Below, in pieces: positions 1-64,000 of a stretch of 64,000 nucleotides of DNA. The stretch covers positions 23,002,001 to 23,066,000 of the forward strand of contig OZ024765.1 in NCBI GenBank assembly GCA_964016885.1. The letters are read 5' to 3'. The notes under the pieces were generated by a model. That model ran no database searches. It saw only the letters and a program-made list of their open reading frames with translations, and was not told the DNA's origin. The DNA comes from Eledone cirrhosa. Its lineage: Eukaryota. A program made the translations under genes and the position numbers. Each line of letters opens with the position of its first letter. Position 1 is the stretch's first letter.

Positions 1-615
1 CTTGTTGTGACACCTACATGACCACTTTACAGAGTGGACTGGGTACTTTTTGTCGTGACACCTACATGACCACTTTACAGAGTGGACTGGGTGCTTGTTG
101 TGACACCTACATGACCACTTTACAGTGTGGACTGGGTACTTTTTGTTGTGACACCTACACGACCACTTTACAGTGTGGACTGGGTGCTTGTTGTCGTGAC
201 ACCTACATGACCACTTTACAGTGTGGACTGGGTACTTTTTGTTGTGACACCTACACGACCACTTTACAGTGTGGACTGGGTGCTTGTTGTCGTGACACCT
301 ACATGACCACTTTACAGTGTGGACTGGGTGCTTGTTGTCGTGACACCTACATGACCACTTTACAGTGTGGACGGGAGGCTTCACTAGGTATGCTTCAGCC
401 TCTCCTCATGGGAAATGTATGGAAGAGTGGGGTGGAGGTGAGGGTGGTGTATATTCTATCTATGCTTCAGCTTAAGCCTGTGCCCATGGGAAGGCAGGTC
501 TTCTCATCGTCTTAGAGAGGTGTAATTGAGCAACATCAGCTTTTATCACCTCATCCCAAGTCTTCCTGGGTCTCCTCACTCCAAGGCTCCATCGACTTTA
601 AGCGCTCTGCATTTT
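1..615 (-). mobile_element. RTE LINE 3' fragment with a tandemly amplified 42-45 bp 3'UTR segment (1-375)
   Basis: 540-610 matches the RTE ORF end (GRPRKTWDEVIKAD on -), as at 29280-29360; repeat unit cgtgacacctac...cagtgtggactgggtgct resembles RTE 3'UTR segments elsewhere in the window. Confidence 0.65.
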
Positions 616-621
616 AATTCT

Positions 622-2110
622 GTTAGATTCCCGGACTTCCACACGGGAATATACCGCGACGATGGACTGACCTTATCGAGCCATAAAACTGGTCACGACC
701 TCGACCGGTTTAAAACCGACTTAGCTTCTACCTTCAATGAGTTAGGACTTAGGATAACAGTAGCTACCAACCTCTCTAGCGTAGATTTCTTAGACATTAA
801 TTTAGACCTTCGCACACACACCCACAGACCCTTCCATAAGCTTAACGAAAAACTCAATTACATTCACAAGGACTCATGCCACCCTCCCACTGTTTTTAGA
901 AACTTTGTAAATAATATCAGTACTAGAATTTCAAACCTCTTCTCTAATAAGGCTATCTTTGACAGAGTGGCACCCTACTATAACACGGTGTTAGCTAACA
1001 GCGGCTTCTCGCAACCTAACACTTACTCTCCCACTAACAACAACAGCAATAAGAAAAGAAAGCGTAACAATAGACAAACTATCTGGTTCTCTCCTCCCTT
1101 CTCACTCAACGTTAAAACCAATGTAGGCAAACAATTTCTAGCCCTCTTAGATAGACACTTCCCCATAGGTCATAAATACCGCTCCATGTTTAACCGACAC
1201 AAAGTAAAACTAGGATACTCCTGCGCTAAGAACATGAAGGCCCACATCACCAAAAGCCCTAAGAGCGACACCCCACCAGGGTGCTCTTGCCGTAAGCCCA
1301 AAGTTTGTCCCCTTCAACAGCAGTGCAACACACCCACTGTAATTTATGAAGCTGTGGTCACTTCCAACCGACCAAATCAACCACAGGAGGTCAAATTCTA
1401 TGTGGGTATGGCGGAGGGCTGATTTAAGGAACGCTTCCTGAACCACCAGTCGACCTTTAGGTACCCGGACAGACGTTCATCCACGAAACTCGCGAGCCAC
1501 GTATGGTCCCTCAAGGACTCAAATATAGACTACTCCATTAAATGGAAAGCCATCACTAAGTCCAAGCCATACGCAAGGGGCAATCCGTCGGTGGACTATG
1601 TTCTGATGAACAAATAAATATTCTAAAGAGATTACGCAATAGTGATTGCCTAAACTCAAGAAATGAATTCTTCACACGTTGTCCACACGTCTGGAAACAC
1701 CTCTTACATAACTACAAAGCTCCGGAGTGAATTGCAACAACATCCTAATTTTCTTATCAACTAGAAACTTTTGGACTTTCGCAGTTATCTCCCTTACACC
1801 TCTCGCACACAATTTAGTATTGCCTGTGTGAAGTGATCGTTTCTGCGCGTGCGCATTCGTACGGTTGTCCTTCCTGTTCCGTATAACCATATCCATTACA
1901 AGCTGAGGATCCGCTAAGGTGAAACAATTATTCTCGGTATGGTGAACTAACTGTTGTGTAACCACTTCTACCTAACTCGTCCCATGGACTGAGTGCTCTA
2001 CCACTACAGATATTACCTTCTAGTGTTCTACCATTATATATACATAATTAGCTGTTGAAACGGCAAGAGCTCAGCCATCAGGGACCTGACTCCTTCATAT
2101 ATATAAGTAG
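622..2110 (+). mobile_element. Penelope-like retroelement, 5'-truncated and inactivated
   Basis: RT C-terminus (IYRDDGL, VDFLDINLDL, YIHKDSCHPP), Cys-rich linker (CSC...CPLQQQC), GIY-YIG endonuclease (VIYEA...FYVGMAEG*FKERFLNH) with a stop at 1420-1422; degenerate hammerhead core CTGAGGA...GAAAC at 1903-1925. Confidence 0.88.
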
Positions 2111-2253
2111 TGGCTCTACCTGGAGTGACTCCCTCACACTATGCACTCTATCAAGTTATGTTACTCCAGAGACCCTTCGAAGGAACCCCATTTCGGTCAT
2201 TATCCAAGATTCATGACCATAGGTAAGGGGTGGCATAAATACCGAATTGAGTT

Positions 2254-5200
2254 AGGCTGTTATACCTACCTCCCTTTTTCTGGCTGTTACACCTACCTCC
2301 CTTCTGGCTGTTACACCTACCTCCCTCATGGCTGTTACATCTACCTCCCTTCTGGCTGTTACACCTACCTCCCTTTTTCTGGCTGTTACACCTACCTCCC
2401 TTCTGGCTGTTACACCTACCTCCCTCATGGCTGTTACATCTACCTCCCTTCTGGCTGTTACACCTACCTCCCTTTTTCTGGCTGTTACACCTACCTCCCT
2501 TCTGGCTGTTACACCTACCTCCCTCATGGCTGTTACATCTACCTCCCTTCTGGCTGTTACACCTACCTCCCTTTTTCTGGCTGTTACACCTACCTCCCTT
2601 CTGGCTGTTACACCTACCTCCCTCATGGCTGTTACATCTACCTCCCTTCTGGCTGTTACACCTACCTCCCTTTTTCTGGCTGTTTCACCTACCTCCCTTC
2701 TGGCTGTTACACCTACCTCCCTTCTGGCTGTTACACCTACCTCCCTTTTTCTGGCTGTTACACCTACCTCCCTTCTGGCTGTTACTTCTACCTCCCTTCT
2801 GGCTGTTACACCTACCTCCCTTCTGGCTGTTACACCTACCTCCCTTCTGGCTGTTACATCTACCTCCCTTCTTTTGGCTGTTACACCTACCTCCCTTCTG
2901 GTTGTTATACCTACCTCCCCTTTTCTGGCTGTTACATCTACCTCCCTTCTGGCTGTTACATTTACCTCCCATCTTTTGGCTGTTACACCTACCTCCCTTC
3001 TGGCTGTTACATCTACCTCCCTTCTTTTGGCTGTTACATCTACCTCCCTTCTGGTTGTTATACCTACCTCCCTTTTTCTGGCTGTTACACTTACCTCCCT
3101 TCTGGCTGTTACACCTACCTCCCTTCTGGCTGTTACAACTACCTCCCTTCTGGCTGTTACACCTACCTCCCTTCTGGCTGTTACACCCACCTCCCTTCTG
3201 GCTGTTACCCCTACCTCCCTCCTGGCTGTTACACCTACCTCCCTTCTGGCTGTTACACCTACCTCCCTTCTGGCTGTTACACCTACCTCCCTTCTGGCTG
3301 TTACCCCTACCTCCCTTCTGGCTGTTACACCTACCTTCCTTCTGGCTGTTACACCTACCTCCCTTCTGGCTGTTACACCCACCTCCCTTCTGGCTGTTAC
3401 CCCTACCTCCCTCCTGGCTGTTACACCTACCTCCCTCCTGGCTGTTACACCTACCTCCCTTCTGGCTGTTACACCTACCTCCCTTCTGGCTGTTACACCT
3501 ACCTCCCTTCTGGCTGTTACACCTACCTCCCTCCTGGCTGTTACACCTACCTCCCTTCTGGCTGTTACACCTACCTCCCTTCTGGCTGTTACACCTACCT
3601 CCCTCCTGGCTGTTACACCTACCTCCCTTCTGGCTGTTACACCTACCTCCCTTCTGGCTGTTACACCTACCTCCCTTCTGGCTGTTACACCTACCTCCCT
3701 TCTGGCTGTTACACCTACCTCCCTCCTGGCTGTTACACCTACCTCCCTTCTGGCTGTTACACCTACCTCCCTTCTGGCTGTTACACCTACCTCCCTTCTG
3801 GCTGTTACACCTACCTCCCTTCTGGCTGTTACACCTACCTCCCTCCTGGCTGTTACACCTACCTCCCTTCTGGCTGTTACACCTACCTCCCTTCTGGCTG
3901 TTACACCTACCTCCCTCCTGGCTGTTACACCTACCTCCCTTCTGGCTGTTACACCTACCTCCCTTCTGGCTGTTACACCTACCTCCCTTCTGGCTGTTAC
4001 ACCTACCTCCCTTCTGGCTGTTACACCTACCTCCCTCCTGGCTGTTACACCTACCTCCCTTCTGGCTGTTACACCTACCTCCCTTCTGGCTGTTACACCT
4101 ACCTCCCTTCTGGCTGTTACACCTACCTCCCTTCTGGCTGTTACACCTACCTCCCTTCTGGCTGTTACCCCTACCTCCCTTCTGGCTGTTACACCTACCT
4201 TCCTTCTGGCTGTTACACCTACCTCCCTTCTGGCTGTTACACCCACCTCCCTTCTGGCTGTTACCCCTACCTCCCTTCTGGCTGTTACACCTACCTCCCT
4301 CCTGGCTGTTACACCTACCTCCCTTCTGGCTGTTACCCCTACCTCCCATCTGGCTGTTACACCTACCTCCCTTCTGGCTGTTACCCCTACCTCCCTTTTT
4401 CTGGCTGTTACATCTACCTCCCTTCTTTTGGCTGTTACACCTACCTCCCTTCTGGCTGTTACACCTACCTCCCTTCTGGCTGTTACACCTACCTCCCTTC
4501 TGGCTGTTACACCTACCTCCCTTCTGGCTGTTACACCTACCTCCCTTCTGGCTGTTACACCTACCTCCCTTCTGGCTGTTACACCTACCTCCCTTCTGGC
4601 TGTTACACCTACCTCCCTTCTGGCTGTTACACCTACCTCCCTTCTGGCTGTTACAACTACCTCCCTTCTGGCTGTTACACCTACCTCCCTTCTGGCTGTT
4701 ACAACTACCTCCCTTCTGGCTGTTACACCCACCTCCCTTCTGGCTGTTACACCCACCTCCCTTCTGGCTGTTACACCCACCTCCCTTCTGGCTGTTACAC
4801 CTACCTCCCTTTTTCTGGCTGTTACACCTACCTCCCTCCTGGCTGTTACACCTACCTCCCTTCTGGCTGTTACACCTACCTCCCTTCTGGCTGTTACACC
4901 TACCTCCCTTCTGGCTGTTACACCTACCTCCCTTCTGGCTGTTACACCTACCTCCCTTCTGGCTGTTACACCTACCTCCCTTCTGGCTGTTACACCTACC
5001 TCCCTTTTGGCTGTTACACCTACCTCCCTTTTGGCTGTTACACCTACCTCCCTTCTGGCTGTTACCCCTACCTCCCTTCTGGCTGTTACACCTACCTCCC
5101 TTTTTCTGGCTGTTACACCTACCTCCCTCCTGGCTGTTACACCTACCTCCCTTCTGGCTGTTACCCCTACCTCCCTTCTGGCTGTTACACCTACCTTCCT

Positions 5201-5396
5201 TCTGGCTGTTACACCTACCTCCCTCCTGGCTGTTACCCCTACCTCCCTTCTGGCTGTTACACCTACCTCCCTTCTGGCTGTTACACCTACCTCCCTTCTG
5301 GCTGTTACACCTACCTCCCTTCTGGCTGTTACACCTACCTCCCATCTGGCTGTTACACCTACCTCCCTTCTGGCTGTTACACCTACCTCCCTTCTA
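2254..5396. repeat. 24-bp minisatellite (tggctgttacacctacctcccttc), ~130 copies, with 27-bp variants
   Basis: Direct periodicity; ends ~80 bp before the 5477 exon. Confidence 0.97.
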
Positions 5397-5476
5397 ATTA
5401 CCAAATGCCCCAGCTGGTGCAATTGTTGCTGAAAGTATTTTATAAAATCCATTTCTTCTTCGTTGAATCTCCACAG

Positions 5477-5607
5477 AATTCATCTCCAGTCGAAATGCAT
5501 CTGATATTCCGGTGCACCAGCTGCGCAACAGATGTCTGCAGCCATTCCAGATGGCGCTGGAGACTCGCACCAAGAGACTCAGTAACTTGGCTATCAAAGG
5601 CATCGAG
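5477..5607 (+). CDS. ARFGEF3: ARFGEF3/BIG3 coding exon (first in window; phase 1 in, phase 0 out)
   Basis: ccacag|AATTC...ATCGAG|gtttgt; (E)FISSRNASDIPVHQLRNRCLQPFQMALETRTKRLSNLAIKGIE resembles the recalled BIG3 N-terminus (IPPHVLREKCLLPLQLALESKNVKLA). Not in the ORF track. Confidence 0.88.
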
Positions 5608-5739
5608 GTTTGTTGATGTTATTACCACCCCCATTCTTCTTTCTACTCTCACTTCTCTCTTTCCTCCCACCTCCATTGTTCTCACTCTGTCTCTCCCTTT
5701 CCTCTTTCCCTTTCCTCTTTCCCTCCTCTCTAGTAAATG

Positions 5740-6140
5740 GTGATGATATGATGATGATGACCACCACCACCACCATCACCACCACCACCAACATCATCAC
5801 CACCTTCATCACCACCACCATCATCAGCACTACCATCAGCACCACCATCAGCACCACCATCATCACCACCATCATCACCACCATCACCACCACCACCACC
5901 ACCACCACCACCACCACACCACCACCATCACCACCACCATCACCACCAACATCACCACCACCATCATCACCACCACTACCATCACCACCACCATCACCAC
6001 CACCACCAACATCATCACCACCATTATCACCACCATCAGCACTACCATCACCACCACCACCACCAACATCACCACCACCACCACCACCACCATCACCACC
6101 ACCACCATCACCACCACCACCATCACCACCACCACCATCA
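5740..6140. repeat. (CAC/CAT)n trinucleotide low-complexity tract
   Basis: Direct observation; intronic. Confidence 0.95.
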
Positions 6141-6211
6141 TCTGTAGCCATCCCCTTCCATACGCCACCCTCCAATATTCAGTCATATAATGTTATAATG
6201 TCTCTCTGCAG

Positions 6212-6346
6212 CTCATACTTCAAGACGACCAATTTCAGTCAAGTCTGGAGTCTGAGAGTGAAGAGGACTGGATGCCAATTCAGATACTAAACACTGTATA
6301 TTCCACACCTCACCTACAGGAGGAGGCTCAGGTGGAAATTCTTAAG
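6212..6346 (+). CDS. ARFGEF3: ARFGEF3/BIG3 coding exon
   Basis: ctgcag|CTC...CTTAAG|gtaagc; 135 nt, LILQDDQFQSSLESESEEDWMPIQILNTVYSTPHLQEEAQVEILK (cf. BIG3 QILNAVKVTPSLNEDLQVEVMK). Confidence 0.9.
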
Positions 6347-6387
6347 GTAAGCCCTACATAATATACATGTATATACACATATATATA

Positions 6388-6740
6388 TCATCATCATCAT
6401 TTCATCAGCATCATTTCATTTTACGTCCGCTTTTTCCCTGCTTGCAAGGGTGGGACGGGAACTGATTCTGGCTTGATTTCTACAGCTGGATGCCCTTCCT
6501 AACACCAACCTCATTTACAGTGAGTGCTGGGTGCTTTTTTGCCGTGGCACCTCCACGACCACTTTGCAGTGGAATGATATGGACCCCAGTCCCTATCATC
6601 TCATTTCTACAGCTGAGTAAACTGGAGCAATGTAAAATAAAGTGTCTTGCTCAAGGAAACAACACATCACCAGGTCTGAGAATTGAACTCACAACCTTTT
6701 GATTACAAGGCCAATGCTGTAACCACTAAGCCATGTGCCT
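6388..6740 (-). mobile_element. tRNA-derived CORE-type SINE (family A)
   Basis: A/B-box head (tggcttagtgg...gagttcaattc), MIR-core-like segment (ccttgagcaagacactt...ctcagctgtagaaatg), RTE-like tail and (TGA)n end. Confidence 0.85.
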
Positions 6741-6824
6741 ATGTATATATAGGAGAGCCAACGGCCATCCAATAAATTTTTTTTTAGTGGAGCGAGACAT
6801 TCTTAATCTACATTAAAACATCTC

Positions 6825-7125
6825 TCTAGGAGAAGGTCACTCTGATATAAAACCTGCGACTTTGTTTCCATCCAATGTGTAGACCAGCTCTTCTTTTTGG
6901 GTAAATGCATTTGATGTCCAGAGACTTGGATTGGACCCATGCAAAGCCTTTCCTCACTTAAAAAAGCTTCAAGCACAGGCATCACTTGATATGTGACATT
7001 TTTTGCGATGCATGATATTGCTGGCCATAGGCAAGTCCCTAGCAGGACTAAAAAGCCACATCTGTGATGCTCATACTTAAGTATCAAGTGGTGGCATTAC
7101 TCGAAATTGAGTTGCAGCCTTTACG
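6825..7125. repeat. Unclassified dispersed repeat (related copies ~12445-12815 and ~14665-14850)
   Basis: Shared ctaggagaagg...ctctgatataa(a)acctgc...ctcact...agctt...gcacaggcat motifs in three places. Confidence 0.6.
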
Positions 7126-7129
7126 TATA

Positions 7130-7465
7130 TCATCATCATCATCATTTTATGTCCGCTTTTCCCTGCTTGCAAGGGTGGGACGGGAACTGATTCTAGCCTC
7201 ATTTCTACAGCTGGATGCCCTTCCTAACACCAACCTCATTTACAGTGAGTGCTGGGTGCTTTTTTGCCGTGGCACCTCCACGACCACTTTGCAGTGGAAT
7301 GATATAGGCCCCAGTCCCTATCATCTCATTTCTACAGCTGAGTAAACTGGAGCAATGTGAAATAAAGTGTCTTGCTCAAGGACACAACACATCACCCGGT
7401 CTGAGAATTGAACTCACAACCTGTCGATTACAAGGCCAATGCTCTAACCACTAAGCCATGTGCCT
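7130..7465 (-). mobile_element. SINE family A copy
   Basis: Near-identical to 6388-6740. Confidence 0.85.
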
Positions 7466-7871
7466 TTATATATGTATATAATTTGCAAGATTTCTTATCC
7501 GAAAACGTGTGTATAACAGATATTGTTATACTTTGATAGGGTCATGCTGCCAATAAAAACACACACATCTGTTTGGTTTCACTTCAATTTATTACAAACT
7601 CCCAATTGGTTAGTTTAATAACTGGATGATTGTTTAGTTGTTGATTGTCAAAGCTTCTTTGTCACACATTCTGTGACCTCCTCAGTGACTAATTTGCTAT
7701 TTTGTGTCTCTTCTTTGTTCTGTCTTAAACCATCCTGTGTGTTGTGAGCTGTGTACTTGGGCTGCACATGGGTTATATCTGGGCTTGTGTGGAACCTTTT
7801 AAAATGGGTGGTCTTGTTTTATAGAACCTGAGCTGGTTTTGGCCAGCCAGGTTGGTATCAAAAGTGTTAAT

Positions 7872-7989
7872 AGCCATCCACGCAACCCCTGACACAGCCA
7901 TCCACGCAACCCCTGACACAGCCATCCACGCAACCTCTGACACAGCCATCCACGCAACCTCTGACACAGCCATCCACGCGACCTCTGAC
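7872..7989. repeat. 24-bp minisatellite (cagccatccacgcaacc(c/t)ctgaca), ~5 copies
   Basis: Direct periodicity just upstream of the 8021 exon. Confidence 0.9.
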
Positions 7990-8020
7990 CTCTAACAAAT
8001 GCATATAATTATAATTTCAG

Positions 8021-8089
8021 TTGCTGCTAAATATGACATTCTCTACAGCCTGGTGTATGAATTCCAAGATTATTATTGAAATCTCACAG
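8021..8089 (+). CDS. ARFGEF3: ARFGEF3/BIG3 coding exon
   Basis: tttcag|TTG...TCACAG|gtacgt; 69 nt, LLLNMTFSTAWCMNSKIIIEISQ, phase 0-0. Confidence 0.88.
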
Positions 8090-8428
8090 GTACGTCTCAC
8101 ACCTTTCTCTTATCTCTCTCTCTCTCTCTCTCTCCAGGTGTCACACCTCTCTCACTCTCTCCCCCTCACTGGATGTCACCACACATCCTTCTATTACCAA
8201 TACAGTCGTGCCCCTCCCTCCTTGAATGTATATATAATAATGTATATATGTTATACATCTGCCTGTGGGTATATATAATAAATTATGTTGATTGTGTATA
8301 TAACAGTCTTTGTTGGTAGTACAATGTATGTATATATTATATATATATCTATCAGTGGATATATATAAAAATCTGTATATAATGTTATATATATACTGTA
8401 GGTATATATAAATGTCTATGTTGTTAAA

Positions 8429-8692
8429 ATAATTGTTTCTACGTTAGGCACAAGGCCAGCAACTACCCAGTGTATTACTGGTACTTTATTTTATCGACCC
8501 CGTAAGGATGAAAGGCAAAGTTAACCTTGGCGGGATTTGAACTCAGAATGGCAAGGGCAGTAACTCTATGCGTCAAAGCATGGCGTCCGACCCTCTACCG
8601 ATACTGCCAATCAATTTGAACTATGACTGTAAAGGGCCGTAACTCTATGCTGCATGGCGTCCGACCCTCTACCGATACTGCCAATCCCCCAC
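8429..8692 (-). mobile_element. tRNA-derived SINE family B (Nin/Deu-like central domain) with a duplicated head segment
   Basis: Head ggattggcagtatcggtaga...gagttcaaatcccgcc, central ctttgcctttcatccttacggggtcgataaaataaagtacc; domain name is from recall. Confidence 0.75.
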
Positions 8693-8872
8693 CTATGTTG
8701 GTAATATAATGTATATATGTTATATATATACTGTAGGTATATATAAAATTGTTTATTGGTATTTCTATGTATCTATGTTATATATCTGTAGGTGTATATA
8801 AAGGTCTTTGTTGGTATTTCCCTGTATGTATAATGTTATATATCTCTGTAGGTGTACATATATGTATATACA

Positions 8873-9688
8873 ATAGACAGCTTCTGCTACCTAGGTGACC
8901 GAATTATCAGCGGAGGTGGGTGTTCGGAAAGTACAATAACTAGGGTAAGAACGGGATGGAAGAAGTTTAGGGAACTACTGCCACTGTTAGCTGCAAAAGG
9001 CTTCTCCCTCAAAATGAAAGGCAGACTGTATGATGCGTGTATCCGAACAGCAATGTTACATGGTCGTGAGACCTGGGCGCTGAAGGTGGAAGACTTACGT
9101 AGATTAGAGAGAAACGAAGCCTGCATGCTCCGATGGATGTGTAATAGTAATATACGCGAACGGCAAAGTATAAATGAATTGAGAGAGAGACTGAGCATAA
9201 GAGGAATCAAATGCTGTGTGCAGAAGAGGAGGTTGCGTTGGTATGGGCATGTGATGCGTATGAAGGATGACAGCTGCATAAAAAGGTGCAGATAAAAGTC
9301 ACGGGTGGGGAGACCCAAGAAGACCTGGGATGAGGTGATAAAGGCCAACCTTACCCAATTACACCTCTCAAGAGCAATGACACACGACTGTGACCTCAGA
9401 ATACAGAAGACCCGACCCCCCACAGGAACAAGCTGAAGCTGAAGCATATAGACAATATGCCCCCACACCCTCTCACTGCAAAGTGGTCGTGGGGGTGCCA
9501 CGGCAAAAAAGCACCCAGCCCACACTGTAAATGAGGTTGGTGTTAGGAAGGGCATCCAGCTGTAGAAATCAAGCCAGAATCAGTTCCTGTATGAGCAAGA
9601 TATGGTCAGCTGACTGGACACTGCCCACAACAGGACAACCTGTCTAACCCATGCAAGCATGGAAGAACGGACGTAAAACGATGATGAT
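8873..9688 (+). mobile_element. RTE LINE 3' fragment (subfamily B)
   Basis: DSFCYLGD...GWKKFREL...RRLRWYGHVMRM, then 3'UTR and (GAT)n tail followed by (TA)n. Confidence 0.9.
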
Positions 9689-9880
9689 ATATATATATAT
9701 ATATATATATAGTATTAAGGATACTATTTATGGTTATGTATATACTAAAACTTTTTATAGTTATATATATTTTAAACCCTAAACAGTGAAAGACAGTAAT
9801 TTATTACTACCTTATTACCAGTAAGATAAATAGCTCAATGTAACAACATCAGTTGTTCTACAGAGCAGTTATATAGAAAT

Positions 9881-11116
9881 CACATGAATCAAAGTTCTGT
9901 TCAAACCATTTATTAGCTTACAATTGTTTCGTCCAAACCGAGGTTTCGGAGCAATTTTTCAATGATTGTTTACATAAATGACCTCCTTTCCAACACAGAC
10001 ATACAGAAACATATGTATATATTGATGCACAGTGGGGTGGCATCCATTATAATATTTTTGCTTGGCAATTTACATTCAAAAATTAAAATCAAAATCATAT
10101 TAAAACAAAATTAAAGTTAAAATACAAGATCGGCAGTTTACGAAGATAATGCAAGAGGTTAGATTGTTAGACATTTGAAGTAGTTAGTGCATGCAATATA
10201 TAAATAAGACACATGTGCATGTGGGACATGCACGTGTGTCTTATTTATATAAGATTATTGTGCGGCAAGGTGTTATATGCAATACAAGCACTTTAAGTGG
10301 GTAATCAAGAGTATTATGGGGGTTGTATTGGTAAAGTATTTTTTATGTATGATAAAGAAGCTTGTGTGCAGAGAAATATTAAAAATGATGTAAATATTAA
10401 AAATGGTATGAATTCTCGCAACAAAAACAACCTGCTCTATAAAATTGGATTAAAGTACACTGAGCCGCAACAAGCTGTAATAATCTAACCTAATACACCA
10501 AACATCCAATACTGAATCATCGTTAATTATGTGAAGGACATATAATCTATATATTACGTTTCCTGGATTGTGAAAATGGTGGTGTATACAAAAACCATAA
10601 CATTATTTTGCTTCTCATTTTTAATATTTCTCTGCACACAAGCTTCTTTATCATACATAAAAAATACTTTACCAATACAACCCCCATAATACTCTTGATT
10701 ACCCGCTTAAAGTGCTTGTATTGGATATAATACCTTGCCGCACAATAATGTTATAAATAAGACACACGTGCATGCCCCACGTGTAACTATTGCATGCACT
10801 AACTACTTCAAATGTCTAACAAACTATCCTCTTGCATTATCTTCGTAAACTGCCGATCTTGTATTTTAATTTTAATTTTGTTTTAATATGATTTTGATTT
10901 TAATTTTTGAATGTAAATTGCCAAGCAAAAATATTATAATGGATGCCACCCCACTGTGCATCAATATATACATATGTTTCTGTATGTCTCTTGTGTTGGA
11001 AAGGAGGTCATGTATGTAAAAAATCATTGAAAAATTGCTCCGAAGACTCCAAACCTCGGTTTGGACGAAACAATTGTAAGCTAATAAATGGTTTGAACAG
11101 AACTTTGATTCATGTG
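9881..11116. repeat. Large inverted repeat (~500-bp arms, ~225-bp spacer) with a degenerate hammerhead at 11037-11081
   Basis: 9881-10388 is the reverse complement of 10615-11116. Confidence 0.88.
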
Positions 11117-11315
11117 CATTGCCCTATGTACTGTACATGCACTTTTTAATGAGTTGTGGTGCACCTGGGCACTGTACACAATATTTCATTATTATTATTA
11201 TTATTATATCATGACTCATACACTGTTCATTTTCCTGACATTTGTACATTATTCTATGTACTATACATGCACCTTTGATGAGTTGTAGTGCACCTGAGCA
11301 CTGTACACAATAATT

Positions 11316-11355
<40 letters not shown>

Positions 11356-11703
11356 TATATAAACAACTATTTTGTTGGTACAGTGAGTGTATAATATTAC
11401 ATATCTGTGTAGATGTATATAAATATCTTTGTTGGTGGTACAATGAGTGTATGATGTTATATATCTCTCTAGATGTATATAACGGTCTTTGTTGGTAGGC
11501 TTATGTATGTATAATTTTATATATCTGTCTATAAAAATCTGTTGGAAGTTCCATGTTTGTATAATGCTATATATCTATCTGTAGGTGTATATAAAGATCT
11601 TTGTTGGTGGTACAATGAGTATATAATGTTATATATCTACCTGTAGATGTGTGTATATATATATGTACATATATATATATATGTACATATATATATATAT
11701 GTG

Positions 11704-11759
<56 letters not shown>

Positions 11760-11874
11760 AACTATTTTGGTAGGCCCATCCATGTATGTATAATGCTATA
11801 TATCTGTCTGTAGGTGTATATAAAGATCTTTGTTGGTGGTACAATGAGTATATATGTGTATATATATGTACATA

Positions 11875-11921
<47 letters not shown>

Positions 11922-11966
11922 GGTAGGCCCATCCATGTATGTATAATGCTATATATCTGTCTGTAG

Positions 11967-12092
11967 GTGTATATAAAGATCTTTGTTGGTGGTACAATGA
12001 GTGTACATACAGCTATTAAAGCCACCATCACTCAAATGTTGAGCAGTTTCACTAAGAAACTTCAGGAATCTGAGAAAACCAAGGCACCAAGG
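11967..12092 (+). CDS. ARFGEF3: ARFGEF3/BIG3 coding exon
   Basis: ctgtag|GTG...CCAAGG|gtatgt; 126 nt, VYIKIFVGGTMSVHTAIKATITQMLSSFTKKLQESEKTKAPR (cf. BIG3 SINTAVRATLSQML). Confidence 0.85.
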
Positions 12093-12859
12093 GTATGTTC
12101 CTTATTAACCTTAAGAGCATGTCGGTGACACCACCAGCCACAATGTGCCACCAAATATTCTGTGTTGTCTTGCAATGTCTGCCTAGTAGCTGCTTGTTTA
12201 CAGTAACGACTTTATTAATGAAGTGCTGTACTCTTTTAATTAATTATCTATTTATTTGAGAGTGTGTATGTATGTTTGTGTGGGTGTGTATGCTTATGTG
12301 TATATATCTGAATCTATGTGTGTGGGTGTGTGTATGTGTGTGGGTGTGTATGTTTGTGTGTGTATGTGTATATATGGGTGTATGTATGTATGTATGTATG
12401 TATATACGGGAGAGATGACCCCTTAGCCTTTGTCAAGGCAGAATTCTAGGAGAAGGAAAACTCTGATATAACACCTGCAACTCTGATGGTATCCAATGAT
12501 GTTGACTTGTTCTTCTTTTTGGTAAATATCATCTTGGTTAAGAGAGTGGGACTGGCTTTGTGCAGTGCCTTTACTCACTATAAAAGCTTCACGGCACAGG
12601 CATTGCTTTATATCTGGAGATCTCTCTGCACTTGTTGTCACATGGTACCATGGGCCCAGCACTATGTGTCAATAATTATCACAGGTGTAGTGTTTGTACC
12701 AGAGTTTTCAAGTCGCTGGCTGGACTAAAAAGTCACATTCGTTCAGCGCATCGGTAGGGGTTCTCCTACATGGATATAAAGTAGTGGCCGTACTCGAAAA
12801 CGAATTGGCAGCCACCATGTATATATCACATTGCTATCCTATCATAAACAACTAAAAGA

Positions 12860-13049
12860 TAATTGTTTCTACTTTAGGCACAAGGCCAGCAATTACTCAG
12901 TACATTACTGGTACTTTATTTTTTTTACCCCGTAAGGATGAAAGGCAAAGTCAACCTCGGCGGGATTTGAACTCAGATCGTAAAGGGACGTAACTATGCT
13001 GGAAAGCATGGTGTCCGACTCTCTACTGATACTGCCAATCCACCACCCT
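12860..13049 (-). mobile_element. SINE family B copy
   Basis: Matches the reverse complement of 61178-61372. Confidence 0.8.
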
Positions 13050-13057
13050 GAGAGATA

Positions 13058-14657
13058 ATGTGTGTGTTTATATGTGTATAAGTGTGTATGTATGTTTATA
13101 TGTGTATAAGTATGTATGTATGTTTATGTGTATAAGTATGTATGTATGTTTATATGTGTATAAGTATGTATGTATGTTTATATGTGTATAAGTATGTATG
13201 TATGTTTATATGTGTATAAGTGTGTATGTATGTTTATATGTGTATAAGTGTGTATGTATGTTTATATGTGTATAAGTATGTATGTATGTTTGTGTATAAG
13301 TATGTATGTATGTTTGTGTATAAGTATGTATGTTTATATGTGTATAAGTATGTATGTATGTTTATATGTGTATAAGTATATATGTATGTATGTTTATATG
13401 TGTATAAGTATGTATGTTTATATGTGTATAAGTATGTATGTTTATATGTGTATAAGTATGTATGTATGTTTATATGTGTATAAGTATGTATGTTTATATG
13501 TGTATAAGTATGTATGTTTATATGTGTATAAGTATGTATGTTTATATGTGTATAAGTATGTATGTATGTTTGTGTGTATAAGTATGTATCTATGTTTATA
13601 TGTGTATAAGTATGTATGTATGTTTATGTGTATAAGTATGTATGTATGTTTATATGTGTATAAGTATGTATGTTTATATGTGTATAAGTATGTATGTATG
13701 TTTGTGTGTATAAGTATGTATCTATGTTTATATGTGTATAAGTATGTATGTATGTTTATGTGTATAAGTATGTATGTATGTTTATATGTGTATAAGTATG
13801 TATGTATGTTTATGTGTATAAGTATGTATGTTTATATGTGTATAAGTATGTATGTATGTTTGTGTGTATAAGTATGTATCTATGTTTATATGTGTATAAG
13901 TATGTATCTATGTTTATATGTGTATAAGTATGTATGTTTATATGTGTATAAGTGTGTATGTATGTTTATATGTGTATAAGTGTGTATGTATGTTTATATG
14001 TGTATAAGTATGTATGTATGTTTATATGTGTATAAGTATGTATGTATGTTTATGTGTATAAGTATGTATGTTTATATGTGTATAAGTATGTATGTATGTT
14101 TATGTGTATAAGTATGTATGTATGTTTATATGTGTATAAGTATGTATGTATGTTTATATGTGTATAAGTATGTATCTATGTTTATATGTATAAGTATGTA
14201 TGTATGTTTATATGTGTATAAGTATGTATGTATGTATGTTTATATGTGTATAAGTATGTATGTATGTTTATGTGTGTATAAGTATGTATGTATGTTTATA
14301 TGTGTATAAGTATGTATGTATGTTTATATGTGTATAAGTATGTATGTATGTTTATATGTGTATAAGTATGTATCTATGTTTATATGTATAAGTATGTATG
14401 TATGTTTATATGTGTATAAGTATGTATGTATGTATGTTTATATGTGTATAAGTATGTATGTATGTTTATGTGTGTATAAGTATGTATGTATGTTTATATG
14501 TGTATAAGTATGTACGTATGTTTATGTGTATAAGTATGTATGTATGTTTATATGTGTATAAGTATGTATGTATGTTTATATGTGTATAAGTATGTATGTA
14601 TGTTTATATGTGTATAAGTATGTATGTATGTTTATATGTGTATAAGTATGTATGTAT
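13058..14657. repeat. (GTAT)-rich degenerate minisatellite, ~26-30 bp period
   Basis: Repeats of tatgtttatatgtgtataag(tatg)n. Confidence 0.95.
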
Positions 14658-14868
14658 GCATTCTTCTAGGAGAAGGCAACTCAGGAAACTGGGATAACTC
14701 TGATATAAAACCTGCGGCTCAGTAGTTACCAATGATGTTGATCTTTTCTTCTTTTCGGGTTATAGCTACTGTCTCTCAGAGAGTGGGATTGGCTCAGTGC
14801 ACAGTCTTTCCTCACTTTAACAAATAGCTTCATGCACAGGCATTGCACGATAGAATTAATTAATAATT

Positions 14869-15055
14869 ATTAATTGTTTCTACTTTAGGCACAAGGCCAG
14901 CACATACCCAGTGCATTACTGGTACTTTATTTTATCGACCCCGTAAGGATGAAAGGCAAAGTCAACCTCGGCGGGATTTGAACTCAGATCGTATTGGGAC
15001 GTAGCTATGCTGGAAAGCATGGCGTCCGACTCTCTACCGATACTGCCAATCCACC
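14869..15055 (-). mobile_element. SINE family B copy
   Basis: Matches the reverse complement of 61178-61372. Confidence 0.8.
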
Positions 15056-15974
15056 GGTATATCGTACAATGGCCATACTCGATAACGAGGGAGCAGCCAT
15101 CATGTTTGCATGTATATATGTATGTGTGTATGTATGTTTTTATATATGTATGTGTCTTTGTATGTATGTAGATATGAGTCCAGCTGTGAGCTTGGCTGGT
15201 CTTCCTCGGGGATCCAACCGGAGCAGTTGGAGACAGTTGCTTCTAACAGGACCCTCTGGAAAGAGTGTTTGAGGACTCTGACCCCCCACATGACCCTCTC
15301 AGGAATAAGTGGGCAAAGAAGATATTCAAAATTACGAGAACCAATATTATTTGACTAAAATAATACAAAAAAGCTCTTCTGAAATGTCACATAGGTCACA
15401 GTGTCATCAGTCTTCCATGTTGTCTTGTGCTGTTCACATAGTAGCTGCTTGTTCACAGTATAATAACATCAACATTAATTAAGTATTGACCTCTTTACTA
15501 ATTACATTAAACATTTTCCTTACTAAATACTAAATTGCACCTGAAACGGCCCTTGGTTCTACAATACAAAACTTTGTTTTAAAGTGTTTATATTTATCTA
15601 AAAACCTTCCTTCATAATTTTATGTAAAGACCTTAGTTAAGTTATGTTCCAAATACTGGTTTTATGATACAAAAGTGTTTGTCTCAAAGTGTTTATATTT
15701 ATCCTTTTATTTCTAAATACACTATATATATATATATAGACTCAGCGCTTCAGAAGCCGAAAGTTCAGCTTTGTACATTATTTGTTTACTTATATATATT
15801 TTTTCAGAGAGAATCTCCATGGATAATATTTTTCTTTTTGCTCTAAAAACATCAGCGAAGTTATTTTTGTTATTATCTGCATCGCTTCAATAATTTCTGG
15901 CTGTTTTTACATTGTGACTGTTTGATATATAACTATGTATATATATATTATTGTTACTTAATTAACTCTGTGTA

Positions 15975-16247
15975 TCATCATCATCATTTTATGTCCGCTT
16001 TTCCCTGCTTGCAAGGGTGGGACGGGTCTTATTAAGCATGGCATCTCTTCATTCGTCACGGTCCTTCGTCATCTCCTCGGTGAGTTTCAGCGATCTGAGG
16101 TCTGCTCTCGCCACCTCCGCCCATGTCTTTCATGGTCTTCCTTCTACTGCATCTTCCTTCGACTGGGATTTCTTGGCACTTCTTTACCCAGCAGTCATCC
16201 TCCATGCGCATCACATGTCCATACCATCTTAACCTTCTCCCCTGCAT
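15975..16247 (-). mobile_element. RTE LINE 3' fragment (subfamily C)
   Basis: RLRWYGHVMRMEDDCWVKKCQ and the same tail as 47157-47855. Confidence 0.85.
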
Positions 16248-16307
16248 ACTATGTGTATATACAACTAATTATTGTTTAATTAACTCTATGTATCACTAAT
16301 TGTTTAA

Positions 16308-18021
16308 CTCTTGACATCCTGTAATAATTTAATAGAAAATATCTGAAAATGGTTTTGTACTAAATGTTTATAGTATCTTTACTGGTGGACAGACTGTTGT
16401 GAATATTTACAGTATTACAGTAAAGACTTTAATATTTAATGTGATGTAGTCATAGTGTTGTTTTGTACTAAATGTTTATAGTATCTTTACTGGTGGACAG
16501 ATTGTTGTGAATATTTACAGTATTACAGTAAAGACTTTAATATTTAATGTGATGTAGTCATAGTGTTGTTTTGTACTAAATGTTTATAGTATCTTTACTG
16601 GTGGACAGATTGTTGTGAATATTTACAGTATTACAGTAAAGACTTTAATATTTAATGTGATGTAGTCATAGTGTTGTTTTGTACTAAATGTTTATAGTAT
16701 CTTTACTGGTGGACAGATTGTTGTGAATATTTACAGTATTACAGTAAAGACTTTAATATTTAATGTGATGTAGTCAGTGTTGTTTTGTACTAAATGTTTA
16801 TAGTATCTTTACTGGTGGACATATTGTTGTGAAAATTTACAGTATTACAGTAAAGACTTTAATATTTAATGTGATGTAGTCATAGTGTTGTTTTGTACTA
16901 AATGTTTATAGTATCTTTACTGGTGGACAGACTGTTGTGAATATTTACAGTATTACAGTAAAGACTTTAATATTTAATGTGATGTAGTCATAGTGTTGTT
17001 TTGTACTAAATGTTTATAGTATCTTTACTGGTGGACAGATTGTTGTGAATATTTACAGTATTACAGTAAAGACTATAATATTTAATGTGATGTAGTCATA
17101 GTGTTGTTTTGTACTAAATGTTTATAGTATCTTTACTGGTGGACAGATTGTTGTGAATATTTACAGTATTACAGTAAAGACTTTAATATTTAATGTGATG
17201 TAGTCATAGTGTTGTTTTGTACTAAATGTTTATAGTATCTTTACTGGTGGACAGATTGTTGTGAATATTTACAGTATTACAGTAAAGACTTTAATATTTA
17301 ATGTGATGTAGTCAGTGTTGTTTTGTACTAAATGTTTATAGTATCTTTACTGGTGGACATATTGTTGTGAAAATTTACAGTATTACAGTAAAGACTTTAA
17401 TATTTAATGTGATGTAGTCATAGTGTTGTTTTGTACTAAATGTTTATAGTATCTTTACTGGTGGACAGATTGTTGTGAATATTTACAGTATTACAGTAAA
17501 GACTTTAATATTTAATGTGATGTAGTCATAGTGTTGTTTTGTACTAAATGTTTATAGTATCTTTACTGGTGGACATATTGTTGTGAAAATTTACAGTATT
17601 ACAGTAAAGACTTTAATATTTAATATGATGTAGTCATAGTGTTGTTTTGTACTAAATGTTTATAGTATCTTTACTGGTGGACAGATTATTGTGAAAATTT
17701 ACAGTATTACAGTAAAGACTATAATATTTAATGTGATGTAGTCATAGTGTTGTTTTGTACTAAATGTTTATAGTATCTTTACTGGTGGATAGATTGTTGT
17801 GAATATTTACAGTATTACAGTAAAGACTTTAATATTTAATGTGATGTAGTCATAGTGTTGTTTTGTACTAAATGTTTATAGTATCTTTACTGGTAGACAG
17901 ATTGTTGTGAATATTTACAGTATTACAGTAAAGACTTTAATATTTAATGTGATATAGTCCCAGAGAAGTTTTGAATACTCAAGAATATCTTATTAATGCA
18001 TGCAGTACAGGATGTTAAGAT
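16308..18021. mobile_element. TTAA-flanked MITE-like element containing ~15 copies of a 108-bp internal tandem repeat
   Basis: ttaa|ctcttgacatcctgta ... tacaggatgttaagat|ttaa are imperfect TIRs with TTAA flanks (piggyBac-like); period 108 (16361, 16469, 16577). Confidence 0.75.
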
Positions 18022-18098
18022 TTAATTAATCTTGTTTGCTGTTGCTAAAACTAATTATTTTATTAACTATGTGTGTGTTGTTGTTGTTGTTGTTACAG

Positions 18099-18147
18099 CA
18101 TGGCAAAGAAAGAAAAAAGAATGTGATGAAAGATTTTGAACCAAAAG
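18099..18147 (+). CDS. ARFGEF3: ARFGEF3/BIG3 small coding exon
   Basis: ttacag|CATGGC...CCAAAAG|gtataa; 49 nt, HGKERKKNVMKDFEPK; supplies the phase 0-to-1 change needed between its neighbours; weak homology. Confidence 0.7.
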
Positions 18148-18414
18148 GTATAAATTATTTTCTGTTTATATGAAATAAATCGTTTTGATACCATCAGTGG
18201 TAAGTGAGTTGGACTTATGATCATAATGTTGTGAGTTCAATTCCTGGACTGGGTTGTGTGTTGTGTTCTTGAGCAAAACACTTCATTTTATGTCACTCCA
18301 GTGGTTAAGGGTGTTGGACTTACGGTAAGTCGGCTGAAAAGTACATAGTATGACTATGAAGGATTGATGCTAAAGTTGTAAAATCTTGCATGTATTAATT
18401 TCCACTCTTAATAT

Positions 18415-18750
18415 GGAGGCACATGGCTTAGTGGTTAGAGCACTGGCCTTGCAATCGACAGGTTGTGAGTTCAATTCTCAGACCGGGTGATGTTGTTTCC
18501 TTGAGCAAGACACTTTATTTCACATTGCTCCAGTTTACTCAGCTGTAGAAATGAGATGATAGGGACTGGGGGTCCATATCATTCCACTGTAAAGTGGTCG
18601 TGGAGGTGCCACAGCAAAAAAGCACCCAGCACTCACTGTAAATGAGGTTGGTGTTAGGAAGGGCATCCAGCTGTAGAAATCAAGCCAGAATCAGTTCCCG
18701 TCTCACCCTTGCAAGCAGGGAAAAGCGGACGTAAAATGAAATGAAAATGA
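18415..18750 (+). mobile_element. SINE family A copy
   Basis: ggaggcacatggcttagtggttagagc...gcggacgtaaaatgaaatg. Confidence 0.87.
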
Positions 18751-19203
18751 ATAACAGCATTGCTTCTTTCCAGAGATTATGTTGAAAAATAAACTTCATT
18801 TTGTCATTCCATGAGAGTATCTTGGTCAGCCTATAAACTTTTTAACTGACCCTTGTAATGGTGTGGATTCAATTCTTGGCCTGGGTTCTGTGTTGTGTTC
18901 TTCAGCAAAACCCTTCATTATCATTGCTCCAGTATACTCAACTGAAAAGAACCTTTGCTCAATAACATAGTTATATCACTAAATCCCTCTAAATTCTTCA
19001 TTATTTTCAAAACGATTTGAAATCTATAGACAGTGTTTTTAATTAGATATACGGTAATGAAAGGGTTAAAGTGTTTATCGAAAAACCTTCCATCACAATT
19101 TTATTTAAGAACCTTTGTTAAGTAATGTTCCAATCAGAAGATTAGTTATATTACTAAATCCCTCAAAATTTGTTGAATATTTTCAAAATTCTTTGTAAAC
19201 CAC

Positions 19204-20008
19204 AGACAGTATCTTTCATTAGAAATATGGTAATGAAAGGGTTAATGACATAGACTGTCTTTCATTAGAAATAAGGTAATGAAAGGGTTAATGACATAGA
19301 CAGTGTCTTACATTAGAAATATGGTAATGAAAGGGTTAATGACACAGACTGTCTTTCATTAGAAATATAGTAATGAAAGGGTTAATGACATAGACAGTGT
19401 CTTTCATTAGAAATAAGGTAATGAAAGGGTTAATGACATAGACAGTGTCTTTCATTAGAAATATTGTAATGAAAGGGTTAATGACTTAGACAGTGTCTTT
19501 CATTAGAAATATAGTAATGAAAGGGTTAATGACATAGACAGTGTCTTTCATTAGAAATAAGGTAATGAAAGGGTTAATGACATAGACAGTGTCTTTCATT
19601 AGAAATATTGTAATGAAAGGGTGAATGACATAGGCAGTGTCTTTCATTAGAAATATTGTAATGAAAGGGTTAATGACATAGGCAGTGTCTTTCATTAGAA
19701 ATAAGGTAATGAAAGGGTTAATGACATAGACAGTGTCTTTCATTAGAAATATTGTAATGAAAGGGTTAATGACTTAGACAGTGTCTTTCATTAGAAATAT
19801 AGTAATGAAAGGGTTAATGACATAGATAGTGTCTTTCATTAGAAATATGGTAATGAAAGGGTTAATGACATAGACAGTGTCTTTCATTAGAAATATGGTA
19901 ATGAAAGGGTTAATGACATAGACAGTGTCTTTCATTAGAAATATGATAATGAAAGGGTTAATGACGTAGACTGTCTTTCATTAGAAATATGGTAATGAAA
20001 GGGTTAAT
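19204..20008. repeat. 48-bp tandem array, ~17 copies, each containing aaaggg|ttaa
   Basis: Unit agacagtgtctttcattagaaatatggtaatgaaagggttaatgacat; some units are 46 bp. Confidence 0.93.
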
Positions 20009-20043
20009 CTCCACTTTAATATAACAATATTGTTTCTTTACAG

Positions 20044-20125
20044 ATTCTGTAAACAGAGATTCTGCTCTCTTGGAAGTCATTTCTATCCTGAAATTCTTCA
20101 CTGAGAAACTAGAAGAAACTCAAAA
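20044..20125 (+). CDS. ARFGEF3: ARFGEF3/BIG3 coding exon
   Basis: ttacag|ATTCT...CAAAA|gtaagt; 82 nt, DSVNRDSALLEVISILKFFTEKLEETQ (cf. DVVSVLTVLCEKLQ), phase 1-2. Confidence 0.85.
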
Positions 20126-20196
20126 GTAAGTCTTTCAATGAGACTTAACATTTTTTTCTTTTACCATCTTTTATATATTGTTTGTTTATGGTTTCA

Positions 20197-20687
20197 CATA
20201 CACACGCGTGTGTGTATATATATACGCACGCATGTGTGTGTATATATATACGCACGCGTGTGTGTGTGTATATATATACACACGTACGTGTGTATATATA
20301 CACACACGTACGTGTGTGTATATATATATATATACACACACGTACGTGTGTATATATACACACGTACGTGTGTGTATATATATATATACACACACGTACA
20401 TGTGTGTATATATATACACACGTACGTGTGTGTATATATATACACACGTACGTGTGTGTATATATATACACACACGTACGTGTGTATATATATACACACG
20501 TACGTGTGTGTGTGTATATATATACACACACACATACGTGTGTGTATATACACACACACATACGTGTGTATATATATACACACGTGCGTGTGTGTATATA
20601 TATACACACACGTACGTGTGTGTGTATATATATACACACGCACGTGTGTGTGTGTGTGTGTATATACACACACACACACACACACTA
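20197..20687. repeat. Compound (CA)/(TG)/(TA) quasi-palindromic microsatellite
   Basis: Repeats of acacacgtacgtgtgtgtatatat. Confidence 0.93.
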
Positions 20688-20926
20688 AATTTCCTTCTGA
20701 ATTAAAATTCTGCTGAGGTTAATTTTGTCGATCATCCTTACGGGGGTCGATAAAATAAAGTACCAGTAATACACTGGGGTAATTTAATCAACATCCCTTC
20801 CCCCAAAATTGTTGGCTTTGTTCCTAAATCAGAAACCATTATATGATTATATATATGATTAATTCATCCAACTAGACCTTCATGAATATAGGACTACACC
20901 TTAATTAAAAGACCACACTGACCTAC

Positions 20927-21263
20927 ATCATCATCATCCTTTTACGTCCACTTTTCCCTGCTTGCAAGGGTGAGACAGGAACTGATTCTGGCTTGATTTC
21001 TACAGCTGGATGCCCTTCCTAACACCAACCTCATTTACAGTGAGTGCTGGGTGCTTTTTTGCCGTGGCACCTCCACGACCACTTTGCAGTGGAATGATAG
21101 GGACCCCAGTCCCTATCATCTCATTTCTACAGCTGAGTAAACTGGAGCAATGTGAAATAAAGTGTCTTGCTCAAGGACACAACACATCACCCGGTCTGAG
21201 AATTGAACTCACAACCTTTCGATTGCAAGGCCAATGCTCTAACCACTAAGCCATGTGCCTCCA
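20927..21263 (-). mobile_element. SINE family A copy
   Basis: Reverse complement of 18415-18750. Confidence 0.87.
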
Positions 21264-21353
21264 TACAGTCAATAAACCCCTGTTTGATCTCTTACCTTAT
21301 ACAATTAAAAGATTTAAATAATATAGACACCCTAATAAACTCTCAACATACAA

Positions 21354-21530
21354 TGGCAGTATCGGTAGAGGGTCGGACGCCATGCTTTCCAGCATAGTTA
21401 CGTCCCTTTACGATCTGAGTTCAAATCCCGCCGAGGTTGACTTTGCCTTTCATCCTTACGGGGTCGATAAAATAAAGTACCAGTAATGCACTGGGTAATT
21501 GCTGGCCTTGTGCCTAAAGTAGAAACAAAT
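21354..21530 (+). mobile_element. SINE family B copy
   Basis: tggcagtatcggtagagggtcggacgcc...gtgcctaaagtagaaacaa. Confidence 0.8.
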
Positions 21531-21736
21531 ATACAACACCAACTAAATAGCAGACAACTGTGTATATAACTCCAATTACTCCAGTATATATTATGCAACT
21601 CATTATCCTGTCATAAAACTTCAACTATCTCTACACAATCTGTATGTATGTATGTATATATATATATGTATATGCATATGTGTGTGTATGTATATATGTA
21701 TGTATATGCATATGTGTGTGTGTGTGTGTATGTATA

Positions 21737-22035
21737 TAGTGCAGGGCAATAAAGATAGACGGTAGCCACGGAGTAGGCAGACCTAGAAAAACCTGGGACG
21801 AGCTGATAAACTCCGACCTCACACACTTACACCTCTCCAAGACAAATGTCACTGGACCGAAACCTTTGGCGGTACTCAGTAATAGAGAAGACCCGCCTTA
21901 CCTAAATACATAGTAAAACCTACTACAGCCAGTAGGCATCTCTAACAAAATACACCCCGTCCCACCGCCCCCACCCCTTCCACACCACCCCCTTCTATGT
22001 AAAGTTATGTTGGTACCACACCATCCAGCCCGAAA
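21737..22035 (+). mobile_element. RTE LINE 3' fragment (subfamily A)
   Basis: CRAIKIDGSHGVGRPRKTWDELINSDL and the start of the 3'UTR. Confidence 0.85.
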
Positions 22036-22434
22036 ATCTTTACCTCACATAATATCTCACATAACATATACATTACTCTATATATACTATTGTATTTTCA
22101 CAGAAAAGTCTTTACCTCACATAATATCTCACATAACATTTACATTACTCTATATATACTATTGTATCTTCACAGTAAAGTCTTTACCTCACATAATATC
22201 GGATCTATGAGATTTTGATATTGTTTATTTTGAGAACAATACCTTAACATAAGTATGAGTAGCCAGTTACGGCCACTGTGAACAGAAAGAAGTGAGAGAA
22301 TTCTGGCCAGATATGGCCAGTTTAAATGCTAAAGTGTTAATAATGAAATAGTAACTTATATCACTGAATCCCTCCATATTCAAATTTAATTGAAAGGATT
22401 AATAGAGATGTTTAACTGTTTCTTTCTATTTTAG

Positions 22435-22551
22435 TAACAACCATGGAACACCTAAACAGTCAATACCATTATTGTTGGAATGTATTCACACCATTTTATC
22501 AAATTCCTCCAAGATCTTGGCCAGCCAGTCACAGTTTGTTGATTTATTATG
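22435..22551 (+). CDS. ARFGEF3: ARFGEF3/BIG3 coding exon
   Basis: ttttag|TAAC...TTATG|gtcagt; 117 nt, NNHGTPKQSIPLLLECIHTILSNSSKILASQSQFVDLLW (cf. LYLECILSVLS...FTDLIW). Confidence 0.88.
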
Positions 22552-22928
22552 GTCAGTAATGTTTTACTTCTTTGCCATTATATTTCATGTTGTTTGACAT
22601 CTTTTCAGCTAGGTTTTTCTTTATTTGTGTGTGTATTTCATGTTGCTTGACATCTTTTCAGCTAGGACCCAGTAGACCTTTGATCAAAGATATATTGTTA
22701 ATTAGTTCTGTCTACTTTTTTCAATATCCAATGATGCTTTACTTGATTTATTCAACTATTTTTTATAGATATTTGTATTGTGGGGATTATATTTTCAAAT
22801 ATATATATATGTATGTAACAGGTAAACAGAAATAACAACACAATCGGTACAATATGGAAGAGATATATTAGGTTAACGCTTGATATAGCAGGAAGAGAGT
22901 CTTAACGTTTCGGACGCTATATATACAC

Positions 22929-23009
<81 letters not shown>

Positions 23010-23011
<2 letters not shown>

Positions 23012-26000
23012 TCATCATCATCATCATCATCGTTTAACGTCCATCTTCCATGCTTGCATGGGTTTGGACGGGAGTTTTCCCACTTGAGGCAAGAGTGGTT
23101 GTCTTGCTCGCATAGGACTGTCTGGCGGGTTTTCTACGGCTGGATGCCCTTCCTAACACCAACCACATTTACAGTGTGGGACTGGGAGGTTTTCACCGTG
23201 TTGCCTACACGGCCACATTACAGCGTGGACTGTCTGGCGGGTTTTCTACGGCTGGATGCCCTTCCTAACACCAACCACATTTACAGTGTGGAACTGGGAG
23301 GTTTTTACCGTGTTACCTACACGGCCACATTACAGCGTGGACTGTGTGTTTTTTTGTCGTGACACCTACACGACCTCATTTGTTTCGGGCTGGATGTTGT
23401 GGTACCAACATAACTTTACATTGAAAGGGCTGGTGTGGATGGGGTGGGGGTAGTGGGACGGGGGTGTATTTTTGTTAGAGGTGCCTACTGACTGTAGGTT
23501 TTGCTTTTTACTTAGGCCAGGTGGGTCTTCTCTATTACTGTGTACCACCAAAGATCTCGGTCCAGTGACATTGTCTTGGAGAAGTGTGTGAGGTCGGAAT
23601 TTATGAAATCGTGTCAGGTTTTTCTGGGTCTGCCTACTCCGTGGCTACCGTCTATTTTTATTGCCATACACTTTTTTATACAGCTGTTGTCTTTCATGCA
23701 CATCACATGACCATACCAATGTAGCCTTCTCTCGAGTAAACAACATCTGATCCCTCTTATTTCTTCTAATTTTTCCCTTAGTTCGTTTATGCTTTGCCGT
23801 TCACGTATATTACTATTACACATCCAGCGGAGCATGCAAGCTTCGTTCCTCTCCAGTCTGCGTATATCCTCTGCACACAATGCCCAGGTCTCACTGCCAT
23901 GTAACATTGCTGTTCGTATGCAGGCATCATACAGCCTGCCTTTCATTTTTAGAGAGAACCCTTTAGCGGCTAATAGAGGTATAAGCTCTCTGAACTTTTT
24001 CCATCCAGTTCTGACTCTGGCTACTGTACTTCCAGAGCACCCTCCCCCACTGCTGATTTTGTCACCCAGGTAACGGAAGGTGTCCACTATTTCCATAGAA
24101 CCATCTGTGCAATGGAATGAGCTAATATCCTGTGGGCACTTGCTGCTACTTATTGCACCAGAGCACCGGCCACATATAAAATCTATATCCTTAGTGATCC
24201 CACTACATCTTTTATGCACCCATACTTTGCATTTGGGACATAAAATGGAGTTTCTGCCTACTCCTTTCCTACACACTGAGCATGGCCATTTCCCGGATGG
24301 GACCGGTGCCCTATTTTCCTTCCTACAAACTAGAACTTTAGTCTTAGACAGGTTAATTTTAAGGACTTTTGATTCTAGGCCATGCTTCCATGTTTGGAAG
24401 TTCTTCTCTAGCTCGGCCATTGATTCAGCTATGAGCGTTAGATCATCTGCATATAGGAGTTCCCATGGGCAGCTGGTCTTGAACTCCTCTGTTATAGCCT
24501 GAAGGGCAATAATAAATAGGAGGGGGCTAAGAACGGAGCCCTGATGAACACCAACTTTTACGCTAAACTCTTCACTATATTCGTTGTTAATTCTAACCTT
24601 GCTGACTGTTTCTTTATACATGGCTTGTATAGCTTTCACAAGCCATTCATCAACACCTAGTTTTCTAAGAGCCCACCAGATAATGGAACGGTGGACTCTG
24701 TCAAAGGCTTTCTCCAAGTCGACAAAAGCTAAGTATAGGGGTTTACTTTTAGCTAGGTACTTCTCCTGTAGTTGTCGTACAATGAAAAGAGCGTCTGTGG
24801 TACTTTTACCTGACACAAACCCGAACTGCATTTCATCTAGATCAATTCGCTCTCTGATTAGTTGCGCTATTACTTTTTCTATGATCTTCATGACCTGGTC
24901 AATTAATTTAATGCCTCTATAGTTACCCCTATCTAGGGCATCTCCTTTACCCTTGTAGCAGTTAATGATGATGCTGCTACGCCAGTCCTTCGGAACAACC
25001 CCATGCTGTATGACTTGGTTTACTATGTGGGTGGCCATAGTGTGTCCCACCGTTCCAAAAGCTTTCAGCATTTCAGCCACTATTTCCGAAGGCCCAGCCG
25101 CCTTACCCGTCTTCATATCCTTGATTGCCTTACTTATTATACTACCTTCAACTAACACTCCTGGTCCCTCTATTGGATCGATGTGGGGCAGACTGTCTTT
25201 CTCCCATTTATTCTCCTCATTTAGTAGCCTCTCGTAGTAACACTTCCAAGTTACCTTCTTATCAGCGTCAGTGATGGCAAGTAGACCATCATCATTAAGG
25301 ACACACTTCTCCCTGACAATATCACGGTTTTCCTTGACACATTGCCTAGCAATCCTGAACACCTCACGTTTTTGGTCCTCGCATTGTAGAACATGCTGGA
25401 ACTTTCTTTCCTCTGCTTCCCCTCTTGCGAAGTACACTTGTCTCCTAGCTTGCCTCCTGGCCACTTGATAGTCTTCTCTACTTCCCCCATCCCGCCATAC
25501 TTTCCAAGCCTGCTTTTTGGCCTTAATTGACTCCTCCACCTTACTGTTCCACCACCACGTTACTCTCCTCCTGCCTATAGGCCTGCTCCAGCCACAGACT
25601 TCATCTGCCGCCATCAGCAGGTTTGCTTTCAGGAGATCCCACTGTTCCTCTATATTGTACGACTCTAATTGCTCTTCCTTACTGTCGAAAGCATCAAGTA
25701 ATATGCTTTTAAATTTATTACTGGCTGTGGGGTCCTTTAGCTTCCATATTTTTCTCCTGAGGATAGTCCTCTTCTGTTGTCGAGTACGTCTCGTCCTGAC
25801 TATGAGGTCGCTAATTATCAGTCTATGTTGGGAGGTGCATTCTTCATGGGGGAGGGATTTAGTGTTTACAACAGACACTCTGTCACGTCTTCTGGTAAGG
25901 ATATAATCTACCTGGCTGGTATGTTCCCCTGATCTGTAGGTGATCAGTGATTGTCTCATTTTTTGAAGTTAGTGTTTCTAGTACCAAACCCATAGCCTCT

Positions 26001-26800
26001 ATGGATTCCGTCGTAGCCGTCACAATATTGTCCAACGTGACCATTTAGGTCGCCAGCAATAATTATATAGTCACTGTCGGTTATTTGGGAGGTAGTGAGC
26101 ATCAGTATCTCATAGAATCTGTCTTTTATAACGCCAGGCTGTCCGGACTGGGGTGCTACGCAGATATTACTGTCATAGTAGTTCTATTTAGAACAAGTCT
26201 TATTTTAATTATTCTGTCATTCACTCTATTTACATCTATTATCTTATCCACCCATTTTTCTGCTAACATGATTCCTACCCCACCCATCCCATTGTCATTT
26301 CCCACCCAGAAAAGCTTATAGCATCGTTTTTTACCCACAATGAATCTAGCAGACCCGCCCCTCCACCTGGTCTCTTGAATATAACAAACATCAACCTCCT
26401 TACGTTCAAGCATTTCCACGACCTCGTTTGAGCGACCTTTTAAGGTGCCTACATTCATGGTACCAACTCTGAAGTTTTGGATTGCGTTTGGTGGGTGGGG
26501 CGCGGGGATGGGGTTGGGATTATGTTGGCCATCCGCGGCCGAAACAAAGAGGAGGAGTCCTTGCCCTTTCGTCCGGCAGCATGAGGTGAATTTGTCGTTA
26601 TCTTTGGCATTGTCACTGAGTGTCCAGATTCTTCAGACTCTCCCGAAATTCCTTAGTCCATCCATCATATCGAAAAGCCACCAGGAGAAGTGATAGCATA
26701 GGCCGCTGATTTAGGATTGGTCCAAATAATAATGGTGGAGAGTGGGGGCGGGTGGGAGGGGTATGGGGTAGTTAGCGAGGAGAAGGTTTTAAATAAAGCA
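23010..26800 (-). mobile_element. Near full-length RTE-clade LINE (subfamily A), disrupted
   Basis: APE endonuclease (GTMNVGTL, IQETRW, SQVDYIL), RT (FVDLEKAFD, GVHQGSVLSPLLF, LLYADD), C4HC3 finger, 3'UTR and (TGA)n tail; stop at 26156-26158 and a frameshift/deletion near 25960-26000; 5' end approximate. Confidence 0.93.
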
Positions 26801-26860
26801 TATAACAGTAATAAGCGATATACTGGGATTTTAAAATACACAAGATATATATATACATAC

Positions 26861-27338
<478 letters not shown>

Positions 27339-27360
27339 TTATATATATATATATATATAT

Positions 27361-27874
27361 ATAAATCAGGAAAGAAGGTTGACATGGTTTGCTATACAAA
27401 AAAGGTTTTTAATCTCATAGCTGACAATTGTTTCTCTGAACTGGTAGGTCTAGAGATCGCTATCCGCTTATAAGCGAATAGCGATCCCTAGACCTACCAG
27501 TTCAGAGAAACAATTGTCAGCTATGAGATTAAAAACCTATGGTAGGTCTAGGGATCGCTATTCGCTTATAAGCGAATAGCGATCTCTAGACCTACCAGTT
27601 CAGAGAAACAATTGTCAGCTATGAGATTAAAAACCTATGGTAGGTCTAGGGATCGCTATCCGCTTATAAGCGAATAGCGATCCCTAGACCTACCAGTTCA
27701 GAGAAACAATTGTCAGCTATGAGATTAAAAACCTATGGTAGGTCTAGGGATCGCTATTCGCTTATAAGCGAATAGCGATCTCTAGACCTACCAGTTCAGA
27801 GAAACAATTGTCAGCTATGAGATTAAAAACCTTTTTTGTATAGCAAACCATGTCAACCTTCTTTCCTGATTTAT
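27361..27874. repeat. Palindrome with internal 98-bp tandem amplification
   Basis: Outer arms ataaatcaggaaag.../...ctttcctgatttat; internal period 98 (27541, 27639, 27737). Confidence 0.9.
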
Positions 27875-28190
27875 TATTACTCCAAGTGTTTACAACATAG
27901 GAATTACAGCATACCCGCAGCATCACTATGAAAACGCCTTGTTGAGTCAAACCAAGCCAAGCGTTAATATCATCCACTACCTGGAATACCATAACTGGAT
28001 TATACCTAAGTGGACTGCATTTAACTATTATTTGTTACCCCGTATATATATATATATATATATATTATATATGTGTGTGTCATTTTATAGTACAAGGAGC
28101 TGTAATGGCTGCCAATTCTCTCCCTTTATATAAATTATATTTCTTTGTGAAACTATCTTCTTACTAAAGTTGTTGTTGTTTGTATTGTAG

Positions 28191-28349
28191 GAAACATCTG
28201 TGTCCAGCACTGATATCTCTGCTAGGAACTCCAAGATCGGAGCGGAGTGTCACAACACCACGGAATCCCGATGATGAAATTGGACGCGGTTCTGGATGTT
28301 CGACAACGGCCCCTAACTTACTTGCCACCACAACTAAAGTGATTTACAA
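28191..28349 (+). CDS. ARFGEF3: ARFGEF3/BIG3 coding exon
   Basis: ttgtag|GAAA...TACAA|gtaagt; 159 nt, KHLCPALISLLGTPRSERSVTTPRNPDDEIGRGSGCSTTAPNLLATTTKVIY (cf. KNLCPALIVILG...GRGSGCSCTAP). Confidence 0.92.
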
Positions 28350-28387
28350 GTAAGTCTTCTGTCTTCTCCCACAAATATACATTCAAG

Positions 28388-28434
<47 letters not shown>

Positions 28435-28476
28435 GATATTAAACAAATGGAAACTATATTTATAAAACCATATTTA

Positions 28477-28537
28477 TTTCATTATACATATTTCAGGGAT
28501 ACCATATTAAAATATGGCATGCCTTCGTCAGATAAAA
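28477..28537 (-). ncRNA. Type I hammerhead ribozyme (left arm of inverted repeat 28433-28758)
   Basis: Reverse complement of 28653-28713. Confidence 0.7.
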
Positions 28538-28652
28538 TACAATATATAAACAGTTTTATAAATAATTTTGACTATCCAGACAGCTTCCTAATATAATGGT
28601 CGCTTATATTATGGTACGTCAAAATTATTTATAAAACTGTTTATATATTGTA

Positions 28653-28713
28653 TTTTATCTGACGAAGGCATGCCATATTTTAATATGGTATCCCTGAAAT
28701 ATGTATAATGAAA
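28653..28713 (+). ncRNA. Type I hammerhead ribozyme
   Basis: Stem I ttttat/atgaaa; CTGACGA; stem II agg-c-atgccatatt/aatatggtat-c-cct; GAAA; near-palindromic stem III; predicted cleavage after ATA at 28707. Confidence 0.72.
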
Positions 28714-28843
28714 TAAATATGGTTTTATAAATATAGTTTCCATTTGTTTAATATCGTATATCTACTCCAAAAAATTTTCGAGTGCTTTATATCAGTTATA
28801 AAATATTTATTTGTTGTAACCCAACAATTTTAAATAAAACCTT

Positions 28844-28876
<33 letters not shown>

Positions 28877-28880
<4 letters not shown>

Positions 28881-29581
28881 TCATCATCATCATCATCACC
28901 GTTTTACGTCCGTTCTTCCACGCTAGCATGGGTTAGACGGGTTGTCCTGTTGTGGGCAGTGTCTGGTCGGCTGACCATGCCTTGCTCATACAGGAACTGA
29001 TCTGGCTTGATTTCTACAGCTGGATGCCCTTCCTAACACCAACCTCATTTACAGTGAGTGCTGGGTGCTTTTTCGTGGCGCCTACATGTCCACTTTACAG
29101 TGAGTGCTGGGTGCTTTTTTGCCGTGGCACCTCCACGACCACCTTGCGGTGGGGGGGAGTGGGAGCATATTGTTTATATGCTTCAGCATGTACCCATGGG
29201 AGGTCGGGTACCCTGTATTACTGCGTGACGCCAGAAGTCACGGTCGTGTGTCATTGACTTTGAGAGGTGTAGTTGGGTAAGGTCGGCTTTTATCACCTCA
29301 TCCCAAGTCATCTTGGGTCTCCCCACTCCGCGGTTTCCATCAACTTCTAGTGCTCTGCACCTTTTTATGCAGCTGTCATCCTTCATACGCATCACATGTC
29401 CATACCAGCGTAACCGCCTCTCCTGCACACAGCATTTGATTCCTCTTATGCTCAGTCTCTCTCTCAATTCCTTTATGCTTTGTCGTTCGCGTATATTACT
29501 GTTACACATCCATCGGAGCATGCAGGCTTCGTTTCTCTCTAATCTACGTAAGTCTTCCACCTTCAGCGCCCAGGTCTCACT
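28877..29581 (-). mobile_element. RTE LINE 3' fragment (subfamily B)
   Basis: SETWALKVEDLRRLERNE...WRHAVIQGTRP, 3'UTR and (TGA)n; both ends abut (TA)n. Confidence 0.9.
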
Positions 29582-29926
29582 ATATATATATAGTGAAATA
29601 AAATAACAAGGACGATTGGTTACTCCTTCATTACGTTTATTGGTAGGTGACGTGCGTTTCACCACTCATCAGCTCAAGGTTCGATCTGTATCGATCTGAC
29701 CTGACTCTGTAATCCGCGGCTCGTCAGACCCCTTATAATGGTAATACACTCTGTCTAGCTCTACACCTCGACACTGAAGTGAACCTAAATATTGAGTGCT
29801 CACCCGGGTGAACCTACAGTAACTCCAAGTTACACTCCATGGATATATATAGCAAAGAAAGTGTGGTAAGAAACCAGGTGGACCATAACCCACCAGAGTA
29901 CTTGATACTTATGGTAGTAGAGTGGG

Positions 29927-29967
<41 letters not shown>

Positions 29968-29970
<3 letters not shown>

Positions 29971-30648
29971 CATAAACGAACTAAGGAGAAAATTAGAAAT
30001 AAGAGGGATCAGATGTTGTTTACTCGAGAGAAGGCTACGTTGGTATGGTCACGTGATGCGCATGAAAGACGACAGCTGTATAACAAAGTGCAGGGAAATA
30101 AAGATAGACGGTAGCCACGGAATAGGCAGACCCAGAAAAACCTGGGACGAGCTGATAAATTCCGACCTCACACACTTACACCTCTCCAAGACAATGTCAC
30201 TGGACCGAGACCTTTGGCGGTACTCAGTAATAGAGAAGACCCGCCTTACCTAAATACAAAGTAAAACCTACTACAGTCAGTAGGCACCTCTAACAAAAAT
30301 ACACCCCCGTCCCACTACCCCCACCCCATCCACACCACCCCTTTCAATGTAAAGTTATGTTGGTGCCACAACATCCAGTCCTAAACAAATGAGATCGTGT
30401 AGGTGTCACGACAAAAAAACACAGTCCACGCTGTAATGTGGCCGTATAGGTAACACGGTAAAAACCTCCCAGTCCCACACTGTAAATGTGGTTGGTGTTA
30501 GGAAGGGCATCCAACTGTAGAAAACCCGCCAGACAGTCCTATGCGAGCAAGACAATCACTCTTGCCTCAAGTGGGAAAACTCCCGTCCAAACCCATGCAA
30601 GCGTGGAACACGGACGTTAAACGATGATGATGATGATGATGATGATGA
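29968..30648 (+). mobile_element. RTE LINE 3' fragment (subfamily A)
   Basis: Protein end WRYSVIEKTRLT*, 3'UTR and (GAT)n. Confidence 0.9.
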
Positions 30649-30835
30649 TATAAATTCAAATGCTATACAAAAAAAGTTTCTTTCATAGTGTTTATTAATT
30701 AGATCAATGATTGGTGATTTAACCCAATCAATGGATCAATTATAAAGATTATATTCTGGAATTTATCCTGAAACAGCCATATAAGTGAATTTAGACAATC
30801 CCGAGTTCTTTCTTTCTATGAGTACATTTATTATA

Positions 30836-31491
30836 TCATCATCATCATCATCATCAACGTTTAACGTCCGTGTTCCACGCTTGCATGGGTTTGGACGGGG
30901 GTTTTCCCACTTGAGGCAAGAGTGATTGTCTTGCTCGCATAGGACTGTCTGGCAGGTTTTCTACAGTTGGATGCCCTTCCTAACACCAACCACATTTACA
31001 GTGTGGGTCTGGGAGGTTTTTACTGTGTTGCCTACACGGCCACATTACAGCGTGGACTGTGTGTTTTTTTGTCGTGACACCTACACGATCTCATTTGTTT
31101 CGGCCTGGATGGTGTGGCACCAACATAACTTTACATAGAAGGGGGCGGTGTGGATGAGGTGGGGGTGGCGGGACGGGGGTGTATTTTGTAAGAGATGCCT
31201 ACTGACTGTAGTAGGTTTTACTTTGTATTTAGGTAAAGCGGGTCTTCTCTATTACTGAGTACCGCCAAAGGTCTCGGTCCAGTGACATTGTCTTGGTGAG
31301 GTGTAAGTGTGTGAGGTCGGAGTTTATCAGCTCGTCCCAGGTTTTTCTGGGTCTGCCTACTCCGTGGCTACCGTCTATCTTTATTGCCCTGCACTTTGTT
31401 ATACAGCTATCGTCCTTCATGCGCATCACGTGACCATACCAACGTAGCCTTCTCTCTAGTAAACAACATCTGATCCCTCTTATTTCTAATT
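30836..31491 (-). mobile_element. RTE LINE 3' fragment (subfamily A), inverted relative to 29968-30648
   Basis: Same sequence on the opposite strand. Confidence 0.9.
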
Positions 31492-31640
31492 TATATATAT
31501 ATATTTACACGATACTAGTTTTTTCTCTACAAGAAATATGAAAGACTCTTTTGTATATTGTTTGTATAACTTATGGTCTGAGCTTAATGTTCATTAGGCT
31601 TCTTTTGTTGAGGAACTTAATATACATTATATATATGTGA

Positions 31641-31687
<47 letters not shown>

Positions 31688-31691
<4 letters not shown>

Positions 31692-33159
31692 TAGAATTAA
31701 CAATGAATATTGTGAAGAATTTAGTGTAAAAGTTGGTGTTCATCAGGGCTCTGTCCTTAGCCCCCTCCTACTTACTATTGCCCTTCAGGCTATAACAGAG
31801 GAGCGTCAAGACCGGCTGCCCATGGGAACTCCTATACGCAGATGATCTAACGCTCATAGCTGGATCAATGGCTGAACTAGAGAAGAAATTCCAAACATGG
31901 AAGCATGGCCTAGAATCAAAAGGCCTTAAAGTTAACTTGTCTAAGACTAAAGTTCTAGTTTGTAGAAAGGAAAATAAGGCACTGGTACCCTCAGGGAAAT
32001 TGTCTTGCTCAGTGTGTAGGAAAGGAGTAGACAGAAATTCAATTTTATGTCCCAAATGCAAAGTATGGGTACATAAAAGATGTAGTGGGATCACAGGTAA
32101 ACTATCTAAGAATGTAGACTTTATATGTGGCCGATGCTCAGGTGCAATAAGTAGCAAGTGTCCACAGGATACTAGCTCCTTCTATTGCCCAGATGGTTCT
32201 ATAGAAATAGTAGACACTTTCCATTACCTGGGTGACAAAATCAGCAGTGGTGGAGGGTGCTCTGAAAGTACAGTAGCCAGAGTCAGAACGGGATGGAAAA
32301 AGTTCAGAGAGCTTATACCACTATTGGACGCTAAAGGGTTCTCTCTAAAAATGAAAGGCAGGCTGTATGATGCCTGCATACGAACAGCAATGTTACATGG
32401 CAGTGAGACATGGGCATTGTGTGCAGAGGATATACGCAGACTAGAGAGGAACGAAGCTTGCATGCTCTGTTGCATGTGTAATAGTAATATATGTGAACGG
32501 CAAAGCATAAATGAACTAAGTGAAAAATTAGGAATAAGAGGGATCAGATGTTGTTTACTTGAGAGAAGACTATGTTGGTATGGCCACGTGATGCGCATGA
32601 AAGACGACAGCTGTATAAAAAATGCAGGGAGATCAAAATTGATGGAAGTTACGGAGTAGGTAGACCCAGAAAAACCTGGGATGATCTGATAAATTCCGAC
32701 CTTACACACTTACATCTCTCTAAGGCAATGTCACTGGACCGAGATGTTTGGCACTACGCAGTAATACAGAAGACCCGCCTTGCCTAAGTACAAAGCAAAA
32801 CCTACAGTCAGTAGGCACCTCCTAACCAAAAATACACCCCCATCCCCATCTACACCACCCCTTTCGATGTAAAGTTATGTTGGTACCACAACATCCAGTC
32901 CGAAACAAATGAGGTCGTGTAGGTGTCACAACAAAAAACACACAGTCCACGCTGTAATGTGGCCGTGTAGGCAACACAGTAAAAACCTCCCAGTCCACAC
33001 TGTAAATGTGGTTGGTGTTAGGAAGGGCATCCAGCCGTAGAAAACCTGCCAGACAGTCCTATATGAGTGAGACACGGTTCAACCAACCTTGCCACAAGTG
33101 GGACAACTCCCGTATAACCCATGCTAACATGGGAGATGGACGTTAAATGATGATGATGA

Positions 33160-33160
<1 letters not shown>
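31688..33160 (+). mobile_element. RTE LINE 5'-truncated copy (subfamily A)
   Basis: GVHQGSVLSPLL, frameshift, YADD region, C4HC3 finger, 3'UTR and (GAT)n. Confidence 0.92.
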
Positions 33161-34985
<1,825 letters not shown>

Positions 34986-35924
34986 CTACTGCACCAAATG
35001 ACCAGCCCTGTCCACTGTCCAGTTGGTCAAGTAGAGATTAAAATCGGCACCCCCAAAATTCTTATTTAGATTTACTCATGGTATTCTCATTAAAAACCCA
35101 TTATATACTTGTTTAGCAGTAAATTGAATTACCATCTGTCATATACTATCCCCTCTCTCCTTACTCTATTACTAATATAAATACTTCAATTTTTCTGATT
35201 TTATCCAGTTTATCCAAAATCTCTGAAGAAGTGACAACTGATTATACATTTGCTATCGAATACTTGCTAACATTATATGATTACGCAAGCAGCGATACAT
35301 AGGTATTCCGTCTGTTACAGAAACATATGTCAATACCTAATAAATTCCTTTTTTAACAAAAGCACTTTCATTTTATATTCATCCTTTCTACATTTCTCCG
35401 GAATATAATTTATACTCGTTGAGCAAACCTACACGTACGCTGTTCATCTCTAACGTAACGATATATTATCACTACATTATTGATAACCTGAAATTTTATT
35501 GTATATATATATATGTATATATATATATATGTATATATGTATGTATATATGTATATATATATATATGTATATATGTATGTATATATGTATATATATATAT
35601 GTATATATGTATGTATATATATATATGTATATATATATGTTGTTATACTTTGGGAGGGTCATGTTGCCAATTATTGGCAACATGACCCTCCCAAAGTATA
35701 ACAATATCGGTTTCAACACACAATTTCAGATAAAGAATCTTGCTAAACAAATTCAGAAACGAAATATATATATATGTATATATATATATATATGTATATA
35801 TATATGTATATATATATATATGTGAATATAGACATAGAATATTCGAGAATATTCTGTATGTTTATAATAAACATTTTGAAGACCTAATCGCTATAGAATA
35901 GAATACGTCACGTATTACAATTAG

Positions 35925-36013
35925 ATTCTCGATAAAAGCAAGGGAAGTAATCTACGCGTTTCATTCTCGTTAGAAATCATCAGGACTACATATCCAGTGC
36001 TTTTATCGAGAAT
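35925..36013 (-). ncRNA. Type I hammerhead ribozyme (copies also at 36235-36323, 36545-36633, 36855-36943)
   Basis: Reverse complement of 37221-37309. Confidence 0.85.
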
Positions 36014-37220
36014 GACACAGCTAGAGACTTATAGAATACTTAGCTGTGTACAGGAACTGGTTTGAAAGAGCGGTTGCCGGTCCGGCAGAAATTAGAAATT
36101 GGAATAAATGCTCTGAAATAGCGATATATATGTGAATATAGACATAGAATATTCGAGAATATTCTGTATGTTTATAATAAACATTTTGAAGACCTAATCG
36201 CTATAGAATAGAATACGTCACGTATTACAATTAGATTCTCGATAAAAGCAAGGGAAGTAATCTACGCGTTTCATTCTCGTTAGAAATCATCAGGACTACA
36301 TATCCAGTGCTTTTATCGAGAATGACACAGCTAGAGACTTATAGAATACTTAGCTGTGTACAGGAACTGGTTTGAAAGAGCGGTTGCCGGTCCGGCAGAA
36401 ATTAGAAATTGGAATAAATGCTCTGAAATAGCGATATATATGTGAATATAGACATAGAATATTCGAGAATATTCTGTATGTTTATAATAAACATTTTGAA
36501 GACCTAATCGCTATAGAATAGAATACGTCACGTATTACAATTAGATTCTCGATAAAAGCAAGGGAAGTAATCTACGCGTTTCATTCTCGTTAGAAATCAT
36601 CAGGACTACATATCCAGTGCTTTTATCGAGAATGACACAGCTAGAGACTTATAGAATACTTAGCTGTGTACAGGAACTGGTTTGAAAGAGCGGTTGCCGG
36701 TCCGGCAGAAATTAGAAATTGGAATAAATGCTCTGAAATAGCGATATATATGTGAATATAGACATAGAATATTCGAGAATATTCTGTATGTTTATAATAA
36801 ACATTTTGAAGACCTAATCGCTATAGAATAGAATACGTCACGTATTACAATTAGATTCTCGATAAAAGCAAGGGAAGTAATCTACGCGTTTCATTCTCGT
36901 TAGAAATCATCAGGACTACATATCCAGTGCTTTTATCGAGAATGACACAGCTAGAGACTTATAGAATACTTAGCTGTGTACAGGAACTGGTTTGAAAGAG
37001 CGGTTGCCGGTCCGGCAGAAATTAGAAATTGGAATAAATGCTCTGAAATAGCGATATATATGTGAATATAGACATAGAATATTCGAGAATATTCTGTATG
37101 TTTATAATAAACATTTTGAAGACCTAATCGCTATAGAATAGAATACGTCACGTATTACAAACGCTCTTTCAAACCAGTTCCTGTACACAGCTAAGTATTC
37201 TATAAGTCTCTAGCTGTGTC

Positions 37221-37309
37221 ATTCTCGATAAAAGCACTGGATATGTAGTCCTGATGATTTCTAACGAGAATGAAACGCGTAGATTACTTCCCTTGCTTTT
37301 ATCGAGAAT
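37221..37309 (+). ncRNA. Type I hammerhead ribozyme (copies also at 37531-37619, 37841-37929)
   Basis: Stem I gtagtc/gattac with a distal 16-bp attctcgataaaagca/tgcttttatcgagaat; CTGATGA at 37251-37257; stem II ttct/agaa; GAAAC; palindromic stem III ACGCGT; predicted cleavage after GTA at 37281. Confidence 0.88.
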
Positions 37310-38111
37310 CTAATTGTAATACGTGACGTATTCTATTCTATAGCGATTAGGTCTTCAAAATGTTTATTATAAACATACAGAATATTCTCGAATATTCTAT
37401 GTCTATATTCACATATATATCGCTATTTCAGAGCATTTATTCCAATTTCTAATTTCTGCCGGACCGGCAACCGCTCTTTCAAACCAGTTCCTGTACACAG
37501 CTAAGTATTCTATAAGTCTCTAGCTGTGTCATTCTCGATAAAAGCACTGGATATGTAGTCCTGATGATTTCTAACGAGAATGAAACGCGTAGATTACTTC
37601 CCTTGCTTTTATCGAGAATCTAATTGTAATACGTGACGTATTCTATTCTATAGCGATTAGGTCTTCAAAATGTTTATTATAAACATACAGAATATTCTCG
37701 AATATTCTATGTCTATATTCACATATATATCGCTATTTCAGAGCATTTATTCCAATTTCTAATTTCTGCCGGACCGGCAACCGCTCTTTCAAACCAGTTC
37801 CTGTACACAGCTAAGTATTCTATAAGTCTCTAGCTGTGTCATTCTCGATAAAAGCACTGGATATGTAGTCCTGATGATTTCTAACGAGAATGAAACGCGT
37901 AGATTACTTCCCTTGCTTTTATCGAGAATCTAATTGTAATACGTGACGTATTCTATTCTATAGCGATTAGGTCTTCAAAATGTTTATTATAAACATACAG
38001 AATATTCTCGAATATTCTATGTCTATATTCACATATATATCGCTATTTCAGAGCATTTATTATATATATATATGTATGTATATATATGTATATATGTATA
38101 TATATATGTAT

Positions 38112-38152
<41 letters not shown>

Positions 38153-38155
38153 TGT

Positions 38156-38249
<94 letters not shown>

Positions 38250-38266
38250 ATATATATATATGTATG

Positions 38267-38349
<83 letters not shown>

Positions 38350-38469
38350 TCGAGAGCTATGATTAAGTATTGATTTTGTTCAGTGTCAACTCTTCCAACG
38401 CTTTGTTGTATTGTCTAATTATTGATGTTGTGGCTAACATGCCTTGTCCCTTTACCCTCTCTTCCACAG

Positions 38470-38602
38470 CATTGCTGTCCAACTGGTGCGTTTAGTCGGA
38501 TCTATTGGCAGTCTAAGACCTGTCCTGGAATCCCTCTTCCATCGGATGCTGCTGTATCCCCCACCTCAACACAGGCATGATGCTTTGAAAGCTCTCAAAC
38601 TG
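38470..38602 (+). CDS. ARFGEF3: ARFGEF3/BIG3 coding exon
   Basis: ccacag|CATT...AAACTG|gttcgt; 133 nt, [44 protein letters not shown] (cf. [31 protein letters not shown]). Confidence 0.95.
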
Positions 38603-38784
38603 GTTCGTATTGATTTATATTATACACAAGTTTCTGTGGAATACTCAGCCACATATGTGATTACATAGCACAAACTGTACCTGTAATTGTACCTGGTACC
38701 ATTCTCACACACACACACACGCACACACACACACACACACACACACTTACACAAACTGTACCTGTAATTGTACCTGGTACCATT

Positions 38785-38817
<33 letters not shown>

Positions 38818-38892
38818 ACACACACACACACACACACACAAACAAACACACCCATCTTCATATTGTGCAGAGGCGTATTTAGGGTATGGCAC

Positions 38893-39850
38893 CCATGGCA
38901 CGTACCATGGGCCCCACTTAAAAGGGGGCACTACCTAGACTAGGATCACGTGCCATGGGCCCCACTTAAAAGGGGGAGCTACCTGGACTAGGATCACGTG
39001 CCATGGGCCCCACTTAAAAGGGGGAGCTACCTGGACTAGGAGCACGTGCCATGGGCCCCACTTAAAAGGGGGAGCTACCTGGACTAGGATCACGTGCCAT
39101 GGGCCCCACTTAAAAGGGGGCACTACCTGGACTAGGATCACGTGGCATGGGCCCCACTTAAAAGGGGGCACTACCTAGACTAGGATTACGTGGCATGGGC
39201 TCCACTTAAAAGGGGGCACTACCTGGACTAGGAGCACTTACCATGGGCTCCACTTAAAAGTGGGAGCTACCTGGACTAGGATCACGTGGCATGGGCTCCA
39301 CTTAAAAGGGGGCACTACCTGGACTAGGAGCACGTGGCATGGGCTCCACTTAAAAGGGGGAGCTACCTGGACTAGGATCACGTGGCATGGGCTCCACTTA
39401 AAAGGGGGCACTACCTGGACTAGGAGCACGTGCCATGGGCCCCACTTAAAAGGGGGTGCTACCTGGACTAGGAGCACGTGGCATGGGCTCCACTTAAAAG
39501 GGGGCACTACCTAGACTAGGAGCACGTGCCATGGGCCCCACTTAAAAGGGGGAGCTACCTGGACTAGGAGCACGTGCCATGGGCCCCACTTAAAAGGGGG
39601 CACTACCTGGACTAGGAGCACGTGGCATGGGCCCCACTTAAAAGGGGGCACTACCTGGACTAGGAGCACTGACTATGGGCGCTACCTGGACTAGGAGCAC
39701 ATGCCATGGGTGCTACTTGGAAGGGGGGGCTACCTGGACTAGGAGCACATGCCATGGGTGCTACTTGGAAGGGGGGGACTACCTGGACTAGGAGCACATG
39801 CCATGGGTGCTAATTGGAAGGGGGGGGGACTACCTGGACTAGGAGCACTT
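38893..39850. repeat. 48-bp GC-rich minisatellite (~16 copies plus degenerate end units)
   Basis: Unit cacgtgccatgggccccacttaaaagggggcactacctggactaggat. Confidence 0.93.
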
Positions 39851-40066
39851 TCTGTTAAAGTCAGATAAGGTATTGCCAGAGAGTGAAAAAAGAAACTACT
39901 TCTGATGTATGATCTGTCTCTGTCATGGGTGAGAAACACTATGGTGGTTGGATCATTAAACTGCTTATATAAATTATTAGACCTCCATAGGTGCTGGCAA
40001 CTACAATATCCCAGAGGCATACCTTATAATATGACTTGTCAAATATTTCAATAGGGTTTTAATATT

Positions 40067-42236
40067 TGTCAAAGATCAGTATTACACAGATCTCTCCCTT
40101 TAACATCTGTCAAAGATCAGTATTACACAGATCTCTCCCTTTAACATCTGTCAAAGATCAGTATTCTACAGATCTCTCCCTTTAACATCTGTCAAAGATC
40201 AGTATTCTACAGATCTCTCCCTTTAACATCTGTCAAAGATCAGTATTCTACAGATCACTCCCTTTAACAACTGTCAAAGATCAGTATTCTACAGATCACT
40301 CCCTTTAACATCTGTCAAAGATCAGTATTCTACAGATCTCTCCCTTTAACATCTGTCAAAGATCAGTATTACACAGATCTCTCCCTTTAACATCTGTCAA
40401 AGATCAGTATTACACAGATCTCTCCCTTTAACATCTGTCAAAGATCAGTATTCTACAGATCACTCCCTTTAACATCTGTCAAAGATCAGTATTACACAGA
40501 TCTCTCCCTTTAACATCTGTCAAAGATCAGTATTCTACAGATCTCTCCCTTTAACATCTGTCAAAGATCAGTATTCTACAGATCACTCCCTTTAACATCT
40601 GTCAAAGATCAGTATTACACAGATCTCTCCCTTTAACATCTGTCAAAGATCAGTATTACACAGATCTCTTCCTTTAACATCTGTCAAAGATCAGTATTAC
40701 ACAGATCTCTCCCTTTAACATCTGTCAAAGATCAGTATTCAATAGATCACTCCATTTAACATCTGTCAAAGATCAGTATTACACAGATCTCTCCCTTTAA
40801 CATCTGTCAAAGATCAGTATTACACAGATCTCTCCCTTTAACATCTGTCAAAGATCAGTATTACACAGATCTCTTCCTTTAACATCTGTCAAAGATCAGT
40901 ATTACACAGATCTCTCCCTTTAACATCTGTCAAAGATCAGTATTCAATAGATCACTCCATTTAACATCTGTCAAAGATCAGTATTACACAGATCTCTCCC
41001 TTTAACATCTGTCAAAGATCAGTATTACACAGATCTCTCCCTTTAACATCTGTCAAAGATCAGTATTACACAGATCACTCCCTTTAACATCTGTCAAAGA
41101 TCAGTATTACACAGATCTCTCCCTTTAACATCTGTCAACGATCAGTATTACACAGATCTCTCCCTTTAACATCTGTCAAAGATCAGTATTACACAGATCT
41201 CTCCCTTTAACATCTGTCAAAGATCAGTATTACACAGATCTCTCCCTTTAACATCTGTCAAAGATCAGTATTCTACAGATCTCTCCCTTTAACATCTGTC
41301 AAAGATCAGTATTCTACAGATCACTCCCTTTAACATCTGTCAAAGATCAGTATTCTACAGATCACTCCCTTTAACATCTGTCAAAGATCAGTATTACACA
41401 GATCTCTCCCTTTAACATCTGTCAAAGATCAGTATTCTACAGATCTCTCCCTTTAACATCTGTCAAAGATCAGTATTACACAGATCTCTCCCTTTAACAT
41501 CTGTCAAAGATCAGTATTCTACAGATCTCTCCCTTTAACATCTGTCAAAGATCAGTATTCTACAGATCTCTCCCTTTAACATCTGTCAAAGATCAGTATT
41601 CTACAGATCTCTCCCTTTAACATCTGTCAAAGATCAGTATTACACAGATCTCTCCCTTTAACATCTGTCAAAGATCAGTATTCTACAGATCTCTCCCTTT
41701 AACATCTGTCAAAGATCAGTATTACACAGATCTCTTCCTTTAACATCTGTCAAAGATCAGTATTACACAGATCTCTCCCTTTAACATCTGTCAAAGATCA
41801 GTATTACACAGATCTCTCCCTTTAACATCTGGCAAAGATCAGTATTCTACAGATCTATCCCTTTAACATCTGTCAAAGATCAGTATTACACAGATCTCTC
41901 CCTTTAACATCTGTCAAAGATCAGTATTACACAGATCTCTCCCTTTAACATCTGTCAAAGATCAGTATTCTACAGATCTCTCCCTTTAACATCTGTCAAA
42001 GATCAGTATTACACAGATCTCTCCCTTTAACATCTGTCAAAGATCAGTATTACACAGATCTCTCCCTTTAACATCTGTCAAAAGATCAGTATTACACAGA
42101 TCATTCCCTTTAACATCTGTCAAAGATCAGTATTACACAGATCATTCCCTTTAACATCTGTCAAAGATCAGTATTACACAGATCTCTCCCTTTAACATCT
42201 GTCAAAGATCAGTATTACACAGATCATTCCCTTTAA
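40067..42236. repeat. 41-bp minisatellite, ~53 copies
   Basis: Unit tgtcaaagatcagtattacacagatctctccctttaacatc. Confidence 0.96.
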
Positions 42237-42478
42237 ATACACTTTTGCCAATACTTTACGTATATTTAAGTGTAAAATATACCTGTAGAATAAATGAAAA
42301 TACAGTTTAATACCCTAAACCTTCATTTATTTAAACTGTCAATCCCATTGTCTAACAACTACTATATAGCTTGTTCCTTGGGTAGCAATCTCAATGTTTC
42401 CCATAGGTGCTATTTTACCTTGTTACACCTCTGGTACTGTGTATTACTTACTAAATGTCTGTGTGTCTTTTCTTACAG

Positions 42479-42591
42479 TTGTTCAACTCCCCCAGAGGTG
42501 TGTTAGATATTGCTGCACCAACAGCTTCCACATTTGCCCACCCAGATAGAAAACTCTCCAACCAGAAATCAGACATTGCGTTCATGAAGCT
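42479..42591 (+). CDS. ARFGEF3: ARFGEF3/BIG3 coding exon
   Basis: ttacag|TTG...AAGCT|gtaagt; 113 nt, LFNSPRGVLDIAAPTASTFAHPDRKLSNQKSDIAFMKL, phase 0-2. Confidence 0.87.
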
Positions 42592-42929
42592 GTAAGTCTC
42601 CATTTAAATCTTCTATCATTTTCTTTTTAAACTATCAACAAGATCCCAGACTTCTTTTGCTTACTGAGAGCTGATGAGGGAGAAGATGTGTGAACTTTTG
42701 TACATCAACTTTATTTCCTTCTTCCAGTCACTTCTCTGCACCTATCCCACTTCTCCTTGTCTTCTTCCTCTCTCATCAGTCTTTTCTATATTTCATGTCA
42801 CCATCTTCTGGATTGTCTCCCTGTTGACCACTGGTCACTGTCCTCTCTCGTGGAATTCATCAAATCAGACCAAGGAAACAATGTTTACTGCTTCTAGAGA
42901 ATCTCTTTCAAATGAAGTGTCATGGGCTT

Positions 42930-43385
42930 CGTTAATTCTAACGTTTTGTAATATTACAGTAAAGACTTTAATATTTAATGTGGTGTAGTCATAGTGTGGT
43001 TTTGTACTAAATGTTTATAGTATCTTTACTAGTGGACATATTGTGAATATTTACAGTATTACAGTAAAGACTTTAATATTGAATGTGATGTAGTCATAGT
43101 GTTGTTTTGTACTAAATGTTTATAGTATCTCTACTGGTGGACATATTGTTGTGAATATTTACAGTATTACAGTAAAGACTTTAATATTGAATGTGATGTA
43201 GTCATAGTGTTGTTTTGTACTAAATGTTTATAGTATCTTTACTAGTGGACATATTGTTGTGAATATTTACAGTATTACAGTAAAGACTTTAATATTGAAT
43301 GTGATGTAGTCATAGTGTTGTTTTGTACTCCTCAAGAATGTCTTGCCAATGTAGTCTCCTGAGGTACAGGTCATTAAGAATTAAT
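42930..43385. mobile_element. 108-bp-repeat MITE-like family copy (~3.5 units)
   Basis: Same unit and a similar 3' flank (ctcaagaatgtctt...gtacagg...ttaagaattaa) to 16308-18021. Confidence 0.72.
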
Positions 43386-43400
43386 TACATCTCGTTCCAG

Positions 43401-43573
43401 GATTGTAGACAGCATCCAGGAGTGTTGCCACTGTAACGACTCTTCAGTGTGTATAACAAGTGTGGAGTGTATAACAATGTTGCTACGGACTCTTGAAAGG
43501 ATCAGCAAAGGCATTGATGTTCCACCTGACCTCGTCAAAGACATCAACAGTTACTATGATCTTCAAGAGAGAG
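43401..43573 (+). CDS. ARFGEF3: ARFGEF3/BIG3 coding exon
   Basis: ttccag|GATT...GAGAG|gtttct (weak donor); 173 nt, IVDSIQECCHCNDSSVCITSVECITMLLRTLERISKGIDVPPDLVKDINSYYDLQER. Confidence 0.83.
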
Positions 43574-43696
43574 GTTTCTATGTTTTCTTCTATATCTACA
43601 TATATATACGTGTGTGGGTATACATATATACATTTATGTGTATGTATATATACACCTATATGTGTAATTACATATGCATGTGTGTGTGTGTATATA

Positions 43697-44992
43697 TAGG
43701 GTGCGGATGATATTTGTTTGCAAGGTTACTGTCTAGGAAAATATAAGACAGTAGTTTTATTTTTTAAAATATATTTATCAAACTTGGGTCAGTTTGTTTT
43801 CATGACTTGTTCTTTCAATCTCACTCGACAAACCCACCATTGGCTTTGATGACGGCCTCGGAACCAGCTACATGCCTTTGTCACTGTCCCCCGACTTAGG
43901 CCTCTAAAGACACATGTGATCCTGGCCTTCAGATCTTCTTTCGTATTGCAGCTAGATCTGTTGGTGTCTCGTTCCACTGCGCCCCACACAAAGAAGTTGA
44001 GGGGGTTGCAGTCAGGCGAGCTGGGAGGCAATATGTCAGGTGAAGTGTGGTCGAAGAAGTTCTCTGACAGCCAGGCTTGGGTCTTTCGGCTGGTATGGCA
44101 GAGCGCTGAATCTTGCTGCCACACGTACGGCCTACCTGCAGTTACCTGGTCGATCCAGGGCTTTACTACCTCGCTCAGAACGCGGATGTAGCCATCAGTG
44201 TTCAGCTTGAGGCCCTCAGGGAAGAAGTGAGGTGGCATGACGTCACCTTGACTGCTGACGACACCTAAGACCAATGTTGTCACTGGAAACTTTGTCTGCA
44301 TGACTCTGGGCACGTCTTTGGATGAGACAGCGAGCCACCTGTTGTTCTGGGAGTTGATCTTCTGGTCTTGGCAGAAGTTTTTCTCGTCGGAGAAAAAGCA
44401 CAGCATGTCTGGCTCCAGTGGGTGTTTCAATTTGTTGATCAGCTTCTTTGCGTGCTTCAGTCGCTTTTCTTGCATCGCCTTTGACAGAAATTGTCCTTTC
44501 CTCATCTTGTATGAAACGTAGCGAATGTCTTCATGTACCACCAGCCTATTGAGCTTTTCACCCACACCTTTCTCCCTTGCAATGGCACGCATCGACTTGC
44601 TAGGTTCATTGTTGATGATATCCTGAACTTCAGCGACGAACTCAGGCGTTCTGAAGGCGTCAGATCGTCGATCATGTGTTTTCCTCTCTGATGTTGCTTC
44701 GTAGTCGAATCCTGAATTTTCGAATTCCTTTCTGACCTATTCCACCATTCTCCTGCTGACGCTGAGAAAGTCTGAAATTTCCTTATTTGTCCTCCCGGCG
44801 CGGATTCCAAGAAGAACTCCGTGTCTCTGCCACAAATTTGGAGGTTCAAAATTATTCATAATCAATTATTCTGAAAATAAATAATGGAAATACAGTCACT
44901 GTTTTTATGAAGACAAGAGTGACAACGGAAGTAAAAAAAATTTGCATAAAATTAGCAGCTGAAAATTGGGAACAAATATCGTCCACACCCTA
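43697..44992 (-). mobile_element. Tc1/mariner DNA transposon, DD37D (maT)-type, defective
   Basis: TIRs agggtgcggatgatatttgtt / aacaaatatcgtccacaccct in TA context; FSDEKNF, VWQQDSA, then 37 residues to PDCNPLN (third D replaced by N); frameshifted. Confidence 0.9.
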
Positions 44993-45331
44993 TATATGTA
45001 TGTGTGTAATTACATAGATGTGTGTTTGTGTATATATATATATATATCATCATCATCACCAGCATTTAAGATCTAATTTTCCATGCTTGCTTGGGTTAGT
45101 CTGTCTAACCATTGACAATTCACCCATGTCATCGGACAAGCATGGCCAGTTGGCCATACTCTGCCTTGCTCAGGTGGAACTGTAATATATATATACATAT
45201 ATATAGGGAGGGAGAGAGAGAGAGAGTAAGAGAGAGGGGTGGCCTTGTTTGTATATCATTGTGTTAATGTGATGGCTGTGTATGTATGTATATAAATGTG
45301 GATGTATATTTATATATATATATATATGTGG

Positions 45332-45372
<41 letters not shown>

Positions 45373-45397
45373 AATGTATATATATATATATATGTGG

Positions 45398-45434
<37 letters not shown>

Positions 45435-45500
45435 AATGTATATATATATATATATATGTGGATGTATATATATATGTGGATATATATATATATATATATA

Positions 45501-47115
45501 TAACAGAGGAGTTCAAGACCGGCTGCCCATGGGAACTCCTATACGCAGATGATCTAACGCTCATAGCTGAATCAATGACCGAACTAGAGAAGAAATTCCA
45601 AACGTGGAAGCACGGCCTAGAATCAAAAGGCCTTAAAATTAACCTGTCTAAGACTAAAGTTCTAGTTTGTAGGAAAGAAAATAAGGCGGCGGTCCCATCG
45701 GGGAAATGGCCATGCTCAGTGTGTAGGAAAGGCGTAGGTAGAAACTCCATTTTATGTCCCAAATGCAAAGTATGGGTGCATAAAAGATGTAGTGGGATCA
45801 CAGGTAAGCTAACTAAGAACATAGATTTTACATGTGGCCGGTGCTCTGGTGCAATAAGTAGCAGCAAGTGCCCACAAAATACTAGCTCCTTCAACTGCGC
45901 AGAGGGTTCTATAGAAATAGTGGACAGCGTCCGTTATCTGGGTGACAAAATCAGCAGTGGGGGAGGGTGCTCTGAAAGTACAGTAGCTAGAGTCAGAACT
46001 GGATGGAAAAAGTTCAGAGAGCTTATACCACTATTAGCCGCTAGAGGGTTCTCCCTAAAAATGAAAGGCAGGTTATACGATGCCTGCATACGAACAGCAA
46101 TGCTGCATGGCAGTGAGACCTGGGCATTGTGTGCAGAGGATATACGCAGACTAGAGAGGAACGAAGCTTGCATGCTCCGCTGGATGTGCAATAGTAATAT
46201 ACGTGAACGGCAAAGCATAAACGAACTAAGGAAAAAATTAGAAATAAGAGGGATCAGATGTTGTTTACTCGAGAGAAGGCTACGTTGGTACGGTCACGTG
46301 ATGCGCATGAAAGACGACAGCTGTATAACAAAGTGCAGGGCAATAAAGATAGACGGTAGCCACGGAGTAGGCAGACCCAGAAAAACATGGGACGAGCTGA
46401 TAAATTCCGACCTCACACGCTTACACCTCTCCAAGACAATGTCACTGGACCGAGACCTTTGGCGGTACTCAGTAATAGAGAAGACCCGCCTTACCTAAAT
46501 ACAAAGTAAAAACCTACTACAGTCAGTAGGCATCTCTATCAAAACACACCCCCGTCCCACCACCCTCCACCCCACCCACACCGCCCCTTTCAATGTAAAG
46601 TTATGTTGGTCCCACAACATCCAGGCCGAAACAAATGAGATCGTGTAGGTGTCACGACAAAAACACACAGTCCACGCTGTAAATGTGGCCGTGTAGGCAA
46701 CACGGTAAAAACCTCCCAGCCCCACACTGTAAATGTGGTTGGTGTTAGGAAGGGCATCCAGCTGTAGAAAACCCGCCAGACAGTCCACGCTGTAATGTGG
46801 CCGTGTAGGCAACACGGTAAAAACCTCCCAGCCCCACACTGTAAATGTGGTTGGTGTTAGGAAGGGCATCCAGCTGTAGAAAACCCGCCAGACAGTCCAT
46901 GCTGTAATGTGGCCGTGTAGGCAACACGGTAAAAACCTCCCAGCCCCACACTGTAAATGTGGTTGGTGTTAGGAAGGGCATCCAACTGTAGAAAACCCGC
47001 CAGACAGTCCTATGCGAGCAAGACAACCACTCTTGCCTCAAGTGGGAAAACCCCCGTCCAAACCCATGCAAGCGTGGAACACGGACGCTAAACCTGATGA
47101 TGATGATGATGATGA
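45501..47115 (+). mobile_element. RTE LINE 5'-truncated copy (subfamily A) with a 112-bp 3'UTR segment in three copies
   Basis: Open frame from [18 protein letters not shown] to EKTRLT*; 3'UTR period 112 (46781, 46893); (GAT)n tail. Confidence 0.93.
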
Positions 47116-47156
47116 TATATATTATATATGTGTGTGTGGATGTATATATATATATA

Positions 47157-47855
47157 TGGTGGATAGCTTCCGGTACCTAGGAGATCAGATTAGCATGGGA
47201 GGAGGGTGTTCCGAGGCCATAGTATCTAGAATAAGGATGGGTTGGAAGAAGTTTAGGGAGCTGCTTCCTCTGTTGACGAAGAAGGGTTTCTCCCTGCGTA
47301 TGAAAGGCCGGTTGTATGATGCCTGTGTGAGGAGCGCGATGCTGCATGGTAGTGAGACATGGGCAGCTACCGCAGAAGATATGCGACGGCTGGAGAGAAA
47401 TGAGGCAAGCATGCTCCGTTGGATGTGCAGTGTCAATGTGCGTGAACGACCCAGCATGGATGTGTTGAGAGAGCAACTGTGTCTGAGAGGGATAGGATGT
47501 AGTGTACGGGAGAGGAGACTGAGGTTGTATGGACATGTGATGTGTTGAGAGAGAAACTGTGTCTGAGAGGGATAGAATGTAGTGTACGGGAGAGGAGACT
47601 GAGGTGGTATGGACATGTGATGTGCATGGAGGATGACCGATGGGTGAAGAAGTGCCAGGAAATGCCAGTTGAAGGAAGACGTGGTAGAGGTAGACCACAA
47701 AAAACATGGGCGGAGGTGGTGAGAACAGACCCCAGATCACTGAAGCTCATGGTGGAGATGACGAAGGATCGTGACGAGTGGAGAGATGCTGTGCTGAATA
47801 AGACCCGTCCCACCCTTGCAAGCAGGCAAAAGCGGACATAAAATGTTGATGATGA
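47157..47855 (+). mobile_element. RTE LINE 3' fragment (subfamily C) with an internal ~80-bp duplication
   Basis: VDSFRYLGDQI...GWKKFRELLP; duplicated LREQLCLRGIG segment; tail cccacccttgcaagcagg...(GAT)n. Confidence 0.9.
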
Positions 47856-47918
47856 TATATATATGTGGATATAGTGACGAAACATAAGTCAATTGCATGA
47901 ACTCATAATCCTTTATTT

Positions 47919-47974
47919 ACTGCTATATATATTTTGATGATAGCCATTGAATGGCTATGACCTCATCAGGCAGT
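47919..47974 (-). ncRNA. Hammerhead ribozyme relic (GAAA changed to AAAA)
   Basis: On -: actgc CTGATGA ggtcatagccat-tca-atggctatcatc AAAA tatat ATA gcagt; stems intact, catalytic G12 mutated. Confidence 0.55.
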
Positions 47975-49562
47975 TAGTCAGTTCTTAGATATGCCGGCTC
48001 TGTGTTTATAGTGTTGATGGTATCAGAGCCTTGGGACATATGAGCTTGTTAGGGATAATTTACTGTTGTCAGCAGGAATAGTCTTAATTCTCATTGGTCA
48101 GTTTGTAGATGCTAGTAGGGTTCGTATTTGACCTCAAAGGGGCAGGTGGTGTTGTAAAGCTCAAACTGTCAGGCAAGATGATAATAGTTCCATATGACTG
48201 ATTTTCACAAAAAGGCTTCCTGGTCAGATATATATTCAATTAAGGTTAATAGTATGAGATTCGATACTACAGGTCATTCTTAAATTGGGGAATTTATGTG
48301 GGGTGGTACTACTGAAAATTATGGTTAGAGTAGAATACTAGAAAATTTACATATAAAAAGACTTATGTTGGTTGACTTATACCTACACTCACACCTACCC
48401 CCACAGACATACACACACATCCACACATACAAATTGAGGAATTAATGTGGGGTGGTAATACTTAAAATAATGGTTAGAGTCAAATACTTAGAAAATTTAC
48501 AAATAAAAAGGCTTATGTTGGTTGACTTGTACATACACTCACACCTACCCCCTCAGACACACACACATCTACACACACAAATTCATACAGGTGTGTATAT
48601 ACATATATGTACGCACAAGTGCATATATATATACAACAGAGGCCCCCAAATCCAAGTATAAGGCAGACATAAAACTAGGTGGGTGTTATTTTTAAAGAAA
48701 AGTAAAGTGGGTGTTTGGAAAAGTTATTGTTTAGACTAGACAAAGGTAGAGTGTGATATATATCTTCACAGCAATAGCTTGGGGGCTTTGGAGCTTAGGC
48801 GATTCCCTTAGTACAGACATATATACCCACCCACAAATTTATACTTCTGGATGCACGTGCATGTCTATATACACATGTGCACTTATACAAGAGAGTATAT
48901 AGAAATATACTCTTAAGCATACACTTGAACATTTATCAATCCAACCTGGAGTATTAGTATTTCCTTGCGTTCACATGAGTGTGTACATTCACACAGTCCC
49001 AGTTACACACACAACGCACGGTTGCGGGCACACATTCATGTGTATAGGGTTAGTACCTTGGGATAATTGTTCTTCCTGTGTGGGCCACTCCCGGGAGGGG
49101 GGGGGGGGGTCCTCAGGTTCAATAAACGTGGTTTTGATGACCCCTAACCAGTAGGGGATCCGGTGGACCATCTACCATAGGGACCACAAACTATGGGTGG
49201 TTGTTGTTGTCCATTGGTCATTGGTACGGGGTGTAGGGGACCTACAGGGGGAGGGGGGGCGTTGTGGGAGGCCTTAACTGGGGTTTATCCATATAGCTTG
49301 AGGAAAGTTCCCTATCCTTAGGTGTCTGCAGGCACCGAATAAGTCGGCCCTTCTGTTTAATAGCTTGGTTCCGCCATGAAGTATCTCGAGTGTCTCACTA
49401 AGACATATATGTGGATATATATATATGTGTGTGTGTATATGTGTATGTGTGTGTGTATATATACGTGTGTGTGTATATATATGTGTGTATATGTGTGTGT
49501 GTGTATATACGTGTGTGTGTATATATATGTGTGTGTGTGTGTGTGTATATATGTATATATAT

Positions 49563-49903
49563 GGAGGCACATGGCTTAGTGGTTAGAGCATTGGCCTTGC
49601 AATCGAAAGGTTGGGAGTTCAATTCTCAGACCGGGTGATGTGTTGTTTCCTTGAGCAAGACACTTTATTTCACATTGCTCCAGTTTACTCAGCTGTAGAA
49701 ATGAGATGATAGGGACTGGGGTCCCTATCATTCCACTGTAAGGTGGTCGTGGAGGTGCCACGACAAAAAGGCACCCAGCACTCACTGTAAATGAGGTTGG
49801 TGTTAGGAAGGGCATCCAGCTGTAGAAATCAAGCCACAATCAGTTCCCGTCCCACCCTTGCAGGCAGGGAAAAAGCGGACGTGAAATGAAATGATGATGA
49901 TGA
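49563..49903 (+). mobile_element. SINE family A copy
   Basis: Full-length copy inside a (TA/TG)n tract. Confidence 0.87.
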
Positions 49904-50053
49904 CGAAAATGTGTGTGTGTATATATGTATATATATATATATGTGTGTGTATATATATGTATATATATATGTGTGTGTGTATATATGTGTGTGTGTGTAT
50001 ATATATGTGCGTGTTTTACTGTATTAATGTGTCAATATATTTTTCTCCCCCAG

Positions 50054-50782
50054 ATTCCAAACTGAACAAGAGTGTTGAAGGGGACAACAACATCCTTCTA
50101 ACAGCAGACCTGGGGCTCACCTCTGAGGTGTACAGGGACTGTACTGTGGGGGTTGAAGACCCAGAAGAGTTAGGAGGAGAGAGAGAAGTGGTGGGAGGTG
50201 GAGAGGAGAGAGAGGTGGTAGGAGGAGAGGAGGAGAAGGATGAGGAAGAGAAGGATGCAGCAGTTGTATTAATACGGCAAAAGGGGGAAGAGGAGAAGGA
50301 AGAGGACGGTGGAGGTGGCGAGAGTCAGCAAGAAATTGTTGCCGAGTGCGATGATGATGATGATGATGATGACGATGATGATGATGATAGTGATGCAGAC
50401 AGCTGCAGTGACAGCTCTGTGGTGAGCCGTGTCTACTGCGCTCCCGCCTCTGTCTGTGAACAGGGAGACAGTAACAGTATTAATGATAGTAGTAGTAGCA
50501 GTATTAGTAGTAGACTCCCACCGAATCATGTGTCACCCTTGACCCCAGCTCAGGAGAAGTCATCCGACAACAAGAAAAGCCCCTCTAAAACTGCTACCAA
50601 CTCCAACACAAACGGAACCAAGTCTAAGGCATTTCTATGTCAGAAACAGGATCAAGCCGAAAGGGAACACGCTCGAGAATTCATGAAGAAGCTGGCAGAG
50701 TTGCTGCCGCGCCTTATGAACCTCATGTCAATATGTCGTGTTGACAATATACTCCAAGAATTTGCCGCCTCTTTCTGTTCTG
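50054..50782 (+). CDS. ARFGEF3: ARFGEF3/BIG3 large coding exon with acidic low-complexity region
   Basis: ccccag|ATTCC...TTCTG|gtgagt; 729 nt, ends AREFMKKLAELLPRLMNLMSICRVDNILQEFAASFCS (cf. ARLFIQSLEGLLPRLLSLSNVEEVDTALQNFASTFCS). Confidence 0.9.
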
Positions 50783-51704
50783 GTGAGTACTCTATATTGA
50801 ACCTATTTTCATATCAAACTCCCTGATTCTGGTGCGCTGGGTGCTTTTTGTCGTGAGACCTACACGATCACTTTACTGTGTGGGCTGGATGTTCTTTACA
50901 GTGTGGACTGGGCACCTTTGTTGTGTCACTGACACAACACAGTGGGGACTAGGGAGGGTGGAGGGGCTTGGGGGAAAAACGATGTGGACAGGGTAGTAGG
51001 GGAGGTATGGTTACCGCTAGGGGAGGTGGATGAGAGGGGATAGAAGGTTGAGGAAGGTGCTGCCTACTAGGTGTAAGCCTCATTCCAAGAACAATAGAAG
51101 GCGGGTTGGGTTGCAATGTCAATGGCGCCAGGCTGTGTCGGCCTTTGTCTTTTGTGTAAAAGACATGGCAAAAAGCACCCAATACATACTGTTAATGTGG
51201 TTGGCATCCAGCAGTAGAATACCAGCCAGAAAAACCCCTACATGAGCGAGGCATGGTCATCCGACCAAACTTGCCTCTAAATGGAACCCATCTAACCCAT
51301 GCTAGCGTGGAAGATGGACGTTAATCGATGATGATGATGATGATGATGATATATAGACACAATGCATCGCCAGGTTCGGGAATCGAACTCACAACCTCAC
51401 GATTGCGAATCCAATTCTCTTAGTCAGCCACGCACCTTCACAAATATGTGAAGCAGGGCAAAGCGGACGTAAAAATGATGTAAGATGTAATATATATATA
51501 TTTATATATTATTCCGAATATTGGTGTTAGGAAGGGCATCCAGCTGTAGAAAACCCGCCAGACAGTCCTATGCGAGCAAGACAACCACTCTTGCCTCAAG
51601 TGGGAAAACCCCCGTCCAAACCCATGCAAGCGTGGAACACGGACGCTAAACCTGATGATGATGATGATTAATAAATGAAGACATTCACATAATCAAAATA
51701 TATG

Positions 51705-51766
51705 TTTTATTATATATATTTCGAAGGTACTGTGCTGTTTTTTCAGTACGTCCTCGTCAGATAAAA
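51705..51766 (-). ncRNA. Type I hammerhead ribozyme (left arm of inverted repeat ~51668-51938)
   Basis: Reverse complement of 51839-51900 with two stem II changes that preserve pairing. Confidence 0.72.
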
Positions 51767-51838
51767 TACATGAATTGATATATGACATACCTCAGCTGTC
51801 TTGATGGTTCAATTCCAGTATCGGCAATACTGGAATTA

Positions 51839-51900
51839 TTTTATCTGACGAGGGCGTACTGAAAAAACAGCACAGTACCTCCGAAATATATATAATAAAA
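51839..51900 (+). ncRNA. Type I hammerhead ribozyme
   Basis: ttttat CTGACGA ggg-c-gtactg...cagtac-c-tcc GAAA tatat ATA ataaaa; palindromic stem III. Confidence 0.78.
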
Positions 51901-52220
51901 CATATATTTTGATTATGTGAATGTCTTCATTTATTAATATTTTGAATAATATTAATAACTCCAGAAAATTTCACTGTAGAGTGCTTTTAATCTATTGTAA
52001 AACTATCTTCATTGAGTAATCAATGAACCATATTAATCTTTGGTTATATATATATAATGGAGTTGTGGTAAGGAACTAGGTGGACCATAACGCACCAGAG
52101 TACTCAATACTTAGGGTAGTAGAGTGGGTAATAGGAAAAAGTTTAACCCCGACGGCAGAGCTCAAGTTCAGAAGTAGCCGTCGAAACGGCTTGAGCTCTG
52201 CTGTCGGGGTTAAACTTTTT

Positions 52221-52255
<35 letters not shown>

Positions 52256-52321
52256 AGGTAAAACTTGAACTGTTAAGATCTCGTTCCTGGTTATGTCAAT
52301 ATTTATAAAACAAACTTTGTA

Positions 52322-52378
52322 TTTTATCTGATGAGAGCGTACCAAAGTTTTGGTACCCTTGAAATATATATAATAGAA
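52322..52378 (+). ncRNA. Type I hammerhead ribozyme
   Basis: ttttat CTGATGA gag-c-gtaccaaa/tttggtac-c-ctt GAAA tatat ATA atagaa. Confidence 0.78.
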
Positions 52379-52638
52379 TAAATATGGTTTTATAAATATA
52401 GTTTCCATTTATTTAATATCATTGTATATATATATATATATGCAAACGTTTTGTTTATAAAATACAATATATAAACAGTTTTATAAATAATTTTGACGTA
52501 GGTAAAGGTATGTCTTTTAGAGAAGAAGAGATCTTAAAGAATTCCATTTTTTCAGTTATAATGTAAAGCACTCAACAATACTTATAAAACTGTTTATATA
52601 TTGTATTTTATAAATAAAACTTTTGCATATATTTTGCT

Positions 52639-53527
52639 CCCATTTATTTAATATCGTATATCTACTCCAAAAACTTGTCGAGTGCTTTATATCAGTTATA
52701 AAATATGAAATAAATATGGTTTTATAAATATAGTTTCCATTTGTTTAATATCGTATATCTACTCCAAAAACTTGTCGAGTGCTTTATATCAGTTATAAAA
52801 TATGAAATAAATATGGTTTTATAAATATAGTTTCCATTTATTTAATATCGTATATCTACTCCAAAAACTTGTCGAGTGCTTTATATCAGTTATAAAATAT
52901 GAAATAAATATGGTTTTATAAATATAGTTTCCATTTATTTAATATCGTATATCTACTCCAAAAACTTGTCGAGTGCTTTATACAGTTATAAAATATGAAA
53001 TAAATATGGTTTTATAAATATAGTTTCCATTTATGTAATATCGTATATCTACTCCAAAAACTTGTCGAGTGCTTTATATCAGTTATAAAATATGAAATAA
53101 ATATGGTTTTATAAATATAGTTTCCATTTATTTAATATCGTATATCTACTCCAAAAACTTGTCGAGTGCTTTATATCAGTTATAAAATATGAAATAAATA
53201 TGGTTTTATAAATATAGTTTCCATTTATTTAATATCGTATATCTACTCCAAAAACTTGTCGAGTGCTTTATACAGTTATAAAATATGAAATAAATATGGT
53301 TTTATAAATATAGTTTCCATTTATGTAATATCGTATATCTACTCCAAAAACTTGTCGAGTGCTTTATATCAGTTATAAAATATGAAATAAATATGGTTTT
53401 ATAAATATAGTTTCCATTTATTTAATATCGTATATCTACTCCAAAAACTTGTCGAGTGCTATATATCAGTTATAAAATATGAAATAAATATGGTTTTATA
53501 AATATAGTTTCCATTTATTTAATATCG

Positions 53528-53530
<3 letters not shown>
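52639..53530 (+). repeat. 97-bp tandem array, ~9 copies, homologous to 28708-28804
   Basis: Period 97 (52661, 52758, 52855). Confidence 0.92.
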
Positions 53531-53558
<28 letters not shown>

Positions 53559-53744
53559 AATAAATAAAAGTTCAGACATGTTCATATCAAAGAAGGATAT
53601 AACAATTTTGGAGATGTCGAGGAGCACAAAAGCCTGGGAACTCCTGGATTAGGTTGACCAAGTCTTAATAATATTCCTCTTTATAAAATTTATTTTTTTT
53701 CTTTCAATTCTTATTTCAAATCGTTTGTTTGGTATGTAATTCAG

Positions 53745-53905
53745 ACATGGTGACTGTATTTCCCTCCAAATCTGATGACTCCACTGTGATTGTCAACGCT
53801 GATGGTATTTATGTCACTTCCATCGCTGTCCTCTCACTTAACCTGAAGTTGTCTGTGAAGAACTTCTATAAACCAGAATTCCAGGGAAAAGTTCTCGTCA
53901 CGGAG
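53745..53905 (+). CDS. ARFGEF3: ARFGEF3/BIG3 coding exon
   Basis: attcag|ACATG...ACGGAG|gtaatc; 161 nt, DMVTVFPSKSDDSTVIVNADGIYVTSIAVLSLNLKLSVKNFYKPEFQGKVLVTE (cf. MNADSLY...LLLNLKLS). Confidence 0.85.
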
Positions 53906-54039
53906 GTAATCATATTTATATACACATCCACAAACACGCACACATGTATACACATACACCTTTGATGAGTTGTAGTGCACCTGAGCATTGTACACAATAA
54001 TTTCATTATCATTATTTGCTATTGTTATGTTTATTACAG

Positions 54040-54196
54040 GAGCAGTTTGTAGACAATGTCCTTAACAGTGGCTTGGTCGTGTTTCTGTCAACAACTTGGC
54101 TCAATGAGGTCTATAAACAGATTCTAGCAACTGACCTCCTCCACAACGCTGGATACCACTTTGATGATGAATCACCTCTTATTTCAATGCTTACAG
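54040..54196 (+). CDS. ARFGEF3: ARFGEF3/BIG3 coding exon
   Basis: ttacag|GAG...CTTACAG|gtaaac; 157 nt, EQFVDNVLNSGLVVFLSTTWLNEVYKQILATDLLHNAGYHFDDESPLISMLT (cf. PLITMLTDIDGL). Confidence 0.92.
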
Positions 54197-57100
54197 GTAA
54201 ACATTAAGACTTAACTTACAGGTAAACATTAAGACTTAACTTACAGGTAAACATTAAGACCTAACTTACAGGTAAACATTAAGACTTAACTTACAGGTAA
54301 ACATTAAGACTTAACTTACAGGTAAACATTAAGACCTAACTTACAGGTAAACATTAAGACTTAACTTACAGGTAAACATTAAGACTTAACTTACAGGTAA
54401 ACATTAAGACTTAACTTACAGGTAAACATTAAGACTTAACTTACAGGTAAACATTAAGACTTAACTTACAGGTAAACATTAAGACTTAACTTACAGGTAA
54501 ACATTAAGACTTAACTTACAGGTAAACATTAAGACTTAACTTACAGGTAAACATTAAGACCTAACTTACAGGTAAACATTAAGACTTAACTTACAGGTAA
54601 ACATTAAGACCTAACTTACAGGTAAACATTAAGACTTAACTTACAGGTAAACATTAAGACCTAACTTACAGGTAAACATTAAGACTTAACTTACAGGTAA
54701 ACATTAAGACTTAACTTACAGGTAAACATTAAGACTTAACTTACAGGTAAACATTAAGACTTAACTTACAGGTAAACATTAAGACTTAACTTACAGGTAA
54801 ACATTAAGACCTAACTTACAGGTAAACATTAAGACTTAACTTACAGGTAAACATTAAGACCTAACTTACAGGTAAACATTAAGACTTAACTTACAGGTAA
54901 ACATTAAGACCTAACTTACAGGTAAACATTAAGACTTAACTTACAGGTAAACATTAAGACTTAACTTACAGGTAAACATTAAGACTTAACTTACAGGTAA
55001 ACATTAAGACCTAACTTACAGGTAAACATTAAGACTTAACTTACAGGTAAACATTAAGACCTAACTTACAGGTAAACATTAAGACTTAACTTACAGGTAA
55101 ACATTAAGACTTAACTTACAGGTAAACATTAAGACTTAACTTACAGGTAAACATTAAGACCTAACTTACAGGTAAACATTAAGACCTAACTTACAGGTAA
55201 ACATTAAGACCTAACTTACAGGTAAACATTAAGACTTAACTTACAGGTAAACATTAAGACCTAACTTACAGGTAAACATTAAGACTTAACTTACAGGTAA
55301 ACATTAAGACTTAACTTACAGGTAAACATTAAGACTTAACTTACAGGTAAACATTAAGACTTAACTTACAGGTAAACATTAAGACTTAACTTACAGGTAA
55401 ACATTAAGACCTAACTTACAGGTAAACATTAAGACTTAACTTACAGGTAAACATTAAGACCTAACTTACAGGTAAACATTAAGACTTAACTTACAGGTAA
55501 ACATTAAGACTTAACTTACAGGTAAACATTAAGACCTAACTTACAGGTAAACATTAAGACTTAACTTACAGGTAAACATTAAGACTTAACTTACAGGTAA
55601 ACATTAAGACTTAACTTACAGGTAAACATTAAGACTTAACTTACAGGTAAACATTAAGACTTAACTTACAGGTAAACATTAAGACCTAACTTACAGGTAA
55701 ACATTAAGACCTAACTTACAGGTAAACATTAAGACTTAACTTACAGGTAAACATTAAGACTTAACTTACAGGTAAACATTAAGACTTAACTTACAGGTAA
55801 ACATTAAGACTTAACTTACAGGTAAACATTAAGACTTAACTTACAGGTAAACATTAAGACTTAACTTACAGGTAAACATTAAGACTTAACTTACAGGTAA
55901 ACATTAAGACTTAACTTACAGGTAAACATTAAGACTTAACTTACAGGTAAACATTAAGACCTAACTTACAGGTAAACATTAAGACCTAACTTACAGGTAA
56001 ACATTAAGACCTAACTTACAGGTAAACATTAAGACTTAACTTACAGGTAAACATTAAGACCTAACTTACAGGTAAACATTAAGACTTAACTTACAGGTAA
56101 ACATTAAGACTTAACTTACAGGTAAACATTAAGACTTAACTTACAGGTAAACATTAAGACTTAACTTACAGGTAAACATTAAGACTTAACTTACAGGTAA
56201 ACATTAAGACCTAACTTACAGGTAAACATTAAGACTTAACTTACAGGTAAACATTAAGACCTAACTTACAGGTAAACATTAAGACTTAACTTACAGGTAA
56301 ACATTAAGACTTAACTTACAGGTAAACATTAAGACCTAACTTACAGGTAAACATTAAGACTTAACTTACAGGTAAACATTAAGACTTAACTTACAGGTAA
56401 ACATTAAGACTTAACTTACAGGTAAACATTAAGACTTAACTTACAGGTAAACATTAAGACTTAACTTACAGGTAAACATTAAGACTTAACTTACAGGTAA
56501 ACATTAAGACTTAACTTACAGGTAAACATTAAGACTTAACTTACAGGTAAACATTAAGACTTAACTTACAGGTAAACATTAAGACTTAACTTACAGGTAA
56601 ACATTAAGACTTAACTTACAGGTAAACATTAAGACTTAACTTACAGGTAAACATTAAGACCTAACTTACAGGTAAACATTAAGACTTAACTTACAGGTAA
56701 ACATTAAGACCTAACTTACAGGTAAACATTAAGACTTAACTTACAGGTAAACATTAAGACTTAACTTACAGGTAAACATTAAGACCTAACTTACAGGTAA
56801 ACATTAAGACTTAACTTACAGGTAAACATTAAGACTTAACTTACAGGTAAACATTAAGACTTAACTTACAGGTAAACATTAAGACTTAACTTACAGGTAA
56901 ACATTAAGACCTAACTTACAGGTAAACATTAAGACTTAACTTACAGGTAAACATTAAGACTTAACTTACAGGTAAACATTAAGACTTAACTTACAGGTAA
57001 ACATTAAGACTTAACTTACAGGTAAACATTAAGACCTAACTTACAGGTAAACATTAAGACTTAACTTACAGGTAAACATTAAGACTTAACTTACAGGTAA

Positions 57101-59359
57101 ACATTAAGACTTAACTTACAGGTAAACATTAAGACTTAACTTACAGGTAAACATTAAGACTTAACTTACAGGTAAACATTAAGACCTAACTTACAGGTAA
57201 ACATTAAGACTTAACTTACAGGTAAACATTAAGACTTAACTTACAGGTAAACATTAAGACTTAACTTACAGGTAAACATTAAGACTTAACTTACAGGTAA
57301 ACATTAAGACTTAACTTACAGGTAAACATTAAGACTTAACTTACAGGTAAACATTAAGACTTAACTTACAGGTAAACATTAAGACTTAACTTACAGGTAA
57401 ACATTAAGACCTAACTTACAGGTAAACATTAAGACTTAACTTACAGGTAAACATTAAGACTTAACTTACAGGTAAACATTAAGACTTAACTTACAGGTAA
57501 ACATTAAGACTTAACTTACAGGTAAACATTAAGACTTAACTTACAGGTAAACATTAAGACTTAACTTACAGGTAAACATTAAGACTTAACTTACAGGTAA
57601 ACATTAAGACCTAACTTACAGGTAAACATTAAGACTTAACTTACAGGTAAACATTAAGACTTAACTTACAGGTAAACATTAAGACTTAACTTACAGGTAA
57701 ACATTAAGACCTAACTTACAGGTAAACATTAAGACTTAACTTACAGGTAAACATTAAGACTTAACTTACAGGTAAACATTAAGACTTAACTTACAGGTAA
57801 ACATTAAGACCTAACTTACAGGTAAACATTAAGACTTAACTTACAGGTAAACATTAAGACTTAACTTACAGGTAAACATTAAGACCTAACTTACAGGTAA
57901 ACATTAAGACCTAACTTACAGGTAAACATTAAGACTTAACTTACAGGTAAACATTAAGACTTAACTTACAGGTAAACATTAAGACTTAACTTACAGGTAA
58001 ACATTAAGACCTAACTTACAGGTAAACATTAAGACTTAACTTACAGGTAAACATTAAGACTTAACTTACAGGTAAACATTAAGACTTAACTTACAGGTAA
58101 ACATTAAGACTTAACTTACAGGTAAACATTAAGACTTAACTTACAGGTAAACATTAAGACCTAACTTACAGGTAAACATTAAGACTTAACTTACAGGTAA
58201 ACATTAAGACTTAACTTACAGGTAAACATTAAGACTTAACTTACAGGTAAACATTAAGACTTAACTTACAGGTAAACATTAAGACTTAACTTACAGGTAA
58301 ACATTAAGACTTAACTTACAGGTAAACATTAAGACTTAACTTACAGGTAAACATTAAGACCTAACTTACAGGTAAACATTAAGACTTAACTTACAGGTAA
58401 ACATTAAGACTTAACTTACAGGTAAACATTAAGACTTAACTTACAGGTAAACATTAAGACCTAACTTACAGGTAAACATTAAGACTTAACTTACAGGTAA
58501 ACATTAAGACTTAACTTACAGGTAAACATTAAGACTTAACTTACAGGTAAACATTAAGACTTAACTTACAGGTAAACATTAAGACTTAACTTACAGGTAA
58601 ACATTAAGACTTAACTTACAGGTAAACATTAAGACCTAACTTACAGGTAAACATTAAGACTTAACTTACAGGTAAACATTAAGACTTAACTTACAGGTAA
58701 ACATTAAGACTTAACTTACAGGTAAACATTAAGACTTAACTTACAGGTAAACATTAAGACTTAACTTACAGGTAAACATTAAGACCTAACTTACAGGTAA
58801 ACATTAAGACCTAACTTACAGGTAAACATTAAGACTTAACTTACAGGTAAACATTAAGACCTAACTTACAGGTAAACATTAAGACTTAACTTACAGGTAA
58901 ACATTAAGACTTAACTTACAGGTAAACATTAAGACTTAACTTACAGGTAAACATTAAGACTTAACTTACAGGTAAACATTAAGACCTAACTTACAGGTAA
59001 ACATTAAGACTTAACTTTCAGGTAAACATTAAGACTTAACTTTCAGGTAAACATTAAGACTTAACTTTCAGGTAAACATTAAGACTTAACTTTCAGATAA
59101 ACATTAAGACTTAACTTTCAGATAAACATTAAGACTTAACTTTCAGGTAAACATTAAGACTTAACTTACAGGTAAACATTAAGACTTAACTTACAGGTAA
59201 ACATTAAGACTTAACTTACAGGTAAACATTAAGACTTAACTTTCAGGTAAACATTAAGACTTAACTTTCAGGTAAACATTAAGACTTAACTTACAGTTAA
59301 ACATTAAGACTTAACTTAGAGGTAAACATTAAGACCTAACTTAGAGGTAAACATTAAGA
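54190..59359 (+). repeat. 25-bp tandem array, ~207 copies, spanning the exon/intron junction (cttacag|gtaaacattaagac(t/c)taa)
   Basis: The first unit overlaps the last 7 nt of exon 54040-54196 and its donor. Confidence 0.97.
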
Positions 59360-59399
59360 TTTACAGGACATTGACTTAAGTTACCACTAATTGTTACAA

Positions 59400-59775
59400 T
59401 GATGCAGTCATAATGCAGTTTTGTACTCTTTAAGAATGTTTAGCTGATTTGGTTTCATGGGGCTTGTTAATTCAAATGTTTGTAGTATCTTTATTAATGG
59501 ACAGGTTACTGTAACTATTTGCTGTGTTAAATTAAAGACTTTAATATTTAATGTGATGTAGTCATAGTGTTGTTTTGTAGTAAATGTTTATAGTATCTTT
59601 ACTGGTGGACAGATTGTTGTGAAAATTCACAGTATTACAGTAAAGACTTTAATATTTAATATGATGTAGTCATAGTGTTGTTTTGTACTCTTCTAGATTG
59701 TCTAGCTGATGTGGTTTCATGGGGTTTGTTAGTTCAAATGTTTGTAGTATCTTTACTAATGGACATATTGTTTTC
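59400..59775. repeat. Degenerate 108-bp-repeat family copy
   Basis: Contains taaagactttaatatttaat(g/a)tgatgtagtcatagtgttgttttgta units. Confidence 0.75.
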
Positions 59776-59824
59776 CTGTGTTCTTTACAAGTTATCTCCT
59801 TTCTCTCCTCACCTTCCTCCTCAG

Positions 59825-60031
59825 ATATCGATGGTTTGGACAGTCACGAACTGTGTGGACAAATTCTGATGGACGCTCGTCATACCTGCAATACACTGCT
59901 GTCTGATGATGATGATGATGATGATGATGAGGAGGTGCTGGAGGTGGCAGAGAGCAGGGTGCGGAGGGGAGGAGATGGTGGACATTCGGGCAGAAGACAT
60001 ATACGACCAAGTAAAGAGGCAGTAATTGCAG
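59825..60031 (+). CDS. ARFGEF3: ARFGEF3/BIG3 coding exon
   Basis: cctcag|ATATC...TTGCAG|gtacgt; 207 nt, DIDGLDSHELCGQILMD...KEAVIA, joining MLT to give the conserved MLTDIDGL. Confidence 0.9.
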
Positions 60032-60087
60032 GTACGTGGCATCATCATCACCACCATTACAATCAGTAATTCCACCTTAACTCATCT

Positions 60088-60732
60088 TTAACTCTTAACA
60101 TTCTGTAATGATTTAGCAGAAAATATCTAAAAACAAGTTTGTAAATTCAAATGTTTATAGTATCTTTACTGGTAGACAGATTGTTGTGAATATTTACAGT
60201 ATTACAGTAAAGACTTTAATATTTAATGTGATGTAGTCATAGTGTTGTTTTGTACTAAATGTTTATAGTATCTTTACTGGTGGACAGACTGTTGTGAAAA
60301 TTTACAGTATTACAGTAAAGACTTTAATATTTAATGTGATGTAGTCATAGTGTTGTTTTGTACTAAATGTTTATAGTATCTTTACTGGTGGACAGATTGT
60401 TGTGAATATTTACAGTATTACAGTAAAGACTTTAATATTTAATGTGATGTAGTCATAGTGTTGTTTTGTACTAAATGTTTATAGTATCTTTACTGGTGGA
60501 CAGACTGTTGTGAAAATTTACAGTATTACAGTAAAGACTTTAATATTTAATGTGATGTAGTCATAGTGTTGTTTTGTACTAAATGTTTATAGTATCTTTA
60601 CTAGTGGACATATTGTTGTGAATATTTACAGTATTACAGTAAAGACTTTAATATTTAAGGTGATGTAGTCATAGTGTTGTTTTGTATTTCTCAAGAATGT
60701 CTTATTGATGTGGTACAGAACTCTAATAGTTA
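60088..60732. mobile_element. 108-bp-repeat MITE-like family copy (~5 units)
   Basis: 5' flank ttaactcttaacattctgtaat matches the 16304 end; same unit; similar 3' flank. Confidence 0.75.
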
Positions 60733-60747
60733 GACACTCTCCGACAG

Positions 60748-60966
60748 GTAAAAGACTGGCCAAGCGAATCCTCTCCACCTGTTGGGATGGTCTGATTGAT
60801 GTTCTTGCTGTTCTGCTGAATGGGAAGAGTTCCTGTGGTATAACCAGTAGCCTTGCCCTAATGCTTGGCACCGAAGGAGCAAGGGAGGAGAGCCTGAAGG
60901 CCCGAGATGCTATATGTCAGAGTTTAACTGGTTTACAGAAGGCTGCCAAACTATGTTGCATTCTGG
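60748..60966 (+). CDS. ARFGEF3: ARFGEF3/BIG3 coding exon (last in window)
   Basis: cgacag|GTAAA...TCTGG|gtaagt; 219 nt, GKRLAKRILSTCWDGLIDVLAVLLNGKSSCGITSSLALMLGTEGAREESLKARDAICQSLTGLQKAAKLCCILG (cf. RDAICMSLDGLRKAARLSCALG). Confidence 0.94.
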
Positions 60967-61177
60967 GTAAGTTATTACATCACATTTCTCGCCCCGACCC
61001 CACCCCTCCTTTTTTTGATACCAAACTAACCCCTGAAACTTCCTACTGGGTCAAAACTGGGGTTGATTTAATCAACTTTCCCCTCTCCCAAAATTGCTGG
61101 CCTTGTGCCTATATAAGAAACCATTATATTATTATTTTATTATATTATTATTTTATTATATTATTATATTATTTATA

Positions 61178-61372
61178 AGGGCGGTGGATTGGCAGTATCA
61201 GTAGAGAGTCGGACGCCATGCTTTCCAGCATAGAGTTACCTCCCTTTATGGTCTGAGTTCAAATCCCGCCAAGGTTGACTTTGCCTTTCATCCTTACGGG
61301 GGTCGATAAAATAAAGTACCAGTAATGCACTGGGTAATTGCTGGCCTTGTGCCTAAAGTAGAAACAATTATT
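61178..61372 (+). mobile_element. SINE family B copy
   Basis: Full head, B box gagttcaaatcc, central domain and (TTA)n tail. Confidence 0.82.
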
Positions 61373-61400
61373 ATATTATTATTTTATTATATTATTTATA

Positions 61401-63918
61401 AGGGTGGTGGATTGGCAGTATCAGTAGAGGGTCTGACACCATGTTAGGGTGGTGGATTGGCAGTATCTGTAGAGGGTCGGATGCCATGGTAGGGTGGTGG
61501 ATTGGCAGTATCAGTAGAGGGTCTGACACCATGTTAGGGTGGTGGATTGGCAGTATCAGTAGAGGGTTGGACCCCATGGTAGGGTGGTGGATTGGCAGTA
61601 TCTGTAGAGGGTTGGACCCCATGGTAGGGTGGTGGATTGGCAGTATCAGTAGAGGGTCTGACACCATGTTAGGGTGGTGGATTGGCAGTATCAGTAGAGG
61701 GTTGGACCCCATGGTAGGGTGGTGGATTGGCAGTATCAGTAGAGGGTCTGACACCATGTTAGGGTGGTGGATTGGCAGTATCAGTAGAGGGTCTGACACC
61801 ATGTTAGGGTGGTGGATTGGCAGTATCTGTAGAGGGTCTGACACCATGTTAGGGTGGTGGATTGGCAGTATCTGTAGAGGGTCTGACACCATGTTAGGGT
61901 GGTGGATTGGCAGTATCAGTAGAGGGTTGGACCCCATGGTAGGGTGGTGGATTGGCAGTATCTGTAGAGGGTTGGACCCCATGGTAGGGTGGTGGATTGG
62001 CAGTATCAGTAGAGGGTCTGACACCATGTTAGGGTGGTGGATTGGCAGTATCAGTAGAGGGTTGGACCCCATGGTAGGGTGGTGGATTGGCAGTATCAGT
62101 AGAGGGTCTGACACCATGTTAGGGTGGTGGATTGGCAGTATCAGTAGAGGGTCTGACACCATGTTAGGGTGGTGGATTGGCAGTATCTGTAGAGGGTCTG
62201 ACACCATGTTAGGGTGGTGGATTGGCAGTATCTGTAGAGGGTCTGACACCATGTTAGGGTGGTGGATTGGCAGTATCTGTAGAGGGTCTGACACCATGTT
62301 AGGGTGGTGGATTGGCAGTATCTGTAGAGGGTTGGACCCCATGGTAGGGTGGTGGATTGGCAGTATCTGTAGAGGGTCTGACACCATGTTAGGGTGGTGG
62401 ATTGGCAGTATCTGTAGAGGGTTGGACCCCATGGTAGGGTGGTGGATTGGCAGTATCAGTAGAGGGTCTGACACCATGTTAGGGTGGTGGATTGGCAGTA
62501 TCTGTAGAGGGTCTGACACCATGTTAGGGTGGTGGATTGGCAGTATCAGTAGAGGGTCGGATGCCATGGTAGGGTGGTGGATTGGCAGTATCGGTAGAGG
62601 GTCGGATGCCATGTTAGGGTGGTGGATTGGCAGTATCTGTAGAGGGTCGGACGCCATGTGAGGGTGGTGGATTGGCAGTATCTGTAGAGAGTCGGATGCC
62701 ATGTTAGGGTGGTGGATTGGCAGTATCTGTAGAGGGTCTGACACCATGTTAGGGTGGTGGATTGGCAGTATCTGTAGAGGGTTGGACCCCATGGTAGGGT
62801 GGTGGATTGGCAGTATCAGTAGAGGGTCTGACACCATGTTAGGGTGGTGGATTGGCAGTATCAGTAGAGGGTCTGACACCATGTTAGGGTGGTGGATTGG
62901 CAGTATCTGTAGAGGGTCGGATGCCATGTTAGGGTGGTGGATTGGCAGTATCTGTAGAGGGTCGGACACCATGTGAGGGTGGTGGATTGGCAGTATCAGT
63001 AGAGGGTTGGACCCCATGGTAGGGTGGTGGATTGGCAGTATCTGTAGAGGGTCGGATGCCATGTTAGGGTGGTGGATTGGCAGTATCTGTAGAGGGTCGG
63101 ACACCATGTGAGGGTGGTGGATTGGCAGTATCGGTAGAGGGTCGGATGCCATGTTAGGGTGGTGGATTGGCAGTATCTGTAGAGGGTCGGACGCCATGTG
63201 AGGGTGGTGGATTGGCAGTATCTGTAGAGAGTCGGACCCCATGGTAGGGTGGTGGATTGGCAGTATCTGTAGAGAGTCGGACACCATGGTAGGGTGGTGG
63301 ATTGGCAGTATCTGTAGAGAGTCGGACACCATGGTAGGGTGGTGGATTGGCAGTATCAGTAGAGGGTTGGATGCCATGGTAGGGTGGTGGATTGGCAGTA
63401 TCAGTAGAGGGTTGGATGCCATGGTAGGGTGGTGGATTGGCAGTATCAGTAGAGGGTTGGACCCCATGGTAGTGTGGTGGATTGGCAGTATCAGTAGAGA
63501 GTCGGATGCCATGGTAGGGTGGTGGATTGGCAGTATCAGTAGAGGGTAGGACACCATGGTAGGGTGGTGGATTGGCAGTATCAGTAGAGGGTCGGATGCC
63601 ATGCTAGGGTGGTGGATTGGCAGTATCAGTAGAGAGTCGGATGCCATGGTAGGGTGGTGGATTGGCAGTATAGGTAGAGGGTAGGACCCCATGGTAGGGT
63701 GGTGGATTGGCAGTATAGGTAGAGGGTAGGACCCCATGGTAGGGTGGTGGATTGGCAGTATCTGTAGAGGGTCGGATGCCATGGTAGTGTGGTGGATTGG
63801 CAGTATCTGTAGAGAGTCGGACCCCATGGTAGGGTGGTGGATTGGCAGTATCAGTAGAGAGTCGGATGCCATGGTAGTGTGGTGGATTGGCAGTATCTGT
63901 AGAGAGTCGGATGCCATG
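61401..63918 (+). repeat. 45-bp tandem array, ~56 copies, of the SINE family B 5' end; runs into a SINE body at 63919-64000
   Basis: Unit agggtggtggattggcagtatcagtagagggtctgacaccatgtt matches 61178-61221; the last unit continues ctttccagcatagagttacc...gagttcaaatccc. Confidence 0.93.
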
Positions 63919-64000
63919 CTTTCCAGCATAGAGTTACCTCCCTTTATGGTCTGAGTTCAAATCCCGCCGAGGTTGACTTTGCCTTTCATCCTTACGGGGG

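Follow-up and report, generated by a model that had tools for sequence, protein, structure and literature searches.

A core-less 97-bp tandem array in Eledone cirrhosa, probably brought in by a Penelope-type insertion, with a unit boundary on a predicted hammerhead cleavage site

Within a 64,000-nucleotide stretch of the Eledone cirrhosa genome (the window, by which we mean the whole stretch of DNA analysed), a tandem array at 52639..53532 on the plus strand is built from a segment of a short two-armed element that carries a predicted hammerhead ribozyme, and the repeated segment starts at the first base past the predicted cut. The question that the locus raises is whether cleavage by the ribozyme fixed the boundary of the repeat, or whether a junction made in some other way meets the cut by chance. 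At stake is what the hammerhead does in Penelope-like elements.

Tandem Repeats Finder gives the array a period of 97, 9.2 copies and 98% matches. Unit composition and comparisons with the parent and among junctions resolve it into eight full units that stand between a partial unit on the left (66 nt) and another on the right; the units start at 52705, 52802, 52899, 52995, 53092, 53189, 53285, 53382 and 53479 (n = 9). The parent segment, 28708..28804 on the plus strand, has its first base just past the predicted cut and extends into the element's tail; the units are 96–98% identical to parent positions 28708-28806 over 99 nt. All nine junctions are identical, each equivalent to a join of parent position 28804 to 28708, with no microhomology to the left and 2 nt of it (AT) to the right, so that 28708, 28709 and 28710 are all possible starts of the unit. 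A preliminary description of this DNA had matched the unit to the sequence right after the cut and had noted the AT ambiguity, and both observations are borne out. It had also placed a core-less array close to a related hammerhead, and this is what we find: motif scans detect no hammerhead core in the array (0/8 full units), and the predicted cut of the hammerhead with its core at 52328 (after 52372) lies 267 bp before it. Lacking a core, the array cannot cut itself and is a by-product rather than a ribozyme satellite.

In the parent, a motif scan and an alignment place a minimal type I hammerhead at 28651..28715 (+), with its core from 28659, an 8-bp helix I, a short, palindromic and TA-rich helix III, and a predicted cut at 28707/28708, a position assigned by the standard hammerhead rule. 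A mirror copy in the left arm, found by motif and inverted-repeat scans, occupies 28475..28539 (-), with a predicted cut after 28483. In all, the motif scan finds five cores in the window, at 28659 (+), 28531 (-), 51845 (+), 51760 (-) and 52328 (+), with predicted cuts, in the same order, after 28707, 28483, 51894, 51711 and 52372, and CUGANGA, GAAA and UH stand in type I order in all five. In an alignment of the five copies (four distinct sequences) 97.4% of cells are paired, against 36–63% for slid partners, a comparison that favours itself to some degree, the structure having been drawn by hand from the same four distinct sequences. Five of the eight pairs of helix II have changed on both sides across three subfamilies, with a covariation score reached by 2 of 500 shuffles; the pairs counted in helix III show no variation. 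Rfam gave no hammerhead match at the gathering score and none among matches down to E = 1, and the matches that it did return, hairpin look-alikes such as microRNA precursors, were rejected. A relaxed scan added one weak hammerhead-like match at 29649-29727 (-), with a 60-nt helix II region and a 4-bp helix I, which may be due to chance. Taken as a sequence-based structural prediction, the parent hammerhead is credible, and it resembles those described for Penelope pseudo-LTRs, which have a long helix II and a tiny palindromic helix III and cleave weakly, probably as dimers (PMC4209133, in its available text).

The parent itself is a two-armed, head-to-head insertion in (TA)n at 28432..28847, with arms identical at 140/140 positions. 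Its left arm ends at a point that we call end A, and its right arm continues through a tail of about 85 nt to a putative second outer end, B; the tail occupies 28762..28847 (+), from end A (28761) to end B (~28847), and is predicted to fold into three hairpins. The point from which the array junction departs, 28804-28806, falls between the second and third of these predicted hairpins, in a linker that the model leaves only about half unpaired. A diverged two-armed relative at 51667..52046 (arms 100/102 identical; hammerheads at 51760 (-) and 51845 (+)) has a short left arm ending near A and a long right arm reaching B, so that both head-to-head insertions in the window pair a short arm with a long one. 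At 52254..52429 (+), its motif and a comparison of copies identify a lone arm that belongs to a sister subfamily; it contains the 52328 core and ends at A in (TA)n. The last member, at 52441..52632, is a core-less, MITE-like two-armed derivative (arms 56/61 identical) whose arms each carry the pre-hammerhead segment up to the very point at which the core would start and continue directly with the final ~15 nt of the tail. It abuts the array through an 8-nt unexplained filler. That 52441-53532 might be one two-armed insertion was considered but not relied on, because the shared arm parts differ at 5/61 positions, against 0/140 and 2/102 in the clear cases. The tail end and the pre-hammerhead segment are weakly similar (p = 0.04 and 0.12 by shuffles), a similarity to which we gave no weight. 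End B was placed from the window copies (28847, 52046, 52441, 52632). Another short two-armed insert in the cluster, a 36-bp inverted repeat with a 23-nt spacer at 52131-52225, adjoins a TA tract.

Insertions of the family in the window are flanked by (TA)n, and insertions into TA tracts are heaped up in this region. Penelope elements are marked by inverted arms, a tail and AT-rich targets (Craig et al., 2021, PMC8557442; PMC3846280), and the tail of such elements has been described as the stretch between two reverse-transcription start sites (Frangieh et al., 2024; PMC11167929). By most of the features tested, the parent is a short, non-autonomous Penelope-type pseudo-LTR element. The pseudo-LTR insertions described in the available parts of PMC4209133, PMC8557442 and PMC11167929 share with it the minimal type I hammerhead with a long helix II and a palindromic helix III, head-to-head arms, AT-rich or (TA)n targets and partial tandems, and also a tail between two outer ends if end B is genuine; the parent differs in that no coding part was seen and in its longer tail (~85 nt against 30–40). 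A domain scan of 12 frames from the window gave three matches to reverse transcriptase (RT) plus PHD and no GIY-YIG. The RT frames followed by a PHD finger, at 23614-25968 (-), 31796-32659 (+) and 45374-46498 (+), are one long and two truncated and likely belong to a LINE family. A search with a 22-nt pattern of the parent family gave no viral matches, and its one metagenome match, in a bacterial-looking coding sequence, was set aside as a chance match.

How the array came to its present place is best read from its right end. The last partial unit runs from the cut-equivalent position at 53479 to end A, 51 nt past the last junction, and (TA)13 follows, the whole occupying 53479..53553 (+); the short arm at 28432 ends in the same manner. 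That end A is a genuine outer end of the family is seen in three raw RAD runs mapped to 28573-28846, with 34400, 37141 and 41826 reads, numbers that mark the parent as a high-copy family: loose (TA)n ends behind 28761 occur in 6380/34400, 7588/37141 and 9381/41826 reads and make A the commonest outer end. A read pile-up at 28829 was considered as a second fixed end and dropped, since it falls on an AATT site and could be a product of the library enzyme. GCATGC or AATT sites underlie the pile-ups at 28829, 28626, 28669/28672 and 28679 (a variant site at 28679), and reads also begin at a GCATGC site in helix II, a pattern that fits what we take to have been a two-enzyme RAD library. Such a library under-samples arms beginning at the cut, because these have no enzyme site. 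The right side of the array is thus the end of an ordinary insertion. Followed as the cDNA would be synthesised, the sequence first breaks exactly at the position equivalent to the cut. Ending as it does at the outer end of the family next to (TA)n, the array appears to have arrived by reverse transcription, and to this extent the RNA-templated birth proposed in the preliminary description is supported by the sequence.

The second part of that proposal, reverse transcription of unit after unit, is not needed. An exact duplication of 290 bp (52802-53091 = 53092-53381, 290/290 identical) occupies 52802..53381 (+), so that units 2-4 equal units 5-7, with an exact run of 425 nt at a lag of 290. 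Units 3 and 6 share a 1-nt deletion and units 4 and 7 share a T>G change, and the probability of two such recurrences among six independent changes is 0.0004. Because the block is exact and the changes recur, at least 3/8 full units were added by block duplication at the level of DNA, barring a trimer template or an error of assembly, and RNA copying of every unit is accordingly unnecessary. A G in unit 1, missing from the other units, is a natural allele of the family (15229/17524 reads in run X12).

Unrelated tandem arrays are numerous in this window, among them 25 bp x 207, 41 bp x 53 and 24 bp x 129. The 25-bp array, at 54190-59363, starts where a likely exon (54040-54195) ends, and each of its units seems to repeat the splice donor; this exon and a second likely one at 53745-53905 would belong to a gene beside the 97-bp array. 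At 35814-38061, between TA-rich tracts, a 310-bp unit forms a pair of inverted arrays with 4.3 and 2.9 copies, in which the hammerhead scans found no core; two of the units, when compared, agree at 310/310 positions. A 108-bp unit forms four arrays, at 16352-17959, 42952-43329, 59474-59687 and 60149-60686, about 86-99% alike and without TA flanks, and these represent a dispersed tandem family.

The whole array might then have been a matter of DNA only: a deletion in a head-to-tail dimer would have removed the tail end and the core, slippage or unequal exchange would have expanded the remainder, and the match to the cut would be chance. The growth seen in the 290-bp block and the abundance of unrelated arrays speak for such an event, as do the neighbour at 52441-52632, which shows that core-removing deletions do occur in the family, and the absence of the junction from the listed contig pieces of three runs (below), as expected of a one-off event. 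The first junction is harder to obtain in this way. It has 2 nt of microhomology only, while 50 of the 8267 possible junction classes have at least 5 nt. A random junction from the tail to the 5' part is compatible with 28708 in 1.5% of cases when breakpoints are weighted uniformly over these classes and in 0.8–3.3% under four other weightings, figures that must be read in the knowledge that the coincidence of junction and cut was picked after the fact, from one locus. Moreover, the core of the upstream copy in the dimer leaves no trace: there is no core left of the array. DNA slippage, which the preliminary description had held out as the alternative, therefore accounts well for copy number and poorly for the first junction, and we regard a pure DNA event as unlikely.

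If the cut made the first junction, other junctions in the family might be expected to gather there, as the preliminary description had anticipated, and the reads are mostly against this. We considered 15 of the 34 joints listed, together with three from table 5c. Among these, the six tandem joints land at 28625, 28701, 28703, 28724, 28726 and 28751, none (0/6) on 28708-28710. Twelve joints are between opposite strands (head-to-head), seven of them involving a fixed inner point at 28609, and one of their 16 variable endpoints is exactly 28708, without microhomology; the chance of one such exact endpoint is about 10% among the 16 and 4% among the six variable partners of 28609. The arm end at 28708 recurs in all three raw runs (27, 34 and 67 reads, with one start), and we read this as one independent locus with an arm cut off exactly at the predicted site.

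The same joints give weight to another possibility, in which a Penelope-type cDNA was primed at, or joined to, the helix III TA run and AAT of another copy, bordering the cut by chance, and was then duplicated as DNA. The TA run plus AAT resembles the insertion target of the element itself, and this opens a third possible route to the junction. Two of the six tandem joints among those listed fall within helix III, short of the cut by 5 and 7 nt (28758>28701 and 28748>28703), with donors at or near end A. There are only seven AAT sites in 28609-28750, the array junction sits on one of them and the cut borders the TA run; under a model with AAT as target, the chance of the array junction falling at the cut comes closer to 1 in 7. 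For the enzyme of the anole, a preference for 5'-ATT-3' within AT-rich DNA and cutting of its own pseudo-LTR have been reported (PMC11167929), and the TA tracts here are crowded with insertions. However, the junction keeps no base of helix III, 28804-28806 is not a listed start site, and the target preference, borrowed from the anole enzyme, may apply here only by analogy. This route also needs an added deletion, because the core of the older copy should persist to the left of the array and does not. Overall we consider a join independent of the cut to be somewhat improbable, yet nearly as likely as a jump from a cut RNA end; pure DNA deletion is less so.

A further reading would have most of the array made in a single insertion. 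Either an RNA circle of 97 nt, closed by ligation between the cut 5' end and a break at 28804, or one short RNA on which the enzyme realigned repeatedly, would have given about six units at once, and block duplication would have added three. The nine identical junctions, and an array that begins mid-unit and stops at end A, are like the product of rolling copying, and the unit keeps end A and two hairpins without end B, the arm ending at A being the only one clearly present. RtcB circularises hammerhead products (Cervera and de la Pena, 2020; PMC7229834), and for R2 it has been proposed that the 5' ends of templates are ligated to other RNA before being copied into cDNA (PMC11371274). Against this, the ribozyme explains only one end of the circle, microhomology of at least 2 nt is found in 10% of the 8267 classes and is to that degree a coincidence, and the natural family allele in unit 1 would need a later change if a single small circle had been copied.

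Nor does the unit behave as an abundant template. Four runs were mapped to one unit with the junction in its middle, with a filter that drops records. No piece bridging the junction appears among the 24 of 2948 contig pieces listed for X1, X4 and X5, the longest of which covers 52 nt, and none of the best 15 of 48 joints listed lands on the array junction. Counts at the last base before the junction, which are upper bounds on bridging, are 153 reads in X12, a summed depth of 37 in X1 and none in X4 or X5, against about 11,900 reads (X12) and a depth of 466,000 (X1) just upstream. The 97-bp unit is therefore not an abundant dispersed family in those samples, and the window holds one array of it, with no second locus seen. 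Joints that go back within the unit are expected from parent reads mapped to a permuted unit and say nothing about arrays. Back-splicing was rejected as the origin of the junction, which has no splice-site letters. The circle or repeated realignment seems to us improbable.

A more general form of this idea we rate equally low. The hammerhead cut would be a fixed 5' boundary of the template, and the Penelope reverse transcriptase, a relative of telomerase, would either realign by two bases or roll round a 97-nt circle half made by the ribozyme, giving a ribozyme-free satellite in one insertion. Satellites of ordinary appearance could in that case be fossils of self-cleaved RNA, and the genome would bear witness that Penelope hammerheads cut in the germ line and that the cut RNA serves as a template.

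Our tentative preference is for a single jump from the ribozyme-cut end of an RNA, followed by amplification of the array as DNA. What the sequence shows is that the unit corresponds to the part of the element past the cut and that the array stops at A, next to (TA)n. From this starting point, a Penelope-type enzyme would nick a TA tract and prime at A, with the 3' cleavage product as its template, so that the cDNA would stop at 28708 after ~54 nt. The cDNA end would then re-prime at 28805-28806 by means of the 2-nt match (AT), either on that RNA or on a second molecule, and leave a short head-to-tail repeat. Slippage or unequal exchange, seen for the one 290-bp block and presumably acting for the rest, would have brought this to 9.2 units. 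The jump explains at once why the array ends at A, why its boundary is exact, why so little microhomology is seen and why no core stands to the left; a 2-nt match is compatible with a re-priming clamp, and the missing core is unlike the outcome of simple self-insertion, which would leave one. Several things count against a jump from the cut end. The tandem joints are scattered, with 0/6 on the cut among those listed, and the donor point 28804-28806 lies outside the listed ends of the family. Cleavage by minimal hammerheads is inefficient (Cervera and de la Pena, 2014; PMC4209133), and for the Penelope-type enzyme studied in vitro the available text of PMC11167929 reports uncut RNA as the dominant substrate, a hammerhead that is dispensable for insertion, and RNA-seq with no reads beginning or ending at the cut. 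That the cut made the first junction is plausible, with the probabilities for and against it about evenly balanced. One array and one truncated locus, set against scattered joints elsewhere, make a lead and not a demonstration.

Several known systems come close to this array. Partial tandems occur among Penelope pseudo-LTRs, as noted above; the array differs in being a tandem of a core-less sub-segment with its boundary on the predicted cut, whereas uncut RNA is the main in vitro substrate in those elements. The non-LTR retrozymes of animals and the newt-type ribozyme satellites (PMC7229834; Li, Clavereau and Pollet, 2026, 10.64898/2026.07.22.740005) are likewise tandem arrays derived from a Penelope pseudo-LTR-like hammerhead element. 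The 97-bp unit falls within the 51-972 bp reported for them, and local amplification of pseudo-LTR sequence into tandem repeats has already been proposed in the latter work. As these sources describe them, however, retrozymes carry a hammerhead in every unit, a defining feature that the array lacks, and without it the array, unlike retrozymes, could release no monomers and regenerate no circles by itself; a dispersed family of the unit was also not seen among the contig pieces listed. In R2 elements, junctions reflect the cut of the HDV-like ribozyme, some of them as tandem duplications of a length that fits the cut (PMC3774820), and R2 proteins jump between templates (PMC11371274, where RNA ligation before copying is proposed as well). 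R2 and the present array would share a ribozyme-made RNA 5' end in genomic junctions and re-priming by microhomology. The enzyme class and the ribozyme are different, though, and the R2 duplications described are of 13–28 nt of target rDNA, not of a 97-bp element segment grown to an array. Truncated insertions and mutation of tandem repeats form the general background (PMC9977147, in part). Among the openly accessible papers listed in our literature searches, none was seen to describe a core-less Penelope array bounded by the cut.

Should the lead hold, junctions in the genome that fall on the cut would preserve, like fossils, the copying of cleaved RNA in the germ line, and would reveal a route by which satellites arise that have lost the ribozyme. 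With a family of such high copy number, whether templates are cut in vivo becomes a question that can be answered by counting in one assembly.

Follow-up and report, generated by a model that had tools for sequence, protein, structure and literature searches.

The donor of a coding exon in the BIG3/ARFGEF3 gene of the octopod Eledone cirrhosa lies in the first unit of a 25-bp minisatellite of 207 units (54190–59363), which repeats the exon/intron junction through most of the following intron. Coordinates refer to the window, the whole 64,000-nt stretch of DNA analyzed; gene and array are both on its forward strand. The array is probably a near-neutral minisatellite spanning this donor, with splicing from the first of its copies. 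On the features tested, it is a boundary-spanning minisatellite of the type described for human F7 and ABCA7 and for the “mirages” of amphioxus.

The part of the BIG3/ARFGEF3 orthologue within the window comprises 16 exons (5477–60966), mapped by tblastn and splice-site inspection. The frame obtained by joining them is 919 codons long and without a stop; aligned with BIG3 of Octopus bimaculoides, it is identical at 712 of 862 residues. The exon preceding the array is the fourteenth (54040–54196, 157 nt, coding donor after 54196). Its donor is of middling strength, scoring 7.1, ninth from the bottom of the gene's 16. The host intron (54197–59824, 5628 nt, GT–AG) ends at exon 15 (59825–60031, 207 nt, a multiple of three), whose acceptor has pyrimidines at 16 of 17 positions. 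Joining the donor after 54196 to 59825 yields conserved protein sequence: the exon 14–exon 15 junction shows no gap relative to O. bimaculoides BIG3, and is collinear with three molluscan homologues. The name given to the gene rests on homologues. Of 219 candidates in a protein search with the exon at 60750–60965, nine matched, and those that carry a name are from molluscs; the best match (P0001) has the Pfam domains DCB, Sec7, and HDS and clusters with O. bimaculoides BIG3. Pfam searches with four single exons returned no families, and an Rfam search over 53600–61000 no matches. The acceptor of the last mapped exon (60741–60753) is itself an AG|GT, and a possible dual-specific site.

Tandem Repeats Finder reports the array with a period of 25, 207.0 copies, and 98% matches. 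Unit 1 begins 7 nt inside exon 14 and extends 18 nt into the intron, and thus spans the authentic donor of a real exon, as identified by homology and by a spliced contig described below. Read in this frame, the array comprises 149 common units, 47 with a one-base change, and 11 others. The two main types are irregularly interspersed; the 11 rarer variants are all within the last 14 units (59015–59363), a polar decay. The AG|GT is retained in 204 of the 207 units (the G is lost in two, the second G in one), and the full 15-nt junction in 196. Since AG precedes GT at eight of the 16 donors of the host gene, duplication of this junction is enough to account for the AG|GT in each unit. In all, the array accounts for 5167 of the 5628 bases of the intron (92%). 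The unit has no further occurrence elsewhere in the 64,000-nt window, and the 75 bases 5′ of 54190 are unlike it (6–8 of 25 matches). At the other edge, the 24 nt at 59361–59384 align to the unit with two small gaps, as a decayed extra copy; none of 502 control 60-mers scores as high. Such decay matches the ordinary repeat turnover described for amphioxus mirages (PMC3087553).

The initial annotation of this locus is borne out by these results in its observations, and in part of its interpretation. It had described some 207 copies of a 25-bp unit starting from the donor of an exon at 54040–54196, filling about 92% of an intron with its acceptor at 59825; a splice motif decaying only in the distal units; an immediate stop after any later donor (below); and an origin as an amplified exon/intron junction, all of which are supported. 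A TTACAGG microhomology noted at the end of the array is present as sequence, but is actually the first part of the decayed unit at 59361–59384.

Use of any donor but the first would have a predictable result, an in-frame stop codon (54205–54207 in the first unit). For each of the five later donors tested (2, 3, 4, 10, and 207), translation continues as Gly-Lys-His-stop, at about residue 815 of about 2100. Evidence on which donor is used comes from public sequencing runs. Four of 23 such runs were chosen for alignment to 53600–54275, none of the 23 being on record as RNA. In run X4, however, an 847-nt contig (record 9, depth 11.9) joins the upstream coding exon (53745–53905) directly to exon 14, skipping the 134-nt GT..AG intron between them; because this intron is absent, the contig appears to derive from spliced RNA. 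It matches 54038–54196 without mismatch, and continues with 108 letters unlike the window sequence. X4 depth is zero over 54198–54275. If joined at 59825, a tail of this length would bring the end of the contig to the 3-bp repeat at 59904–59930, which fits use of that acceptor. In this one contig of modest depth, from a sample that may carry a different allele, the first donor (54196) is in use. No X4 contig covers the array, a weak negative, as contigs drop rare forms and minor splice forms would be invisible in this run.

The other aligned runs have less bearing on splicing. Run X1, from the same organism, has a summed depth of 191–423 over the array bins as against 3–16 for its eight listed contigs, as would fit a real multi-copy repeat; the figure gives no copy number, however, and X1 may be the source sample itself. 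X5, from another organism, covers the upstream exon with 31 other letters and four gaps over 53697–53950. In X5 and in X6, from a further organism, the array is uncovered, but exon 14 is likewise uncovered, so that these holes prove nothing. No run record spans the array.

Arrays of this kind have precedents. One is intron 18 of human ABCA7, where a 25-bp VNTR of about 12–427 units lies at the exon 18 donor (PMC5954066); the unit length and copy number of the BIG3 array are therefore within the known range. In both genes the 25-bp unit directly adjoins the exon and includes its donor, but the ABCA7 unit has the GT as its start and a C-rich setting, whereas that of BIG3 includes seven exonic bases and the full AG|GT and lies in AT-rich sequence. 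Use of the second ABCA7 donor retains one unit and leads to a premature stop, to an extent constant across array lengths; NMD there had no linear relation to array length, skipping of exon 19 increased 3.2-fold with the length of the VNTR, and the forms bearing a stop became more abundant under cycloheximide (PMC5954066). Length variation and an effect on splicing are thus demonstrated for ABCA7; for the BIG3 array both are hypothetical.

Another is the 37-bp VNTR in IVS7 of human F7 (5–9 units), whose first unit spans the exon/intron boundary (PMC1557585). In F7 minigenes with 1 to 12 units, in three cell lines, the sole donor used was the most upstream working one. BIG3 resembles F7 in having a boundary-spanning first unit, a series of identical pseudo-donors after it, and the first donor in use; it differs in being a molluscan rather than a mammalian gene, in having 207 units, and in that each unit also ends in an acceptor-like AG. 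The 6-16, CBS, lamin B2, and PDGF genes are listed alongside F7, with up to about 25 units (PMC1557585), and later donors are used to some degree in 6-16 and CBS (PMC1557585) and in ABCA7 (PMC5954066), a point against the near-neutral reading. The need to choose among some 200 identical donors, the puzzle implied by the initial annotation, is not new in kind after F7 and ABCA7.

Among invertebrates, the mirages of the amphioxus Adh3 and globin genes are tandem duplications at both types of exon boundary that leave splicing undisturbed (PMC3087553). Like these, BIG3 is an invertebrate gene with both donor- and acceptor-side cases (one of each), and has edge units that are less homogenized; the globin mirages differ in having units of 150–160 bp in 3–6 copies, and somatic instability is reported at Adh3. 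No cephalopod case of such an array was found in the literature surveyed by title and the start of the abstract, a survey too thin to claim a first.

A chance tandem duplication of a 25-bp seed over the exon/intron junction likely began the BIG3 array, and slippage or unequal exchange would then have enlarged it, keeping its middle uniform as its far end decayed. Exon definition and the part played by NMD are background, applied to BIG3 by analogy. If the gene behaves as F7 does, the donor committed to splicing would be the one closest to the upstream acceptor, also the first to be transcribed, and the remaining copies would be mostly silent decoys; adherence of the spliceosome to the first donor is the likely reason why the array is tolerated. 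By analogy with ABCA7, any small leak to donor 2 would yield transcripts that stop at about residue 815 and are cleared by NMD.

Whether chance alone would place a repeat across a donor was examined with a rough model. Tandem repeats occupy 30,983 of the 64,000 bases of the window (48%), including 26 merged arrays with units of at least 20 bp and lengths of at least 150. Dropping 28 repeat seeds on the collapsed sequence gives an expectation of 1.0 spanning a donor and 2.0 spanning any splice site; two of the 32 splice sites, one donor and one acceptor, have copies elsewhere. With two expected and two seen, boundary-spanning repeats are about as common as repeat density predicts. For units of 60 bp or less (n = 12), however, only 0.17 donor-spanning arrays are expected per window, which counts against the chance reading.

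The acceptor among these two belongs to the exon at 11967–12092. This acceptor, with the first ~37 nt of the exon, has been copied into the upstream intron (8259–8860 and 11400–12002), giving four copies at no more than three mismatches in 20 and as many as 12 that match more loosely. At 11814, the copy shows no difference along 40 intronic and 36 exonic bases; it is 153 nt upstream of the real exon and in frame with it. By homology, the last acceptor copy is the coding one. These copies are an acceptor-side mirage in the same BIG3 gene.

Other repeats in the window lie close to exons or recur among the introns of the gene. The arrays at 2255–5395, 19204–20008, 38669–38836, 42952–43329, and 60149–60686 start or end 36–82 nt from an exon, filling introns up to their splice signals. 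One 108-bp unit is found in tandem arrays of four BIG3 introns (16352–17959, 42952–43329, 59474–59687, and 60149–60686), the third of which is in the 3′ part of the exon 14–15 intron. At 35814–38061 are two adjoining 310-bp arrays differing in orientation or register, with units 99–100% identical and the same 59-codon frame on both strands. Within the 134-nt intron before exon 14, a segment of ~70 bp (53945–54016; similar sequence at 11124–11372) belongs to an interspersed element of very high copy number, its summed contig depth lying between the hundreds of thousands and the millions across three organisms; it is likely a retroposon end. Open frames at 526–1727, 23617–26632, 31796–32784, 43792–44736, and 45374–47838 are presumably pieces of retrotransposon reverse transcriptase/endonuclease and a Tc1/mariner-like transposase.

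If the array is not near-neutral, it might be a length-dependent dosage element, with long alleles lowering the level of intact BIG3 mRNA either through later donors and NMD or through skipping of exon 15. The first route would draw on the stop found after all five later donors tested, and on the middling strength of the exon 14 donor. For the second, exon 15 is of suitable length: its skipping, as with the downstream exon in ABCA7, would delete 69 residues in frame, and both exon skipping with VNTR length and stop-bearing forms raised by cycloheximide are on record for that gene (PMC5954066). Retention of one ABCA7 unit was nevertheless constant across lengths (PMC5954066), the choice of site in F7 was unaffected by unit number (PMC1557585), and the array is uncovered by X4 contigs, although this last is a weak point. 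A dosage function is on balance unlikely. Its copy-number-dependent NMD form, suggested in the initial annotation, is unsupported, because F7 keeps to the first donor at 1–12 units, second-donor use in ABCA7 is constant across lengths and NMD there has no linear relation to length, and the X4 contig leaves at donor 1.

A different possibility is that the units are used as acceptors as well. The array would then be a working ladder of about 200 dual-specific or recursive sites: joining donor 1 to the AG of any later unit would restore an identical junction, removing the intron in steps of 25 n bases and leaving no mark in the mRNA, and an intermediate would look like a pre-mRNA containing fewer units. 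The AG|GT needed for this is present in 204 of 207 units, although an AG before GT is found at half the gene's donors in any case. On an acceptor weight matrix built from the gene's own 16 acceptors, a small set, the AG of the common unit scores 7.4, above 10 of the 16 leave-one-out scores of the real sites (range 2.0–11.4) and above 98% of 1555 decoy AGs. This score runs against the near-neutral reading; it also makes acceptor function less doubtful than the initial annotation had held, although the low pyrimidine content cited there stands: 9 of 17 positions, the bottom of the real range (9–16) and level with the weakest real acceptors.

The branch-like motif is similarly two-sided. A strict branch-like pentamer is found at −8, in the same unit, and at −33, in the previous one. 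The first is outside the 10–60 nt range used for branch points in PMC10156609; the second is at a distance also seen in real acceptors, four of 16 of which have such a pentamer (at −20, −26, −33, and −33), but two other AGs come between it and the AG of the unit. Among 30,004 non-repeat intronic 25-mers, 3.9% contain the pentamer and 35% its loose form. The best precedent for recursive splicing here, by analogy, would be human UBC, a tandem array of dual-specific sites that is spliced stochastically (PMC10809524). Both are tandem repeats with an AG|GT in each unit, but the UBC units are coding monomers with dual use demonstrated, whereas those of BIG3 are intronic and out of frame, and their dual use is putative. 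Lariat pipelines discard repeats (PMC10156609), so that recursive splicing within arrays would be missed. On balance, a recursive ladder is improbable.

The array might also be real but inflated in length or mis-assembled. Its copy number is that of the assembly, with no run record spanning it. The irregular interspersion of the two unit types and the clustering of the rarer variants at one end are not what this explanation would favor, nor is the elevated summed depth of X1 over the array bins, with the provisos given above. Such an error would be very surprising.

Two further readings were rejected. Birth of the intron by tandem AG|GT duplication, under the Rogers or DSS expansion model of intron gain, does not agree with its length, which is not a multiple of 25, or with its separate acceptor, 461 nt past the array. 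Masking of the later donors by RNA structure was considered because of the folding stability of the array (z = −2.9 relative to dinucleotide shuffles). An equal stability is reached, however, by 23 of 150 periodic controls, the behavior is shared by six other arrays, and donor 1 (0.26–0.45) is not more accessible than the later donors (0.36–0.73). In a metagenome scan with 454 candidates, the single locus obtained matched at 43% along 30 residues, within an uninterrupted frame, and was put down to chance.

As a near-neutral minisatellite, the BIG3 array adds a large case from a mollusc to a known type of repeat, and suggests that choice of the first donor still holds with about 200 identical competitors, and outside mammals and chordates. 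It would matter more if its units act as acceptors, or if allele length tunes BIG3. Both are directly testable, because the 47 one-base variants, scattered irregularly along the array, amount to an internal barcode, from which nascent long reads could reveal the sites in use, one unit at a time. Should the units prove to be a recursive ladder, the array would provide a natural ruler of splice-site choice, and would represent a kind of recursive splicing that is discarded by present pipelines.
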